A stretch of DNA of 64,000 nt from an uncultured delta proteobacterium (GCA_963745035.1 CAVUVW010000013.1:928001-992000), one strand, 5' to 3'; positions 1 to 64,000 are shown, numbered from the stretch's first letter. Program-made: numbers and translations. The notes: generated by a model not told the origin, from the letters alone.

Positions 1-328
1 CGGCACATATCAAGAGCTGGTGAAAAGCCTAACGGCGTGGACAGAGCGGCAATGGGACAATGTCTGGCCGCGCACGGCTGAGTTCCGTTTCGACCTAGAG
101 AACACCATGATCATGGCCGCGCCCAACGGCGCCATGGCCGTCGCGATCGCGCCCTGGACGAGCACCGGATTCCATGAAGATGGAACGCCCTTCGACCGGC
201 CGGGGCGGGCCACGATCGTGCTGGCACGGCAGGCAGACGGGCGCTGGCTCGGTGTTCATTCGCACATGTCGCTGGCGCGCGGCGTGCCGCAGGATAGCCA
301 CGGTAAGCGTCCGGTGAAGGCGCGTTAA
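1..328 (+). CDS. NTF2/SnoaL-like (DUF4440-type) protein, probably 5'-truncated by the window edge
   Basis: C-terminal GRATIVL...W..VHSHMS motif typical of SnoaL-like proteins. Confidence 0.7.
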   Translation, partial: GTYQELVKSLTAWTERQWDNVWPRTAEFRFDLENTMIMAAPNGAMAVAIAPWTSTGFHEDGTPFDRPGRATIVLARQADGRWLGVHSHMSLARGVPQDSHGKRPVKAR

Positions 329-407
329 AGGCGCAAAGGTTTGCCTTTATGGCTGGCGGGAGACTTTGAAAAAGATCCTCGTTAAGACGCGATCGGATGG
401 TGCGAAC

Positions 408-1034
408 TTACAGCGGCTTGATCTGTACATTGCGCCATTTGATTGCGCCGCCCGCCGCGCCTTTCTCAGGGTTGCTAAACTGCAGCGATATCGGACCTTC
501 CGTGAACTGGCCGTGCTGAGCATCCGCAGTCTTGGTACCGTTCAGCACGACGGTCAGATGCGAGCCTTTGGCCGTGATCTCGATTGTATTCCACTTGCCG
601 CCGGCCTTGGGCATCGGTGAAACTTTCGAGACATTGACGATCGCTCCGGTACCGTATTCCGGCTCCGGGCGCTGATCGTAGATATTTGCCTCGTACGCTG
701 TCTTGGAACCGATAGCTTTGAGATCGGAAACACGGAAAAAGATGCCGCTATTGGTGGTGTGATCCGCCCAGAACTCGGCACGAAGCTGAAAATCCCTGAA
801 GGAGTCCTTCGAGACCAGATGGCCGCCTTTGCCTTTGTCGGCGACGATGGCGCCGTCCTCGGCCCGCCAATTGGCGTCGCCGATCCGGTTCCAGTTGTCG
901 AGGGATTTGGGATTGGCGCCGTCGAGAAGAGTCATCCACCCCCGCTCGCCTTGATCCGACATCCATGGCGAGCACGCGCTCATCGCGAGTCCGATAACCA
1001 GCAGCGTCACGGTAGCAGCAGCGAAATGTTTCAT
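408..1034 (-). CDS. DUF1080 (3-keto-disaccharide hydrolase-like) exported/lipoprotein
   Basis: Signal peptide with SAC lipobox; NSGIFFR, GKWNT.EI and GPISLQ motifs; start moved to MKHF after a purine-rich RBS. Confidence 0.85.
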   Translation of the reverse strand: MKHFAAATVTLLVIGLAMSACSPWMSDQGERGWMTLLDGANPKSLDNWNRIGDANWRAEDGAIVADKGKGGHLVSKDSFRDFQLRAEFWADHTTNSGIFFRVSDLKAIGSKTAYEANIYDQRPEPEYGTGAIVNVSKVSPMPKAGGKWNTIEITAKGSHLTVVLNGTKTADAQHGQFTEGPISLQFSNPEKGAAGGAIKWRNVQIKPL

Positions 1035-1087
1035 TGTGCTTTCCCCTTTCACCATTTTTCGCTCGTATTCGAACGCCAATCGGCCGA

Positions 1088-1273
1088 TCACTCTTCCGGC
1101 AAATGCTTTAACTCACGCAACAGCGGCGCGAGATCAACTGTCCTCAACGCGTCGACAGCCGCTTCCCAACGCCCTTCTTCGCAGAGGCCCAGTATGCCCG
1201 CATCTTCGTATGCTTGGAGGGCCGCTTGAATGCATGTTTCGCGAATGCGTTTGACGAGATCTTCCAATTCCAT
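1088..1273 (-). CDS. Small conserved hypothetical protein
   Basis: AYEDAG..GLC.EG.WE.A motif of a recurrent small bacterial protein; GGGAG upstream. Confidence 0.65.
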   Translation of the reverse strand: MELEDLVKRIRETCIQAALQAYEDAGILGLCEEGRWEAAVDALRTVDLAPLLRELKHLPEE

Positions 1274-1760
1274 ATGGCTCCCGGGCAAACGGACCAAAGT
1301 TTATTGTTTGGCGTGGAATCAACTAAACACAGCGAAGAAGAGTATTGCCAATCATCGCCCGTCGAGCTGATTCACAAGCCGCTTTTCTCTACAGATCCTC
1401 CTTCCACATTTCGGAGTTTCGCGCTCTCTCTCAATATGGAACAGCGGGGCGCCGTGTCAACGGCATATCCCATCGGACCGGAATTCATTAACTGTCGCCG
1501 ATCAGCATCTTGAGCCGGCGGTTTCCTTTTTACACCTGCCGTTGAGTCGTAGTGAGGAGCACTGGCAGGAAGCGTTTCCGAGAGGCTTCCGGATCGAGTG
1601 TCACAGATTGCGCCTCAGGGCAGACGATCTACTTTCCGCTCAATGAATAGGGTGACATTTCGCTTAACTATCAAATCCCAGAAGAATGCGCTTGACAAGA
1701 TGAGCATGCCGGAGATAGCGATGAGTCTATCTCGAACGGGTCTCACCAAGGAGATTATTC

Positions 1761-2531
1761 ATGCCAGCAATCCGACACATGGCTATGTGCACCGAGAACA
1801 ATCGGCGCCTCGCGCGCTTTTACCGCTTGATCTTCGGCATGGACGAGGTCTGGAACTACGAGCAAAACAGCCCGCATGCGTTTTATGTCGGTGACGGCTA
1901 TTTCAACCTGAATTGCCTGCAGATTCATCGCACCATGGCCGAGCAGAAGCGCGACGTTGGCATTAACCATTACGGTTTCAAGGTCGAAAGCATCAAGGAA
2001 ATCGGTGAGAAGCTCGGTCAACTGAATCCACCCATCAAATTTGCAGACAGGCCGAAGGACGGCCGCTATACTGAGATCCGGATCAAGGATCCAGACGGCA
2101 ACGGTGTCGATATCGCCGAGAAGGGCTGGGGTGCCGAAGAAGAAACGAGGAATCCGGGAGTGCGGCATGTCGGCATCCAAACCGCCGATCCCGAGCGGTT
2201 AGCCGACTTCTACAAATTTGTTTTCGCGATGAAAGAAGTCGGCCGCAGCGAAACCGCGGCCGGCGCCGCCATCTATCTCTCCGACGGCACCATCAATCTC
2301 GGCCTGACCAAAGGGGCACCCGCTCCCGGCGCCGGCATTCAGGTGCTGGGGTTCCAAGTGCCGAGCCTGCGCGAAGTCGAACAGCAGATAAAAAAACCGC
2401 TCGGCCTCACCTATCCCGGCGAACCAGCGCTGGAGATGCTCCAGCCGGCGGAGGGCCCGTACAAAGTCACGCGGATGAAGGACCCTGACGGCAATCAACT
2501 CGACCTTTCCGAAGAAGGCTGGCCGCTTTAA
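1761..2531 (+). CDS. Tandem VOC/glyoxalase family protein
   Basis: Two repeats with RH, FY..FG and KDPDGN motifs; AGGAG RBS. Confidence 0.9.
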   Translation: MPAIRHMAMCTENNRRLARFYRLIFGMDEVWNYEQNSPHAFYVGDGYFNLNCLQIHRTMAEQKRDVGINHYGFKVESIKEIGEKLGQLNPPIKFADRPKDGRYTEIRIKDPDGNGVDIAEKGWGAEEETRNPGVRHVGIQTADPERLADFYKFVFAMKEVGRSETAAGAAIYLSDGTINLGLTKGAPAPGAGIQVLGFQVPSLREVEQQIKKPLGLTYPGEPALEMLQPAEGPYKVTRMKDPDGNQLDLSEEGWPL

Positions 2532-2576
2532 CGCGTTCTGTTCGTCAGCGGCGCCCTAAACATCCTTTCGTGCTTT

Positions 2577-3620
2577 GTGAAATTCGCAATCATGAATGGC
2601 TTTTGCCGGCATAGTACTGCCCGCTTGAGTGCGATTAGAAACGGATTCTGGGCGTTCGCTCTGATGGCTTTGCATCTTTTGGCGTCCGGCGCGTCGGCAC
2701 AGCCCACGCGTCTGTCGGTAGCCTACACGGGCGTAGGTCCCACCCATCTGCCGGTATGGATTGCAAAAGAGGCCGGTATCTTCGCGCGCAACGGACTCGA
2801 TGTGCAGATCATCAGGGCACAAGCCGCAGTGGCGGCCATGTCGCTCATCTCCGGTGAAGTGGGTTTTATCCAGGCGGCCGCGCCGGCAGTTGTCTTGAGC
2901 AACTTGAGCGGCTCAGGAACGGTCTATGTTGCCAGCGGGTATGTCGGTCTCGACTATTGGCTCGTCAGCTTGCCGAAGATCAAAAATGGTGAGCAGCTAA
3001 AGGGCGGCATCGTCGGCGTCTCCGGATTGACCGGCGCCTCGTTTACCGCAACGCAACTGGCGCTAAAGAAGCTTGGTCTCAATCCCGGCAAAGATGTTTC
3101 GATTCTCGCTGTCGGCGGCACTCCGGAACGGCTGGCGGCATTGCGCAGCGGCCGCATCCAAGCCACTTTGCTAAATCCGCCGACGATTTTCATGGCGGAG
3201 CGCCAGGGCTTTCATATCTTGGCCGATGTGAGCAACCTGCCGTTTCAAAACAACGGTGTTGTCGCCACGAGAAAATTCATACGCGAGCAGCCGAACATCG
3301 TCCGTCGCTATGTCAAATCGCAGGTCGAAGCCGTGCATATCATGAAGACGGATCGCAAGACCGGTCTTAAAATATTCACCAAACATCTCGGCGGCGGGCG
3401 CGACGCCGACCCGCAGATCACCGAAAAAAGCTACGACGTGTCGATCACCGACGATAAATTTCCGCGCAACCAGTATCCGTCGCTCGAAGGGATCAAGCTC
3501 GTCATCGACTCCTTGGGCGAACGAGGTAAGGACGCCAAATCCGCGGATTTCGTCGATGCGACGTTTGTCCGAGAACTCGACGAGAGCGGCTTTACCCGCG
3601 ATCTCTACCAGCAGCGATAG
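2577..3620 (+). CDS. NitT/TauT (SsuA-like) ABC substrate-binding protein
   Basis: WIAKEAGIF..NGLDV, LGLNPGKDV, ERLAAL.SG motifs; start uncertain. Confidence 0.88.
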   Translation: MKFAIMNGFCRHSTARLSAIRNGFWAFALMALHLLASGASAQPTRLSVAYTGVGPTHLPVWIAKEAGIFARNGLDVQIIRAQAAVAAMSLISGEVGFIQAAAPAVVLSNLSGSGTVYVASGYVGLDYWLVSLPKIKNGEQLKGGIVGVSGLTGASFTATQLALKKLGLNPGKDVSILAVGGTPERLAALRSGRIQATLLNPPTIFMAERQGFHILADVSNLPFQNNGVVATRKFIREQPNIVRRYVKSQVEAVHIMKTDRKTGLKIFTKHLGGGRDADPQITEKSYDVSITDDKFPRNQYPSLEGIKLVIDSLGERGKDAKSADFVDATFVRELDESGFTRDLYQQR

Positions 3621-4039
3621 CTTCGCAACGTCACAGCGTCAGCAAAATCACTTCATCCTACTCGCCCGAAGCCACGGCCGTCGCGAGTGTAGCCGGGCTC
3701 ACGCGCGCAATCTTTGTTAGCACTCAGAACCGATCCTCGCGGCTTGGCGAAATCAAAAAATTGTTGGTTCTGTTCAACCCGATCTGTCTACCGGGAAATC
3801 GCGTGGTATGGCGGTATTTAACCATCCCGTAACAAAAAAAGCCGCGCCATCTCATAATGTCTGGCGGTCATCATCGAGTGAGCTGCGGGTACGACGTGAA
3901 CGAAGGACGGGCAATTCGCCTGATATTGACAGCGGCTTGCACCGCAGTGGTACATTCCATGCTTCCTGTTAGCTGACACCACGTAGTCCGAGCCGAGTTT
4001 TATGAGCCAGCAGCAAAAATTATTGAAGGAGCGAATACA

Positions 4040-5101
4040 ATGCGTGCAGCGCGAATGCATGGTTACCGGCAGCCGCTTGTTCTCAAAGATGTCAAAGTTC
4101 CCGAAATAGCTGCCAATGAGGTCTTGTTGAAAGTCGCGGCGGCCGGCATGTGCCGGACCGACGCTCAGATGGTGGACGGCTATTTCGAGAAGTATCATCC
4201 GCTGACGTTTCCGATCACTCCCGGTCACGAAATCGCCGGCACTGTCGAAAAGATGGGCAGCCTCGTGCCTAAAACGGCTGCATTGACCGAAGGCGACCTG
4301 GTCGTCGTCGTCGGAGGTATGGGCGACGGCACCTGCCGCCTCTGCCAAGCAGGCAACACGCAGATTTGCGGGCACGGGAAATGGCCGGGATTCGGTCCGC
4401 CCGGCGGTTATGGAGAGTTTGTCCCTGTGCCTTACGAATATCTCATCCGCATCGACAAAAAATATAATCTGAAAGCCGAAGAGCTGGCGCCGCTGACTGA
4501 TGCGGGGCTCACGCCGTACAGAGGCATCAAGAAATTGCGCGACGCGGGAGCGCTTGGGCCGGACAGGGTTATGGCGGTGATCGGTATCGGCGGCCTGGGA
4601 GCTTACGCCGTCCAGTACGCGAAGCTGTTTGCGTCCGGGGCAACGGTGGTCGCGTTCGGCAGGAACGACGACAAGCTGGCGGTGGCAAAAGAATACGGCG
4701 CGGATCACGTGATCAACATCAAGGACAAATCCATCAACGATATCCGTGCCGAGTTGAACCTGGCGACCGGCCACAAAGAGATTAACGCCGCGGTGGACTG
4801 CGTCGGCGCCGAAGAGACCATTCAGATGGGATTCAATCTGCTCGCCACGGAGGGCACGTACTGCTCCGTCGGGCTGGTCGGCACGCGCATCGACATTCCG
4901 CTTTTCCCGTTCGTCGCCCGCGAGTTCACCTATCGCGGCTCCTTTTGGGGCAACTACAACGATCTGAGCGAAGTCATCGCGTTGGCCCAGCAGGGAAAGA
5001 TCAAGCACACACTGAAGAAAGTCCGGTTCGACGACATCAACGAGGCCCTGGAACAGCTGCGCGACGGCGACGTCATCGGACGCGCCGTCGTCACCTTCTG
5101 A
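4040..5101 (+). CDS. Zn-dependent NAD(P) alcohol dehydrogenase
   Basis: GMCRTD, GHE and GIGGLG motifs; GAAGGAG RBS. Confidence 0.92.
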   Translation: MRAARMHGYRQPLVLKDVKVPEIAANEVLLKVAAAGMCRTDAQMVDGYFEKYHPLTFPITPGHEIAGTVEKMGSLVPKTAALTEGDLVVVVGGMGDGTCRLCQAGNTQICGHGKWPGFGPPGGYGEFVPVPYEYLIRIDKKYNLKAEELAPLTDAGLTPYRGIKKLRDAGALGPDRVMAVIGIGGLGAYAVQYAKLFASGATVVAFGRNDDKLAVAKEYGADHVINIKDKSINDIRAELNLATGHKEINAAVDCVGAEETIQMGFNLLATEGTYCSVGLVGTRIDIPLFPFVAREFTYRGSFWGNYNDLSEVIALAQQGKIKHTLKKVRFDDINEALEQLRDGDVIGRAVVTF

Positions 5102-5111
5102 CGGGCTCAAG

Positions 5112-5423
5112 ATGAAGCTGACGGAGTTATCGCAGCGCTGCTCGTATTTTCACAAAACCGTCATTGGATTTTTGGTCGTCTTTTCCGCAATCTCATGGGG
5201 AGCTATCGCCATGGCACAGTCCAAAGAGCAAATCGAGACACGCAACAAGGCCGCCGTTCAGTCTGGCTTCGACGCCTGGAAAGCGGGCACCGGCAGCCCG
5301 TACGACTTGCTCGCCGAAGACGCGAGCTGGACCATCGTCGGCCACTCGGCGGCATCGAAGACCTATCCGAGCAAGGAAGCCTTCATCAGCGAGGTGATCC
5401 GGACGTTCAAGGAGCAGGCCTGA
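5112..5423 (+). pseudogene. Truncated NTF2/SnoaL-like exported protein
   Basis: N-terminal half only (F.AW..G...LL.EDA.WTI.G); the ORF stops before the beta-sheet half. Confidence 0.6.
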
Positions 5424-5602
5424 ATCTGGATTCTCTTTGCAGTTACCGCGCGGGAAGCGGGCCCTGTCGGAAAGTTTTTTGTAGCTCGATCATTTCGGCG
5501 TCGCGCGGCATTTCGCGATCGCTTTCTGGGCGGGCCCGGTGTTAGTGCCCTGGGCTTTAGCTACGTTTTTGGAGTCACGGACACGAGCGCGTTCCGGTGG
5601 TC

Positions 5603-6349
5603 TTAAAGATACTTGGTCGGACGGCGGATGGTGCGCCACATGTGCGCGACGGGGCTGTTGTCGAAGCCCAAACCCTCCTTCGGCTGCTTGAAGTTGCGCC
5701 CGACGATATCCTCGAAAGGTTCCCAGCTCACCACCGCGTTGGGGTCGAAGGAGTAGATGTCGTGCACGGTGATCATGCGCGCGCTCATGTACCACTTGTG
5801 ATCGCGGGCGCGCTTGTACGCATCTTTGATGTAGTCGTCGGGCTCGTAGTCGCGCCCGAAATGTTTGACGTACATTTCCGGATACGCATAGCCGGCCGAT
5901 TCGTCGGGGAAGAAGCGCAGCGCCTGGTGCGCGCGCACTGCCCAGGTCACCTCCTCGTCCACGTAGGGCTCGATCAATTGCGCGCCCCAGTAGCCATGGT
6001 CGCTTTTGATGAAGATGGCATTGGAGATATCGTGCAAGAGGCACGCGAGAATCGTCTTCTCCGGCATCGACGCCTTGAGCGCGTGGTTGGCGCTTTGCAG
6101 CATATGGTTGATGCCGCTGGCGCGGTACGTGAAATAGTCTAGCAACGTCGGCTTGGCCGGCATCTTCGGCAGCCGCGGATCATCGTCCATCAGTTGATAC
6201 TTGTCGCCTTTGGAAGCCGGGTTGATCGCTCCGAGCTTGCCGTCCGCCATATTGAACAACGCCGACTTCGAGATCAGCACGTCGAGCTCGTCGCTCATCT
6301 TTCGCTCCAGCGCATCGGCGCGCTCGTTTAGTGACATCCCTTCAGCCAT
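5603..6349 (-). CDS. HD-domain protein (PhnZ/MIOX-like diiron oxygenase-type motif pattern)
   Basis: HMLQSA...LLHDI...DH...VRAH; GGAGG RBS. Confidence 0.8.
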   Translation of the reverse strand: MAEGMSLNERADALERKMSDELDVLISKSALFNMADGKLGAINPASKGDKYQLMDDDPRLPKMPAKPTLLDYFTYRASGINHMLQSANHALKASMPEKTILACLLHDISNAIFIKSDHGYWGAQLIEPYVDEEVTWAVRAHQALRFFPDESAGYAYPEMYVKHFGRDYEPDDYIKDAYKRARDHKWYMSARMITVHDIYSFDPNAVVSWEPFEDIVGRNFKQPKEGLGFDNSPVAHMWRTIRRPTKYL

Positions 6350-6619
6350 GGCTTGGCCCTCCTATAAGATTAGGCAAGATACAAGGCAACAGTAAGAAAA
6401 CAACCGCTTCAAATCGTTCCACAGTTCTTCGCGAATCTGCTTTTCTCTAGCTCGGCAACAAGGGAGTTGTCAATGAATTGTTGCTTCGCGACAGCTCCAG
6501 TGGTTCCAGCGTTCCAATCGTTCCAGGTGTTCGGCGACCGCCGGTCGCCACTTCCTTTTTCGCGGTGCTGTTTGCGTCCTTGTGGTTAGTCGATTCGGAC
6601 CAACATTTTTTGCCATTCT

Positions 6620-7888
6620 GTGGTGATTTCGGCGTTGATCTGGCATAGCTGGGAAGATCGCGCTGCTCCCGACATGCCACTCTCCCGCAACATAGTTCTG
6701 CTGCTCTGCGCCGGCGTCGTAACAATGACATCCATCGGCATGAATTCTTTCAGCCTGTTTCTGCGACCCATCGAGGCGGAATTCGGCTGGTCTCGGACCA
6801 CCGCTACGATGCCGTACATGTTCGGCATGCTCGGCTGGGCGGTGGGCGGCGTCTTCTTTGGCAAACTCGCCGACGACTTGGGCGCTCGCAAGGTCATTCT
6901 CGCCGGAATTCTGCTCATGGCGGCAGGTTTTTTCGGCATGGGCCTTTCGCAGAACTTGTGGCAACTGTCGCTCACGTACGGCATCCTGGTCGGGCTGGCG
7001 AAAGGAGCAGCCGGACTCGTGATCATCTCGCTCCTTGTCGCCAAGCACTACCAGGCCAATCGCCGAGGGCTCGCCGTCAGCGTCATACAGACGGCCGCGC
7101 CGCTGAGCCCGGTGTTCTTTTCTCCGCTGCTTTACTTCTTGATCGAAAGGTTCGATTGGCGCGCCGCGGCCTTGGCCAGCGGCGTCCTGCTCCTCGCGGT
7201 GGCATTTCCCCTGGGTTGGTTGGGCGCGCGCGACCCGCATGATGTCGCGACCGCGCGGCGGGACCGCGCAAGTTGGGGAAGTTGTCTTCCCTACCTGCGC
7301 GATCGTTCGATGATCATGATGTTCGCAGCGCGATTTTCTTGCGGCGTGGCTTTGTTTCAGACCGTCCATCTTGTGGCGATCGCGCTCAGCAAAGGTTTCG
7401 ATGCCGCCACCGGAGCAATCGCTCTCGGCGTTTTTGGCGGAGCGGCGGCGGTGTCGGCGCTGCTTTTCGGCTGGCTCTCGGACCATTACGGGCGAGCGCA
7501 TGTGCTCGCTCTCACCTACCTTGTGCGCGGCCTGGGCACCTTGGTCCTTTCCCTGGATATGACGAACGAGCTTTTCTTTTACGCCGTCGTGGCGCTCGCG
7601 ATGGGCCCCACCTTCGGCACGATCGCGGTGCAAAACGTGATGTTCTACGAGCTTGTCGGACCGAGAATGGCGGGAGTGATCCTGGGCTTGAGCTTCATCG
7701 TCCACCAGATCGGCTCCGCCGGCGGTCCGATGCTGGCGAGCGTCGCCTACGACATGACCGGCAGCTACGACGGCTTCATGCTCATCATGGGCGTGATTCT
7801 CCTGGCCTCCGCGGCGCTCGTCTATAGCTCGATCTCAGGGAAGCCCATCGCGGCGACCACTCTCAGCGTCAGTGAAGCGCGCACTTGA
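6620..7888 (+). CDS. MFS transporter
   Basis: About 12 TM segments; G.LAD.LG.R and GWLSD.YGR motifs; true start possibly 6674. Confidence 0.9.
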   Translation: MVISALIWHSWEDRAAPDMPLSRNIVLLLCAGVVTMTSIGMNSFSLFLRPIEAEFGWSRTTATMPYMFGMLGWAVGGVFFGKLADDLGARKVILAGILLMAAGFFGMGLSQNLWQLSLTYGILVGLAKGAAGLVIISLLVAKHYQANRRGLAVSVIQTAAPLSPVFFSPLLYFLIERFDWRAAALASGVLLLAVAFPLGWLGARDPHDVATARRDRASWGSCLPYLRDRSMIMMFAARFSCGVALFQTVHLVAIALSKGFDAATGAIALGVFGGAAAVSALLFGWLSDHYGRAHVLALTYLVRGLGTLVLSLDMTNELFFYAVVALAMGPTFGTIAVQNVMFYELVGPRMAGVILGLSFIVHQIGSAGGPMLASVAYDMTGSYDGFMLIMGVILLASAALVYSSISGKPIAATTLSVSEART

Positions 7889-7904
7889 ACCGCGCTACCA
7901 ATTT

Positions 7905-8153
7905 GAATTTTGGATTTTAGATTTTCGATTTCGGAAAAGCGTTGAGATGCGATTGATGATTCGGAATCTGATAGCCTCGGATTCAGAAATTCCTCCCGCC
8001 AAGGCGCAAAAGCGCCAGGCAACACGCCCCCGTATTTTTCTGAACAGAACGTGAGGGCTCTAAGAAAGATTTTTCCCCTTGGTCGAAATGACACTCGGGT
8101 CCCTTTGCGCCTGCGCGTCCCTTCGACGGCGCTCAGGACATGCTATGCGGGAG
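7905..8153. repeat. Intergenic REP-like composite: heptamer run plus GCGCAAAG/CTTTGCGC palindrome with nested CCCTTCGAC...CTCAGGACATGC module
   Basis: ttttgga-ttttaga-ttttcga; cgccaaggcgcaaa (~7997) pairs with ctttgcgcc (~8103). Confidence 0.6.
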
Positions 8154-8286
8154 ATACTTCGACCTTTGCTCGGGGCCCGCGCTTGTATGGATCCGTGCTG
8201 CTCGTATAGGATTCACGCCGCAACGACTCAGAACTTCTCGATCCGGAAGGTTGGCAGAACGTCGGTAATCTCGGAGGGAGGCCACT

Positions 8287-9345
8287 ATGAAGAACGGCAA
8301 TATCCGCTTTGCCTTGTCCGGCGCCTGCGCTCTCTGGAGCTTTCTCATCTGGACCGGCTCGGCGCCGGCTCAAGCGCCGTTCTATCAGGATAAGACGATC
8401 ACCGTAGTCGCCGGCACCGACGCGGGCGGCACCGCCGACCTGCGCATCAAGACCGTCGTTGCGTCACTGCGCAAACATATTCCGGGGAATCCGACGATCG
8501 TCGTCGACTACATGCCCGGCGGCGGCGGGCGCAAGGCCGCAAACCATGTCTTTAGAACATCGCGCCCCGACGGCCTCACCATCGGCGCCATGCTCTCGTC
8601 TTTGGTGCCGAGCGCGGTCACCGGAGAAACCGGCGTACTCTACGACATCGACAAGCTGATCTATCTGGGCACGCCTTACAGCGGCCACCCGCATATCTTT
8701 CTTAGCCGCGGAGAGTTGGGCGCAAATACTCTGGACAAACTGCGCGCGCTTTCCGGTCTTCGGCTCGGCGCCCAGTCGGTGGGGCATACGATCTATTACA
8801 CGGGAAGAATGTTCACCTATCTGATCGGCCTGAAAGAGCCCAGGTCCGTCATCGGCTACAGCGGCCCCGAGCTCGACATCGCTTTCTTGCGCGGCGAAGT
8901 GGACATCCGAACCAACCATCCTGACAATCCCCTGCGCCAGCGGTGGTTCGATAAAGATCTGGTGCATGTCCACGGGATCATCGAAGTCCCCAAAGGCCGG
9001 CCTCATTCGCATTCCCGCTATGCCACGCTCCCCGATCTTGAAACCTTCGCGAAAAGCGACAAGGAGCGAAAACTCGTGGCCATGCACCGAACCTTCCAGT
9101 TGGCCGGTTCACCGTTCGTGCTCCCACCCGGAACGCCGCCCGAACGTGTGGAGGCCTTGCGCGAAGCGATGCGCCGCACATTCAAGGATCCCGAGTTTCT
9201 CAAGGAGTACAAAAAGACCGGCGACGACTCGCCGCCGCTGATGCCGGAGGAGCTCGAGCGCGTGATCAAAAATCTGCCGCGCGAGCCCGAGGTCGTGGAG
9301 CTTTTCAAAAATCTTTTCGGTGCCGGACCGCTCCCGCCGCGCTGA
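8287..9345 (+). CDS. Bug/TctC tripartite tricarboxylate transporter substrate-binding protein
   Basis: FY.DKTIT, HIPGNPTIVV..MPGGGG, PDGLTIG, PPGTP motifs. Confidence 0.88.
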   Translation: MKNGNIRFALSGACALWSFLIWTGSAPAQAPFYQDKTITVVAGTDAGGTADLRIKTVVASLRKHIPGNPTIVVDYMPGGGGRKAANHVFRTSRPDGLTIGAMLSSLVPSAVTGETGVLYDIDKLIYLGTPYSGHPHIFLSRGELGANTLDKLRALSGLRLGAQSVGHTIYYTGRMFTYLIGLKEPRSVIGYSGPELDIAFLRGEVDIRTNHPDNPLRQRWFDKDLVHVHGIIEVPKGRPHSHSRYATLPDLETFAKSDKERKLVAMHRTFQLAGSPFVLPPGTPPERVEALREAMRRTFKDPEFLKEYKKTGDDSPPLMPEELERVIKNLPREPEVVELFKNLFGAGPLPPR

Positions 9346-9451
9346 ATTTCAGCAAGACAGTCGCCAATCGCTCCAGCGGTTCCAGTCGTTTCAAAGCCTA
9401 AAAACGATCGGACCGCGCTGCCATCAACGCTTCGTGGGATGCAGCATCGAC

Positions 9452-10522
9452 TTATTTTCGTGTGATAAACAGCTGCTGCATCAGCTTGTCCCACTCGGCG
9501 TATTTCTTTTCCGCTTCTTCGACGCCGTATTTCTCGTCGATGTAGGATTTCTTGAATTTTTGTGTCAATGATCCGATGTCTTCGCGGGGCGACCAGAGGC
9601 CGCCCTTCTGGATCATCAGTTGACCTTCCTTGGAATGGAGCCAGTCGAGGAAGAGCAAGGCTGCGTGGGGATGAGGCGCCTTGAGGGTCAAGCCGGAATA
9701 CGCAACCGTGGTCACGACCGGTTCGAGCGGGCGCCAGTCCACCGGCGCGCCTTTTTGCTTGGCTTGGGTGATGTTGGCGTCGAAAATCGTCGGCGACAGC
9801 GGCACTTCCCCCGAGACCACCAGGCCGGACAGCGCCGCTCCGGACATGTTTTGCACTTTCACATCCTGCTCGGCGAGCTTATCCATATATTCCCGGCCGA
9901 AGGCTTCCAGCGTGCTGCCGATCCAGCGCGTTCCCGTCGAGGTGCTGACGATGGACATCTTGCCTTTCCACTTGGGATTCAATAGATCGAGCATGATTTT
10001 CGGCGCCTCGGCCGGCGGAATCACCGTGGTATTGAAGCCCAGGCTGGCGTAAGTCTCGTAGTGGCCGACATAATAGAAACCGTTCTTGCCCTTGTGTTTG
10101 ACGTCTTCGGGATAACTGCGCGCTTCCGGAACATGGTGCTCTAGAAATACTCCCTCGCGTTTCATCAGATCCATCTGCTCGCCGGTCGTGGCGATCACGT
10201 CGGCGATGTACTGGCCGGCGCGAATTTCCTCCAACGCCCGCTTGATCAAGGTTCGTCCATCGGTGCGGTACTCGGTCACCTTGATGAACGGGTACTTTTT
10301 CTCGAACTCCTTGGCCATGGTGCGATACCAGGTGTGGGAGCCGTAGAGGGTGAACGCGCCTTCTTTCTTGGCGCCCTCGATCAGGATCTTTTCCCGGTCA
10401 GCGCCTTGATAGAGCGCCAATTGTGCGATCGACGCCGGCGCAGCGGCGGCAAAACAGTCCACCGCAGCGAGCAGCAAAACCGCGTTAAGCCAGTTTTTGG
10501 TTATCCGAACAAAGCGGCCCAT
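9452..10522 (-). CDS. Extracellular solute-binding protein (Fe3+/AfuA-like)
   Basis: GAKKEG, FEKKYP.I, DLLNPKWKG, APHPHAA.LF.DW..S.EGQ motifs. Confidence 0.88.
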   Translation of the reverse strand: MGRFVRITKNWLNAVLLLAAVDCFAAAAPASIAQLALYQGADREKILIEGAKKEGAFTLYGSHTWYRTMAKEFEKKYPFIKVTEYRTDGRTLIKRALEEIRAGQYIADVIATTGEQMDLMKREGVFLEHHVPEARSYPEDVKHKGKNGFYYVGHYETYASLGFNTTVIPPAEAPKIMLDLLNPKWKGKMSIVSTSTGTRWIGSTLEAFGREYMDKLAEQDVKVQNMSGAALSGLVVSGEVPLSPTIFDANITQAKQKGAPVDWRPLEPVVTTVAYSGLTLKAPHPHAALLFLDWLHSKEGQLMIQKGGLWSPREDIGSLTQKFKKSYIDEKYGVEEAEKKYAEWDKLMQQLFITRK

Positions 10523-10597
10523 GATTAGCCTCCGGTTATCGATGGTGTTCCCGGTTTAAGTTCAAGGTCACTTGGAAAACACTTCGCGGCGCCCTTT

Positions 10598-11377
10598 TCA
10601 CAAGATGCGCAGGAACTCGACCAGGTCGCGCAAGTCACCTTCCGTGAGCTTCTCCGTCGTTCCCGCTTTTTGCTGATACTCCCACATGTAACGCACGGCC
10701 TGCTCGAGTGTCGCGAAACGGCCGTCGTGAAAATAAGGCGCGGTTAACGAGACGACACGCAGCGAGGGAACCTTGAATTTGCCGCCGGAAAAAATGTCTT
10801 CAACGTCCTTCTTTTCAAAGGTCGGAGGGAGGTGGCATGCCTGGCAACCCGCCCGCATAAACACCTGGTAGCCGCGCTTGGCCGCCGCGGGTGCGCCGGC
10901 GGACGGAGTTCCGTCGGCGTTCAGATTGGAATTTGCCGGATAGCCGAGCGACCTGACGTACGCCTCGAGGGCGTCTAGCGCGCCGGGCGAAGGCTCCGGT
11001 CCCTTCATCCGGTTGACGATGATGCCGCGCATGTTCGCCTGCAGGCTCGGCGCGGTGCCCGCCCATGAGAAGGCCTGGCGCGTGCCGACGCCCCAAAGAG
11101 TCGGCGTGCTGCGCCCTTTCGGGTCGCCATCCGCCACGACGTCCACCCCGACATAAGTCTTGTTGTTGGTGTGACCGTGGCTCGGGTGACAAGACGCGCA
11201 CGACCACTTGCCGTCGCCGGAGAGCTTCACATCGCTAAACAGCGCCCGCCCTTGCGCGATGAGCGGCGTTTCGGCCGCCTGCATCGGCGTCAACTCACGC
11301 CGCGTAGCACAGCCGGCCGCCAACAAGACGCAGCCGACCAACGCGAGCGGCACGAGCCGGTCCAATCGTATACGCAT
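10598..11377 (-). CDS. Compact di-heme cytochrome c peroxidase/MauG-like lipoprotein
   Basis: LAAGC lipobox; CASCH and CQACH; FKVPSLR...TAPYFHDG. Confidence 0.85.
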   Translation of the reverse strand: MRIRLDRLVPLALVGCVLLAAGCATRRELTPMQAAETPLIAQGRALFSDVKLSGDGKWSCASCHPSHGHTNNKTYVGVDVVADGDPKGRSTPTLWGVGTRQAFSWAGTAPSLQANMRGIIVNRMKGPEPSPGALDALEAYVRSLGYPANSNLNADGTPSAGAPAAAKRGYQVFMRAGCQACHLPPTFEKKDVEDIFSGGKFKVPSLRVVSLTAPYFHDGRFATLEQAVRYMWEYQQKAGTTEKLTEGDLRDLVEFLRIL

Positions 11378-11421
11378 AAGCTTTCCTGTTGCCGTGTCCG
11401 GCTCGCCTTCTACTCACCTGA

Positions 11422-12507
11422 TCAGTTGGCCTTTCGTGCAGCGGGTGCCAAGTTTTTACTATCGAATCGAAAATACGCCTTACTGTTGTGGTAGGCGATC
11501 TTCTCCTTGGTGATCCGTGACAGATCAGGATGATTCCACAGGTACTTGAGGTTCTTGGGAAACTCTCCGTCCCAATGGGGAATGTCGGAGGCGTAGAGAA
11601 AATGTTCGTCGCCCACATATTCGATGGTCTGAGGCAGGAGTCGCTCCTCGGCCTCGAGACTGAAGTAGACCGGAGACTCGCGCACGACCTCGCTGGGTTT
11701 TTTCTTTAAATGAGGCGCCTCGAACTCGCCGCGGAGCTCCCAGTGCTCGTCCATGCGGTCGAGCCAGTAAGGGAGCCAGCTCGCACCGATCTCGAGAAAG
11801 GCCAGACGGAGCTTAGGAAAGCGCACCGGCACGCCCTGGAAAATGATGCTCGTGAAGTGGAGAAAGATGCCGACCGGAAACGTGTAACAGTGCACCTCGG
11901 CAAAAGTTCTGAAGGCGCCGGCTCCGACCTCCGCCGAAGAGCTGCGGTTACCGTGGACGGAGAGCGGCACGTCGAGCCGCTGCGCCTCTTCGTAAAGCGG
12001 GTCGTACATCGGATCGCCGAGCGCGGTGGGCAATCCCATCGAAAGGAGCTCGAAGCTCACCAGGCCTAACTCCGTGACTGCCCGGCGCAGCTCCTTGGCC
12101 GCTTCCTGGGGCCACTTGAGCGGCAGCACGCCGACGCAGTGAATGCGGTCGGAGAGCGCGTTGTATTCCTTGGCGAAGTGATCGTTGGCGGCGCGGCAAG
12201 CGGCGAGGCAGAACTCAGGCTCGCGCAGCTTCGGGATGTTGCCCGAGCCGGTTGGGAAGAGCACGGCCTGTTCGATATTGTGCTCGTCCATGATCTTGAG
12301 CCAGGTCTCGACCTGCTCAGCCGGACTCATGTTGCGCCCGTAGCCGGGATAGCCCAGCGTCTCAAAGAGATCCGTGTCGAAGGGCTGATCGGAAGGCCAT
12401 AGGCCGGTGTTGCGCCGGTTCCACGGCGGCTCGAGATATTTACGGATATCACTCTGCCGTTCCAGCACATGTCCATCGGCATCGATTACCGGCGGCCAGT
12501 CAGCCAT
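11422..12507 (-). CDS. Amidohydrolase_2 family protein
   Basis: IDADGH, FLE.G..W, SDIPHWD; start MADW after GGAGG. Confidence 0.9.
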   Translation of the reverse strand: MADWPPVIDADGHVLERQSDIRKYLEPPWNRRNTGLWPSDQPFDTDLFETLGYPGYGRNMSPAEQVETWLKIMDEHNIEQAVLFPTGSGNIPKLREPEFCLAACRAANDHFAKEYNALSDRIHCVGVLPLKWPQEAAKELRRAVTELGLVSFELLSMGLPTALGDPMYDPLYEEAQRLDVPLSVHGNRSSSAEVGAGAFRTFAEVHCYTFPVGIFLHFTSIIFQGVPVRFPKLRLAFLEIGASWLPYWLDRMDEHWELRGEFEAPHLKKKPSEVVRESPVYFSLEAEERLLPQTIEYVGDEHFLYASDIPHWDGEFPKNLKYLWNHPDLSRITKEKIAYHNSKAYFRFDSKNLAPAARKAN

Positions 12508-12772
12508 GATTCGCCTCCTTGAATTTTTTTTGAACTCACGGCGCCGGATCGTATCACCGCTCCGGGAAGTGTCAACCGTTTTGCCTACGCCGAAATGAAC
12601 GACACAGCCGATGTCCGCTTCCCGGATGCTAGCGACAAATGTCCTTGACGAACGCCGAGTCTCGGCAATATGTTCGAGCTCTGGGTTGCAGAAGAGTTTG
12701 CGCGACTTGCGCTGAAGCGCCGGCGCAACAACAGCGCGGCATCCGGAAACGTCGCAGGATAGGGAGCGAGCC

Positions 12773-13795
12773 ATGACAAATTACACAATCATCGACGCCG
12801 ACGGGCATGTGCGGGAATCGATTGCCGGGCTGCGGGAATTTATCGAGCCGCGCTGGCAGCGGCGGAATCTATTTCCCAACGACGCCTGGGACCGCGATCT
12901 GCGCGGCAAGCTCGGCGCCAAACCGGAAGGGCCCGAGGATCAGATCGCGGCGATGGATGAGGACGGCATCGACGTCATGGTGCTCTATCCCACCGCCGGC
13001 CTGCATGTCAGCAGCTTGCACGAGCGCGACTTCGCCACTGCGGTGACGAGAGCCTACAACGACTGGCTCTATCATTTTTGCAAAACCAATCCGGCGCGCT
13101 TGAAATTCGTCGCCTTGTTGGCGCCGCAAGATCCTCAGGCGGCGGCCGAGGAGCTCGTCCGCGCGGTGCGCGAGCGCGGCGCGGTGGCGGGCGTGTTGCC
13201 GACGTACGTCCCGCAGATGCCCGACTTCGGCGATAGTCTTTACGATCCGATCTACGCTGCCGCCGAAAAACTCGGCGTGGGGCTCGGTTTTCATACCGGC
13301 ACTTCCGCCGACTCGCTCGGCGGGCAGCGCTTCCGCAAATTTCTCTCGGCGCACACCATCGACCATCCGGCGGAGCAGATGATGGCGATGATCGCGACGA
13401 TCGTCGGCGGGGTCTTCGAGCGTTTCCCCAAATTGAGCATCGCCTATCTCGAATCCGGCATCGGCTGGGTGCCCTACATGATGGATCGGCTCGACGAGGA
13501 AGTGGAAAAGCGCGGCGCCGATGAAGCGCCCTATCTCAAAATGCTGCCCAGCGAATATATCAAGAGCGGGCGGATCTACTTCGGCATCGAGTGCGGCGAA
13601 AAAACCGTACCCGACGCGGTGCGTTGGGGCCTTGATCATACCGTGCTTTATTCGTCCGACTACCCGCACTGGGACGGCGACTGGCCGCACACGATCAAAA
13701 CCGTGCGCGAGCGCAAAGATCTGTCGGACGACACCAAGCGAAAAATGCTGCACGACAACGTGTCGCGCTTCTATAAACTCTCGGAAGCAGCCTGA
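12773..13795 (+). CDS. Amidohydrolase_2 family protein
   Basis: IDADGH, GGVFERFP, SDYPHWD motifs. Confidence 0.9.
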   Translation: MTNYTIIDADGHVRESIAGLREFIEPRWQRRNLFPNDAWDRDLRGKLGAKPEGPEDQIAAMDEDGIDVMVLYPTAGLHVSSLHERDFATAVTRAYNDWLYHFCKTNPARLKFVALLAPQDPQAAAEELVRAVRERGAVAGVLPTYVPQMPDFGDSLYDPIYAAAEKLGVGLGFHTGTSADSLGGQRFRKFLSAHTIDHPAEQMMAMIATIVGGVFERFPKLSIAYLESGIGWVPYMMDRLDEEVEKRGADEAPYLKMLPSEYIKSGRIYFGIECGEKTVPDAVRWGLDHTVLYSSDYPHWDGDWPHTIKTVRERKDLSDDTKRKMLHDNVSRFYKLSEAA

Positions 13796-13835
13796 TTACG
13801 GTCTGGCTCTGCTTGCAAGTGGACACAACCACAAT

Positions 13836-14786
13836 TTAAGCTGGGCAACCCAGGATCCAGCCCTCCTCGCGACGGATCGTGTGATCTTCCGCTGATCCGC
13901 TCGCGATTCCCGTAGGAATCGCGAATTCGTTAATGAGTAAATTCTTTGCGTCGAGGTCACGTGCCCAGTGCCACATCGCGCGCACCTGGCCGCGGTCCTT
14001 GATCGTGTCGGTGAGAGGCGCGCGGACGCTCGGATAGATTTCCGCGTGTACGATTTGCACCTTCGGATCGAGCCATCTTCCGGTCGGCGGCACCCATCCG
14101 GTCTCGAAAGGCCAAACGGCGGAGCGTCTGGCGAACTGGGGATCGAATCGGATTCCTTCGAGTCGTGGAATGCCGGTGAGCACCTGGCTGCCGACGCTGC
14201 CGGTACCGAAGAGACGAAACGGAGTATCGCTTTTCGCTCTCCTGTCGGTGATCCGAAGCGACGCGACGGATCCGGCTGCGCAGACGAACGGCTGCGGCGG
14301 CCTTTTCTGCGGCACGCAAGAATGGCCGCCGGCCTTGAAGAGACACCAGAACGGACCGTGCAATTCAGAGCTCGATACCGCGGCGTTGATGGCGCTCGCG
14401 ACCTCGAAACGATTGCTGCGATTGTTCGGTCGTTGGCCCGGGCTTGTGCCGATGTCATCGCCAATATGCTTGCGCAGGTATTGCCAAACGATGCGCCAGG
14501 GCGGCAGCTTGTTGGAAACCGGCTTCGGCAGCAGCGATGCAAAGCCGGCGGGGTATCCGTATCCGAAGTCGGCGCAGAGCAGCACGCGCTTCTTGTCCGC
14601 CCTAACTATGGCCTGAAGCTGCGCACGGATGATCTCCTCCGCTTCGCTCCGCGACGGCGGGCTCACCGTCGTCGGCGTGTGGGCTGCGGCGGACCCATGC
14701 GCGATCCAGATGCAGTCCTGCTTTCCCGCACGACGCCGATCGCCGCCGGACCAGTCGATCATGATATAGCCGTCGAACAGCGGCAT
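13836..14786 (-). CDS. Hypothetical protein, RNase H-like/DUF429-related
   Basis: IDWSG, ADF.YGYP, GSVGSQ, VWPFETG, EIYPS and terminal EEGWILG motifs. Confidence 0.7.
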   Translation of the reverse strand: MPLFDGYIMIDWSGGDRRRAGKQDCIWIAHGSAAAHTPTTVSPPSRSEAEEIIRAQLQAIVRADKKRVLLCADFGYGYPAGFASLLPKPVSNKLPPWRIVWQYLRKHIGDDIGTSPGQRPNNRSNRFEVASAINAAVSSSELHGPFWCLFKAGGHSCVPQKRPPQPFVCAAGSVASLRITDRRAKSDTPFRLFGTGSVGSQVLTGIPRLEGIRFDPQFARRSAVWPFETGWVPPTGRWLDPKVQIVHAEIYPSVRAPLTDTIKDRGQVRAMWHWARDLDAKNLLINEFAIPTGIASGSAEDHTIRREEGWILGCPA

Positions 14787-14988
14787 CCTTCATTCACCGA
14801 TCTGCCTACTGGCCACAAATGAGTCGACTCTAAGCTGGTCGAACGGCACACGCAGCAGCAGGAGCGTTCGAGGCGGGCTCACGGGAATCACCCACCAATA
14901 CCCGGGTATTGCAGCAAAACCTCCATTCTTAGGCGACAAAATCGGATTTTCCTTGTGTTAAAACTTCAGACGGACTACCTTGTTTACC

Positions 14989-15183
14989 ATGGCTAGAATA
15001 ACCGTCGAAGACTGTTTGGATAAGGTGTCCAGTCGCTTTGAGCTCGTCCTGCTTGCGGCTAAACGGGCGCGACAACTCCAGAAAGGCGCCAAGCCGCTGA
15101 TAACTTGCGAGAACCGCGATATTGTTATTGCGCTTCGCGAGATCGCCGCTGCAAAAGTGCGGTGGGCTGCCCCAAAAATCTAA
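14989..15183 (+). CDS. rpoZ: RNA polymerase omega subunit
   Basis: [10 protein letters not shown]...[16 protein letters not shown]...ALREIA. Confidence 0.93.
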
Positions 15184-15424
15184 CCATACCTTAAGCACGC
15201 GCGGAGTGAGCCACACGATGCTCCACATCGTGATCGTAGGGTAGCGTGTTCGCCATCCCGCGGGAAGCGAGCATACTTTCTGCCAGGCCGGAAGTCGCTC
15301 AACCCCGAAACACCGCGCTGCCAACTAAAATGTAAGCCCCCTTCGAAGCTGCAAAAGCAAGAGCCTAGCGCCAAAACTCGCTTCCTTGTAGACGCAAGAG
15401 TTGATCTGATAACTTTGTGGCTCA

Positions 15425-15453
15425 TTGACATTGTGGCTGTTAAGCCGTAGGTT
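15425..15453 (+). promoter_or_regulatory. Sigma70-like promoter for the RRM gene
   Basis: TTGACA-17 nt-TAGGTT. Confidence 0.6.
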
Positions 15454-15625
15454 GAGATTCCTACTTCAGTATACGGCCTTCTGAATGAGGATGACCCAAC
15501 GTTGAAGGCCTACAATCCGTCTCTTTTCCTTGCGAACGATCTCTAATGGATATTGGCAGGATATGTTCTGCCACCGCAGTCGACTTCCCAGGGTCGAAGA
15601 GAAACATTCATGATAGGAGGACCAC

Positions 15626-15934
15626 ATGGGCACTAAATTGTATGTCGGCGGCCTGCCTTATTCGGTGACCGGAGACCGGCTGCAGGAAATCTTTTCAGCA
15701 CACGGCTCTGTCGAATCCGCGAACGTGATCTCGGATAAGTTCAGCGGACAATCGCGCGGCTTCGGCTTCGTCGAGATGAGCTCGAGCAGCGAAGCACAAA
15801 AGGCGATCGAGTCGTTGAACGGCACTCAGCTCGACGGACGCACGCTGACGGTCAATGAAGCCAAGCCGATGGCCCGGCGCGATAACGACGACGGTGGCCG
15901 CGGCAACCGCCAAGGCGGCCGGAACCGCTGGTAA
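15626..15934 (+). CDS. RRM RNA-binding protein (Rbp-type)
   Basis: RNP2 LYVGGL, RNP1 RGFGFVEM, Gly/Arg-rich tail; GGAGG RBS. Confidence 0.95.
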   Translation: MGTKLYVGGLPYSVTGDRLQEIFSAHGSVESANVISDKFSGQSRGFGFVEMSSSSEAQKAIESLNGTQLDGRTLTVNEAKPMARRDNDDGGRGNRQGGRNRW

Positions 15935-16164
15935 ATTTTTCTTCGCCTAACCAATCACCTCGGGCAACAGGTGGGGTTGCCCGTTTCCCGCGAATCTTTG
16001 CCGGCTCGATGCCCGCGATCCGGCAGTAGGATTATTTCGGCGCGCGTGGTTCGCTCTTTTGCAAGCGTGCCGGAACAAATTCTTCCATTACTTACTTTCT
16101 CATGGCGCCAAGTACATCCGGCAACTTGGCGCCCTTTATTGGGCCGCAAATCCTAGGAGGTTTC

Positions 16165-16530
16165 ATGACCGAGCAAGAAGCGGTTAAACAGAGCGCGGAT
16201 TTATTAAGAAGGATCATTCGCAGCGTGGATAAAAAGATCGAGTATCATTTGCTCGACCCGACCCAAGAGGGCCGGTTCTCTCTCCGCCTATCGGTACGAG
16301 GAAAGGCTGGAGTTGTCTCGCTGCTGTCCAATGACCTGCGGTCCGCGCTGGTCGACGATGTGCGCAAGAATCAGATCCGGCAAAAAATCAAAAGCGTGCG
16401 CGACCACATGTTGTCGAACTACGTGGTCGATGTGACGGGAAAGAAAATGGCAAGAATGCTAAAGCAGGCCACAGTTCACGGCGATGGCCCAACGTTCTTT
16501 ACTTTTAGGCGGTCGCCGAGAAGAAGATAA
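16165..16530 (+). CDS. Hypothetical basic protein
   Basis: AGGAGG RBS before ATG 16165; open frame. Confidence 0.7.
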   Translation: MTEQEAVKQSADLLRRIIRSVDKKIEYHLLDPTQEGRFSLRLSVRGKAGVVSLLSNDLRSALVDDVRKNQIRQKIKSVRDHMLSNYVVDVTGKKMARMLKQATVHGDGPTFFTFRRSPRRR

Positions 16531-16740
16531 CGTTTGCTTGAGCCAAAATGGAAAAATAACTCGTGATCTGGCCCGCGAATAGCACGCTGTGCAACTCCCC
16601 TTGGCCTGCTTAAATCGAATATGAATGGTGCGTTTTCAGCGGGCGAGAATACGAGATTTCGGGGCGTTGCCTGAACGGATCGTTTAACCGGTTATGCTCT
16701 CGGTCACACAACCAATCGAAAGACGGGAAGGAAGGTTCAC

Positions 16741-17295
16741 TTGAACTTAAATGTCGGCCAGAAAATCTACTATGTGGGCCGCGGCCCTTGTTTCGTCGAA
16801 GGCCTCATTCGTAAGTCTGTTTGTGGAGCGTCGGCACTGTTTTACAATCTCACCCTATTGGACGATAGCAAAACCGAGTTTCTCGTCCCGGCTAGTAGCT
16901 GCTCCGACTTGCCGCTTCGCGCATTGCTCGACCGCGAGCAAGTTCCACGACTGCTGAGCCGCCTGCGAGCACGAGTGGGGCCGCCCCAGGCCTTGGCACC
17001 CTGGCCCAAACGTCAATCCGTTAGATCGAAGTTATTCAGCTCCGGATCCCCTTTCGATCTAGCCGATGTGATCGAATCGTTGACCCGCTCAAGCAGTGTC
17101 AGGAAACTGGCGATGGATGAGTGGGAAACCTTGCGGCGCGCCCGGAAGCTGCTGATCTATGAGATAGCGGAAGTAATGAACGAAACGACGAGCGCCGCGG
17201 AAGCCCGGCTAGACCACGTGGCGAATCCCAACAAAAAAGCGATGAAAAACCTGGAAAACGGTATTCGTTTCAACCAAGGACGGAAATCAAACTAG
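16741..17295 (+). CDS. CarD/CdnL family transcription factor (divergent)
   Basis: VGQKIYY..G, LR.L, W..R, SGSPFDLADV, L..AR.LL..EIA. Confidence 0.85.
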   Translation: MNLNVGQKIYYVGRGPCFVEGLIRKSVCGASALFYNLTLLDDSKTEFLVPASSCSDLPLRALLDREQVPRLLSRLRARVGPPQALAPWPKRQSVRSKLFSSGSPFDLADVIESLTRSSSVRKLAMDEWETLRRARKLLIYEIAEVMNETTSAAEARLDHVANPNKKAMKNLENGIRFNQGRKSN

Positions 17296-17308
17296 CGACG
17301 TCGACTCA

Positions 17309-18280
17309 CTATGGTTTTGCTTGCCAGCCAGCCGATCTGAGCTCGCTATAAATCTTTTTGACGATGCTGTAGTCGAAGAGTCTGTCCTTGTCAGGCGGAT
17401 TGCTCATTTTGGTCAACTCCGCGCGGGTGGCAATTTCGTCTCGCAACACATCCTCCGATACCGATCCCTCCGCGGTCATACTCGCCACCGTGGCGTCGTA
17501 GTCGAGCTCGATGCCCTCGCGCGGCGACTTGTCGTACTTGGCGATGATCGCAAGGGTCTGCTCCTTGTAGCGGCGCGCGTATTCCCTGCCCCTGATCGCG
17601 CCGGCGAGGAATCGTTCGACCAAACCGCGGTTCTCTGAGAGCAACCGATTCGAGGTCACCGCCCCCGACCAGATGAGCTGGACTTCCTTGCCGATATCGG
17701 CGAGCACCGGTCCCTTTGACTGGCCGACTTGCAACACATCTCGCGGCAATAGCGGCGTTGCGTCGATCGCGGCGGTCTTGAAAGCGGCGAAACGAGTTTC
17801 GTTCCGGCCCATGGCGATGAACAGGACCGAGGTTGAGGGAATATTATGCTTCTTGAGGAGCAGTAATGTTGCCAGATGCTGGGTGTCGCCGAAGGTATTG
17901 ATCGCGATCTTCTTGCCGATAAGATCTTTCAGCGTCTGGATCTCGGGCTTGGTTGAGATGAATTTGTAGCTCGGCCTCGACAAATTGGTGTACACGATTT
18001 TCAGCGGCCCGCCGCGCAGGCCCGCGCTGAGCGCCGATCCGGCCGACGTGCTCAAATGCAGCTCGCCGGACATCAACGCCGGAGTCGCTACCCCGCCGCC
18101 CGCGCGAATGTATTCGACATTGAGATTTTGCTCGCGGAAATACCCTTTCTCGATAGCGACGAAATGGTCCATGTAAGCCGCGCTCGGCGTGACCAGAGAC
18201 ACGGTGATGTTTTCTGCAGCGGCCAAACTGCAACGGAGTAGAACGACAACCATCACGTAGAGCCCGCAGCGTTTCTTCAT
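17309..18280 (-). CDS. NitT/TauT ABC substrate-binding protein
   Basis: Signal peptide; EKGYFRE, DLIGKKIA motifs. Confidence 0.88.
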   Translation of the reverse strand: MKKRCGLYVMVVVLLRCSLAAAENITVSLVTPSAAYMDHFVAIEKGYFREQNLNVEYIRAGGGVATPALMSGELHLSTSAGSALSAGLRGGPLKIVYTNLSRPSYKFISTKPEIQTLKDLIGKKIAINTFGDTQHLATLLLLKKHNIPSTSVLFIAMGRNETRFAAFKTAAIDATPLLPRDVLQVGQSKGPVLADIGKEVQLIWSGAVTSNRLLSENRGLVERFLAGAIRGREYARRYKEQTLAIIAKYDKSPREGIELDYDATVASMTAEGSVSEDVLRDEIATRAELTKMSNPPDKDRLFDYSIVKKIYSELRSAGWQAKP

Positions 18281-18428
18281 GCCGACCTCCAGGTCGTCGA
18301 GATTGTCCTCATTAGCAGCTCGTACTTGCCGCGCGGGTTACTGTCAAGCCACGGAAAACATGGGATGCGGTTCCGGCGCTGATCCGATTGACACCGAGAT
18401 GGGGTTTCTATAAGAGACGAATCATCCT

Positions 18429-19238
18429 ATGCGACTTCAAGACAAAATCATTTTCATCACCAGCGCTGAGCATCCGTGTGCGAGTGCGCTCGCCGGCGGA
18501 TTCGCCCGCGAGGGCGCGCATTGCGTCGTGCTGGACAGCGAAATGGCGCGAGCGGAACGGCTCGCAGCCGAAGTACGATCGCTCGGCAGGCGCGCGCTTG
18601 CCCTGCAATGCGACGTTACAAAAAAATCCCAGGTGGAGGAAGCTGTCCGGCGCGCGGTTGCGGAATTCAGGCGCATCGACGTGCTACTCAACTGCTCGGC
18701 GCTAAATCTCGAGAGCGATTTCTTGAGCCTGACCGAGAATACCTTCAACCAGTGCATCGATCGCGGGCCGAAGGCTTACTTTCTGGCTTGCCAGGCCGTC
18801 GGTCGGCAGATGGCCGAGCAACGCTCGGGCAAGATCATTAACCTTTCAACAACCGATGCGCGCATCGGATCGGGCGAATCGACGGCCAACAGCGCGGCCT
18901 ATGCGAGCATCGACTCGATGACCCGCGGCATCGCGCAAGCGCTCGCTTTCTACGGCGTCAACGTGAACTCGCTCGTTGCCGGACCGATGGAATATCTTTC
19001 GCTGACCGCCGAAGAGGCGGGCGAGCGGTTGCGGCGCATGCCTCTCGGCCGGCTCGGCAAGCCGGCGGACCTCGTCGGCGCGGCGATTTTCTTGGCGACA
19101 AACGATTCAAACTTTATCGCCGGCGAGAGTCTCGTCGTCGACTCCGGCTATGCGAACGCCGCGGTGACCGAAGACGGCTTTCGTCCCGCATGGGGCAAGA
19201 CCTGGGGTAGATTCGAAGTTCCGCCGCCCGGCAAATAA
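18429..19238 (+). CDS. SDR-fold protein, atypical (no TGxxxGxG, no YxxxK)
   Basis: RIDVLLN, SGKIINLS, PLGRLG.P.DL..AA.FL. Confidence 0.85.
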   Translation: MRLQDKIIFITSAEHPCASALAGGFAREGAHCVVLDSEMARAERLAAEVRSLGRRALALQCDVTKKSQVEEAVRRAVAEFRRIDVLLNCSALNLESDFLSLTENTFNQCIDRGPKAYFLACQAVGRQMAEQRSGKIINLSTTDARIGSGESTANSAAYASIDSMTRGIAQALAFYGVNVNSLVAGPMEYLSLTAEEAGERLRRMPLGRLGKPADLVGAAIFLATNDSNFIAGESLVVDSGYANAAVTEDGFRPAWGKTWGRFEVPPPGK

Positions 19239-19264
19239 TTCAAGTACCTTTTGGAGGGCATTCG

Positions 19265-20506
19265 ATGGGAACTAAATTCAAGGAAGTGAACACACTTTCG
19301 TTCATCGGCAACATCGGTCCTAAAACGGAACGGGTCTGGAAAGAAGTCGACGAAGAAGTCGACATCGTCGGCTGCAAGGAAAAGTTCGACCGCCCCTGTC
19401 AACTGATCGCGCCGCTGGACTTGCTCAAAAAGGATCTTCCGGGCGACGGGGACACCAGACAGATTCCCATCTTCGTCAATGACGACGTGCGCATGGAGTT
19501 GATGTATTGTCGCTCCGGCAAGGGCGCGGACGGCCGCCGCCCGGCTGGATTTTGCGAAACGCAGATTCAGGTCGAGAACGGGCGCGTGACGAAAACCAGC
19601 GAAGGCGACTTCGAGCTCGCCATGGGCGATGTTCTGGTCGTGCCGCCGAACATCACTCACGAGAACACCGGCGACGGCCCGACCACCCGGCTCATCGTTT
19701 ATACGCGCAGCGCGGTGCAGATCGCGCAGACGTACCCCGTTCAGGAAAGCGTTGTGTCGAACAAGCAATGCACCCTGCTCAAGCCCACGACCGTGCTCGA
19801 CAAGGTCGAAGAAGGCGGCTCGGGCGGCAAACACTTCGAGCTCGTCGAAAACGCCGACATCATGATCGAGACCACGCATCGCTCGGACGCGCAACGGATT
19901 TATCACCGCGGCTTCAACCAGGACGAAGTGGCATTTCAGCTCTCGGGTCGCCGCGCGACCCGCACCAGCCAAGGCGAATATATGCTCGAGACCGGCGATT
20001 TCTTGCTGATCCCGCCGGGAACCTCGCACCGCAACGTCGGCGACATGGCGACGATACGCATCATCCTTTATACGAGAAACCCCGTGCGCTTGGCCGACGA
20101 GTACGTGGAGCGCGCTAAACGAGCGGGCCAACGCGCCGCGTATCGGGATGCAGTGAGAGTTTTACCGCCGAGTCCGTCCATGGAAACAGTGACGTCAAGA
20201 ATTCTAAATCCCCCTCTATTCGCGCTTTTTCAAAGGGGGACGTTTCCGGGCCCGCCTTTGAGAAAGCATGTCCTGAGTCTGTCGAAGAAAGCGGAAGGGG
20301 ACATTTTGCAGACCAATTTAAACGCGAGCAAAACGTTTGCTGATCGCGCGTACGATGATAATCACTGCTGTCTCTTTCTGCGCTTGCGAGCGAGGCGCCC
20401 GCCGCTACTCCCGAAAGCATACGCGTTTCCTATGCCACTCTCAGCGCAGCGTACATGGATCACATCTGCGCGATGGACAAAGGCTATCTGCGCGAAGAAG
20501 GTCTAA
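19265..20506 (+). CDS. Tandem cupin, homogentisate dioxygenase-like; the C-terminal ~115 aa probably read through a repeat
   Basis: Two cupin repeats (GDVLVVPP..H; HRG..QDE...GDFLLIPPG.SH); homology appears to end near 20130. Confidence 0.75.
   Translation: MGTKFKEVNTLSFIGNIGPKTERVWKEVDEEVDIVGCKEKFDRPCQLIAPLDLLKKDLPGDGDTRQIPIFVNDDVRMELMYCRSGKGADGRRPAGFCETQIQVENGRVTKTSEGDFELAMGDVLVVPPNITHENTGDGPTTRLIVYTRSAVQIAQTYPVQESVVSNKQCTLLKPTTVLDKVEEGGSGGKHFELVENADIMIETTHRSDAQRIYHRGFNQDEVAFQLSGRRATRTSQGEYMLETGDFLLIPPGTSHRNVGDMATIRIILYTRNPVRLADEYVERAKRAGQRAAYRDAVRVLPPSPSMETVTSRILNPPLFALFQRGTFPGPPLRKHVLSLSKKAEGDILQTNLNASKTFADRAYDDNHCCLFLRLRARRPPLLPKAYAFPMPLSAQRTWITSARWTKAICAKKV
20205..20307. repeat. CCCCC..TTT/AAAGGGGG REP-like element with nested GCATGTCCTGAG..GTCGAAG module
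   Basis: aaatccccctc...ttttcaaaggggg...cctttgagaaa[gcatgtcctgagtctgtcgaag]. Confidence 0.55.
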
Positions 20507-21318
20507 CTGTCGAGGTGATTCGCGCTCCGGGCGGAGTAGCGACTCCCGGTCTTTTGTCAGGACAGTTCCAATTCAGCAGCTCGGCGAGCTCGGCGGTCAG
20601 CGCGGCCGTGCGAGGCGGCCCGGTGAAGATCGTTTACACGAACCTGTCTCGGCCGAGCTATACGTTGGTGTCGGTCAAGCCAGAGATCACTTCCGCCAAG
20701 GAATTGATCGGCAAGAAAATCGCGATCAATAGCTTCGGCGATACCGGCCACCTATCCACGATCCTTTACTTGAAGAAGATGGGCGTGAACCCGTCGTCGG
20801 TGCTTTTCATCGCCGTTGGGCGAAATGAAGTACGTTTTCCCGCGCTCCGCACCGGCGCCATCGACGCCGCCCCATTGGTGCCACGGGATATGGTCGTCTT
20901 GAAAGATCAAAAGCACACCGTCCTTGCCGACTTGGGCAAAGAGGTCCAACTCGTATGGAACGGCGTCGCGGTATCGAGCAAACTCCTGGCGGAAAATCCG
21001 CAATTGGTCGAGCGGTTCCTGCGCGCCTTGGCGAAGGGACGTGAGTTTGCGCGCCGCTATCGCGATGAAACTATCGCGCTCATCAGCAAGCGCGATCCTT
21101 CTCCGCTGGACGCCATAAAGGTGGATTACGACGTGACCCGAGCGAGCATGACCGAAGACGGGTCGCTGCCAGATGAAGTGTTGAGGGACGAAGTCGCGAC
21201 GCGCTCGGAATTGACCAAGGCGGTCAATCCGCCCAGCGCGTCCGCCCTGTTCGATTACAGCATTACGCGCAAAAACTATGCTCAGCTAAAGGCCGCCGGC
21301 TGGCAGCCGGCTCGATAG
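20337..21318 (+). CDS. NitT/TauT substrate-binding protein; apparent frameshift in the signal peptide near 20360
   Basis: In-frame SLLSLSALASEAPAATPESIRVSYATLSAAYMDH lies upstream of ATG 20455; paralog of 17309-18280. Confidence 0.8.
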
Positions 21319-21323
21319 AGAAA

Positions 21324-22115
21324 ATGAAGCTCGAAGGAAAAATCGCGATCGTCACGGGCTGCAACGGTGAATTCGGCTCGGCCATCGTGCCGGGATTCGC
21401 CGCCGAAGGCTGCGACGTCGCGTGCGTGGATTTCAAGCAAGCCGATGCCGACGTTGCCGCCGAGAAAGTGCGGCAAAAAGGCCGGCGCGCTCTGGCGATT
21501 GCCATCGATCTGCGCAAGGGCGCCGAAGTCGAAGCGATGGTCGAGCAAGTTATCGATGAATTCGGCCGCATCGACATCCTGGTCAACACCACCATGGCTT
21601 CGCACAACCAGGAGTTTCTGAATTTCAAGGAAGAAGATTTTGACGACTCGCTGAGCCGCGGCGTCAAGAGCTACTTTCTTACCTGCCAAGCCGTCGCTCG
21701 AGAAATGGTGAAGCGGCGCTCGGGAAAGATCATCAATCTCAGCTCCATCGTCGGCGTGCTCGGCCCGGGACAAGCCGCTTCATGGACTGCCGATCGCGGC
21801 GGCGTCAACGGTCTTACACGAGCCGCGGCGCACGCGCTGGGATTCTACGGCATCAACGTCAACGCGGTCGCGCGCGGCAACACCGCGCGCAAGCCCTACA
21901 ACGCCGGGGTTCTCGAACGGGTTCGCCGATTGCCGCTAGGAAGAACCGAAACGCCCGAGGACATGGTCGAGCCCTGCGTCTTTCTCGCATCCGAAGGCTC
22001 GAGCTATGTGACCGGAACAATTCTCTACGTCGACGGCGGCTACACCGTCGCCGGCGTCACCGACGACCGCTACCGCCCCGAGTGGGCTCGCAAGGGCGCT
22101 CAAGAAAATCAATAG
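21324..22115 (+). CDS. SDR-fold protein, atypical (WTADR in place of YxxxK)
   Basis: TGCNGEFG, FGRIDILVN, GKIINLSS, VTG..LYVDGG. Confidence 0.87.
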   Translation: MKLEGKIAIVTGCNGEFGSAIVPGFAAEGCDVACVDFKQADADVAAEKVRQKGRRALAIAIDLRKGAEVEAMVEQVIDEFGRIDILVNTTMASHNQEFLNFKEEDFDDSLSRGVKSYFLTCQAVAREMVKRRSGKIINLSSIVGVLGPGQAASWTADRGGVNGLTRAAAHALGFYGINVNAVARGNTARKPYNAGVLERVRRLPLGRTETPEDMVEPCVFLASEGSSYVTGTILYVDGGYTVAGVTDDRYRPEWARKGAQENQ

Positions 22116-22168
22116 TAGCACTCACTTACATTGGCATATTTCGACTGAGAGGCGAACTCTTTCTATCC

Positions 22169-22255
22169 CGTCATTCCCGCCCAGGCGGGAATGCCAGGCT
22201 GACCTCACTTGGCGCAAAATAAAATCTGGCTGCCCGCGTTACGGGCCTGCGATGG
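22169..22255. repeat. GTCATTCCCGC-type palindromic REP
   Basis: cgtcattcccgcccaggcgggaatg hairpin between convergent genes. Confidence 0.6.
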
Positions 22256-22307
22256 CAGCTAACTCCATACCGAAGATTGCTCAAATTTCAGCCGAGCATA
22301 GCAGCGA

Positions 22308-23273
22308 TCAGCATGTTTCATCGGTGAGCGTGCTCTCGGCAAACAACTCTTTGATCTCCAGCCTTCGCTCTGTAATCCCGACCATCTCCGCGTAGCGGAC
22401 CATTTTTTCCAAAACCACGCGGTTGTCTTTGATGTTGTACGGCCAGGCGTCGGGCCCGAAGAGCTCGCGCTCCTCTTCCACCTCGGCGCCGTACCAGGCG
22501 AGAAAAGACCGGCGCGTGTCGCTGACGTGCTTGATTCCCATCTCTTTCGCTTTTGTAAAGGCGTCCACCAGGCTTCGAGCTACCCACGGATGTTTTTCCA
22601 GAATGGAATTTTTCACCACCACAACGTGGCGGATCGGAAAAATCTTCGTGCGCAGATAGTATTCCTTTTCGACTTCGCGAAAATTCGGCCAGAGGCGGCG
22701 CACTCCCGGAAGCCGCGTGTGCTTCGGGCTGATCTCCGGCAGCATGCAAGCATCGACGCCGCCGTGAGGCAGAACGTCTTCGATTTTTTGCCCTTTCGGT
22801 AAGCGCTCGTAGTCCATCCAGTCCGGCGGTTGCCAGCCAGGGACTTGTTCCTGCTGGTTGGTGCGCAGGCGTAGGGAGCGTGCCGGCACGCCGTGGTCTT
22901 CCTCGAGCACGCCGCGCATCCATAGAGATACCGGATTGAAGTGAGCGCGCATGCCGATCACCTTGCCGGCGAAATCCTCGGGCTTGACGATACCGCTCGC
23001 AGTGTTCAAAAGCACGTTGCCGTGGCAGAACTTCCGGTGCGGAAACACCGGGATCGCGGTGAACGGCGCGCCGCGCCCCATCCAGCCGAGAAATACCCCC
23101 ATCTGCAACTCGCAGACGTCGAACTCCAGATCGCGGGAGAAGCGGCGGTGGCGCTCTTCGGACGGCAACGACGCGATGTTCAAATCGAGACCGTCCGCCT
23201 TAACGGTTCCATCCACGAGAAAGCGCGTCCGATCGTATTCGTTGCATGACAGAGTGAGGCGCAGCGGTGTCAT
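22308..23273 (-). CDS. 4,5-dihydroxyphthalate decarboxylase-like (OphC/Pht5; periplasmic-binding fold) protein
   Basis: YDRT..L.DG.V, FDVCEL, AIPVFPHR.F, IFPI.H.VVV, D.WPY. Confidence 0.82.
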   Translation of the reverse strand: MTPLRLTLSCNEYDRTRFLVDGTVKADGLDLNIASLPSEERHRRFSRDLEFDVCELQMGVFLGWMGRGAPFTAIPVFPHRKFCHGNVLLNTASGIVKPEDFAGKVIGMRAHFNPVSLWMRGVLEEDHGVPARSLRLRTNQQEQVPGWQPPDWMDYERLPKGQKIEDVLPHGGVDACMLPEISPKHTRLPGVRRLWPNFREVEKEYYLRTKIFPIRHVVVVKNSILEKHPWVARSLVDAFTKAKEMGIKHVSDTRRSFLAWYGAEVEEERELFGPDAWPYNIKDNRVVLEKMVRYAEMVGITERRLEIKELFAESTLTDETC

Positions 23274-23274
23274 G

Positions 23275-24228
23275 TCAAGATGCCAATCGAGGTCTCAGCT
23301 CGTGGAGCAGGAGACGCGCCTGGGTACGCACGTCATCCGATGCCATGCGCGCGATGATCGTCGTCAGGCCCGCTTCGGGGTACCCTTTCAGCTTGTCGGC
23401 GCATTCTTGAGGCGTGCCGAAGATCGTGAAGTGATAACTGATTTTCTCTCGGGGTTGCTGGAAAAAATTTTCCATCCACTGCCAGCCTTCTCGGCGCGCG
23501 CGCTCACCGTCGCTGTTGATATTGAACGTCGCATAGAGAGCGCTCACCGGACACTTTCCGGCGCGACCATGCTCCTGAGCATGCTGATCGATCTTCCGCC
23601 GCGCGGCGCCAAACTGCTCTACGGTATGCGCCAAAGTGACCCAGCCGTCGCCCAAGCGCCCTACCCGCTTAAAACCGTTTTCGCTTCGGTCGGCGACAAC
23701 CCAGATCGGGATGCCGGGCTTTTGTACGGGATGGGGCAAGATGCCGACGTTCTTCAATTTGTAGTAGCGGCCATCGAAGTCGATGGTTTTCTCGCTCCAG
23801 AGCCTGCGCATGACTTCGATCGATTCGCTCAGGCGCCCGGCTTTCTCCTGCGGCGGAACTCCGCAGGCAGCGAATTGCCGTTGGATGTAATCCCGCACAG
23901 GTCCCACGCTCACGCCGAGAACGATCCTGCCTTTTGAGATCACGTCCAGAGTAGCGAGCGTGTGCGCCAGCAAGACCGGATTGCGCAACGCGGGCAGCAT
24001 GGGCACCGCACCGATCCTAATGTTGCTCGTGTGCGCCGCCAGCGCGGCCATGGTCGTGAGACAATCGCCCCGCGCCTTGTCCAGCACCGTCACGCTGTCG
24101 CCCAACCAGATATGATCGAACCCCAGCTCTTCTGCTTGCGCCGCATCCGACCACAACTGTTCGAAACTCTTCGCCGCCTCTTCCTGCCGGATGATCTGGC
24201 GCGTATGCAATAACAAACCAATTTCCAT
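23275..24228 (-). CDS. LLM-class flavin-dependent oxidoreductase
   Basis: AEELGFD.IW, LRNPV.LA...ATLD.IS.GR, PVQKP.IPIW. Confidence 0.9.
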   Translation of the reverse strand: MEIGLLLHTRQIIRQEEAAKSFEQLWSDAAQAEELGFDHIWLGDSVTVLDKARGDCLTTMAALAAHTSNIRIGAVPMLPALRNPVLLAHTLATLDVISKGRIVLGVSVGPVRDYIQRQFAACGVPPQEKAGRLSESIEVMRRLWSEKTIDFDGRYYKLKNVGILPHPVQKPGIPIWVVADRSENGFKRVGRLGDGWVTLAHTVEQFGAARRKIDQHAQEHGRAGKCPVSALYATFNINSDGERARREGWQWMENFFQQPREKISYHFTIFGTPQECADKLKGYPEAGLTTIIARMASDDVRTQARLLLHELRPRLAS

Positions 24229-24281
24229 GTTGCTACGAACCTCGGAATCTGACTATTCACTCCTCACAACTTACTCCTACC

Positions 24282-25310
24282 TTACTTATTCCCCTTCAGC
24301 ACCCGGTCGAGACCGGTTTCACGCAGCTCCTGATAGACTTCCCGCACCAGGCGAAAATCGAAAACCTGCTGCGGCGGTACGTCCTTTTGAATTCCCAGCG
24401 CGTGCCGCCCGATGTCGATGTCGGACTTTTGTGTTTCTAGGTCTTCCGTGCCGTCCGCCGTCATCATCTCCATGGTCGCGTCGTAGTCGGCGTTGCGCAC
24501 ATCGTCCGGAGAGCGATCATATTTTTTGCCGAGCGCCAGCGACTGGCTCTTGTAGCGTTTGAGATACTCTCGTCCCTTGACCGTCGCGCGCAGAAAGCGC
24601 CGCAGCAAATCCGGGCGCCTGGCGAGCAGCTCTTCCGAGGTCGCCAAACCGGTGTAGAGCATTTTGATTTCCTTGCCGATGTCGGCGACTTCGTGCACCG
24701 GATGGCCGCGCGTCTGCAGCAGATGAGAATCGGAAAAACCGAGCACGACCGAATCGACGTTCCGCGTCAGCAAAGAAGTGAGGCGTCCGCCGGTTCCCAG
24801 CGCGATCCAAACGACGTCTCTCATCGGATCCATGCCGTGCTTGCGCAGCAGCAGGTTCGCCGCGCCTTCCATCGTATCGCCGCGCGACGCCACGCCTATC
24901 CCTCTACCGCGCAGATCGGTGACCTTGCGAATCTCCTGGCGCCAGCTCCAAAGCCGATAGAGCGGCCGATCGAGATTGACATAGACGACTTTGAGCTTGA
25001 TGCCGCGCAGGCTCGCGTTTAGCGAAGACCCCGAGGACGTGCTGAAGTGAAGATCGCCGGCGACGAGCGCCTGGGTCGCCAGGCCGCCCGGCATGGCGAT
25101 GATTTCGATATTCAATCCTTCGTCCTGGTAAAAGCCCAGCTCTTTGGCGATGAAGTGCGGATAGTAAATCACGCCGAAGCTCGCGAACGACACTCTCACG
25201 TTCTCGAGCTTCGGACCCTGCGCCCCTAACGGCGCCACGTAGCCCATGAACATTGGCAACAGAAAAATGATCAATCGATAGATCTGCACAATCGCTCCGT
25301 TGTTTTGCAT
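24282..25310 (-). CDS. NitT/TauT substrate-binding protein
   Basis: IAKELGFY..EGL, HFSTSSGS motifs. Confidence 0.87.
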   Translation of the reverse strand: MQNNGAIVQIYRLIIFLLPMFMGYVAPLGAQGPKLENVRVSFASFGVIYYPHFIAKELGFYQDEGLNIEIIAMPGGLATQALVAGDLHFSTSSGSSLNASLRGIKLKVVYVNLDRPLYRLWSWRQEIRKVTDLRGRGIGVASRGDTMEGAANLLLRKHGMDPMRDVVWIALGTGGRLTSLLTRNVDSVVLGFSDSHLLQTRGHPVHEVADIGKEIKMLYTGLATSEELLARRPDLLRRFLRATVKGREYLKRYKSQSLALGKKYDRSPDDVRNADYDATMEMMTADGTEDLETQKSDIDIGRHALGIQKDVPPQQVFDFRLVREVYQELRETGLDRVLKGNK

Positions 25311-25405
25311 ATCCTTTCACTACATTGAAACGCAAGCACCGACGACGCCGCGCAACTTGTCTGCCTCCAAGAGCTGCGATATAGAAACGAGGCAAGGAGA
25401 AGTTC

Positions 25406-26305
25406 ATGTCCACTCAAGTTTCCGAGAGCGCTCTCGAGCGCATCGACCACGGCGTGCTGCCGTCCAACGATCTTGGTCGCGCCTTTCGTTTCTGGTCCAC
25501 GTTCATGGGGGCGAAGCTCGGCTTTCATGCCAACTTGAACGCACGGGGCCTCAATCGCGAAGTGCCGATGATCGTTTTCTTCACCGTCGCAAATCACTCA
25601 GGCTTCGGTCTCGCCTTGCAGGACTTTCGCCTGTCGCCAACGCCGGCACGCCCCCAAGAAGGCGTAGTCTGGGGATTCGAAGTCGCGGCTGAAGATCTTT
25701 CGGTAGCCGCAGCCGAAGCGGAAAAGCAAAAGATCCACTGCGAGCACATCGTCGATTATCCGGCCTCGAGTCCGATCAAGGAGTCCCTGTTCGTGCTCGA
25801 TCCCGACGGCAATACGTTGGAACTTTGCATTCGAAAAAAGCCCGCCGACATGCCGGCGCAGCAAGGAGCGATTCCACTGCGCCGGATCAGCCATATCCGA
25901 ATCGAGGTTACCGATCTCGATCAGGCCCGCTCTTGGTACGGCGACACTTTCGGTCTCAAAGAAACCGATCCACTACCCGGCCGAGACCAGTTGACCTTGA
26001 CCGTGCCCAATTCAGGTCAGCTGATCGTCCTCCGCAAAGTTGATCAAGTGGCGGACCGCAGCACGCGCTGCTTCAAGGGACCGCACATCGACTTGCGCTC
26101 GAGCGAGGAGTGCTACCCGGAGATTTTGCGGCGCTTCAATCGCAAGGAAATGTACTGGGGGCCCGATCCCGATCTCATCCCCTGGCATGAGCCGGATCCC
26201 AACACGGCGTACGGCTACGATCCGTTCGGCAATCGCATACAAATCGGCGTCATCGCGAAACGGCCGATGCATTACGGCAACGTGTCGCGCTTCGCCCATT
26301 CGTAA
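25406..26305 (+). CDS. Tandem VOC family protein (extradiol-dioxygenase-like fold)
   Basis: IDH, DPDGNTLE, ISH, DPFGNRIQ; AGGAG RBS. Confidence 0.85.
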   Translation: MSTQVSESALERIDHGVLPSNDLGRAFRFWSTFMGAKLGFHANLNARGLNREVPMIVFFTVANHSGFGLALQDFRLSPTPARPQEGVVWGFEVAAEDLSVAAAEAEKQKIHCEHIVDYPASSPIKESLFVLDPDGNTLELCIRKKPADMPAQQGAIPLRRISHIRIEVTDLDQARSWYGDTFGLKETDPLPGRDQLTLTVPNSGQLIVLRKVDQVADRSTRCFKGPHIDLRSSEECYPEILRRFNRKEMYWGPDPDLIPWHEPDPNTAYGYDPFGNRIQIGVIAKRPMHYGNVSRFAHS

Positions 26306-26326
26306 ACGCTCAACCGTTTCGCTTCG

Positions 26327-27319
26327 ATGACCATCAAGCTTTTTGTTCTTGCTCTCGTCCTCTGGACCGGGAATCTATATTTGACAACGGACGCTTCGCC
26401 CGCCACGGCCGAAGAAAAAGTCCGGTTCTCCGTCGCCGCCGTCACCGGCAGCTACATGGATGAATTCGTCGCCATCGAAAAAGGCTATCATCGCGAAGAA
26501 GGCCTGGCGGTGGAAATGATCCGCGCGGGCGGCGGCATCGCCACCCAGGCGCTCATCGCGGGCGATCTGCACTTCAGCACTTCGGCCGGCTCGGCTCTCA
26601 GCGCCATGCTGCGCGGCGCGGAAATCAAAGTGGTCTATACCAACATCGATCGGCCCGGCTATCAATTGTGGTCGGCCCAACCCGAAATCAAGTCATTGAA
26701 AGATTTGATCGGCAAGAAGATCGGAGTCACCAGTCGCGGCGACACGCAAGAGCTATCGGTTCGCCTGTTGCTCCGCAAGCACGGCATCAATGCCAATTCC
26801 GTCGTATATATTCCCGTCGGCTTCGGCGGCACGCGGTTGGCCGCGCTGCAAGCCGGCACCGTCGATGCCGTGCCTCTCGGCGCTGGCGACTTCGCCCAGC
26901 TCAAACAGACCAAGGGTCATATGTTGGGCGATACCGAAAAGGAGATTCGCTTCGCCTACGTCGGCTTGGCGGTTTCGAGCCGGTTATTGGCGAAGCAGCC
27001 GAATCTGGTCGAGCGTTTTCTCCGCGCCGTCATCAAAGGCAGAGAATATGCGCGGCGGTACCGCGAACAGACGATCACCATCATCGGCAAATACACCCAG
27101 CGCAAGCGTGAATTCAACGAATTCGACTACGATTCGACTTTACCGGTATTGACGGCCGAAGGCTGGGTTTCGGACGATATTTTGAAGGACGACGTCGCCG
27201 TACGCGCGGAATTGGTCGGAGTGCCGCCGCCGGTCAACCACGCGAAATTCTTCGACTACGGCACCGTCAGGAAAATCTATGCGGACCTGAGAAAGACGGG
27301 TTGGAAGCCAACGCCATGA
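26327..27319 (+). CDS. NitT/TauT substrate-binding protein
   Basis: Paralog of 17309/20455/24282 (HFSTSAGSAL, GREYARRY). Confidence 0.88.
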   Translation: MTIKLFVLALVLWTGNLYLTTDASPATAEEKVRFSVAAVTGSYMDEFVAIEKGYHREEGLAVEMIRAGGGIATQALIAGDLHFSTSAGSALSAMLRGAEIKVVYTNIDRPGYQLWSAQPEIKSLKDLIGKKIGVTSRGDTQELSVRLLLRKHGINANSVVYIPVGFGGTRLAALQAGTVDAVPLGAGDFAQLKQTKGHMLGDTEKEIRFAYVGLAVSSRLLAKQPNLVERFLRAVIKGREYARRYREQTITIIGKYTQRKREFNEFDYDSTLPVLTAEGWVSDDILKDDVAVRAELVGVPPPVNHAKFFDYGTVRKIYADLRKTGWKPTP

Positions 27320-27364
27320 GGAAACCCGACGGATTCTGGCTATCACTGGACATGACTGTCATGT

Positions 27365-27450
27365 CGTCATTCCGGCGGAAGCCGGAATCCAGGCGGTGTT
27401 TGGGTCCTGAAGCGCAATGAACCTGGTTGCCGGCCTCCGCCGACATGACG
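27365..27450. repeat. GTCATTCC...GGAATCC / TGG..GCC...ATGAC palindromic REP
   Basis: Two hairpin arms forming a long inverted repeat. Confidence 0.7.
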
Positions 27451-27526
27451 GACCTTCACCTGATTGAGCCGAGGGCTTAACCACTCCCGATTAAGACATA
27501 GAAACCAACCGGCCAAAGGAGCGACA

Positions 27527-28642
27527 ATGACCACGACCTACCAGATCGCCGACATGATGCTCGGCGTGCGTAACATGATCGAAGCCGCCGACCTACGCCA
27601 GCGCGACCAAGTCTTGCTCCTCGCCGACACGCGCAGCGACAAGACTACTCTCGAAGCGCTCACCGCCGGGCTGCGCTTTTTCGGCGCCGAGCCGATGACT
27701 CTGCTCACCGAACCGATCGCACGCTACGGGGAAGTGCCGCAAGCGGTGCTCGAAGCGATGCACGCCTCGGACGTAGTGATCTGGGTCTGGCCGGTGTTCA
27801 TCACGTTCACGCCCGCGCACCGCGCCATGGGACGCAAGCGCGAAGAAAGCGGCACGCAGCTCCACGAAAACCGCATGAAGCCTTATCACATTTATTTCGA
27901 AGGCAACGCCGGCCTTCTCGCGCGCGACTACGCGAAGTTTCCCAACAAGGTGCTCTGGAAGCTCGCCGAAAAGGTGCGCGAGGTCGTCGCCGCCGGAAAA
28001 GTGGTTCGTTTGGAAGACTCTCTCGGAACCAATCTTACGGCAACCTACGACGGCAAGCGTCTCTACGGCATGCAGTTTCGCGCCGGCGATCCGCCCGGCC
28101 GCTGCCATTTTCCTTGGGGACGGTGCGGTGTGTTCAACGGCGACGGCCAAGCCAACGGGGAAGTCTATTTAAGTTGCGTTCAAGGCGTCGCTGGAACATT
28201 GCCGCAGCCGATGCGCTGGAAAGTGAAAAATAGCTTGATTACCGAAGTGGACGGCGGCGGCGAAATTGGCGAGGAATGCCTACGACTATTTAAAGACGTT
28301 CCCGAATCGAACCGGCTGATCGAAATCATGTTCGGCTACCATCCGAAAGCCTCGGCGCGGCACGGCATCGCCGATCCCATGCACTGGGAGTTAATCAGCA
28401 AGATGCCGTGGGCCGGCCTTGGCACGCCGCGCAAGCATCCCAACTTCCGCCACATCGACGGCTCGGTGTTCGACGCACGTCTTTACATCGACGACCGGCT
28501 GGTCGTCGATAGACACGGCATGCTCGACCGCGCGCTGCTGCATCATCCGGAAGTGCTCGAAGCGGCGTCCGCATTCGGCGATCCCTACAAAGTGCTCGCG
28601 CCGGTGTCGCACGAAGCCCACGGCTCGGGATCGGCGTGGTAG
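27527..28642 (+). CDS. NicX-like (2,5-dihydroxypyridine dioxygenase / M29 peptidase fold) protein
   Basis: GTNLT, ANGEV, E.MFGYHP and H-x-D (HIDG) motifs; AAGGAG RBS. Confidence 0.65.
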   Translation: MTTTYQIADMMLGVRNMIEAADLRQRDQVLLLADTRSDKTTLEALTAGLRFFGAEPMTLLTEPIARYGEVPQAVLEAMHASDVVIWVWPVFITFTPAHRAMGRKREESGTQLHENRMKPYHIYFEGNAGLLARDYAKFPNKVLWKLAEKVREVVAAGKVVRLEDSLGTNLTATYDGKRLYGMQFRAGDPPGRCHFPWGRCGVFNGDGQANGEVYLSCVQGVAGTLPQPMRWKVKNSLITEVDGGGEIGEECLRLFKDVPESNRLIEIMFGYHPKASARHGIADPMHWELISKMPWAGLGTPRKHPNFRHIDGSVFDARLYIDDRLVVDRHGMLDRALLHHPEVLEAASAFGDPYKVLAPVSHEAHGSGSAW

Positions 28643-28751
28643 CGATCAGTGACGCCGCCTGGCATTGGGCGATGCAGATCCGCCGAAGCGCTGGCGAGCT
28701 TCTGCTGGACGAGCCTGACCAGATCGTTTGTGCAAACGGCGATAGCAACTT

Positions 28752-29807
28752 TTACCGATCCGGCAACCGATCTCCACCGGCGATCTTGTTGAAGAGGGCG
28801 ATCACCTCGGGTTCGCGTGGAACTTCCTGGATGACTTTGTGAAGTTCCTCGGGCATGAGCGGCGTCGGATCTTCGCCGACGAGCTTCCGAAACATTGGCG
28901 GAAAGGCCGGGTCGTTCAGCGCTTTGCGCATCGCCGCCTGCAAGATCTCGACGCGGTCGCGGGGCGTATTCGGCGGCAGCACGATCGCCGAACCGCCGAG
29001 GCGGATAGCGCGCTGGAGCTCCAGCACCTTCCGCTCTCGCTCCGACTTGGCGAACGTCTCGAGCTCCGGCAAATGCGCGAAGCGTGGATGGCGATTTCCC
29101 CGCGGAGTTTCGAGCACGGCGTGAAAATCGACGAGGCCTTTGTCGATCCATTCCGGCGTTCGTTGGACCACGGACGCAATCAAGCTCGATCGCGCATCCA
29201 CCTCGCCGCGCAGCAGAGCTAGATCCACCTCGGGCCCCGAGTAGCCGACTACCATGCGCGGATCCTTCAGGCCCAGGAAGAACGCGAACAGCCTGCCGGT
29301 AATATAAATATTGTGCCCGATGGACTGCGCGCCGATCCTCAATCCCGCCGCGGCTCGGAGCTTCTCGAGTTGGGTCAGACCGATTTCCTTTCGCGTCGAA
29401 AAAATATGCTGCGTCGTGGCATCCGACGAGCCGAGATAGATAAACTTGTTGAGGTCATAGAGCACGCCCGATTCGCCCTGGATCGCCGCGGCCAGGAGCG
29501 TGGTTCCCATACTGCCGATCGTCAGACCGTCCGGCTTCACCGTACGGAAAACATGATTGGCCGCTTTGCGCCCTCCGCCGCCGGGCATGTACTCGACAAC
29601 GACGGTCGGACTGCCGGGAATATGTTTCTGCAGATACGGAACCAGCGACTTGACCCGGATATCGCTCGTGCCGCCGGCGTCGCTGCTGACGATGACGGTG
29701 ATCGTCTTGCCTTGATAAAACGGCGCCTGCGCATAAACAGATACGGCCGGCAAGACGATCAGCAGCAGAGCCGACGCCAGCCAGCGCAAAAAGTTTCCCA
29801 ATCGCAT
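28752..29807 (-). CDS. Bug/TctC substrate-binding protein
   Basis: Paralog of 8287-9345; start MRLGN after GGAGG. Confidence 0.88.
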   Translation of the reverse strand: MRLGNFLRWLASALLLIVLPAVSVYAQAPFYQGKTITVIVSSDAGGTSDIRVKSLVPYLQKHIPGSPTVVVEYMPGGGGRKAANHVFRTVKPDGLTIGSMGTTLLAAAIQGESGVLYDLNKFIYLGSSDATTQHIFSTRKEIGLTQLEKLRAAAGLRIGAQSIGHNIYITGRLFAFFLGLKDPRMVVGYSGPEVDLALLRGEVDARSSLIASVVQRTPEWIDKGLVDFHAVLETPRGNRHPRFAHLPELETFAKSERERKVLELQRAIRLGGSAIVLPPNTPRDRVEILQAAMRKALNDPAFPPMFRKLVGEDPTPLMPEELHKVIQEVPREPEVIALFNKIAGGDRLPDR

Positions 29808-30154
29808 CTTACGCCCTCCGTGGGCTGCACGACGGCGATGGCCCTTCGCCTCGAAATTCGACCATGACTTTGCCCGTTTGCTCGTCAGCCGGAGTCTGCT
29901 CACCGCTGTGCAAAAAAACAATCTCGCTCGCGCGACGCCGCTGAGGCCGCCTCTATCACAGGTCAAGCAGCCAAGTCTATGGACTGTTCAAGGCGATGGA
30001 AAGCCCTCCAAACATAGACGTTGCCGGCGAGCATCAATGTCACGCGCGCAGTTTGCACTGCGCTATAGACGGCATGGAACGCGGATGCGATACTGCTCGC
30101 GGGCAAACAGAGCATGAGCTCAACGGAGGACGCAAGTAATTACAGGAGCTAACC

Positions 30155-30301
30155 ATGCCAGGCTTTTCCCAGACAACCTACGAGAACTTGATCATCGAGC
30201 GCAGTGAAACGCAGAAGCGGCTGTTCGCGCAATACAGCGGCAGCGATCCTCATTTCGACATCGTCATTGTCGGCTCCGGGATGCGACGGCCTATTTCTTA
30301 G
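30155..30301 (+). pseudogene. N-terminal fragment of an FAD-dependent (GMC-like) oxidoreductase
   Basis: AGGAG RBS; MPGFSQ...FDIVIVGSGM then abrupt stop. Confidence 0.6.
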
Positions 30302-30447
30302 AGCATGCCCGCAAGCGAGCTCCGACGCGTCCATCCGTCGTTAGCGCCGACGCCCTTTGAGCCACTGTCTCGCGACGAGTGATTCATGAGCTTACGCTCG
30401 CCTGCTGAGAATGAAGGGGGAGTTCTCCAGGCTTCCACGTTACTCGC

Positions 30448-30521
30448 AATACCGCGCACGCGGAATCCAGGTTTATTCTCCGGCCCAATTAGCCTGGATA
30501 CCCGCTTGCGCGGGTATGACG
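30448..30521. repeat. Degenerate GGAATCCAG...CTGGATACCCGC..GCGGGTATGAC REP
   Basis: Same family as 27365-27450. Confidence 0.6.
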
Positions 30522-30696
30522 GAGGGCAGCACTAGCGTACGTATCGGGAGCCTTATGTAGGGATCAGCGATCGGCAATTTTCGAAGGAGGGCTTTCCCAT
30601 ATTTACGGGAAACCAAAAAACGTCATGCCTTAGTAAATTACTGCGCAGCGCGGATGGGCCAAGAAACAACCTACGGCGGTTGATCGACCGGAATAT

Positions 30697-31644
30697 TCAG
30701 GCGCGCTTTTTCGAGCTTTGTTTTCTTGTGGGCGGCGCCAAAAACACGAGCGCGCCGGGATCGACTTTAATCGTGATCGCATGCGATTTGACCGGCAAGG
30801 GCTTGTGCGCGTCGGGCCAGCGCATATCGTCGATGTGAACCGGAGAGCCCTTCCACTCGATCTGGAGATGGCGGCCTTGGCGGCGGCGTGACTTCAGCGC
30901 CGCAGCGGCACCGCCCATCCGCTCCTTCAGGTATTTGTTGAGATCGGCTCGTTTGCCGTAGGGAACCGCAACAATATCCAAAAACCCGTCTTGCGTATCC
31001 GCCTCCGGAGCCAAATTGAGATTCGGTCCGATGAATCTCACGTTCAACGCTTCCAGAAGAACGTATTGGCCTGAAAGATCCTCGCCGTCCAGACGGACCG
31101 TCACCGGACTGGATTTGAATTTGCGGAGCCGCCCTCTGAGCATATCGAGGACCGCGTTCAGCTCTTCCTCGGGATCGTTCGCGTGGGCTAGCTCTTTTCC
31201 ATTCGAAGCTTCGAGCTGAAACATGGTCTCGGCGAATAGTCCGAGTCCAAAGCCTTCGATAAAGTGCGTCGATCCCCACGGGCCTTTCGCCACCCCTGCG
31301 TCGAAATGCACGCTTCGCGCGGCTTTCCATGCCGAGACGAGGTTCTTCGGCTTGCGCTCCGCTATGCCCAGCGAGGAGGCGATATTATTCGCCGTGCCCA
31401 TCGGGATTATCGCGATCGGCGTCGGGCTGCCGATCAACCGCCTCGCCACTTTATTCACGGTCCCATCGCCTCCGGCAACGGCAACCACATCGCCGGGGTC
31501 TTTCAAAATTTTATGCCACTTTTTCTCTTTGGAGGATTGATATTCTACTTTGTGTCCCGCTGCTCGCAGGATCTCCACAAGTTCATCACGAGAGGGTTGC
31601 TTTCCTTTGCCTGCTGCCGGGTTATGAATCAGCGTTATCTTGAT
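30697..31644 (-). CDS. Diacylglycerol/lipid kinase family protein
   Basis: LIHNPAAG, AGGDGT, PMGTANNIA motifs; apparent ATC start. Confidence 0.88.
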   Translation of the reverse strand: MKITLIHNPAAGKGKQPSRDELVEILRAAGHKVEYQSSKEKKWHKILKDPGDVVAVAGGDGTVNKVARRLIGSPTPIAIIPMGTANNIASSLGIAERKPKNLVSAWKAARSVHFDAGVAKGPWGSTHFIEGFGLGLFAETMFQLEASNGKELAHANDPEEELNAVLDMLRGRLRKFKSSPVTVRLDGEDLSGQYVLLEALNVRFIGPNLNLAPEADTQDGFLDIVAVPYGKRADLNKYLKERMGGAAAALKSRRRQGRHLQIEWKGSPVHIDDMRWPDAHKPLPVKSHAITIKVDPGALVFLAPPTRKQSSKKRA

Positions 31645-31663
31645 GGGCGCGCTCCTTTATTTG

Positions 31664-33823
31664 TTAATCAGAATCGGCTGCGGCAAAAGCGTACGGGAAG
31701 TCATCGGTCGGACAATTGTGCCACGCCGACTTACCCACCCCGGAGGAGGAAGAGGATCGTTCCTCAGCCTGCAGCATTTCATAAAACCGTTCTTGGAATC
31801 GAAAGGCAGGACGATCGTCCCTGCCGACACGGATGTAACTGCCATCCGGTTGCAGCGACCACCCTTTCGCGTTTTCGGCGAGCTGCAGCTCCAAAATCTC
31901 TTTCAACTTCGACTGCAGCCGGGGTTCGATCACCGGAAAGGCAATTTCGATCCGCCGGTCAAAATTGCGCGGCATCCAGTCCGCCGACGCGAGCCAAAAG
32001 GGATGCGGATCGCCGTTTTGAAAATAGAAGATTCTTGCGTGCTCGAGGTAGCGATCGACGATCGAGATCACGCGAATGCGTTCGGAGAGGCCGGCGACAC
32101 CGGGCCGCAGGCTGCACATGCCACGGACGAGGAGGTCGACCCCCACACCCGCCTGGCTGGCTTCGTAAAGCTTGCCGATAACTGGACGGTCAATGAGACT
32201 GTTGACTTTGGCGATGATGTGCGCCGGACGGCCGGCAAGCGCGTGCTCGGTTTCGCGCTCGATCATGCGGATGAAATGCTCGCGCAATTTCATCGGCGCC
32301 ATCAGCACGTGACGGAACCGCTGCGGGCGCGTATAGCCGGTCAAAAGATTGAAGACCTCGGTGAGGTCCTCGCCGAATTCCGCTCGGGAAGTAAACAGCC
32401 CAAGATCGCTGTAGATCGCGCTGGTGCGGACGTTATAGTTGCCCGTCGACAAATGGCAGTAGCGCCGGATGCCGTCGGACTCCTGGCGCACGACCAGGCA
32501 GACTTTGCAGTGGGTCTTGTAGCCGATCAGCCCGTAGACCACATGCGCGCCGACTTCCTCCAGAGCGCGCGCCCAGGTGATGTTGGCCTCCTCATCGAAG
32601 CGCGCCTGGAGTTCGACCAGAACGGACACTTCCTTTCCCGCTTCGGCGGCCCGGGCGAGCGCCTGCGCGATCGGCGAATTGGAGCTGACCCGATAGAGCG
32701 TCATTTTGATCGCCAACACCTTCGGATCCTTGGCGGCCTCTTCGACGAAGTGAGTTACGGCGTCGAACGACTGGTAGGGATGAAAGATCATGACATCGCC
32801 GCTTCGTATGGCGTTCCATAAGTCATGACCTCGCTCAAAACAGGAAAAGGACAACGGCACCTGCGCGCGGTCCTTGAGCTTCGGGAGATTGATGCTTTGA
32901 TACAGTTGAAACAGATCGGTAAACGCGGTGAACCCTCTGCCGGGATACAAATCGGCGCCGCTCAATTCGAGCTCTTCAACCAGTTGGTTCAACAGCTCCC
33001 TGGGTAAATCGGGATCGTATTGCAGGCGCACGGCGTCGCCCATCCGGCGCTCGCGCACGCCCTGCTCGATGGTCATCAACAAGTCTTCATTGCGCCGCCG
33101 CACGACGCCGAACTCGGCATCGCGGGTAACCCGCACCGCGTGGGCGGAAAGAATATCGAAACCCTGGTAGAGGCGAGGCAGAAAGCGACGAAGCACGTGC
33201 TCCAGCAGAATAAACGCGTATTGGCCTTCCTTCGCGGGCAGTTGAATGAACCGCGGCACCACGTGACCGGGAAGATGCAAGATCGATACTTCGGAATGGG
33301 GCAAGGGAGAGGCGGTTTTTGCTCGCAGCGAAACCACCAGCGACAGCGACCGGTTGGCGAGATACGGAAACGGGTGACCCGGGTCCACGGCCAGCGGCGT
33401 GACGATCGGATAGAGCGTTCGTTGAAAAAATTCGTCGAGAAACTCATGCTGCGCGCCGGCCAACTCCTCAGGATGGACGAGATGAATATCCTGTGCCGTC
33501 AGGTGCGGCAGAACCTGATCCAGAAAGCAGGCGTGCTGTTCTTCGGTGAGGTCATGGACCTTTTGCGAAATCGCCGCCAATACCGCCGCCGGATCGTCGC
33601 CGTCGGAATCAGGCTCGATTGCTTCATTTTCGACCCGCCGCTTGAGGCCGGCCACGCGCACCATGAAAAATTCGTCGAGGTTGGAGCTGAAGATCGCCAG
33701 GAATTTTAGTCTTTCGAGCAGCGGAACACGCGCGTCCTTGGCCTCCTCCAATACTCGGCGATTGAACTCGAGCCAGGACAAGTCGCGATTGAGCAGCGGA
33801 ATGCCCGCGTCCTCCGAAGTCAT
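31664..33823 (-). CDS. ppk1: Polyphosphate kinase 1
   Basis: NRDLSWLEFN.RVL, NLDEFFMVRV, KTHCK, RYLEH.R, SADWMPRN. Confidence 0.97.
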   Translation of the reverse strand: MTSEDAGIPLLNRDLSWLEFNRRVLEEAKDARVPLLERLKFLAIFSSNLDEFFMVRVAGLKRRVENEAIEPDSDGDDPAAVLAAISQKVHDLTEEQHACFLDQVLPHLTAQDIHLVHPEELAGAQHEFLDEFFQRTLYPIVTPLAVDPGHPFPYLANRSLSLVVSLRAKTASPLPHSEVSILHLPGHVVPRFIQLPAKEGQYAFILLEHVLRRFLPRLYQGFDILSAHAVRVTRDAEFGVVRRRNEDLLMTIEQGVRERRMGDAVRLQYDPDLPRELLNQLVEELELSGADLYPGRGFTAFTDLFQLYQSINLPKLKDRAQVPLSFSCFERGHDLWNAIRSGDVMIFHPYQSFDAVTHFVEEAAKDPKVLAIKMTLYRVSSNSPIAQALARAAEAGKEVSVLVELQARFDEEANITWARALEEVGAHVVYGLIGYKTHCKVCLVVRQESDGIRRYCHLSTGNYNVRTSAIYSDLGLFTSRAEFGEDLTEVFNLLTGYTRPQRFRHVLMAPMKLREHFIRMIERETEHALAGRPAHIIAKVNSLIDRPVIGKLYEASQAGVGVDLLVRGMCSLRPGVAGLSERIRVISIVDRYLEHARIFYFQNGDPHPFWLASADWMPRNFDRRIEIAFPVIEPRLQSKLKEILELQLAENAKGWSLQPDGSYIRVGRDDRPAFRFQERFYEMLQAEERSSSSSGVGKSAWHNCPTDDFPYAFAAADSD

Positions 33824-33974
33824 CAAAATTGAGTTTAACGCATAAGCGCGACCGAACAATAGGTTTGCAGAAAATACCGTTCGGCGGCGCCGCGGCGCCG
33901 CACCGATTGCGTCTCTTTTCATTCGCCGCGCCTGGATATCGCCGCCTGAAAGATCGATATTGTAACGACGTTGT

Positions 33975-34712
33975 ATGATTTCCTCCCGCGGCACGCTTCG
34001 CGTTGGAACTTCCGGTTTCCACTACAATCACTGGCGGGGCATTTTTTATCCGCGCGATTTAGCCCAATCGGCATGGTTCGGCCATTACGCGCAGCGCTTC
34101 GATACCGTGGAGATCAACAATACGTTCTACCATCTGCCGTCCGCCTCGGCCTTCGACTCTTGGAAGCGACAAGCCCCGGCGGATTTCATTTACGCCCTCA
34201 AGTTCAATCGCTACGGCTCGCACTGGATGCGCCTCAAAAATCCCCGGGCGACCATCGGCAACTTCTTGAAAGCGGCGAGAAGGCTGGGCGGATTTCTTGG
34301 CCCGATTCTCGTGCAGCTGCCGCCGCATTGGAGCGTAAACGCCGCGCGATTGGATGACTTTCTCGCCGCCGCACCGCGCGCGCTTCGCTGGGCGGTTGAA
34401 TTCCGCAACCCGAGCTGGCTCTGCGACGAGGTTTACAACGTTCTTGAGCGCTATAAAGCCGCTCTCTGCATCCACGACATGATCAAGAATCATCCGCGCA
34501 TTCTGACGGCGGACTGGACCTATTTGCGCTACCACGGAGAGCGCTACTCCGGGAGCTATTCGCACCAGAAACTGGCGGCCAAGGCGGGATGGATTCGGCG
34601 GCAGCTCGCGACCGGCAAGGACGTGTTCGCCTACTTCAACAACGACGCTCAAGGATTCGCGGTGAGCAATGCGGCTGACCTAAGTCGATATGTTTTGAGA
34701 GGCAAAAGTTAA
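33975..34712 (+). CDS. DUF72 family protein
   Basis: VGTSG, FDTVEINNTFY, EFRN.SW, YFNND. Confidence 0.93.
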   Translation: MISSRGTLRVGTSGFHYNHWRGIFYPRDLAQSAWFGHYAQRFDTVEINNTFYHLPSASAFDSWKRQAPADFIYALKFNRYGSHWMRLKNPRATIGNFLKAARRLGGFLGPILVQLPPHWSVNAARLDDFLAAAPRALRWAVEFRNPSWLCDEVYNVLERYKAALCIHDMIKNHPRILTADWTYLRYHGERYSGSYSHQKLAAKAGWIRRQLATGKDVFAYFNNDAQGFAVSNAADLSRYVLRGKS

Positions 34713-34779
34713 ACGTTCGCGGCGGGGATCGGGAGCGCCGGCTGCAAGGAAAGTCTCTCTGCGAGCTCAGGAGACCTTG

Positions 34780-35040
34780 TTACTGCTCGTTGTCTTCCTT
34801 GGCCAGTCCCGCCAATTCCTTGAGCTCGAGCTTTCCCTCTTTGTCGCGCACCAGCATCTCGATCTTCTTTTCGACGTCGTTGAGTTTCTGATTGCAGAAG
34901 CGCACCAGTCCGACGCCATTCTCGAAGGCGGACAGCGAATCTTCCAAGCTCAACTCGCCGGATTCGAGCTGTTCGACGATCTGCTCCAACTCTTCGAGCG
35001 CCGCTTCGAACTTTTTGTCCGCGGGATCTTTTCGCGCCAT
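34780..35040 (-). CDS. xseB: Exodeoxyribonuclease VII small subunit
   Basis: FEAALEELEQIVEQLESGELSLEDSL..FE.G. Confidence 0.95.
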   Translation of the reverse strand: MARKDPADKKFEAALEELEQIVEQLESGELSLEDSLSAFENGVGLVRFCNQKLNDVEKKIEMLVRDKEGKLELKELAGLAKEDNEQ

Positions 35041-35041
35041 A

Positions 35042-35965
35042 CTATTTCTCCCCGTCGTTCGCCAAAGGCGCCGCTTGTGCAGCCGGCGGCCAATGGCCGG
35101 AAATCTTTTTGAGCAACTCGAGCGGATCGATTCTGGCGTTCGCCAGCCGCGCGCCCCAGTGCAGGTGAGCGCCGGTGACTCTCCCGGTCGCGCCCGATAG
35201 GCCCAGAACATCGCCCCTGCGCACCATCGTTCCCTCTCCGAACCGCAACTCGGAGAGGTGAAAATACATCGTAAACAGCCCGCCGCCGTGATCCAACACC
35301 ACGCTGCCGCCGGCAAAGAAGAAGTCTCCCGCCAGGGCCACGCGTCCGTGATTGGTCGCGGCCACTTCGGTCCCGGCCGGCGATGATAGATCCGTTCCGC
35401 TATGCGGCGCGCGCGGCTTGCCGTTGATGATCCGGCGCGAGCCGAACGACGAAGCCGACGCTTCGTGCGGCACGGGGCGGAGAAACGGCGCATCCCAGAA
35501 TCGCTCCGCCGCCGGCGTCGCAAAGACATGCGCGAAGGCCGCCTGCTCGCGGCGAATTTCTTCGAGGTTTTCCGGCGTCATCCGATCGAAGCCCGGCGGC
35601 ACGTTGAAAGATTCCTGGCGAAAGGATTTGGCTTTGATTTTGATCGGAACGTCGGCGTGAACCGCGGGGCCGGACTGGGTGCGCGCGCTCAAGCGGAGCT
35701 TTGACGAGGCCGGCTTTGCGTCCACGTCCGCGCCGACGATGGCGCTGAACGTCGCCGGGCCGACCGCGTAAAAAACAATTTTCTCCTTGCCGAGGGCGCC
35801 CTCGAGCGCCGCGATCCGCGCGTCCGATACGCGGACCTCGACCAACTCGCCTTGAAAAACTTCTATCGACTTGGGCCAGGCGATCGGATTGTCGCCCGCG
35901 CCGAAGGCAGGCTCGAACCGAAGCAACAACGCGAGCGCGCTCGCCAGCCACACTGAGGACCGCAT
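35042..35965 (-). CDS. M23 family metallopeptidase
   Basis: HSGTD, YFHLS, GATGRVTGAHLHW. Confidence 0.93.
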   Translation of the reverse strand: MRSSVWLASALALLLRFEPAFGAGDNPIAWPKSIEVFQGELVEVRVSDARIAALEGALGKEKIVFYAVGPATFSAIVGADVDAKPASSKLRLSARTQSGPAVHADVPIKIKAKSFRQESFNVPPGFDRMTPENLEEIRREQAAFAHVFATPAAERFWDAPFLRPVPHEASASSFGSRRIINGKPRAPHSGTDLSSPAGTEVAATNHGRVALAGDFFFAGGSVVLDHGGGLFTMYFHLSELRFGEGTMVRRGDVLGLSGATGRVTGAHLHWGARLANARIDPLELLKKISGHWPPAAQAAPLANDGEK

Positions 35966-35966
35966 C

Positions 35967-37229
35967 TCATTCCTTTTCTTCCACTCGGCAAAGCGCCTTT
36001 CCCAGCGCGAAACTGACGCGCAACAGATCGCCCGCGGCCAACGTCGCCGCGTCCTTGACGATGCGCTCTTCGGGCAGCTTATGGGCGATGCTGTAGCCGC
36101 GCTCCAGCACCGCCAGCGGGCTCAAGGCCGCCAGCCGCCCGCTCTGGCGCGCCAGATGATCGCGGCACTTGCGCACGCGCTCCTGAAAGCGGCGCAAGAG
36201 ACTGATAGAGAGCTCGTCCACGCGCTGCTGGTCCTCGCGCAGCCTACGGCCCGGATCGGCGAGGCGCTTGACCCATATCTGCAAATCTTCCCGTGCCGCG
36301 TCGAGCTTTGCTTCCACGCATCTTTGCAGTTGCAGCTCGATCGCCTCGACCCGTTCGAGGAGATCCGCGCGGCGCGGCACGATCATCTCGGCCGCCGCAG
36401 TCGGGGTGGGCGCGCGCTGGTCGGCGACAAAATCGGCGATGGTAAAATCGACTTCATGGCCGACCGCGGAAACCACCGGAATCCTGGACCCATGGATCGC
36501 CCGCGCGACGATTTCTTCGTTGAACGCCCAGAGATCTTCCAGCGATCCGCCGCCGCGCCCGGCGATGATCACGTCGACGCCGCCCAGGCGATTCAAATCC
36601 GCGATCCCCGCAGCGATCTCCCACGCGGCGCCGTCGCCCTGCACTTTCACCGCGCGCACGACGATCCGGCGCTGGGGAAAACGGTCGCCGAAGATTCGCA
36701 ACATATCGTGCAGCGCCGCACCGCGCTCGGAAGTCACGATGCCGATGGTCTGCGGCAAAAAAGGCAGCGGCCGCTTTCGCTCGCGCGCAAACAAACCCTC
36801 GGTCGCGAGCTTTTTCTTGAGCTGCTCGAAGGCGAGATAGAGCGCCCCCTGCCCTTGCGGCTCCATGTCTTCGACGTAGAGCTGCAAGTCGCCCCGCGCC
36901 GAGTACACCGACACTCGCCCATAGCACAAGAGCGCCATGCCGTTTTCCGGCACGAAGCGCAGGCGCATGCCTTGGCGACGAAACATGACTGCGCAGATTT
37001 GGCTACGGTCGTCTTTGAGAGTGAAATAGTAATGGCCCGACGGCGGCACGCGCAAGTTGGATACCTCGCCCTGCACCCATAAAGCCTCCAGGCGCGATTC
37101 CAGCGTGCCCTTGATGAGCTCGTTCAATTCGCTGATGGTCAGGAACTTGCGGCTCGCTGCCGCGCTGAACAGCGGCAGCTCAGAATCTTGTTCGACGGCT
37201 CGAGACACTTTGTCGCTCGTCTTTCGCAC
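35967..37229 (-). CDS. xseA: Exodeoxyribonuclease VII large subunit
   Basis: GEVSN, SGHYYFTLKD, RGGGSLEDLWAFN, GHEVD, TPTAAAE. Confidence 0.96.
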   Translation of the reverse strand: MRKTSDKVSRAVEQDSELPLFSAAASRKFLTISELNELIKGTLESRLEALWVQGEVSNLRVPPSGHYYFTLKDDRSQICAVMFRRQGMRLRFVPENGMALLCYGRVSVYSARGDLQLYVEDMEPQGQGALYLAFEQLKKKLATEGLFARERKRPLPFLPQTIGIVTSERGAALHDMLRIFGDRFPQRRIVVRAVKVQGDGAAWEIAAGIADLNRLGGVDVIIAGRGGGSLEDLWAFNEEIVARAIHGSRIPVVSAVGHEVDFTIADFVADQRAPTPTAAAEMIVPRRADLLERVEAIELQLQRCVEAKLDAAREDLQIWVKRLADPGRRLREDQQRVDELSISLLRRFQERVRKCRDHLARQSGRLAALSPLAVLERGYSIAHKLPEERIVKDAATLAAGDLLRVSFALGKALCRVEEKE

Positions 37230-37267
37230 AAAAAAATTAGCCCTCCACGGGGAGGGCTAATAAAAAA
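37229..37267 (-). terminator. Rho-independent terminator after ctpA
   Basis: attagccctcc-loop-ggagggctaat hairpin followed by a T-run on the minus strand. Confidence 0.75.
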
Positions 37268-37285
37268 TCTCCGCCGCGCTCGAAG

Positions 37286-38647
37286 CTAGGCGGCCTTTTT
37301 CTGCACCACCTGCTTGAAGACATCCCAGCTCTTCAACAAATCGAGGGCCCGTTTGAGCTGCGCGTCTTTGTCGATCGTGTCGTCGCCGGTCGGCGCCGAG
37401 GACGGGATCTGCTTTTCCCGCTCCTGGTCGGTTTGGTTTAATTGCGGCGCGGGTGTCTGCTGCGGATTATTCAAATGTCCCGGGAGATTTTCTTCGCGAA
37501 TCCCCGGCCGCCGCGCCGGCTGCTCGGGTTTACCGTCCGCGGGAGCATTGTCTAAGACAATATCGGGCACGATCCCCGTCGCTTGAATCGAGCGGCCGCC
37601 CGGCGTGAAATAGCGCGCCGTGGTCAAGCGCAGCGCCGAGCTGTCGTCCAACGGCAAGATCGTCTGCACCGAACCTTTGCCGAAGGTTTTGGTTCCGAGC
37701 ACGACCGCGCGTTTATGGTCCTGCAATGCGCCGGCGACGATCTCCGACGCGCTCGCGCTGCCGCCGTTCACCAGCACGACGATCGGGAATTCCATCCACG
37801 TGCCATCCTTTTGCGCGAAATATTTTTGCCGCTGCGCCTCGATGCGGCCTTCGGTATAGACGATCATCCCCGACTCCAGGAACAAATCCGAAATGCGGAC
37901 GGCCTGGGTCAACAGCCCGCCCGGATTGTTGCGTAGATCGAGCACCAGCCCGCGGATGCCGGTTTTCTCCGCGGCAAACTTTTCCAGCGCGCGCTGCAGA
38001 TCGCGATCGCTGCGCTCCTGAAACTGCGCCAGCCGGACATAGGCATAGCCGGGCTCGAGGCTACGGCTTCGTACGCTCTGCACGCGGATGATGTCGCGCA
38101 CCAGGGTGAATTCGACAAGGTCGGTGACGCCATCGCGCTTGATCGTCAGATTGATCTTGGTGCCTTTCAGGCCGCGCATTTTTTTCACCGCGTCGACCAG
38201 TGACATGTCCTTGGTAAACTCGTCTTCGATCTTGAAAATTTGATCGCCGGGCTTGATGCCCGCTTTGGCCGCAGGGGTGTCTTCGATCGGCGAGACCACG
38301 GTCAAGATTCCGCCCTTCACGGTGATCTCAATTCCCAGCCCGCCGAAGCGTCCCTGGGTGTCGCTCTGCAATTCCTTGTAAAGATCGGGAGTCAGATACG
38401 CGCTGTGCGGATCGAGGGAGTTGAGCATGCCGTTGATCGCGCCATTGACCAGGTTTTTGGTCTCGACGTCTTCGACGTAGTTCTTTCTGACGATCGACAA
38501 GATGTTGCTGAACGCCTCCAGGCTCTCGTAGTCCTGCCGGCCCACCGCCGCAACGTTCGGCACCCAATGGGCGGAGAGAAAAAGTCCCAAAGCCATACCG
38601 ACAAACAAAAGCAGAAACGGCGTTCCGTGTTTTCGCACCATGCGCAT
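37286..38647 (-). CDS. ctpA: S41 carboxyl-terminal processing protease
   Basis: LDPHS, PDZ domain, DLRNNPGG, SASASEI, TFGKGSVQ. Confidence 0.93.
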   Translation of the reverse strand: MRMVRKHGTPFLLLFVGMALGLFLSAHWVPNVAAVGRQDYESLEAFSNILSIVRKNYVEDVETKNLVNGAINGMLNSLDPHSAYLTPDLYKELQSDTQGRFGGLGIEITVKGGILTVVSPIEDTPAAKAGIKPGDQIFKIEDEFTKDMSLVDAVKKMRGLKGTKINLTIKRDGVTDLVEFTLVRDIIRVQSVRSRSLEPGYAYVRLAQFQERSDRDLQRALEKFAAEKTGIRGLVLDLRNNPGGLLTQAVRISDLFLESGMIVYTEGRIEAQRQKYFAQKDGTWMEFPIVVLVNGGSASASEIVAGALQDHKRAVVLGTKTFGKGSVQTILPLDDSSALRLTTARYFTPGGRSIQATGIVPDIVLDNAPADGKPEQPARRPGIREENLPGHLNNPQQTPAPQLNQTDQEREKQIPSSAPTGDDTIDKDAQLKRALDLLKSWDVFKQVVQKKAA

Positions 38648-38713
38648 TTGGCGTCTCCTCGATGGATTTTCAGGTTCGACTTGAGCGAGTCTATCCCAAC
38701 CAAAATAAAATAT

Positions 38714-39874
38714 CTAATGCTTTCCAAGCCACGGCACGGGGTCGAGGGAATGACCGTCCTTGCGCATCTCGAAATAGAGCTTCGCGGTCGTTGGCGAGTC
38801 GCCCTCACCGGCCCGGCCAAGGGCTTCCCCACGGCTGATCATATCTCCATTTTTCTTAATGATTTCAGAAAGATGGCCGTAAATTGTATAGTAACGCTCA
38901 CCATGATCAACGATCACCATTTTACCGTAGCCGGAGAACTGATCGGCGTACACCACCCGGCCTTTTTCCACCGCCTTGACCGCCTCGCCCGCAGCCGCCT
39001 CGATATCGATGCCCTTGCGCACGATCTCGGCGGCGAACTCGGGATGTTTGAACTTGCCGAACGGCGCGGTCACCTGACCGCGCACCGGCCACTGCAGGCG
39101 GCCGCGCAGCGCCGCCAAGCCGCTGCCCGGCGACGGCGCTGACGGCAAATCTCTGGGTTTGACCAAGGCTCGCCGCGCGATGTCGTCCAGCATTTTTTCC
39201 AGCCGCCTGGCGGCGGCCTCCATCTGCTGCAGGGCGCGCAGCCGGGTCTGTTTTTCCCGGCGCAAGCTGGTCAACAGCAACTGCTTTTTCTGCGCTTCGC
39301 GGCGCATCTCCTCGCGCGCCGTGCCGATCGCCTGCCTTTGCTCCGCCAGCTCTTCGTGTTTGTGCGCGAGCTCCTGGCGCAGCTCATGGTGCTCCTCGGT
39401 TTCCTGCTCGAGCTTGGCCAACAGCTCGCGGTCGAAGGAAAGCGCCGCGGTGAGATAGCGCTGCCGCCGCATCAAGCTGCTCAACGACCCGTCGCCGCTG
39501 AGAATCATGAGCGGGCTGCCGGCGCGCTGCCAGCGATACAAGGCCGCGGCGCGTTTTTCGAAGAGTGCGAGGCGCGCGGCGGTGGACTCGGCGAGCCGGT
39601 CCGCCTCGGCCTGCTTGGCCCGCAGCTCGCCGGCGATCGAAGACAGCTTGGCGTTGGCGCGCTGGATCTCCTGGTTGCGTTTTTCGAGCTCGCTTTGGAT
39701 CTTGCCGAGCGAATCGGCGGTCGAGCTCTCTTTGGCCCCCAATTGAGACAAGCCGCGCTTCTCGGTCTCGATTTTTTTCTTCATGCCCTCCAGCTCGCGG
39801 TCGGTCGCCGCCGCGCCCGCCAGCAGCGGGCCGGCGACAAAAACCAGCAGAATTACGCTCGCGCGGCGCGCCAT
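38714..39874 (-). CDS. envC: Murein hydrolase activator EnvC
   Basis: Coiled coil plus degenerate M23 domain (KGIDI, LYFEMR); downstream of ftsEX. Confidence 0.88.
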   Translation of the reverse strand: MARRASVILLVFVAGPLLAGAAATDRELEGMKKKIETEKRGLSQLGAKESSTADSLGKIQSELEKRNQEIQRANAKLSSIAGELRAKQAEADRLAESTAARLALFEKRAAALYRWQRAGSPLMILSGDGSLSSLMRRQRYLTAALSFDRELLAKLEQETEEHHELRQELAHKHEELAEQRQAIGTAREEMRREAQKKQLLLTSLRREKQTRLRALQQMEAAARRLEKMLDDIARRALVKPRDLPSAPSPGSGLAALRGRLQWPVRGQVTAPFGKFKHPEFAAEIVRKGIDIEAAAGEAVKAVEKGRVVYADQFSGYGKMVIVDHGERYYTIYGHLSEIIKKNGDMISRGEALGRAGEGDSPTTAKLYFEMRKDGHSLDPVPWLGKH

Positions 39875-40770
39875 GTTTTTATAAACCTCCTGAGCGCAAC
39901 CACACTGCCGGCCGCGCCGAGAAACAGGCCGATCGCCGCGAGCAGCAAAACGCCGCGCAGATCGAGAAACTGCGGCTCGCCAAGCGGCGCGAGCAAACCG
40001 CCGGCCGGAGCCGCTTCCCGCTGCACGAGAAAAAACGCCGCGGCCAATCCGACGAGGGCGAGCGCCGCGCCCACCAAGCCTTGGAGCATGCCTTCGATCA
40101 CGAACGGCGCCTGGATCAGCTCTTCGGAGGCGCCGACCAGTTGCATGATCTCGACTTCGTCCTTGCGCGCCAGAGCCGCCAGCTTGACCGTGCTGCCGAC
40201 GATAAAAAAAGTCGCCAGAAAGAGCGCTCCGGCCAAAAACCACTTGATCCATCCGACCGCGAGCACAACCAGTCCGAGCCGTTCCACCCATTCCAGCGGA
40301 TACTCGACGCTGGCGATTTCGCTTTCCCGCCTCAGGCGCTCGGCCAACGCTTCCACCGTCGGCGCATCGCGATCGGCGGGCTTGAGCGAAATCTCGATGG
40401 ACGCGGGGAGCGCTTCGCGGGGCAGGCCGTCGAGCAGTCCCGACTGCGCGCCGAGGGCCGCTTGAAAATCGCGCCAGGCCTGCTCGCGGCTGATGTGCCG
40501 CGCCTGTTCCACCTCGGCCATCGTGCGCACGCGTTGAAGCAGCGCCGCGACGTCGTCCGCGGCTGCGTCTTCGCTCAGATACGCGGTGATCTGAATCTGC
40601 TCGCCCCAACCCTTCAGCATTTTTTCCAGGTTGATCTCGACCAGCATAAACGCGCCCAAGACAAACAAGGTCAGCGCCATGATTCCGGCGGTCAGCACAT
40701 GAGCCCAGAAAAGCTGCCGAAGATTGTCGCGCACCCGGCGCAGCACAAAGCCGAGCAGGGAAAATTTCAC
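39853..40770 (-). CDS. ftsX: Cell division permease FtsX
   Basis: 4 TM; EVEIMQLVGA...I.APF..EG. Confidence 0.92.
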   Translation of the reverse strand: MKFSLLGFVLRRVRDNLRQLFWAHVLTAGIMALTLFVLGAFMLVEINLEKMLKGWGEQIQITAYLSEDAAADDVAALLQRVRTMAEVEQARHISREQAWRDFQAALGAQSGLLDGLPREALPASIEISLKPADRDAPTVEALAERLRRESEIASVEYPLEWVERLGLVVLAVGWIKWFLAGALFLATFFIVGSTVKLAALARKDEVEIMQLVGASEELIQAPFVIEGMLQGLVGAALALVGLAAAFFLVQREAAPAGGLLAPLGEPQFLDLRGVLLLAAIGLFLGAAGSVVALRRFIKTWRAARA

Positions 40771-41456
40771 CGCGCGATGCTCCCGCCCGACGGCCACTCG
40801 GCGTCGTCGCTCAACACTCCGCGATGCAGCGACAACACGCGCATGCCGTAGCGATCGATGATCGCAAGATCGTGGGTCGCGACGATCACCGTCGCGCCGC
40901 GATCGCGCGTGCGCAGCAGCAGGTGCATGATTTCGTCGGCGGTTTCGGCGTCGAGGTTGCCGGTCGGCTCGTCGGCCAAGACGAGCCGCGGCTCGTTGAT
41001 CAAAGCGCGCGCGATCGCGACCCGCTGCTGCTCGCCCGCCGAAAGCGCCGACGCCTTGGCGTCGTAGCGTTCGCGCAGGCCGAGATCCCGCAGCAACTGG
41101 TAGGCTTTGATGCGGCTCGTTTTCTTGGAGGCGCCGATCACTTCAGCCGCCAGCGCGACGTTTTGCAGCGCCGTCAAACCGTCCAGGAGCTTGCATTCCT
41201 GAAATACCAGACCGATCGTCCGGCGCAAGCGGGCAACGCCGCGGCGATTGAGGCGCGCGAGGTTTTTGCCGTCGATCAAGATCTGCCCCGCGCTCGGCTC
41301 CTCCTCGCGAAACAACAGCTTGAGCAACGTCGACTTGCCGGCGCCGCTGGCGCCGGCGACGAAAACCAGCTCGCCCCTGGCGATTTCCACTGTGATGTCG
41401 GTCAACGCACGGCGGCTCGGCTCATAGGTTTTCGAGACGTGCAAAAGCTGGATCAT
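40767..41456 (-). CDS. ftsE: Cell division ATP-binding protein FtsE
   Basis: [28 protein letters not shown]; adjacent to ftsX. Confidence 0.92.
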
Positions 41457-41505
41457 CGAAACTGAAAATCCGCTGCCAGAATCGCTATTTATCGTGGAAA
41501 CTATC

Positions 41506-41534
41506 TTGACATGCAGGTAGGCGGTTGTTAGAGT
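41506..41534 (+). promoter_or_regulatory. Sigma70-like promoter for the radical SAM gene
   Basis: TTGACA-17 nt-TAGAGT. Confidence 0.55.
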
Positions 41535-41616
41535 TGTCGGACTTGACCGTCTGCGGCTATCTATAAAGAATGCCGCGCCAAGTTACAAGCACTCGCAGCC
41601 GGAGGCAACCGAACCG

Positions 41617-43824
41617 ATGCTGGAGCACATCAAGAAATTTCATATCGTCTTGATCAAGCCGTCGAAGTACGACGATGACGGTTACGTGATCCGTTTCTGG
41701 AAAGGCGTGCTGCCGAGCAACACGCTGAATGTGTTGCATGGCCTCACCGAGGACATCAAGGCGCGCGAATTTTTCGGCAGTCTGCCGATCGAAGTCACGA
41801 CCTTCGATGAGACCGCGGAAAAGGTGCCGCTTGCCAAGATTATCCGCTGGAGCAAAGAGCCGGGCACCAAGCTGCTGATCTGCCTTGTCGGCGTGCAAAC
41901 CAATCAGTTTCCCCGAGCCATGGACATGGCGAAAACGTTCAGGAGCGAAGGCCTGACCGTCATCATGGGCGGCTTTCACACGAGCGGCACGATCAACATG
42001 CTGAGCGACCAGGAGCCCGACATCCAGGAGCTTTACCGCGCGGGAATCTGCATCGTTTCCGGTGAAGTCGAAGGAAAATGGGAAGGGATTCTCGCAGATT
42101 ATTTGAACGGCCAGCTAAAGCCGCTCTATAGCTTCGCCCAGGATCTGCAAAATCTCGTCGACATCGACGACGCGCCGCTGCCGCGAACCAGCGCGAAGAC
42201 GATGAAGCACTTTGCCTACCCGAGCTTTGCTACCGCCGACACATCGCGCGGCTGCCCGTTCGCCTGCACTTTCTGCACGATCATCAACGTCCAGGGTCGC
42301 AAAATGCGCGAGCGCAGCCCGCAGAGCATCGCCGCCATGATGCGCCGGAACTATCTCGATCACGGTTTGTCCTTTTACTTTTTCACCGACGATAACTTCG
42401 CGCGCAAGAAACTCTGGCGCGAAACTTTCGAGGAAATCATCAAGCTGCGCGAGGAAGGCCTCGACGTGTCTTTCATGATGCAGGTCGACTTGGCGAAAAA
42501 GCCCAAGGACTTCGTGCCGCTGGCGGCGCGCGCCGGCTGCACGCAAGTTTTTATTGGCATGGAAAGCGTCAATCCGCAAAATCTCGAGGCCGAAGGCAAA
42601 AAGCAAAATAAGGTCGAGGAATACCGCAGTATCATCAAGGAATGGCACGACGCGGGCGTGCTTGTGCACACCGGATACATCATCGGTCTGCCCTGGGATT
42701 CGACCGAACAGGTCGACGCGGACGTGCGGTTTCTCATGGACGAGGTCGGACCCGACCAAGCTTCGTTTTTCATGCTGACTCCGCTGCCCGGCTCACACGA
42801 TCATCGCGAGATGAAAAAACGCGGCGATTGGATGGACCCGGATTTTAACAAGCGCGATTCATTCCACGCTACCATCAAGCACCCCCTGATGACTGCCGAG
42901 GAATGGACCGATGCCTATGAAAAAGCGTGGCGGGAATTTTACAGCAAAGAGAATATGATTCGGAATTTGTCACGCTGGACGAACAGTCCAAATAATTACT
43001 GGAACTTGATGTCGATTTTCTTCTGGTACAAGAACGCCGCTTTGATCGAAAAGCAGCACCCCATGGTGGCCGGGTTCTTTCGTCTGAAAGACCGCAAAGC
43101 CCGCCGCGCGGGCTATGCCGTCGACTCGATCCCCGTGCATGTCTGGAAGCGGACAAAGGAAATCACCAGCCTGCTGATCACCTGGGCCAAGTTCGTCAAG
43201 GAAATGGAAGAGGTCTGGCTGCAAACGCGCAAAAAGACCGAAACCGAGGAGCGCTGGCTGGAGCAGATTCAAAAACTGCAAACGGATATTTGGCAGGCGC
43301 TGCGCGTCGCCGACGTCCAAAAGCTTTACGGCAACGCGAAAGAGAGCCTGTCGGAACGCGCGCGCGCCATCCTCGAGCCGCTCGAAGATCTATCCTCGCG
43401 GGTGGTCTCCGATCGCAACGACCTGCGGCGCTTTTTGCGGCAATGGGACAACCTACGGGAAAAAATCCAGGAGCTGCGTTCGCGCGAAGGCGAGGCGGCA
43501 CGCCGCGTGCTCGACGAGATTCACGGCATTCAGATCGGGATTCGTCTCGGCGATCGTATTCAGGAATGGCAGGATGCCTATGCGCGCTTGCGGGTACATC
43601 TGCCGTCGCGGCCCAAGTTGCGCCTGGCCCGGTTCGATGCGATCAACAACCGCGTGGTCTACTCGCGCCAGGAGCTGCAGCGCGTCTGGGCGCAGACCCT
43701 ATGCAATGTGCGCGAGTTCAATTGGCTGAAAATCCGCCCCTGGCGCTTCGCCCGCGCGATGATCCAGGATTTCTCCTTGACCACTTCGTTCGCCAGCAGC
43801 TTTCGGGAATTTTCCAAGCAATAG
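41617..43824 (+). CDS. B12-binding radical SAM protein with a long helical C-terminal extension
   Basis: GGFH, SRGCPFACTFC, FTDDNF, IG.ES, TPLPGS. Confidence 0.9.
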   Translation: MLEHIKKFHIVLIKPSKYDDDGYVIRFWKGVLPSNTLNVLHGLTEDIKAREFFGSLPIEVTTFDETAEKVPLAKIIRWSKEPGTKLLICLVGVQTNQFPRAMDMAKTFRSEGLTVIMGGFHTSGTINMLSDQEPDIQELYRAGICIVSGEVEGKWEGILADYLNGQLKPLYSFAQDLQNLVDIDDAPLPRTSAKTMKHFAYPSFATADTSRGCPFACTFCTIINVQGRKMRERSPQSIAAMMRRNYLDHGLSFYFFTDDNFARKKLWRETFEEIIKLREEGLDVSFMMQVDLAKKPKDFVPLAARAGCTQVFIGMESVNPQNLEAEGKKQNKVEEYRSIIKEWHDAGVLVHTGYIIGLPWDSTEQVDADVRFLMDEVGPDQASFFMLTPLPGSHDHREMKKRGDWMDPDFNKRDSFHATIKHPLMTAEEWTDAYEKAWREFYSKENMIRNLSRWTNSPNNYWNLMSIFFWYKNAALIEKQHPMVAGFFRLKDRKARRAGYAVDSIPVHVWKRTKEITSLLITWAKFVKEMEEVWLQTRKKTETEERWLEQIQKLQTDIWQALRVADVQKLYGNAKESLSERARAILEPLEDLSSRVVSDRNDLRRFLRQWDNLREKIQELRSREGEAARRVLDEIHGIQIGIRLGDRIQEWQDAYARLRVHLPSRPKLRLARFDAINNRVVYSRQELQRVWAQTLCNVREFNWLKIRPWRFARAMIQDFSLTTSFASSFREFSKQ

Positions 43825-43844
43825 CGACGGCCGGTCGGCCGGCG

Positions 43845-44678
43845 CTAGTGAATCAGCGTAACCTGCTTCGCCAGGCTCACCACTTGCTCGCGAATCGCCG
43901 CGGCGTCCTTGGCCTCCGGCGCCAGTCGCAGATACCCTTCGAAATCCGCGCGCGCCTGCGCGAAGTACTCCAGCCTGAGATAAACGCCGGCGCGGTCGCG
44001 GATGTGCTCCGCGGCGCCGGGATCGAGAATGAGAGTGAGATCGAGCACCGACAATAATCGCACCAGATCGTTCGCCTTGGCGTAGATTGCCTTGAGATTG
44101 CCGAGCATGCGCTTGAGAATTTCCTTCTTGCCCGCCGCGCGGAGAAACTCGCTCCGCAGCTCGACAGCGCCGCCGTACAGGCTCGCGAGCAGGCCGCGTA
44201 AATCTTCGCGCGACCGGATCGCGCCCCGGCGGAACGGATCGATCACGATCTCGACGCCATCGGGGAGCGCGTGCTTGACGAGAAAATGGCCGGGGAATCC
44301 GACGCCGTCGAGAACCAGCCCGATGCGCTGCGCCACTTCCATATAGAGAACCGAGAGCGTGATCGGAATGCCGGTTTTGCGCTCCAGGACCTCGTTCAGA
44401 AAACTATTTTTCGGGTTGTAATAGTCGTCGCGGTTGCCGTGAAAGCCGTGCCGCTCGAACAGCACGTAGTTGAGCGCGTCCAGCGATTGCTCGACGGTGC
44501 CGCCGTCGCAGCGCTTGGCGGTCTCGACGGCGAGCTCGTCGATGCGTCCGAGATACGCCGCGACATCGAGCTCGGGATAATCGGGGAGCGCCATCGCGAG
44601 GGCCGCGCGACCGAGGTCGATTTTTTCATCGACGCGGTCGACGGCCTGGCGAAACTCGCGGTAGGGATCGTGGACCAA
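43845..44678 (-). CDS. SirB1/transglutaminase-like TPR protein
   Basis: GFHGN..DYY.P.NS.L..VL..K.GIPI.L, FPGHFL. Confidence 0.9.
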   Translation of the reverse strand: MVHDPYREFRQAVDRVDEKIDLGRAALAMALPDYPELDVAAYLGRIDELAVETAKRCDGGTVEQSLDALNYVLFERHGFHGNRDDYYNPKNSFLNEVLERKTGIPITLSVLYMEVAQRIGLVLDGVGFPGHFLVKHALPDGVEIVIDPFRRGAIRSREDLRGLLASLYGGAVELRSEFLRAAGKKEILKRMLGNLKAIYAKANDLVRLLSVLDLTLILDPGAAEHIRDRAGVYLRLEYFAQARADFEGYLRLAPEAKDAAAIREQVVSLAKQVTLIH

Positions 44679-44689
44679 TGTCGGCGAGT

Positions 44690-46460
44690 CTAGCGCGGCT
44701 CGGCGATCACGTCGACGAGATACGGCAGCTGCTTTTCCTTCACATACTTGAGCCCGCGCTCGATCGCCGGACGCAAGTCGGCGGGGTTGCGCACCGGCCC
44801 TTCGCCGTTGACTCCGAACGACTTTGCCATGATCGCGAAATCGATCTCCGGATCGTCGACGTGGGTGCCGATCCCGGCGTTTTCCACCGGGCGATTGCGG
44901 AACTTGGCGACTTCGATGCCGTGCTCTTCGGAATTGTAGTAGGACTGGTTGTTGTGCATGACCATCAGCAGGGGAATGCGGTGCTTGGCCGCGGTCCAGA
45001 GCGCGCTCGAAGTCATCAGCATATCGCCGTCCGACTGGATCGCCACGGCCACATTTCCGGAGCCCTTGAGCGCCAAGGCGGCGCCGATCGAAGCGCCCGG
45101 CCCATAGCCCAAGCCGGCGCCGCCGCTGCCGCCGAGCGACTGATTCGGCTTGGTGAAATCCCAGAGACGGCGCGTCCAGCCGTTGGACGTGCCGTTCACC
45201 AGCACCCACGGCTCGCGCCGCACCGCTTCGCCCACTTCGAGACCCAGCCAAGCGGTGGAAATTTCTTTCTGCGATCCTTTGGCTTCAGCGTCCGCGCGCC
45301 ATTTCGCGCGGCGCGCCTTGTGCTTGTCGGCCAATTCCTTTTGGCGTGCCTCGATGGCCGATTTTTTCTTGGCGTCATTGCCGAGCAGCTCGCGGCAGAG
45401 CCGGGTCAATTCCGGGATCGCCACCGCCGGTATCGGCGGTCATCGGCACGTCGATCGCCTGGAGCGCCTGATAGTCGTTGGCCCAGGAATGGACCAGCAT
45501 GTCGTTCATCGAAATGCTGATAATTTTTACCGCGCCGGAAGTGACGTATTCCGAATTGCGCGTCTGTTTGCTCACGGTGGTCAGCGAGCCGAACAGATCG
45601 CCCACATCGAGCGCCAGAATCACGTCTGCCTTTTGCAGAATCTCGCGCGCGCCGTCCGTTGCATCCAAGGGATGGACCGACGGGAAGTTGAAGCGCGACC
45701 CTTTATCGACGACGGGAATGGCGAGTAATTCGGCGAGTTCGATCAGCGCCGGCACGGCTTTGGGATTGCGCCCGACTTGATCGGCGACGATCAGCGGCGT
45801 TTGCGCATTCACCAGCATCTCGGCCGCGCGGCGCAGGGCTTCAGGGTTCGCCTGCGTCGGCGCCGGCGTCGAGTAGCGCCGCACGTCGGGCACATCCATG
45901 ATGCTCGTGAGCGCGTCCTCCTGGATATCGGCGTCGTAGTTGATATAGACCGGCGCCATCGGATCGGTGGTGGCGATGCGGTAGCCGCGGATGAAGGAAT
46001 CCGGCACGTCGGCCAACGAATAGGGCTGATCGTCCCATTTGACGTAGTCTCGAACCTGGTTGCCCTGGACGAGCGCGGTGTGGATCCAGTCGATGCGCGG
46101 GCGCCGGCGCTTGGAGTTCATCGGGCCGGTGCCGCCGAGCACCATGATCGGCACGCGGTCGATGTAGGCGTTGAAGATCGCCATGCTGGCATGCTGCAAG
46201 CCGACCATGTTGTGCGTGATGGCGATCATCGGTTTGTTCTTGGCCTTGGCGTAGCCGTGGGCGATCGCCACCGAGATCTCTTCGTGGTGGCAGAAGATCA
46301 CCTCCGGCTTGTAGTTGCCGCCGTAGTTGACGATCGAATCGTGAATGCCGCGAAACGTGGCGCCGGGGTTGAACGCCGCGTATTCGATATCGAAGGCTTT
46401 CATCATGTCGACGACGACGTCGGAACCGTATTGCGGTTGTTTTTTTTCTACTCGGGACAC
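44690..46460 (-). CDS. ThDP-binding enzyme (acetolactate synthase/benzoylformate decarboxylase-like), split by a frameshift near 45430
   Basis: N half NPGATFRG, HEE; C half GLGYG, DGD...NN; the two ORFs overlap at DT(G)/VAIP. Confidence 0.85.
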
Positions 46461-46539
46461 GGGTCTAATCCTCCTGGGATTTCATGTTCTGCACTCCATA
46501 CCAAGAAACCGGCTCCGTGGCTAGGGGCAGCGCCGAGAA

Positions 46540-47442
46540 TTAGCGTTTTTTGGCATCGAGCCGCAGCAATCCCTGGCGATAAAAAAGCTCCAGGGTCTCC
46601 TGCAAATCGCCCTGGCGCGCGCCGCTGTCCGAAGCCTGCCCGGTCTCCAAAGCGGCGATAGATTCCAAAACTCGTTGCGCCGCCGGCGCCATGAAAGAAT
46701 CCATGCCGTGGTGCTGGAACGTGCGCTTGAGCTCGTCCATCTCCTCGGCGCGCCGCTCGGCGTGGATGCGCAGGCCGACGATGCTCGACGAGACCTTGTC
46801 GATCAAACCGGGAAAACTCTCCTCGTATTGAGCTGTCACCTCTTTGAGCAGGCCGAAGCGCCGAGCGCCCATGAAGAGCTCGCAAAACAGTCCCTGCAGC
46901 CCCTTGGTGAGCCCCGCGTAAACGACTTTAAACGCCGATGCCTGGTTGGTGCTCGGCCCCAGGGTTTTCACCGGAATTTGGAACGACTCCAGCGCCGCAA
47001 GCTTGTCTGCCTGCGGTCCCGACACGTAGACGATCGTGCCCTTGCCCATTTTGGCGGCCGAGCCGATGATGCAGCCGTCGACAAAGTGGACTCCGGCTGG
47101 AGTCAAGACCGCCGTGATGTCATCGGCGGTCATCGGCGAGATCGCGTTGGCGTCGAGAAACAACAAGTCCTTTCGCCCCGACTCTTTCACCGCCGCCGCG
47201 ACGGCTTCGGCTACTCGTTTCGCCGCGGACGGGACCACGATGGACACGATCAGCTCGGAATCTTGTACCAGCTCGGCCATGGAAGCCGTGGCTTTGACGC
47301 CGGCGTTTTGTCCGCGTTTGCGGCTCACCTCGCCGCGATCTTTGTCGTAGGTGAGCGCTTCCACTCCATGACTCTTGAGCAGCTTGGCCCAGTGAAAGCC
47401 CATCTCGCCGATGCTGAGAATGCCGATGGTTCGAAAAGACAC
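46540..47442 (-). CDS. NAD(P)-dependent oxidoreductase (6PGD/3-hydroxyisobutyrate DH-like, DUF1932)
   Basis: SIGEMG, DANAISP, KG, HAERRA.EM. Confidence 0.85.
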   Translation of the reverse strand: MSFRTIGILSIGEMGFHWAKLLKSHGVEALTYDKDRGEVSRKRGQNAGVKATASMAELVQDSELIVSIVVPSAAKRVAEAVAAAVKESGRKDLLFLDANAISPMTADDITAVLTPAGVHFVDGCIIGSAAKMGKGTIVYVSGPQADKLAALESFQIPVKTLGPSTNQASAFKVVYAGLTKGLQGLFCELFMGARRFGLLKEVTAQYEESFPGLIDKVSSSIVGLRIHAERRAEEMDELKRTFQHHGMDSFMAPAAQRVLESIAALETGQASDSGARQGDLQETLELFYRQGLLRLDAKKR

Positions 47443-47580
47443 GGTAGGCTCCTTGGCTTTGGTTGATTGCTTGGAACGTCCTCGGCGCGATCCGCCGCGA
47501 CGCCGTTTCTCTATGACACAACGATCGCAGTTTTAAAAGTCGAGGACTCGCGCCCCGCGAAGATAATGGACCGCGGCGTT

Positions 47581-48378
47581 CTATCTCAAGCCGAACAGTT
47601 TTTTTGCATTGCGTGAAAGGATGTTTTCCTTGTCTTCGTCGCTGATCTTGGCGGTCTTGATCTCGTCGATGGTCGCGCAATGTTCGTAGCTCGCCGGATG
47701 AGAGTAAAACAGGCTGCCGAAAATAAGCCTGTGTGAGCCGGCGGCCTCGACGAACTGACGCACGTAGGACGCGCCCCGCACGTGCGCCGTATCGAAGAGG
47801 ATGTTCGGCGTGCGTTTGGCGATATCGAGAGCGAGCTGGCTGTTGGTATTGGTCGTCAACGCGTCGAGCGAGACGAAAGTGAGCTCGGGAAACTCGACGG
47901 CGAGACGCTCCAAGCGCCAGACCGCTTCCAGATTGGATTCCGCGTTGGTGTGGATCAGGGGCACGAGCTTCAGCTCGCTTACCTTTTTTAAGAGCGGCCG
48001 CATGAGCTGGTGATCGACGGCCACGCCCTGAAATCGGCTGTGCCACACCACGCCGTCGAGCCTGAGCTCGTGCTTGATGCGCTCCAGCTCGCCGAGCGAG
48101 CGCGGGCCGTGCAGCGGCTCGACGATCCCGCAGGCCGCCGGAAAGCGCTTCGGATCGCGGCTTCGATACGCGGCCACGGTGTCGTTGCAGCGCATCGTGT
48201 CTTTGATTCCATCGGCTTGGATGTAGCCGGTGGCCGCCAGGATAGCCGAGGCGCTGACGCCGTTGGCTTGCATGATGCGCACGCGATTCTGGTAGTCGCG
48301 CTCCTGCCAGCCCTCCCCTTCCTGCAGGCTTCCGCCGGTCAGCGAGCCGAGATGATGATGAATATCAAAAATCTCCAT
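47581..48378 (-). CDS. Amidohydrolase family protein
   Basis: DIHHH, FDTA, LIFGS, NAKKLF. Confidence 0.85.
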   Translation of the reverse strand: MEIFDIHHHLGSLTGGSLQEGEGWQERDYQNRVRIMQANGVSASAILAATGYIQADGIKDTMRCNDTVAAYRSRDPKRFPAACGIVEPLHGPRSLGELERIKHELRLDGVVWHSRFQGVAVDHQLMRPLLKKVSELKLVPLIHTNAESNLEAVWRLERLAVEFPELTFVSLDALTTNTNSQLALDIAKRTPNILFDTAHVRGASYVRQFVEAAGSHRLIFGSLFYSHPASYEHCATIDEIKTAKISDEDKENILSRNAKKLFGLR

Positions 48379-48396
48379 GACACCCCCTTTGATTAA

Positions 48397-49554
48397 TCAA
48401 CCCGGGTTAAAACCTATACTCGTCCGGGCCGGCGCCGTGCGCTGCGCGCCGGTGGTGACAAACCACGCGCCGAACTCTACCGCGTCGTGATAGTACTCGG
48501 CCCAATGCTCGCCGGCGACAATCCGCTCGGGCGCGCGGTCCGCGCGGAAGACCACGGCCAAGAGTTTGTCTCTTGAATCGCGGAAATTTTCCAACGCGGC
48601 AAAATTCTTCCCCAGCGCCTCCGCCAAAGCTGTCCGTTTGCCATCCGGCGGTGCGGGCTTGCCCGGCGGCATTAAAAGAATCAGCCGCTCATAAAGTTTC
48701 GAATCCATGACCACCTTGAGCTCCCAAAGCAGACCCGGCGTGTCATCGACGACGATCACGATGATTGCCGCCAAAGACAGCAGCTCGCGCACCCGGCTTT
48801 GCCAATCGTCGCCGACGTATTCGCGCAGGGCGCCCAGCGGCGGCAGCTCTTCGCCAGGCCGGCCTATCGCGACCACCGGACCGTACCGGCTGAGCGGACC
48901 GGTGGCCACTTCTTCGAAAGTCAGAGGAACCTCTCGATCGATGATGTTCTCGGCGTCTCTTTCATCGATCTGAAAAGAGCGCAGCCAGACCACCGGCCGG
49001 CGGAGATCCTGGGCGAGCGCTTCGCGCGCCGGCGCCGCGAAATATTTCAGCCGCTCGCGGCCAAGCCTCCGGCTGATGTAGACAAGCTTCCACATGGCGC
49101 TGGCTCCGGCGGCGGGTCCGCCGATGACGAGCCCGATGCTGGCCCACTTGTTCTCGACGTAAAGACCGCAAACCGCCGCGATCAAGCCCGCTGCAAGCGC
49201 CGCCAAAGCCAAAAGCTGACAGCCTCGATAGCGGCACCAGGCCATCAGCGCGCCCTTCCGCCGCCCCTTGGCGCGGTAGCGCCGCGCGCCAAAGAACAAA
49301 TTGCGGCCGAGCCAACGAAGCCGCCATGGCAGGCCGCCTTGAATGCGATCGTTTTCGAAACGCACGCCGCGCAGGCGCGCCACGCGGCTGAGCGCCCACG
49401 CGTACGCTCCCGCAGCCAAGAGAACGAGGAGGGTGGCGCTGAAAAGAAAACCGAAGGCGTCGGTCAACCACGGCGGGGCCTTGAACCAGAGGCCCACGAT
49501 AATACTGAGGATCAGCAGGCCCAGCCAAGTCTCAACTCCCCCACCCTTTGCCAT
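48397..49554 (-). CDS. Conserved membrane protein of unknown function
   Basis: 4 TM then LRSF.D, VAIGRPGE.LP.LGA, DWQ..V, GL.WEL. Confidence 0.7.
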   Translation of the reverse strand: MAKGGGVETWLGLLILSIIVGLWFKAPPWLTDAFGFLFSATLLVLLAAGAYAWALSRVARLRGVRFENDRIQGGLPWRLRWLGRNLFFGARRYRAKGRRKGALMAWCRYRGCQLLALAALAAGLIAAVCGLYVENKWASIGLVIGGPAAGASAMWKLVYISRRLGRERLKYFAAPAREALAQDLRRPVVWLRSFQIDERDAENIIDREVPLTFEEVATGPLSRYGPVVAIGRPGEELPPLGALREYVGDDWQSRVRELLSLAAIIVIVVDDTPGLLWELKVVMDSKLYERLILLMPPGKPAPPDGKRTALAEALGKNFAALENFRDSRDKLLAVVFRADRAPERIVAGEHWAEYYHDAVEFGAWFVTTGAQRTAPARTSIGFNPG

Positions 49555-49667
49555 GCTAGCAACGCTCCCCGTCCAACGCATGCTGCGCCCATGATCTCGA
49601 GTAAATCAAGAAGCGCCATCGATCTCGCGCCAAGGGCATGTCACGATGGCGCTTCGGTTGGCGACGC

Positions 49668-49802
49668 TCAGGAATTTTTCGCCGGCGCGCTAGCCGGCCG
49701 CGGCCGCTTGCCGATCTGCTCTCCGTTCGGCAACTGCTCGTATTTCAAATCGAGCCGCTTATCCATCGCCGCATAGATTTTCGCCCAGTCCGTCTGCTTC
49801 AT
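49668..49802 (-). CDS. Small hypothetical protein (44 aa)
   Basis: AAGGAG RBS before MKQTDWAK. Confidence 0.45.
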   Translation of the reverse strand: MKQTDWAKIYAAMDKRLDLKYEQLPNGEQIGKRPRPASAPAKNS

Positions 49803-50324
49803 TGCCAACTCCTTTACCTTCGCCGTTCCACACCATGCGCCGAATTTCGCATCGCCACCGCGGCATGTCAAAGGCCACCACCCGAGCGAGACCGCGCGTG
49901 TATCAAACACTTTCGGATTCGCAGCGCCATGCTCGGCGCGATGGGCATGCAAGCGCCGCCGGGTAAAAAATTTTGTTGATGATTTTTCCGTCTGAGAGAT
50001 GCCGATCACAGCGTCCCGAAACCGCCACGGCCCGAGTCGCTGTGGAACAATTGTCGAAGAAGCGCTACGCAATGTTAGAGAGCACAGCGTTCGAAAAGAG
50101 CATTTTCATGGGTCAAGCGAAAAAGAAATTGATCGCCGCGGACGCGCTGGTCGCGTCGCCGAATCGTAAACGAAGTTTCCTCTAGATATATTTGCTTCTC
50201 ATTCTGCAAAAATCTCGACCTGAGTATCCCTTTCAACTGGCGTCTCCGCTCGCAAGATTGCCAACCTCGGCGATTTGCGCTAACGACCTGTGCCGTGCCT
50301 GAAAGAACGCACGGAGGCGAAGAA

Positions 50325-51398
50325 ATGGACATCGACTTTGTCACCAACCAGGAAATTATCGTCGCGGCGCGGCGCAACCTGACCGACAACGTCTGGCACT
50401 ATCTCACCGGCGGCGCCGAATCCGAAACCACCATGCGGCGCAATCGCTACGGCTTCGACAGCCTAGCTTTTCGTCCGCGCGTGCTCGTCGATGTTTCCAA
50501 AACTAATTCCTCGACCAGTTTTCTCGGCCACAAGCTAAAGATTCCCGTCATGCTCGCGCCCATCGGCTCGCTCCAATCGATCACGCCGGAAGGCGGGGTC
50601 GCCGTTGCGAGAGCCGCCGAGGAATGCGGCACGATCAATTTCGTCAGCTCGGTCACCCAACCGAGTTTGGAAGAGATCGCCGGCGCCGGCGGCAGCCCAA
50701 AAATATTTCAACTCTACGTGCAGGGCGATCTGACCTGGGTGGAAAATCTCTTGTCGCGGGTCAAGCGCGCCGGCTATGCGGCGCTCTGCCTTACCGTTGA
50801 CACTGCGCACTATGGACATCGTGAGCGGCAAATGATGGATCGCTGGCTGCCACCGAGCCGGCGCGGCGCCGGGTACGAGTATCGCGCGGCCCTCACCTGG
50901 GAGATCCTCGATGCGATCAAAGAAATGGCCGGGCTGCCTTTCATTTTAAAAGGGGTCGCCACTGCGGAAGATGCGGCCCTTGCAGTGGCGCACGGCGTCA
51001 ACGCGATTTACGTCTCCAATCACGGCGGCCGCCAGCTCGATCACGGGCGCGCGACCATCGACACGCTGCCGGAGATTATCGCCGCCGTTGACGGCAAAGC
51101 GGAAATAATCCTGGACGGTGGTATCACGCGCGGCAGCGACGTGCTTAAAGCCATTGCACTGGGCGCGCGCGCCGTCGCCATCGGCAAGCTGCAAGGATGG
51201 GGCTTGGCCGCCAATGGACAAGCAGGTTTAGTGCGCGTTCTGGAAATTCTCGAAAGTGAAATTGTGACAACGATGGGTCTACTCGGCGTCACGCGCCTGG
51301 ATCAACTTAACCCGGCCTATCTGTCCAAAGTGCAGCCGGTGACGCCGGCCCATGAGATGAGCGCGTTCCCACACCTGCCCGGCGGCCGCTTGTTGTGA
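50325..51398 (+). CDS. FMN-dependent alpha-hydroxy-acid oxidase/dehydrogenase
   Basis: SNHGGRQLD, LTVD, ILKG, DGG..RG.D..KA.ALGA. Confidence 0.93.
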   Translation: MDIDFVTNQEIIVAARRNLTDNVWHYLTGGAESETTMRRNRYGFDSLAFRPRVLVDVSKTNSSTSFLGHKLKIPVMLAPIGSLQSITPEGGVAVARAAEECGTINFVSSVTQPSLEEIAGAGGSPKIFQLYVQGDLTWVENLLSRVKRAGYAALCLTVDTAHYGHRERQMMDRWLPPSRRGAGYEYRAALTWEILDAIKEMAGLPFILKGVATAEDAALAVAHGVNAIYVSNHGGRQLDHGRATIDTLPEIIAAVDGKAEIILDGGITRGSDVLKAIALGARAVAIGKLQGWGLAANGQAGLVRVLEILESEIVTTMGLLGVTRLDQLNPAYLSKVQPVTPAHEMSAFPHLPGGRLL

Positions 51399-51437
51399 AA
51401 CTGCGGCAAGCACCAAAGCCCTTGCGAACTTCTTCGG

Positions 51438-51496
51438 TGGTGCCCGGAGCCGGACTCGAACCGGCACAGACCTTTCGGTCCGAGGGATTTTAAGTC
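51438..51496 (-). repeat. att site: 59-bp duplicate of the tRNA-Leu 3' portion
   Basis: Identical to 61399-61457. Confidence 0.95.
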
Positions 51497-51823
51497 AGGG
51501 AAACATTCTCGCCAAAATGCATCAACTGACATCAAGGCGCATTATCGCAGCAGTTTCGTGCTGCCGGCAGTGCGGTTTGGTGTCGGTTGGTGTCAGTTAG
51601 TACGGCTACAGCGTAAGCTACACACCGCGATAAGCTACAGATCAGCTACAGCCGCGGCGCGTTCAATCGGCGCGCAATCGATCACTCAAACCCGCAGCGA
51701 AAATCACGGCAGAGACGGTAGCGCACGCCATGGCCGCGGGATTCTAGATCCCGTGTACCGCCCTAAATATCGTATCAGAAAAGGTTTTTTGTTCGCTGTA
51801 GCCTAACTGTAACTAACGATTCA

Positions 51824-52327
51824 ATGTCTGACGAAGCAACGGCAATCCAGAAAGCAGAGCACAAAGGCCCAGGCGGTGCACGTGCCGGCGCCGGTGCGCC
51901 CAAGGGCAACGGCAACCGCCGAACGCACGGCCTTAGATCATTACAGAAGGCATGGTCACAGCTTGGCAACCGGGTGATCGATGGGCGATCCCCCGCGGCC
52001 GTGGCGCTTCGGAAGTGGCGCGCGAATGTGATTGAGGATCTTGGTGGCCGGGAAGCGATCAGCACGCAACAAGAAGCGCTGATAGACCTGGCGTGCAAGA
52101 GCAAACTGCTACTGGATAGCGTCGACGCCTGGCTGATGACTCAGCCAAGGCTGGTTAATGCGCGCAAGCGTTCTCTCATCCACGTAGTTCTTCAGCGCCA
52201 GACCCTTGCCGATGGTCTTGCGCGTTATCTTTCGCAGCTTGGACTTGAGCGCCGGCGCAAAGTGAAAACCATCACCGACCTGCTCAACGGCGATACCGAG
52301 CAGCCGCAAGGCGACACCCGCCAATGA
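51824..52327 (+). CDS. Putative terminase small subunit
   Basis: GGARAGAGAPKGNGNRRTHG motif and LGLERR C-terminus; upstream of TerL. Confidence 0.65.
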   Translation: MSDEATAIQKAEHKGPGGARAGAGAPKGNGNRRTHGLRSLQKAWSQLGNRVIDGRSPAAVALRKWRANVIEDLGGREAISTQQEALIDLACKSKLLLDSVDAWLMTQPRLVNARKRSLIHVVLQRQTLADGLARYLSQLGLERRRKVKTITDLLNGDTEQPQGDTRQ

Positions 52328-52332
52328 CCGCG

Positions 52333-52668
52333 TTAACGGAGAAAACGCATCCTGGGCAGATTGGGACGGGAGCTGTATGGAACGGTTACATGTGGCAAAA
52401 CGGAGAGCTTTTCCAAGTAGATAGTTCCGCTCCGGCACCTCACGTACACCGCCTGGCAGGTTGCACACACAAGCGCACTTTCAAGCGCTCTTTTCCGGAG
52501 AAATATGAGTGCTCCTTGGGTGTGGCTGGAAAGTCGAGAATATTCCGATCTTTCAAGCGGCCTTTGGATTCCGTCTTTACAATTGCTCGGGCATCTACTT
52601 TTCATATCGGCCTTCAGTTTTTGTACGTTCGTACTTTCTCCGCAATCGCGGGGGCAATCCTTTCTCAT
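52333..52668 (-). CDS. Small Cys-pair (Zn-binding?) hypothetical protein
   Basis: CPSNC...CATC; lies between 16-bp direct repeats. Confidence 0.4.
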   Translation of the reverse strand: MRKDCPRDCGESTNVQKLKADMKSRCPSNCKDGIQRPLERSEYSRLSSHTQGALIFLRKRALESALVCATCQAVYVRCRSGTIYLEKLSVLPHVTVPYSSRPNLPRMRFLR

Positions 52669-52709
52669 AAAGCCGGTGACGAATCAAGCCCACGTTGGAG
52701 CACACACGA

Positions 52710-53063
52710 ATGACCGCGTTAACGCAGCCGGTTGACGAGACCGGCCCTGTCACAGGCGCAAAGCGCACAGAAGGCGTCAATCTAGTCGTTACGACTAGCA
52801 GGGAGCATTTTGAGCAATGTGCTAACCCGTTTTGCAGGACCGCTATCCACTCCCTGAACTCGGGACGCTGGCGACGGACCCGGCGGCGCTTCTGTTCTGA
52901 CATCTGCAAGTATGACTTTCACGCGTTGAAGCGCATCAAGCCGTTACTCGCCAAGGTTGGCGTGATCCGGTTTCACGAACTGCTGGACGAATTTGGGAAG
53001 GCCACGGCGTCACGGCGCTCAGAGCACGGAGAACCGCCAAGAATCAACGCACAACGCCGATGA
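52710..53063 (+). CDS. Phage Zn-finger-like hypothetical protein
   Basis: CANPFC...RRFCSDIC; GGAG upstream. Confidence 0.6.
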   Translation: MTALTQPVDETGPVTGAKRTEGVNLVVTTSREHFEQCANPFCRTAIHSLNSGRWRRTRRRFCSDICKYDFHALKRIKPLLAKVGVIRFHELLDEFGKATASRRSEHGEPPRINAQRR

Positions 53064-53081
53064 AGGGGTTAGGTCCGGTCA

Positions 53082-53252
53082 ATGACGTTTATCCGCCCCA
53101 CGCTGGAAGATGGCCGACATGTGCTTATCCGGGCTGATCTTATCCAGCAGGTAAGGCAACGCGAGACCGGCGCCGAGATATGGCTACCCACCGCCGTTGT
53201 GGCCGTAGTCGACACCATCGACCAAATACAGGCCATGCTGAGGGACTTATGA
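53082..53252 (+). CDS. Small phage hypothetical protein (56 aa)
   Basis: MTFIRPTLEDGRHVLIRADLIQQV...VVDTIDQIQAML, translated by hand (below the ORF-track cutoff). Confidence 0.5.
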   Translation: MTFIRPTLEDGRHVLIRADLIQQVRQRETGAEIWLPTAVVAVVDTIDQIQAMLRDL

Positions 53253-53333
53253 CCGACGCCAACGTCAAGCGCCTGTTTCCCCGCTCAGCGGTTGGCCAGC
53301 ATCAAGGCGCGCGCAGAGAAAAAAGGCATCCCG

Positions 53334-53540
53334 CTATGAGCGAATCAGCAACCAAAGAAGATGCAAAAATCCACGTCCCCAAGTGCCGTTTGGACTTACC
53401 CAATAGCGGGAGTTGCAATCACGGCAGGCAATTAGCTGTGCATTTATGAGGCTGCTCAACAAGAGTTCCCAGCGGCTGCGATGAGAGCGCTCGAAGCTAT
53501 GACTGCGGCAATGCGGGCATGAATACAACACAGTGACCAC
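53334..53540 (-). CDS. Small zinc-ribbon protein
   Basis: CPHC...CRDC. Confidence 0.5.
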   Translation of the reverse strand: MVTVLYSCPHCRSHSFERSHRSRWELLLSSLINAQLIACRDCNSRYWVSPNGTWGRGFLHLLWLLIRS

Positions 53541-53560
53541 CGATTATCACACAGGATCCA

Positions 53561-55038
53561 ATGGCCATGACCAAACTGATTAACCCTATCACCTTCATCG
53601 ACAAGCTGGTTAAGAAAAACGAGCTTGGCCAGCCCTTCACGCTCAGCGATCACCAGCGGGAAATCCTGCGACTTGCCTTCGCCTTCGGTCCAGATGGCCA
53701 CCTTCAATACGACACGGTCGTTTACAGCTGCCCCAAGAAGAGCGGCAAAACCCTCGTGAACGCCGCGGTAACGCTCGCCTGGGCCTTCACTCAGGAAGCG
53801 CCGAACGAAATACTAATCCTCGCCAATGACATGGAGCAGTCCTTGGCGCGCGTCTTCCGCACTATGGAAGGCATCATCCAGCACAACCCCGAGCTACGGC
53901 GGGAAGCCGAAGTACAGGCCAAAACGATCTATCTCGCCAACGGCACGATCTTGACGGCCATTAGCGGCGATTACCAGGGCGCCGCGGGCAGCAATCACGG
54001 CTTTGTGAGCTATGACGAGCTTTGGGGTTACACGTCTGAAGCATCCATCCGGCTATGGGAAGAGTTAACGCCGGTTCCCACACGCAAAAACTCTATCCGG
54101 TTCATCACGACCTATGCCGGTTTTGAAGGCGAGTCGAAATTGCTTTGGGACCTATACCGCCAGGTGATGAGCCTCGATGAGCACCCGGAGGGACAAGGCG
54201 AGCGCCTTCACCCCGATTTGCCGATCTTCGGTAACCGCGAAGCCCGGATCTTCGCCTACTGGGACCATGAACCGCGCATGCCGTGGCAGACAGAGGCTTA
54301 CTACGCGAGCCAGAAACGCGTTCTCCGCCCCGGTACGTATCTCCGCCTGCACGAAAACAAGTGGGCGAGCGCGGAAGAGATTTTTATTTCCGGCAATCTT
54401 TGGGACCCATGCATCGTCCGCACTCCGCTGCCGGCCTTTACGGGCCCTGTGCAGCAGATTGTGGCCGACCCCTATCAGCTGCACAGATCGATCACGACGC
54501 TCAAGAACGCCAGCATTCCGATCAAGGAATTTCCCCAGACGCAAGCGAACTGCACGCTCATGGGGCAAACCCTCTTCGACCTGCTCAACGCAATCTGGTG
54601 ATGTATCCGGCCGATGATCTACGGAGCCAGGCGCTAAGCACCATTGCCGTCGAGCATCCCCGCGGCTGGAGAATCGCGAAGGAAAAGGCATCGAAGAAGA
54701 TCGACGCCATTGTCGCCTTGGCCATGGCGTGCTGTGCCGCAATCGAGCGCGGCAAGACACCCGGGCTTTTCGTCGGTGTGGATGCCGGCATCAAGCATGA
54801 CTGCGCGGCCGTGGTTGCCGTGGCGTGGGGCAAAGAGGCGGACAAATTGTATTTGGTGAGTCATAAAATCTGGAAGCCCACGCCGGAGAACCCGCTGGAT
54901 ATTGAGAACACAATTGAGTGGTATCTCCGCCAGCTCTACACCCAACACCATCACGGGCTCACGGGTGTCGGGAAAGTCCAAACCGACTACGACCCGTTTG
55001 AAAGAGCGAAGGAGCAAGAGCGGAGGCTCGATGGCTGA
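53561..55038 (+). CDS. Terminase large subunit (Terminase_1 type); frameshift near 54590 and reordered nuclease motifs
   Basis: Walker A PKKSGKT, Walker B YDELW, ITTYAG, DPYQ, EFPQ, KIDAIVALAMA, VGVD..IKHD. Confidence 0.88.
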
Positions 55039-55222
55039 GTGCCAAGCCGAGAAGTGCCCGATGGGCAGAGTAGCTAACCGCCACGATGGGATGGACCCGT
55101 ACTGCTTTTGGGTGTGCGGTTTACGGCCGCCTGAGCCAGCCAAAATCGTGGCCATTACCGAAGGGGTGCGGGAATCGGAAAACGTTGCTAGCGAATACGA
55201 CCCGTATCGCGAAAGGTGGTGA
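55031..55222 (+). CDS. Small Cys-rich hypothetical protein
   Basis: GGAGG RBS; MAECQAEKC...YCFWVC. Confidence 0.5.
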   Translation: MAECQAEKCPMGRVANRHDGMDPYCFWVCGLRPPEPAKIVAITEGVRESENVASEYDPYRERW

Positions 55223-55283
55223 GAGCATAGCTAAGTATCAAACCGAAGTGACCGCCTATTAACCCACAACCAAAGAGGGAAAA

Positions 55284-55721
55284 ATGATCTTCGACAAACA
55301 AAATAGCTTCGATGAAAACGCGGCAATCACCGTGACGCGGGACTCGACCAACATTATTGACCTCGGTGTGGCCACACCGAATATTGCCGGGAGCGTGGTC
55401 GGGACACTAGATATAGCGATCATCGTGACAGAGACCTTCACCGCCGATGGTGCGGCAACGCTCCAGATATGCTCAGCGACGGCCGATAATGAGTCTCTGG
55501 ATACGCCGACGCTTCTGGATCGGGTGACGTTGGCTCTCGCGGATTTAGCCGTAGGCCGTCCTCCAATCGTCCTTCAACTTCCGCAAGCGACGATCCAGCG
55601 CTATCTCGGCCTTATCTACACCGTCGCCACCGGTCCGATGACCGCCGGAAAGATCACGGCCAGGATCGCGGCTGATGTGCAGTTGAGCCACGCGTACCCA
55701 AAAAACTTCGTGGCTGTCTGA
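55284..55721 (+). CDS. Bbp16-like capsid cement/decoration protein
   Basis: MIFD...F....AIT....STN.IDLG; RYLGLIYTV..GPMTAGKITA. Confidence 0.82.
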   Translation: MIFDKQNSFDENAAITVTRDSTNIIDLGVATPNIAGSVVGTLDIAIIVTETFTADGAATLQICSATADNESLDTPTLLDRVTLALADLAVGRPPIVLQLPQATIQRYLGLIYTVATGPMTAGKITARIAADVQLSHAYPKNFVAV

Positions 55722-55762
55722 GGTTCTACTAACCTACAAACTCAAAGAAGGAGAAAACGACC

Positions 55763-55975
55763 ATGGATCAATCAGAAATCTACCGCGAGCAGCGCAAGCG
55801 CGACGATGAAATTCTTGCGGGCGTGCAGCCGCGAATGAAGGCACCGGCGGGTTGCAAGCACCCTGAAGATTGTCAGCTGGCGAAATTGCGAAACCAGTGC
55901 GGCGCCAGCTTTCCGTCATTCTGTTACTCGAATTGCCAGCTGCCGGGCGCGATCAACGATCCGGCGAGGAAGTAG
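55763..55975 (+). CDS. Small Cys-rich hypothetical protein
   Basis: AAGGAG RBS; five Cys residues. Confidence 0.55.
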   Translation: MDQSEIYREQRKRDDEILAGVQPRMKAPAGCKHPEDCQLAKLRNQCGASFPSFCYSNCQLPGAINDPARK

Positions 55976-55981
55976 GCTACC

Positions 55982-56614
55982 ATGGAAACACCAGAACGAA
56001 GCATCGCGGATATACTGTATCCGTCGCAGAATCAGGATCGGCCGGCAGCTCAGCCAGGTGCAGCAGAGCGCACGGTTGCGGAAGTGCTGTACGGGAAGGA
56101 ACCCGCCAAGGAACCCGCGAAGGAAGCGCCAAAGGCCGAGCAGCCCAAGAGCGACAAGGCAGACGGCAAAAATTACCTTGACAAACTGGCCGAGGATGCG
56201 GTCGCCGCGGATCGCTACGATTTGAAGCTTCCCGATGGGGTCCTTGTCGACGAGCCGTTGATGCGTGATTTTAACAAGCTTGCGCGCGAGCACGGGTTCA
56301 ACAACGACCAGGCGCAGCGCTGGGCGGACTTGCACCTTCGCGCCATTGGAGACGTGCACCGGCAGGTCGCCGAATACGAACAGGTCAGCGAGGACCGTTA
56401 CACCGAGGTCAAAGGCTGGGAGACGGAATTTCAAAACGATCCGGAGTTTGGCGGCGCTAATGCCAAGGAGACGATAGCGCAGGCGCGCCAGGCGCTCGAA
56501 TCATTCGGCACACCCGAAGAAGTCGCGCGGCTAACAAAAGAGCTTGAGCGCACCGGGCTCGGCAATCATCCGATTCTCATCAAGGGATTGGCAAAGTTAG
56601 CCCAATATCTTTGA
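55982..56614 (+). CDS. Phage head scaffold-like protein (epsilon15/BPP-1 type)
   Basis: YDLKLPDG, A.E.G....QAQ, W.....DPEFGG, FGTPE, TGLGNHP. Confidence 0.78.
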   Translation: METPERSIADILYPSQNQDRPAAQPGAAERTVAEVLYGKEPAKEPAKEAPKAEQPKSDKADGKNYLDKLAEDAVAADRYDLKLPDGVLVDEPLMRDFNKLAREHGFNNDQAQRWADLHLRAIGDVHRQVAEYEQVSEDRYTEVKGWETEFQNDPEFGGANAKETIAQARQALESFGTPEEVARLTKELERTGLGNHPILIKGLAKLAQYL

Positions 56615-56652
56615 GAGCATCGGCGACGGCCGCATCCGTCACGGCGGGCCGC

Positions 56653-57609
56653 CTGACTTTGAGACCTTGAAAAACCTGCCGCCGATAACGACCAAATCGG
56701 ATTTTGACTGTCGGGCGGCACCGTGGGGAAATTGGGACCCGCGGCGCCGGGTATGGTGCGATGCTGGTGGAGGCTAGGAGAGATGGCGCCTGGCGGGTGA
56801 ACTAGCACTTCGCCCTGAGTGGAGAGTCGCAACGACCCTACGCCCTCAACGCAGCTCGACAAATAGCCAACGGGACAGTGGAGGCCTCGGCCCTTATTTT
56901 TTTACCAAACGCGCAGTAAAAACCGCCATCGGGCAGACGGCGCAACTCAAAGCATAAAGTGCCCTGCAATCTGTCCACTACCTCCCAGGCGACAGCGATG
57001 TCGGTGGAAGGGCAAAACTCAGACTTACGGCGATACCCACTGTCAGTAGCCCACGGAATTATGCCGTCAATCCATGTACCCGTAGCATTTCGCCACCCCA
57101 TCACTTTTCCGGCAATCAACGCATCTAGTTTTCGCCCGGCTCTCATTTCATCAGTATCCATGTCCATGCGTCTCCAAATTCTGGCTCCTACACCCAAACG
57201 CAAACCCGTGCGGCTTCACGCTTCGACGTGGTCCAGCTCTGGATGACCAATACGTCCCAGACCAGGGCACCGTGCAAAAGATGTGGTGAGGAATTATGAC
57301 TGTACCATGCCCGAAGAAGAAACAGTACCTTCCGTGATTTTTGGTAGTGTCTCAAAACGCCAGCGGTGCCGAGTCCAGGGCGGCCAGGACGCTCATCGCA
57401 ATCGTTGTTGAATAAAAACAGAGCAAAAATGTAAGGCTGGCTAGGACAGCTTTGCAGAAGGTTTTCATGGTGCGCCCTCCCCGTTGTCGGTAACTGGAAG
57501 CGGCGCTGCTATACTCTCATTCGGGATTCAGGGCAAACACCATTTTAGGCCCTCTGACTTTGAGAGGTTAAAAAACCTGTCTCCGATAACGACCAACCAG
57601 GATTTTGAC
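56653..57609. repeat. Pair of ~56-bp imperfect direct repeats (56653-56708, 57554-57609)
   Basis: ctgactttgaga..tt.aaaaacctg...ccgataacgaccaa...ggattttgac at both sites. Confidence 0.8.
56838..57167 (-). CDS. Phage ABA-sandwich domain (BC1872-like) protein
   Basis: GR.LDALIA.KVMGW, PSTDIA.AW.VV, PLAICRAAL. Confidence 0.75.
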   Translation of the reverse strand: MDMDTDEMRAGRKLDALIAGKVMGWRNATGTWIDGIIPWATDSGYRRKSEFCPSTDIAVAWEVVDRLQGTLCFELRRLPDGGFYCAFGKKIRAEASTVPLAICRAALRA

Positions 57610-57678
57610 GTGCGCCGATTGGCCGGGACGTGGGGAGATCCGCGGCGGCGGTGATGCAGAAACCGACCACGCTTAGCA

Positions 57679-57969
57679 CTAAAGCTCCAGGCCGCCAATG
57701 TCTTCGATGGACCGTCCAACGTGGGATTTCAAGAATACTGAGAAACGATGACAGAAGCGGGAGTTGTCAAAAATCAACCTGCCGAGATACGGAAGATCGT
57801 TGCTTGTAATGTAAATATAGAGGGCACGGGCTGACTTCGGGTCGTTGGCAACGTGTGTTAGAACCCCGATTTCGCCGGTCAGAGTTGTCTCGCCATATCT
57901 TTCCTTCCAGGCTGGCGGCCAAATTCGCCCCTTGGTGTTGCTCATTAGCGGATGATGCCGAACTTTCAT
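57679..57969 (-). CDS. Hypothetical protein
   Basis: Open frame; WPP.W and G.SI.DIG.LE motifs. Confidence 0.55.
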   Translation of the reverse strand: MKVRHHPLMSNTKGRIWPPAWKERYGETTLTGEIGVLTHVANDPKSARALYIYITSNDLPYLGRLIFDNSRFCHRFSVFLKSHVGRSIEDIGGLEL

Positions 57970-58116
57970 TGAGAAACCCTTATCACGTCGGTTCGCTGGC
58001 GTATATCTCTCTCATCTGCGCTAACAAATGTTTTTCGGCTGACGATGGGCATCCGATAAAGTACGAAATTACACTGGGTCTATTTTGAAAAAAGCTTGAC
58101 TCAAGGGGATTCGGTT

Positions 58117-58290
58117 TTAAGTGAAACCGGTGATGTGATGCCAAGGCACGGTTTCACCGTCTGGCTTATTCTGGCAGTGTGGGCAAGCTGCTTCTCTGGC
58201 GTATTGGATGATTCTTTCGCCGGGCTTCAATTCAACCTCGAAAGTCTCCCGGCACTTCTGGCATCTCAATGTCCATATCCCCCGGTCCAT
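58117..58290 (-). CDS. Small zinc-ribbon protein
   Basis: GGAGG RBS; CQKC...CPHC. Confidence 0.55.
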   Translation of the reverse strand: MDRGIWTLRCQKCRETFEVELKPGERIIQYAREAACPHCQNKPDGETVPWHHITGFT

Positions 58291-58762
58291 AGCTTTATTG
58301 TCCCCTCCGCGCGTAAGAGCCGTCGAGTACGCAAGAATCCGAAGCAAGTGTCAACGGGAACTTTGCAATGTCCGTAAGACGACAAATAAAGTCGTCTATC
58401 TTTTACCCTCTCGCGATTTTTGTTTGCTGACTTTTTCGAGAGCCTTCTGGATTTCGAGGATTAGTTTTTCCTGTTTCTCTGAAAGCTTTTTGGACTGCTC
58501 TAACAGCCTGCGACTACTTTCTAACAGCTGCTCTACTTCCTTCGGCATTCGGACATGATACTATCTCGGGTTTGGTCAGCCAAGTATGTTGTTAGAAGAA
58601 TGCACGAGACTAGAAGTCGAGATGTTCCGAGAAAACAAATAGAACTGCACCACTACTTCTTCTCCCCCGCAAGAAGCGCCGGACCCTTTCGAGCCCGGCC
58701 CCCTTATGCAAAACCAGTTAAACTTGCGCCGCGGTTCTCTTCCCGTGTAAGAAATATTCCCG

Positions 58763-59433
58763 ATGTACGGGCACGAAACATCCATAGAGCGGCGCTACAA
58801 AGGCTTTCGCATCTACGGCGACGCGCGTAGCGTGCACAATGAGTCGCCGCGATGGTTCGCGGTCGGCCAAGTTTTTGTCGACATGCCGAACGGCTCGCTC
58901 TATGGCGTCGAAAACTTCTCGGACCCATCTTTGGCCTATGAGGACGAGGAGCTGGCGGCGTGGTTTGGCCTAGGCCTGGCGGAAATCGTGGTGGATCACC
59001 TGGTGCCGCCAGCGGAGTACTACTTGACGCCGATGAATCCGGCATGGGCGGTGGATCTGCTGCGCCGCGGGGCGCGGGACGTGGGCAAGCTCCAGTTGGT
59101 GAAACTTTACGAGGGGATGAAGTATCTGGAAAAGTCGCTCGACGAAAGCCGTGGCTGGTGCGCCGCTATCGCCGCACGCTGGAGGGCGACACCCGCAACG
59201 AGAGCGACGAAAAACGGAATCGCCGTCGGCTCGGCCTCATGGCGCGGGAGATTGAGCGCGTTTGCGTGGAAAAAATCGTCGGCGGAAATGAACGAATCGG
59301 CGCGCCGCTACCGCGAGAACAAGCGCAAAATCGACTGGCTCCGGCGCGTGCTGGAGCTGGTGCGCGCGCCAGTGAGTCATTCGCGCACTACCCGGTGCGC
59401 TTCTTTATCCTCTCGCAAACCTGCAAAGCTTGA
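58763..59433 (+). CDS. Hypothetical protein, apparently frameshifted
   Basis: Protein-like sequence shifts between ORFs 58763 and 58960 near 59145 (KPWLVRRYRR..). Confidence 0.45.
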
Positions 59434-59692
59434 ATGCCTGAGATGGCCGTCGGGCGTCCACTCGGTAAACTCGATCTGAGCGACGAGCGCCACCGGTTAA
59501 CGCTCCAGCGGCGCGCCCGCGCTTAGCTCGCCTCCAACTACTACGGAATGGGTTCTTACCTGTGGGTCTGCGATCTGCTCGACGTTGAGCCGTCATGGAT
59601 TCGCCGGCGCATGATCCGAGTGTTGAACACTGGCGAGGTGGGCAAGCAGGGCGACGGCGCATTCAGCGTGGCGCGGCTGGCGGCGATTGTGA

Positions 59693-59968
59693 TCAGAGGC
59701 GGGAACTGCTTTCCATTCTTCGGTCTTCAATGCTTAAACCGTCCGGCCGACAGCGAATTTGAGCGAGAAAATCTGGACGAATCGCGAACATATGTTTGAG
59801 CAAGTCTAATTTCTCGGCTCCACAGAGGATGCGAACAACAACGGCACCATTCTCATCATAAACGACGATGCCGTTTTTCAACAAAGAGTATTGGGGTGAC
59901 CGCCGGGTAAATTTCGCGACGCAACGTAAGTAAATCGCGATGGGAATTTCAACGATAAATTCTTGCAT
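59693..59968 (-). CDS. Hypothetical protein
   Basis: Open frame with GGGGGA upstream; Y.LLKNGI motif. Confidence 0.45.
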   Translation of the reverse strand: MQEFIVEIPIAIYLRCVAKFTRRSPQYSLLKNGIVVYDENGAVVVRILCGAEKLDLLKHMFAIRPDFLAQIRCRPDGLSIEDRRMESSSRL

Positions 59969-60262
59969 AACTTATCCCCCCAAAGCGTGCCGTTAATAGC
60001 ACTATACGTAGTAAAGTCCAACCTCTTTTTTAGCGGCGACGTAAAAGATGTGCCTCCTGCACTTCAAGCCGCAGCATACGGCTATCCTTGCGAACTATGC
60101 ACCATTTTTGTGAATTATGCACCATTTTTGCCGATGTGGTCTCTCTTTCAAACAGTTGTTTGTGCTCCAGAAAGTCCTAGAAACTCCTTAATCCTACGCT
60201 TCGAGGTTACGGCAAAATCTTTGCTTTCAACTCTTCTGATCGAGGTTGGTTGATATAACACA

Positions 60263-60622
60263 GTGATCCTACTCGTTGAAGACAATGCGATAAGCAGGCA
60301 TGCGCTTGCTGCGATCCTTGTTAGATGGGGGCACGAGGTTATCCAGGTATCAGACGGCGAGCACGCGATTACCACGCTCGCAGAAGGGCACCCGATCACA
60401 CTAGTGATCACGGATTTGGCAATGCCCAAAATGACGGGTTTCGGTGTGCTCACCCATATCCATCAAAGATGGCCAAACCTTCCGGTAATCTTGACTACGG
60501 GTTACCTCTCGCCCCAAGTGGCAGAGTCAATCCTGAATGAGAATGTTAAATTCCTTTCTAAGCCGATAGACTTGAATGAGCTGCTCACCACTATTGAAGG
60601 ATTCACCGCTCCCAGTGTTTAG
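60263..60622 (+). CDS. Stand-alone response regulator receiver
   Basis: LLVED, ITDLAMP.M.G, ILTTG, FL.KP. Confidence 0.92.
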   Translation: MILLVEDNAISRHALAAILVRWGHEVIQVSDGEHAITTLAEGHPITLVITDLAMPKMTGFGVLTHIHQRWPNLPVILTTGYLSPQVAESILNENVKFLSKPIDLNELLTTIEGFTAPSV

Positions 60623-60640
60623 CGCAAAGAATGTCTGGGG

Positions 60641-61102
60641 ATGAGCTACGTCTGGTGCTCGTGTTCCCCAGCGGCTTTTGGACCTATGTCACACGCTAAA
60701 GCCCTACGAGTGATCGGGCAGACACTCGATACTGCCGGGATAACGACGTTCAAGTTGCACAAATGTGCGGAGTTTTACCGCTTATGGACCGCCGAGTATG
60801 TGTTCTGCTTCGCGGCAAATGATATTTGCCGTCTCGATAGCAAGGCGCAAAAGAGACGAAAAAACAATTCAACGCCAATCCGATCAACATTGCTCTCTCA
60901 TCAGCTGCGGGCTTTGGGCGATTATCTTGATAGAAGGGAAGTAACCACGTTTCGCATCGTGTGGACGGCTGATTCTGCTCTTTTAGATTACGAACAACTT
61001 GACGGAGACCGAACAAGTAAGGCTTTTACACCTGAAGAATTGCGACAGCTGGGTCTACACCGAAGTTTGTTCCGCTCCAGCCAGTATCTTCTGCATCCCT
61101 GA
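60641..61102 (+). CDS. Hypothetical protein with an internal repeat
   Basis: LRVIGQ.LD / LRALGDYLD duplicated motif; start possibly 60686. Confidence 0.65.
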   Translation: MSYVWCSCSPAAFGPMSHAKALRVIGQTLDTAGITTFKLHKCAEFYRLWTAEYVFCFAANDICRLDSKAQKRRKNNSTPIRSTLLSHQLRALGDYLDRREVTTFRIVWTADSALLDYEQLDGDRTSKAFTPEELRQLGLHRSLFRSSQYLLHP

Positions 61103-61398
61103 TAGTATTCGCATCGCGGACGACCGGTTGATTTTTTAGCTGCCCAATCACTCTCTGCTTACCTCAAGCTTGAAGACTACGCGGGCCGCTGATAATTGGT
61201 TTTTTTCTTGTTGCCTGCAATACTGCCAGCAGAGACGCCTACCTCATTCAGATCAGGCAGATCGATGAAGCCTATCGAAATCAGGAAATTTCTAAGGCCG
61301 AGTATCTTAGCCTCAAAATGCAAGCGGAGAACGCTTATCTGCAAAGAAAAACAACAATCGCAGCGGGGGGCAATCTCTTCCCCTCGCTGACGAAATCT

Positions 61399-61487
61399 TG
61401 GTGCCCGGAGCCGGACTCGAACCGGCACAGACCTTTCGGTCCGAGGGATTTTAAGTCCCTTGTGTCTACCTATTCCACCATCCGGGC
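61399..61487 (-). tRNA. tRNA-Leu(TAA)
   Basis: GCCCGGA acceptor stem, AGGGA-CTTAAAA-TCCCT anticodon arm, long variable arm, GGTTCGAGTCC, CCA end. Confidence 0.97.
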
Positions 61488-61594
61488 GCAAAGGAATTCC
61501 ATAACTTGGGGAACCGGCGTTTTCAACCAGTTCGTCTTTCAGCCGAAAAGCAATTCGAGTGGCCCGAGGGCGGCGAATGCAGAGGGTCTACAGG

Positions 61595-61807
61595 TCAGAC
61601 AGATTTTTGCTCAGAGCGGAATTGGTCAAACTCAAGCTTGGGGATACCGAGGGCGCGCAGCGTATAGTAAGTCTCGCCCTCATGCGCCCGATCCAACACA
61701 GTTAGGACAAGCTCCTCCAAGAGCGCTTTGGATTTTCCATTGTCGTAACGCTTCGGAAAGTGTTCGGCCCAGAGTTCTTTAATTTGCCAGCTACTCAGAT
61801 TGTCCAT
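61595..61807 (-). CDS. Small hypothetical protein
   Basis: 70-aa ORF with protein-like composition. Confidence 0.4.
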   Translation of the reverse strand: MDNLSSWQIKELWAEHFPKRYDNGKSKALLEELVLTVLDRAHEGETYYTLRALGIPKLEFDQFRSEQKSV

Positions 61808-61914
61808 TGAACGCTGCCGGGCTGAACCGGCCGAAGTCGCAGCACGATGCGCGAGGCCAGACAGCTTACGTCTGGCACATCATGTTGATCGCCTGGCTTA
61901 ACACGCGGCCCCGC

Positions 61915-64000
61915 CTACACAAACAACGGCGCGAGCACCAGCGTGATCGTCGCCAGAAGCTTGATCAACACGTGCAGGCTCGGACCTGCGGTGTCTTTGA
62001 ACGGATCGCCGACCGTATCGCCGACCACCGCGGCTTTATGCGTATCGGAGCCCTTGCCGCCGTACGCGCCGGACTCGATAAATTTCTTGGCGTTGTCCCA
62101 AGCGCCGCCGCTGTTGTTGAGGAACGTCGCCACCAAAATCCCGGCGATGGTGCCGACCATCAGAAAAGCCGCCACCGCTTCTGCGCCGACGCCGAACATG
62201 CGGAAGATCAGCCCCACCGCGACCGGCGTGAGAACCGCGATGGCCCCCGGAAGGATCATCTGTTTAAGCGCGCCGACGGTGACGATGTCGACGCAACGCG
62301 CGTAGTCCGGCTTAACGGTGCCCTGGAGTATGCCGGGATTTTCTTTGAATTGCCGTCTGACCTCATTGATAACATAATAGGCGGCTTTGCCCACAGCGCG
62401 AATCGCCAAAGCGGAAAACAAAAATACTAGAGTTGCACCCAGCAGGCCGCCGACGAAAATCTCCGGCTTGGCGATATTGACCCCCTCCAGTTTGGCACCG
62501 TAGTGATGCACTTCGTCGAGGTAAGCGGAAAAGAGCAGAAACGCGGCGAGCGCCGCCGAGCCGATAGCATAGCCTTTCGTGAGCGCTTTTGTGGTGTTGC
62601 CGACCGCGTCCAAGCGATCGGTCTTGTGCCGCACCTCCTCGGGTTGCCCGCTCATCTCGATGATGCCGCCGGCGTTGTCGGTGATCGGTCCGAAGGTATC
62701 CATTGCGAGGATGTATGCCGCGGTTCCCAACATTCCCATGGTCGCCACCGCGGTGCCGAATAAGCCAGCGTTGGGCACGCCGCTCGCGGAGCCGAGAAAA
62801 TATGCGCCGAGAATGGCGATCGAAATTACGATGACCGGGGGGAACGTACATTCGAGACCGACCGCGATGCCGGTGATAATATTGGTCGCCGGGCCGGTCT
62901 GGGAAGCTTCGGCGATCTCTCTCACCGGGCGGTATTTGTATTCGGTGTAGTACTGCGTGATGTAAACAAACGCTTGCGCCATCAAGATGCCGATGACACC
63001 GCACAGGAAAAAGTAGAACCACGCCGAAGTCGCCTCGGGATGGGCGGCCGGGTCCACGGCAAGGAGCCACTTGGCCGAAAAGAAAAATCCGACGATGGCG
63101 AGCGCGCTGGTCACGTAGTAGCCGCGGTTGAGCGCGTTCATCGGGTCTTCGTCTTCCCGGCATTTAACGATCATGACGCCGACGATCGAGGCCAACAGAC
63201 CGAAGGCGCGCGCAACCAGCGGGAAGAGAATTCCCTTCAGGCCGAAAAACGGGTACAGACCGACGCCGAGAATCATCGCGCCGATATTCTCGGCAGCGGT
63301 GGATTCGAACAAATCCGCGCCGCGGCCGGCGCAATCGCCGACGTTGTCGCCGACGAGATCGGCGATGACCGCCGGATTGCGCGGATCGTCTTCCGGTATG
63401 CCGGCTTCGACCTTGCCGACCAAGTCGGCGCCGACGTCGGCCGCTTTGGTGTAGATGCCGCCGCCCAATTGGGCGAACAGGGCGACAAAAGACGCGCCGA
63501 AGCCGTAGCCGACGATGGTAAACGGAATTTTTTGCGGATCGTGGCCGAGGGTTTCCAAAAGCGCATACAAGCCGCCGACTCCGAGTAGGCTCATGGCGAC
63601 GACGAACAGACCGGACACGGCGCCGCCGCGCATGGCGATCTGCAGGCCTTCGTTGAGACTTGACCGAACAGCCGATGCCGTTCGAATGTTAGCGCGGATC
63701 GATACCCACATGCCGACGTAACCGGCGACCACTGAACAAGCTGCCCCTAGGGCGAAAGATAACGTCGTCCAAAAGGCCATCTGCACCGGCGGCACCGGAT
63801 CCGCCGGACTGGGCGTGCGGAAATAGGCGTAGAGAATAAAAATCAGCACCGCCAGAACGGCGGAGTAACTCACAATCGTGCGATTTTGCCGCGACAGGAA
63901 CGCCTCCGCGCCCTCTCTAATCGCGTTGGAAATCTCCTGCATTTTAGGTGTACCGGTGTCGCGCTGCATCACGTAGCGGGCCAAATAGACCGCAAAGGCC
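61915..64000 (-). CDS. hppA: Membrane H+-translocating pyrophosphatase, K+-independent type (5' end beyond the window)
   Basis: GGGIYTKAADVGADLVGKVE, DNVGD, GNTTKA (Lys marks K+ independence), GDTVGDPFKD. Confidence 0.95.
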   Translation of the reverse strand, partial: AFAVYLARYVMQRDTGTPKMQEISNAIREGAEAFLSRQNRTIVSYSAVLAVLIFILYAYFRTPSPADPVPPVQMAFWTTLSFALGAACSVVAGYVGMWVSIRANIRTASAVRSSLNEGLQIAMRGGAVSGLFVVAMSLLGVGGLYALLETLGHDPQKIPFTIVGYGFGASFVALFAQLGGGIYTKAADVGADLVGKVEAGIPEDDPRNPAVIADLVGDNVGDCAGRGADLFESTAAENIGAMILGVGLYPFFGLKGILFPLVARAFGLLASIVGVMIVKCREDEDPMNALNRGYYVTSALAIVGFFFSAKWLLAVDPAAHPEATSAWFYFFLCGVIGILMAQAFVYITQYYTEYKYRPVREIAEASQTGPATNIITGIAVGLECTFPPVIVISIAILGAYFLGSASGVPNAGLFGTAVATMGMLGTAAYILAMDTFGPITDNAGGIIEMSGQPEEVRHKTDRLDAVGNTTKALTKGYAIGSAALAAFLLFSAYLDEVHHYGAKLEGVNIAKPEIFVGGLLGATLVFLFSALAIRAVGKAAYYVINEVRRQFKENPGILQGTVKPDYARCVDIVTVGALKQMILPGAIAVLTPVAVGLIFRMFGVGAEAVAAFLMVGTIAGILVATFLNNSGGAWDNAKKFIESGAYGGKGSDTHKAAVVGDTVGDPFKDTAGPSLHVLIKLLATITLVLAPLFV

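Follow-up and report, generated by a model that had tools for sequence, protein, structure and literature searches.

Within the window (the whole stretch of 64,000 nucleotides that was analysed, from an uncultured delta proteobacterium), a 10-kb interval is a true site-specific insertion in the 3' half of a tRNA-Leu(UAA) gene. We give about an even chance to the reading that this element belongs, as a dead copy, to a family of satellite-like islands possessing their own complete terminase. The original prediction of a phage satellite held for the insertion into a tRNA gene and for an apparently maintained capsid-less layout, which recurs in a second copy (14% diverged, at another tRNA, dN/dS below 1); it found no support as a claim about a working copy, integrase and PrimPol, both possessed by the sister element, being absent and the large terminase gene (TerL) being frameshifted. 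The features of the element are collected in Table 1.

Table 1. Features of the tRNA-Leu(UAA) element, in window coordinates.
Feature	Position	Strand	Evidence or remark
Distal att copy	51438..51496	-	tRNA-Leu(UAA) 3' part, positions 31-89; perfect 59-nt repeat
TerS-like gene (167 aa); helical, fold like that of P27/HK97-type small terminases	51824..52327	+	Fold matches, position
Repeated insert, ~390 bp, between TerS-like and Zn-ribbon genes, 27-nt direct repeats at ends	52315..52727	+	Repeat family D4
Zn-ribbon-like ORF, 122 aa	52695..53063	+	Co-travels with TerS-like gene and TerL
TerL 5' ORF, ATPase domain and middle of nuclease domain	53561..54601	+	phrog_9 1.1e-22
4-bp deletion shifting TerL frame	54586..54588	+	DNA comparison with C26
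TerL 3' part, other frame	54589..55038	+	phrog_9 and phrog_2699 matches
Bbp16-type capsid cement (decoration) gene, intact	55284..55721	+	PF21190 1.5e-22, phrog_427 9.8e-30
Scaffold-like gene, intact	55982..56614	+	phrog_458 2.2e-29
0.9-kb segment, 62-nt repeats (84% identical) at ends	56647..57609		Repeat family D2
Phage ABA-sandwich-domain gene, inside D2 segment	56838-57203	-	PF18066 9e-15
Cargo/mosaic region, expected place of integrase and replicase	57679..61102		GC lower, 47-54%
Receiver-domain protein	60263-60622		PF00072 1.6e-21
Intact tRNA-Leu(UAA)	61399..61487	-	ARAGORN, Rfam, repeat; proximal att is its 3' 59 nt, 61399-61457

The tRNA gene (anticodon taa; 59 bits to the Rfam tRNA model) and the distal att copy share 59 nt at 100% identity, exactly as first claimed. 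Foreign DNA enclosed by a repeat of a tRNA 3' part is the structure of a tRNA-integrated genomic island, and the window element has it. Pfam searches of three flanking ORFs show that the island is set among housekeeping genes, with an FMN-dependent dehydrogenase and an H+-pyrophosphatase flanking it. The search for empty sites in relatives bore out the insertion: the tRNA-Leu loci of all seven relatives compared lack similarity to the island interior, and G015 has the same flank genes with 1.5 kb of unrelated DNA in the island's place.

The first gene of the island has no Pfam or PHROG match. Its AF2 model (pLDDT 67.7) has no significant match in the PDB, and 15 of its 16 best matches in BFVD are named small terminase, at sub-threshold E-values of only 0.03–0.4; homologues are found immediately upstream of TerL in 12 further loci. 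Such fold matches, together with a conserved place before TerL, are consistent with a candidate small terminase. The D4 insert that follows has copies on contigs C20 (96%), C26, C21 and C25 of the same genome; it shows no RNA fold signal (z 0.46), and its 129-aa ORF (52324-52713), which has no Pfam match, is probably not a real gene. The Zn-ribbon-like ORF beyond it matches no Pfam or PHROG family. Its tblastn matches adjoin terminase pieces on C21, C26, C20, C6, C5, C12 and C7, and homologues are likewise situated in loci L187 and L225.

TerL is present, as predicted; the 4-bp deletion that cuts its frame had been overlooked. The 5' ORF scores 22.5 bits against PF03354 (1.1e-4), slightly below the cut-off of 23.7, its translation shows the Walker motifs KKSGKT and SYDELW, and it is closed by a premature stop downstream of the frameshift. 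At the deletion site relatives with an unbroken TerL read LFDLLNGRNLVMYP; the TerL of a sister element on C26 has an IS110-family insertion (PF02371, PF01548) just 8 nt from that site. The 3' part comprises the nuclease helix of the C terminus (KKIDAIVALAMA) and, after it, the displaced first strands of the nuclease (GLFVGVDAGIKHD...). Judged against canonical copies on C6 and in genome G003, the nuclease domain is circularly permuted, as it is in unbroken proteins from metagenomes; the permutation was an unexpected find. A TerL profile matches the ATPase and C-terminal nuclease parts of PDB entry 6z6d_A ('Terminase large subunit'; E 1.6e-6), which we take to be the large terminase of phage HK97. 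The window gene has the domains and motifs of an HK97-like TerL, in a broken frame and with permuted nuclease order, rather than as a single reading frame.

Downstream, the Bbp16-type protein reaches 80.5 bits against PF21190 (cut-off 27.1) over 113 of the 115 profile positions, which places it in the Bbp16 family. The order scaffold gene, capsid gene of about 1.2 kb (GP7-type in L001), Bbp16 was seen in all 57 phage loci; in the window Bbp16 stands 260 nt ahead of the scaffold-like gene, the reverse of that order, with no capsid gene, so that the Bbp16/GP7 head module is not reproduced. The co-oriented block of TerS-like, TerL, Bbp16 and scaffold genes is as originally described; that its order departs from that of phages had escaped notice. 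By tblastn, no match to the window TerL was obtained from L001 or L002, two phages that carry Bbp16.

To the right of these genes the island is repetitive and mosaic. The D2 segment is absent from some metagenome contigs, with a joint from 56706 to 57625 in runs X1, X8 and X5. The cargo region encodes ORFs of 96, 76 (a Zn ribbon), 238 and 91 aa, the receiver-domain protein and an ORF of 153 aa, of which the receiver alone has a family match; its DNA is a patchwork of 78–97% matches to C7, C17, C20, C26 and C14.

The original prediction reported no integrase, portal, capsid, tail or replicase ORF, and the family searches agree. These families are all absent from the island ORFs searched in Pfam and from the ten searched in PHROGs, as is any AlpA/MerR/Stl-type regulator among the window island ORFs searched. 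In six-frame profile searches of the whole genome (92.6% complete) the integrase family PF00589, proposed as something to look for elsewhere, has 20 matches, none on the 1.97-Mb contig C13; PrimPol (PF09250) has a single match, on C26, and none in the island ORFs. Four portal, two capsid and one prohead-protease family (PF20911, PF12236, PF04860, PF05065, PF04586, PF06074, PF05133) gave no genome match, PF20911, PF12236 and PF06074 also giving no signal in control genomes; the suggested helper prophage was not found with these seven families. A tblastn search of the genome that used 11 phage queries drawn from related loci (two capsid, five portal and four other proteins) returned nothing. Terminase pieces occur at about nine places on seven contigs; with these families and queries, no remnants of capsid, portal or protease genes were found in the genome. 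The island does contain the phage ABA-sandwich-domain gene.

Two further islands show what the window copy lacks. The sister element (C26:60230-77557; 17.3 kb) sits within a tandem island array, its ends being 46-nt and 28-nt copies of the tRNA-Glu 3' end. It carries an integrase (PF00589, 3.6e-18), PrimPol/PriCT/AAA_25, cargo, scaffold, Bbp16, a permuted TerL, a Zn ribbon and TerS. The cousin, on contig C32 of G003, is 12.7 kb long, and its bounding repeat, which derives from tRNA-Arg, measures at least 46 nt; the island encodes TerS, a Zn ribbon, an intact 689-aa TerL of canonical order, MerR, a 608-aa PrimPol/AAA_25 protein, HTH_17 and an integrase, and has no structural family match. Because sister and cousin carry their own integrase and replicase, the lack of both in the window represents loss. 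None of the three elements is fully intact: the C26 TerL has a 1-nt frameshift in addition to the IS110 and its PrimPol is split, and in G003 integrase and ligase are both split. Some of these C26 and G003 breaks could be assembly errors. With integrase and replicase lost and TerL frameshifted, the window copy is most likely immobile and decaying.

Window positions 53348-56652 are about 86% identical to C26 and have the same junctions, the similarity ending 38 nt past the scaffold-like stop codon. The dN/dS values are 0.225 for TerS, 0.165, 0.127 and 0.08 for TerL (0.08 in the 3' part), 0.40 for Bbp16 (82% identical) and 0.42 for the scaffold-like gene, each of them lower than the neutral expectation (Fisher p 8e-4 to 1e-16). 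The proposed dN/dS check therefore indicates purifying, not neutral, evolution in every gene shared by the two copies, and on this account the capsid-less arrangement of packaging and head-accessory genes appears to have been maintained as a design and not to have arisen by random decay. Since the sub-lineage with Bbp16 and scaffold genes was found only in this genome, and in none of 60 relatives, the comparison is between two copies.

In our preferred reading, fuller members of the family comprise, in order of transcription, att, a P27/HK97-like TerS, the Zn ribbon, an HK97-like TerL, a variable slot, cargo, a PrimPol/AAA_25 primase-helicase, in some cases HTH_17, a tyrosine integrase and att, and lack portal, capsid and tail genes. 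In the window sub-lineage the variable slot holds Bbp16 and scaffold-like genes taken from an epsilon15/BPP-1-like head module, minus its capsid gene. A working member would excise and then replicate by its own primase-helicase; a helper phage would presumably supply procapsids and tails, the island's own TerS and TerL would package its DNA, and the scaffold-like and cement proteins might remodel or stabilise the helper capsid.

Relatives of TerL give a mixed picture. A portal-sized ORF lies within 1 kb after TerL in 58 of 69 IMG/VR loci and in none of 18 genome or metagenome loci, where a large downstream ORF serves as no more than a proxy for a portal and the two sets came from different queries and collections; the portal family PF04860 is absent from all five TerL-bearing relatives. 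The clade is heterogeneous, some members having structural genes after TerL: locus L107 has tape-measure(-like) and tail-assembly genes directly behind it, L191 has a prohead protease, and S78 proteases account for 3 of 150 pooled neighbour ORFs. Such loci look like phage deletion derivatives or capsid-forming elements. Distant TerL relatives adjoin portals in ordinary phages.

These neighbourhoods bear on the possibility that the element is the remnant of a complete temperate phage, which once had portal, capsid and tail genes and was reduced by deletions and inter-island recombination. The arrangement in L107, as if head genes had been deleted, the protease of L191 and the portals beside distant relatives would accord with such a history, as would the frameshifted TerL, the missing integrase and replicase, a right third patched together from segments common to other islands and a genome full of fragmentary terminase relics. 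A capsid gene could also have stood after the scaffold gene at an earlier stage, because scaffold then capsid is the normal order. Against this, two copies 14% apart share their capsid-less junctions, with purifying selection in each shared gene; seven families revealed no portal, capsid or prohead-protease fragment genome-wide; the att-bounded elements of 12.7 and 17.3 kb are too small for a virion module; and Bbp16 precedes the scaffold gene, unlike in any of the 57 phage loci. We regard a phage remnant as rather unlikely. The decayed mosaic prophage, which the original prediction had named as its alternative, is weakened by the shared layout and selection and is kept alive by the structural genes of L107 and L191.

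Purifying selection although virion genes are absent might also mean that the terminase-, cement- and scaffold-like proteins serve a purpose other than packaging, being retained by host or island for interference with phages, as defence cargo, or for some other handling of DNA. Interference genes are common cargo of satellites and islands, and small terminases are counted among them in the portion of the literature consulted (PMC9618062); moreover, an immobile copy still has intact TerS-like, Bbp16 and scaffold genes. Such a role is improbable in view of the PADLOC search, which matched no defence family among 10 island ORFs, of a TerL broken in both copies of this genome, and of the setting of these genes in mobile, att-bounded elements that encode integrase and replicase, a setting that fits transfer better than host domestication.

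Near-identical island DNA was found in 20 runs from 6 studies. A contig from run X5 that covers the frameshift site carries 4 additional letters and shows 32 further differences, and an in-frame TerL variant therefore exists; no indel at 54586 is among the listed differences of contigs closely matching the window, and among the matches listed from assembled contigs of public runs none joins across the whole island. That the window copy itself still moves, integrase and replication being provided in trans and the TerL frameshift being an assembly error or tolerated, is highly improbable: perfect att copies, intact TerS-like, Bbp16 and scaffold genes, the metagenome matches, the X5 variant and the 20 integrase matches elsewhere in the genome speak for it, and the loss of integrase and replicase, the lack of an indel at 54586 among the listed differences of close contigs and the lack of a joining contig among the matches listed speak against it.

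A defunct island from a satellite-like family thus remains the preferred reading, and a capsid-less packaging design fits a phage parasite better than a worn-down phage. Among described satellites, PICIs (phage-inducible chromosomal islands) carry terS and typically no other phage structural genes, terL being a marker of capsid-forming PICIs (cfPICIs); the latter have their own large terminase, terS, integrase and primase together with capsid, head-tail adaptor and connector genes (de Sousa et al. 2023, PMC10085698, in the part available to us). As far as that part of the account extends, the window family resembles PICIs in its att-bounded islands of about 10–17 kb, in the tyrosine integrase, primase-replicase and candidate small terminase of its fuller members, in AlpA/MerR-type regulators (HTH_17 and MerR in the G003 island) and, in the window sub-lineage only, in genes of capsid-morphogenesis type; it differs in carrying a full TerS and TerL. 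By the same partial account, integrase, regulator and replicase, three of the five core components of a PICI, are missing from the window copy, and of the PICI feature of capsid morphogenesis without a packaging motor the scaffold-like and Bbp16 genes could supply the first half, TerL being present. With cfPICIs, so described, the family shares a TerL encoded alongside a candidate TerS, and integrase and primase in fuller members; it differs in that capsid, portal and prohead protease were not found in the genome (seven HMM families, three without a positive control). Membership of the cfPICIs was rejected on these zero matches. VEIMEs (virion-encapsidated integrative mobile elements) are small and marine; they encode an integrase, a primase-helicase, AlpA and in some cases a small terminase, and lack a major capsid gene. 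Their description names small terminases and 'motor-like ATPases', with the large terminase expected from the helper (PMC9618062, in part). The islands are likewise small, integrative and capsid-less, with integrase and primase-helicase in fuller members; they differ in TerL, scaffold and cement genes, which do not feature in the VEIME description, gene tables aside (PMC9618062).

The frameshift in TerL, the lack of an integrase, the mosaic nature of the cargo and the many relics across the genome recall cryptic or defective prophages; points of difference are the capsid-less layout common to diverged copies under purifying selection and the lack of virion-gene fragments in the family searches. 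P4 (with the external scaffold Sid and the decoration protein Psu), SaPIs (CpmA/CpmB) and PLE (TcaP) are satellites that reshape the capsid of a helper, and they depend on the helper's large terminase. The scaffold-like and Bbp16 pair may be a functional analogue of these proteins, to which it has no sequence relationship. The terminase resembles the HK97 type in its profile match to 6z6d_A and in a TerS-like fold close to that of P27/HK97-type small terminases, and differs in its circularly permuted nuclease. Bbp16 and phrog_458 are head accessory genes of the GP7 type, as in the epsilon15/BPP-1 head module (GP7 capsid PF20911, Bbp16 PF21190). Packaging and head-accessory genes derive from two different phage lineages.

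The island of contig C13 is bounded by a direct repeat of 59 nt (51438-51496 and 61399-61457), the two copies of which are 100% identical and equal positions 31-89 of a tRNA-Leu gene. The duplication is thus as originally noted, and has the form that site-specific insertion at the 3' half of a tRNA gene typically leaves: the right end of the island is the intact tRNA and the left end a displaced 3' copy. In an Rfam scan of the island this tRNA is the single match. The same tRNA-Leu adjoins the pyrophosphatase gene in relatives, and the island interior shows no similarity to any of the seven relatives' tRNA-Leu loci fetched. The empty-site comparison was settled from this right flank; searching from the left flank recovered orthologues, with no tRNA within the 1.5 kb fetched. 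In one related genome, G015, unrelated DNA of 1.5 kb separates the dehydrogenase from tRNA-Leu and the pyrophosphatase. Three related genomes (G003, G006 and G018) have insertions of 10-18 kb on the 5' flank of this tRNA-Leu(UAA), which makes the site a hot spot of integration. None of these 5'-side inserts (L279 on G003:C22, L274 on G006:C23 and L275 on G018:C46) is like the island of the window; in G003, 42 nt of the tRNA's 5' part are duplicated beside the pyrophosphatase gene.

Features of the island, its flanks and the interrupted paralogue (window coordinates unless a contig is named)
Feature	Coordinates	Strand	Evidence or remark
FMN-dependent dehydrogenase	50295-51398		housekeeping flank
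TerS-like ORF, 167 aa	51824-52327	plus	no HMM match
Zn-ribbon-like ORF	52695-53063	plus	
TerL ATPase ORF	53561-54601	plus	phrog_9, 1.1e-22
TerL C-terminal part, second frame	54589-55038	plus	
Bbp16	55284-55721	plus	PF21190, 1.5e-22
Scaffold-like gene	55982-56614	plus	phrog_458, 2.2e-29
tRNA-Leu(taa)	61399-61487	minus	ARAGORN, sole tRNA of window; Rfam agrees
H+-pyrophosphatase	61915-63984		housekeeping flank
IS110-family transposase in C26 TerL	G000:C26:73106-74317 (L261:14107-15315)		

The block of TerS-like, TerL, Bbp16 and scaffold-like genes is confirmed, the last three by profile matches, and neither the searches of island ORFs nor the six-frame searches of the whole genome placed an integrase, replicase, portal, capsid or tail family in it. 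The integrase family PF00589 gave 20 six-frame matches, none on C13, and the replicase family PF09250 gave one, on contig C26. The remainder of the island (56.6-61.4 kb) comprises a gene with a phage ABA-sandwich domain, several ORFs without family and a single-domain response-regulator receiver.

Between the TerS-like and Zn-ribbon genes lies a repeated sequence of about 390 bp (52315-52727), edged by direct repeats of 27 nt that contain ATGACCGCGTTAACG, a start motif; further copies occur on contigs C20 (96%), C26, C21 and C25, and an RNA fold test gave no signal (z 0.46). The ABA-sandwich gene is part of a 0.9-kb segment (56647-57609) between 62-nt repeats, single copies of whose unit are found at C13:354229-354343 and C26:175293-175441. 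Two ORFs without Pfam match, of 96 aa (57679-57969, minus strand) and 153 aa (60641-61102, plus strand), have some 40 and 17 tblastn matches in the genome, respectively, and copies of the two families are often clustered, often in or near islands. Single-domain receivers lie beside terminase islands at window 60263-60622, G000:C7:33537-33893, L188:4297-4701 and L191:3756-4094, and these islands span unrelated genomes (a Verrucomicrobiia MAG, a Nitrospira MAG and two islands of the window's own genome, G000).

The 167-aa protein is probably TerS-like. Its AlphaFold model (12 homologues) is helical with a pLDDT of 67.7, and in 12 other loci a homologue directly precedes TerL. Among predicted viral structures, the names small terminase or P27 family belong to 15 of the 16 top matches (E 0.03-0.4); a fold search of the PDB gave no match at E <= 0.001, the HK97 small terminase 8pop_A standing at rank 23 (E 3.5).

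A tblastn search with 14 island ORFs placed related sequence at some nine sites in the genome, spread over seven contigs. The closest copy, on C26, aligns to window 53348-54585 and 54589-56652 at about 86% identity and has identical TerL-Bbp16-scaffold junctions; similarity stops 38 nt past the scaffold stop codon. Its TerL is interrupted by an IS110-family transposase (PF02371, PF01548) 8 nt from the site of the window's deletion, and carries one extra G upstream of the insertion. The position of the IS110 near window 54586 could be a coincidence or the footprint of a site-specific IS.

The C26 copy belongs to a fuller arrangement. The 3' part of a tRNA-Glu is repeated at 60184-60229, 77530-77557 and 98939-98964, marking a tandem array of islands, the second of which (60230-77557) reads, in transcription order, TerS, Zn ribbon, TerL, Bbp16, scaffold, cargo, PrimPol/PriCT/AAA_25 (split over three ORFs) and integrase. 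The same plan, with a canonical TerL, is found in a 12.7-kb island of G003 bounded by a tRNA-Arg repeat of at least 46 nt: TerS, Zn ribbon, a 689-aa TerL, two unknown ORFs, a split ligase, MerR, a 608-aa PrimPol/AAA_25, HTH_17 and an integrase split in two, with no structural family matched. Compared with these two islands the window copy is missing the replicase and integrase end, in place of which stands a lower-GC patchwork 78-97% identical to segments of C7, C17, C20, C26 and C14. In an island at a tRNA-Gly on C7 (repeats at 31233 and 27885) a TerL fragment runs straight into the receiver gene and 153-aa gene that the window also has, and an integrase-like ORF is kept beside its tRNA. None of the islands examined is fully intact, and some frameshifts in these draft assemblies may be errors. 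The conclusions do not depend on G005, an unpublished genome. Tandem arrays with islands bounded by tRNA 3'-end copies extend over G000:C26:45717-98964 and G000:C7:27885-38922 and occur on other contigs; many more tRNA 3' fragments occur across the genome (Thr, Arg, Ser, Ala, Phe, Met, Leu). A search of 60 relatives' genomes gave no Bbp16, and the sub-lineage with Bbp16 and scaffold is therefore known from two copies in one genome; when the genome collection was scanned for the scaffold protein, not one of the 93 pattern matches could be confirmed.

The locus stands out most for its TerL. The frame changes at about 54586, where the window lacks 4 bp relative to the C26 paralogue and intact relatives read LFDLLNGRNLVMYP. 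Across the two frames (53561-55038) the first-strand segment of the nuclease (LFVGVDAGIKHD...IWKPTP...) is absent from its usual place before VQQIVADPYQ and comes after the C-terminal helix (KKIDAIVALAMA...ERGK). The relocated piece, about 65 aa, holds the first strands and first acidic motif of the RNase H-like nuclease domain. Nuclease order is normal in a copy on C6 and in the intact G003 TerL. We rejected decay as the cause of the scrambled order because it recurs in intact database proteins: a search with the window's C-part found proteins colinear over 80-100% of its length, and 10 of 163 collected relatives are permuted (P0074, P0044, P0048, P0054, P0061, P0041, P0110, P0121, P0130 and P0135), the first six being among the full-length forms of 467-491 aa. 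P0048, P0054 and P0130 are encoded on contigs of 11.9, 12.7 and 28 kb. A nine-sequence alignment shows no variation at the acidic residues of the three nuclease motifs. By sequence, the TerL nuclease domain is naturally circularly permuted, an arrangement in large terminases for which the literature listing names no report.

Among solved chains the best match is 6z6d_A ("Terminase large subunit", E 1.6e-6); it is confined to the ATPase and C-terminal nuclease parts, as would follow if the final TerL segment is out of order. An AF2 model of the permuted TerL (nine sequences; pLDDT 44.3) is too poor to serve as a fold test; its secondary structure runs strand, helices, then three strands and a final helix. 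Permuted forms do not group together in a tree of the ATPase part (96 sequences) or in a short, weak tree of a 110-aa nuclease segment (136 sequences), a pattern that either recombination or a repeated origin could produce. Scanning genomes with permuted TerLs gave five loci, all canonical, and a metagenome scan aimed at the permuted C-part gave at least 69; together with earlier loci, at least 97 have both segments, and among the matches listed 97 are canonical and none permuted. An IMG/VR scan with the single G003 TerL gave no matches, such scans being productive only with an alignment as query.

If the capsid-less block were a duplicated relic, its copies would be expected to differ neutrally; this is not what is observed. 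Between the window and C26, dN/dS is 0.225 for TerS, 0.165, 0.127 and 0.08 for three TerL segments (0.08 being the permuted junction), 0.40 for Bbp16 and 0.42 for the scaffold gene, with synonymous changes in excess for every shared gene (Fisher p 8e-4 to 1e-16). Values of 0.08-0.42 throughout contradict neutral evolution. The inactivating lesions are recent, since the two copies have different ones.

The foremost alternative, which we consider unlikely, is that a complete prophage decayed to leave this island. Phages arrange these genes as scaffold, capsid, Bbp16: in all 57 IMG/VR loci with detectable scaffold and Bbp16 genes, Bbp16 is preceded by the scaffold homologue at a distance of 1129-1759 nt, and in one of these phage loci, L001, which has a T7-type portal, the gene between them encodes a GP7-type capsid protein (PF20911, 1e-125). 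The window has the reverse order, Bbp16 standing 260 nt ahead of the scaffold gene, with no capsid gene. The whole genome (92.6% complete) gave no match to GP7/HK97 capsids, four portal families or the S78 prohead protease, three of these searches having no responding control, and tblastn with 11 phage proteins from related loci (including two capsid and five portal proteins) found nothing in it. The PF04860 portal is absent from five TerL-bearing relatives. Among 69 IMG/VR loci whose TerLs are distant, 58 have an ORF of portal size within 1 kb after TerL, versus none of 18 loci from genomes or metagenomes whose TerLs are closer, the two sets having been gathered differently and ORF size being a crude proxy; in L108 and L114 such ORFs are portals. 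On the side of a prophage origin, L107 (TerL 62% identical; 8070-13471) has TerL followed by an 860-aa tape-measure-like protein and a tail-assembly protein, and L191 (9941-13260) has TerL, a 105-aa ORF and an S78 prohead protease, neither with a portal-sized ORF. S78 proteases account for three of the 150 neighbour ORFs pooled for a Pfam scan covering the best 25 of 81 families, in which single portal or capsid matches could escape notice. The TerL clade therefore also holds elements with virion genes, or phage deletion derivatives.

A non-packaging or defence role is improbable; PADLOC matched no family among 10 island ORFs. Continued activity of the window copy is more improbable still, with integrase and replicase missing and TerL frameshifted.

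Island DNA is found in 20 public runs from six studies (rhizosphere, soil and winery metagenomes); the share of sampled words present is 26-79%, and the evidence comes from assembled contigs only. Four runs from four studies, compared over 50500-62500, have near-identical short contigs over most of the island, bins without cover in run X1 being uninformative. A contig of run X5 crosses the frameshift site with four extra letters and 32 other differences, and is therefore an in-frame variant. Contigs of X1, X8 and X5 join 56706 to 57625, the segment between being replaced by about 23 nt, and therefore lack the ABA-gene segment. None of the 15 joints listed for the four runs skips the entire island. 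The public contigs show the island's presence and some polymorphism, and nothing on mobility.

The most economical reading, to which we give an even chance, is that the window holds a dead or defective member of a satellite-like family of tRNA-integrating islands. Such a family would be built like PICIs, with integrase, regulators, primase-replicase and packaging genes plus a complete terminase; the window's sub-lineage would add two capsid-accessory genes without a capsid. The satellite interpretation first proposed is partly supported: the capsid-less layout, kept under purifying selection, speaks for it, and this copy as a working element is not supported. The stronger version is tentative: that the islands are an undescribed kind of helper-dependent satellite active in soil bacteria, with PICI-like integration and replication, TerS and TerL and no capsid, one sub-lineage using a permuted yet functional TerL and having borrowed epsilon15/BPP-1-like scaffold and cement genes that would remodel a helper's head. 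P4 Sid/Psu and SaPI CpmA/B would provide a functional analogy for this pair.

To our knowledge, satellites fall into those that take the large terminase from their helper (P4, PICI, PLE) and those that make the entire capsid (cfPICI), and we know of none in these soil bacteria. An island with the full packaging enzyme and capsid accessories and no capsid would, if true, be an intermediate strategy, and would extend satellites to uncultured soil lineages. The permuted nuclease, with strongly purifying selection and intact metagenome proteins, offers a new handle on nuclease folding and motor coupling; the window locus itself, probably a dead copy, serves chiefly to point to the family. According to PMC10085698, PICIs have terS and as a rule lack further structural genes, and terL marks cfPICIs, which build the capsid too; marine VEIMEs, according to PMC9618062, have small terminases and no capsid gene, a helper's large terminase being expected. 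Set against these descriptions, the island family would differ from PICIs in carrying a complete TerS and TerL, and from cfPICIs in having TerL without a capsid.
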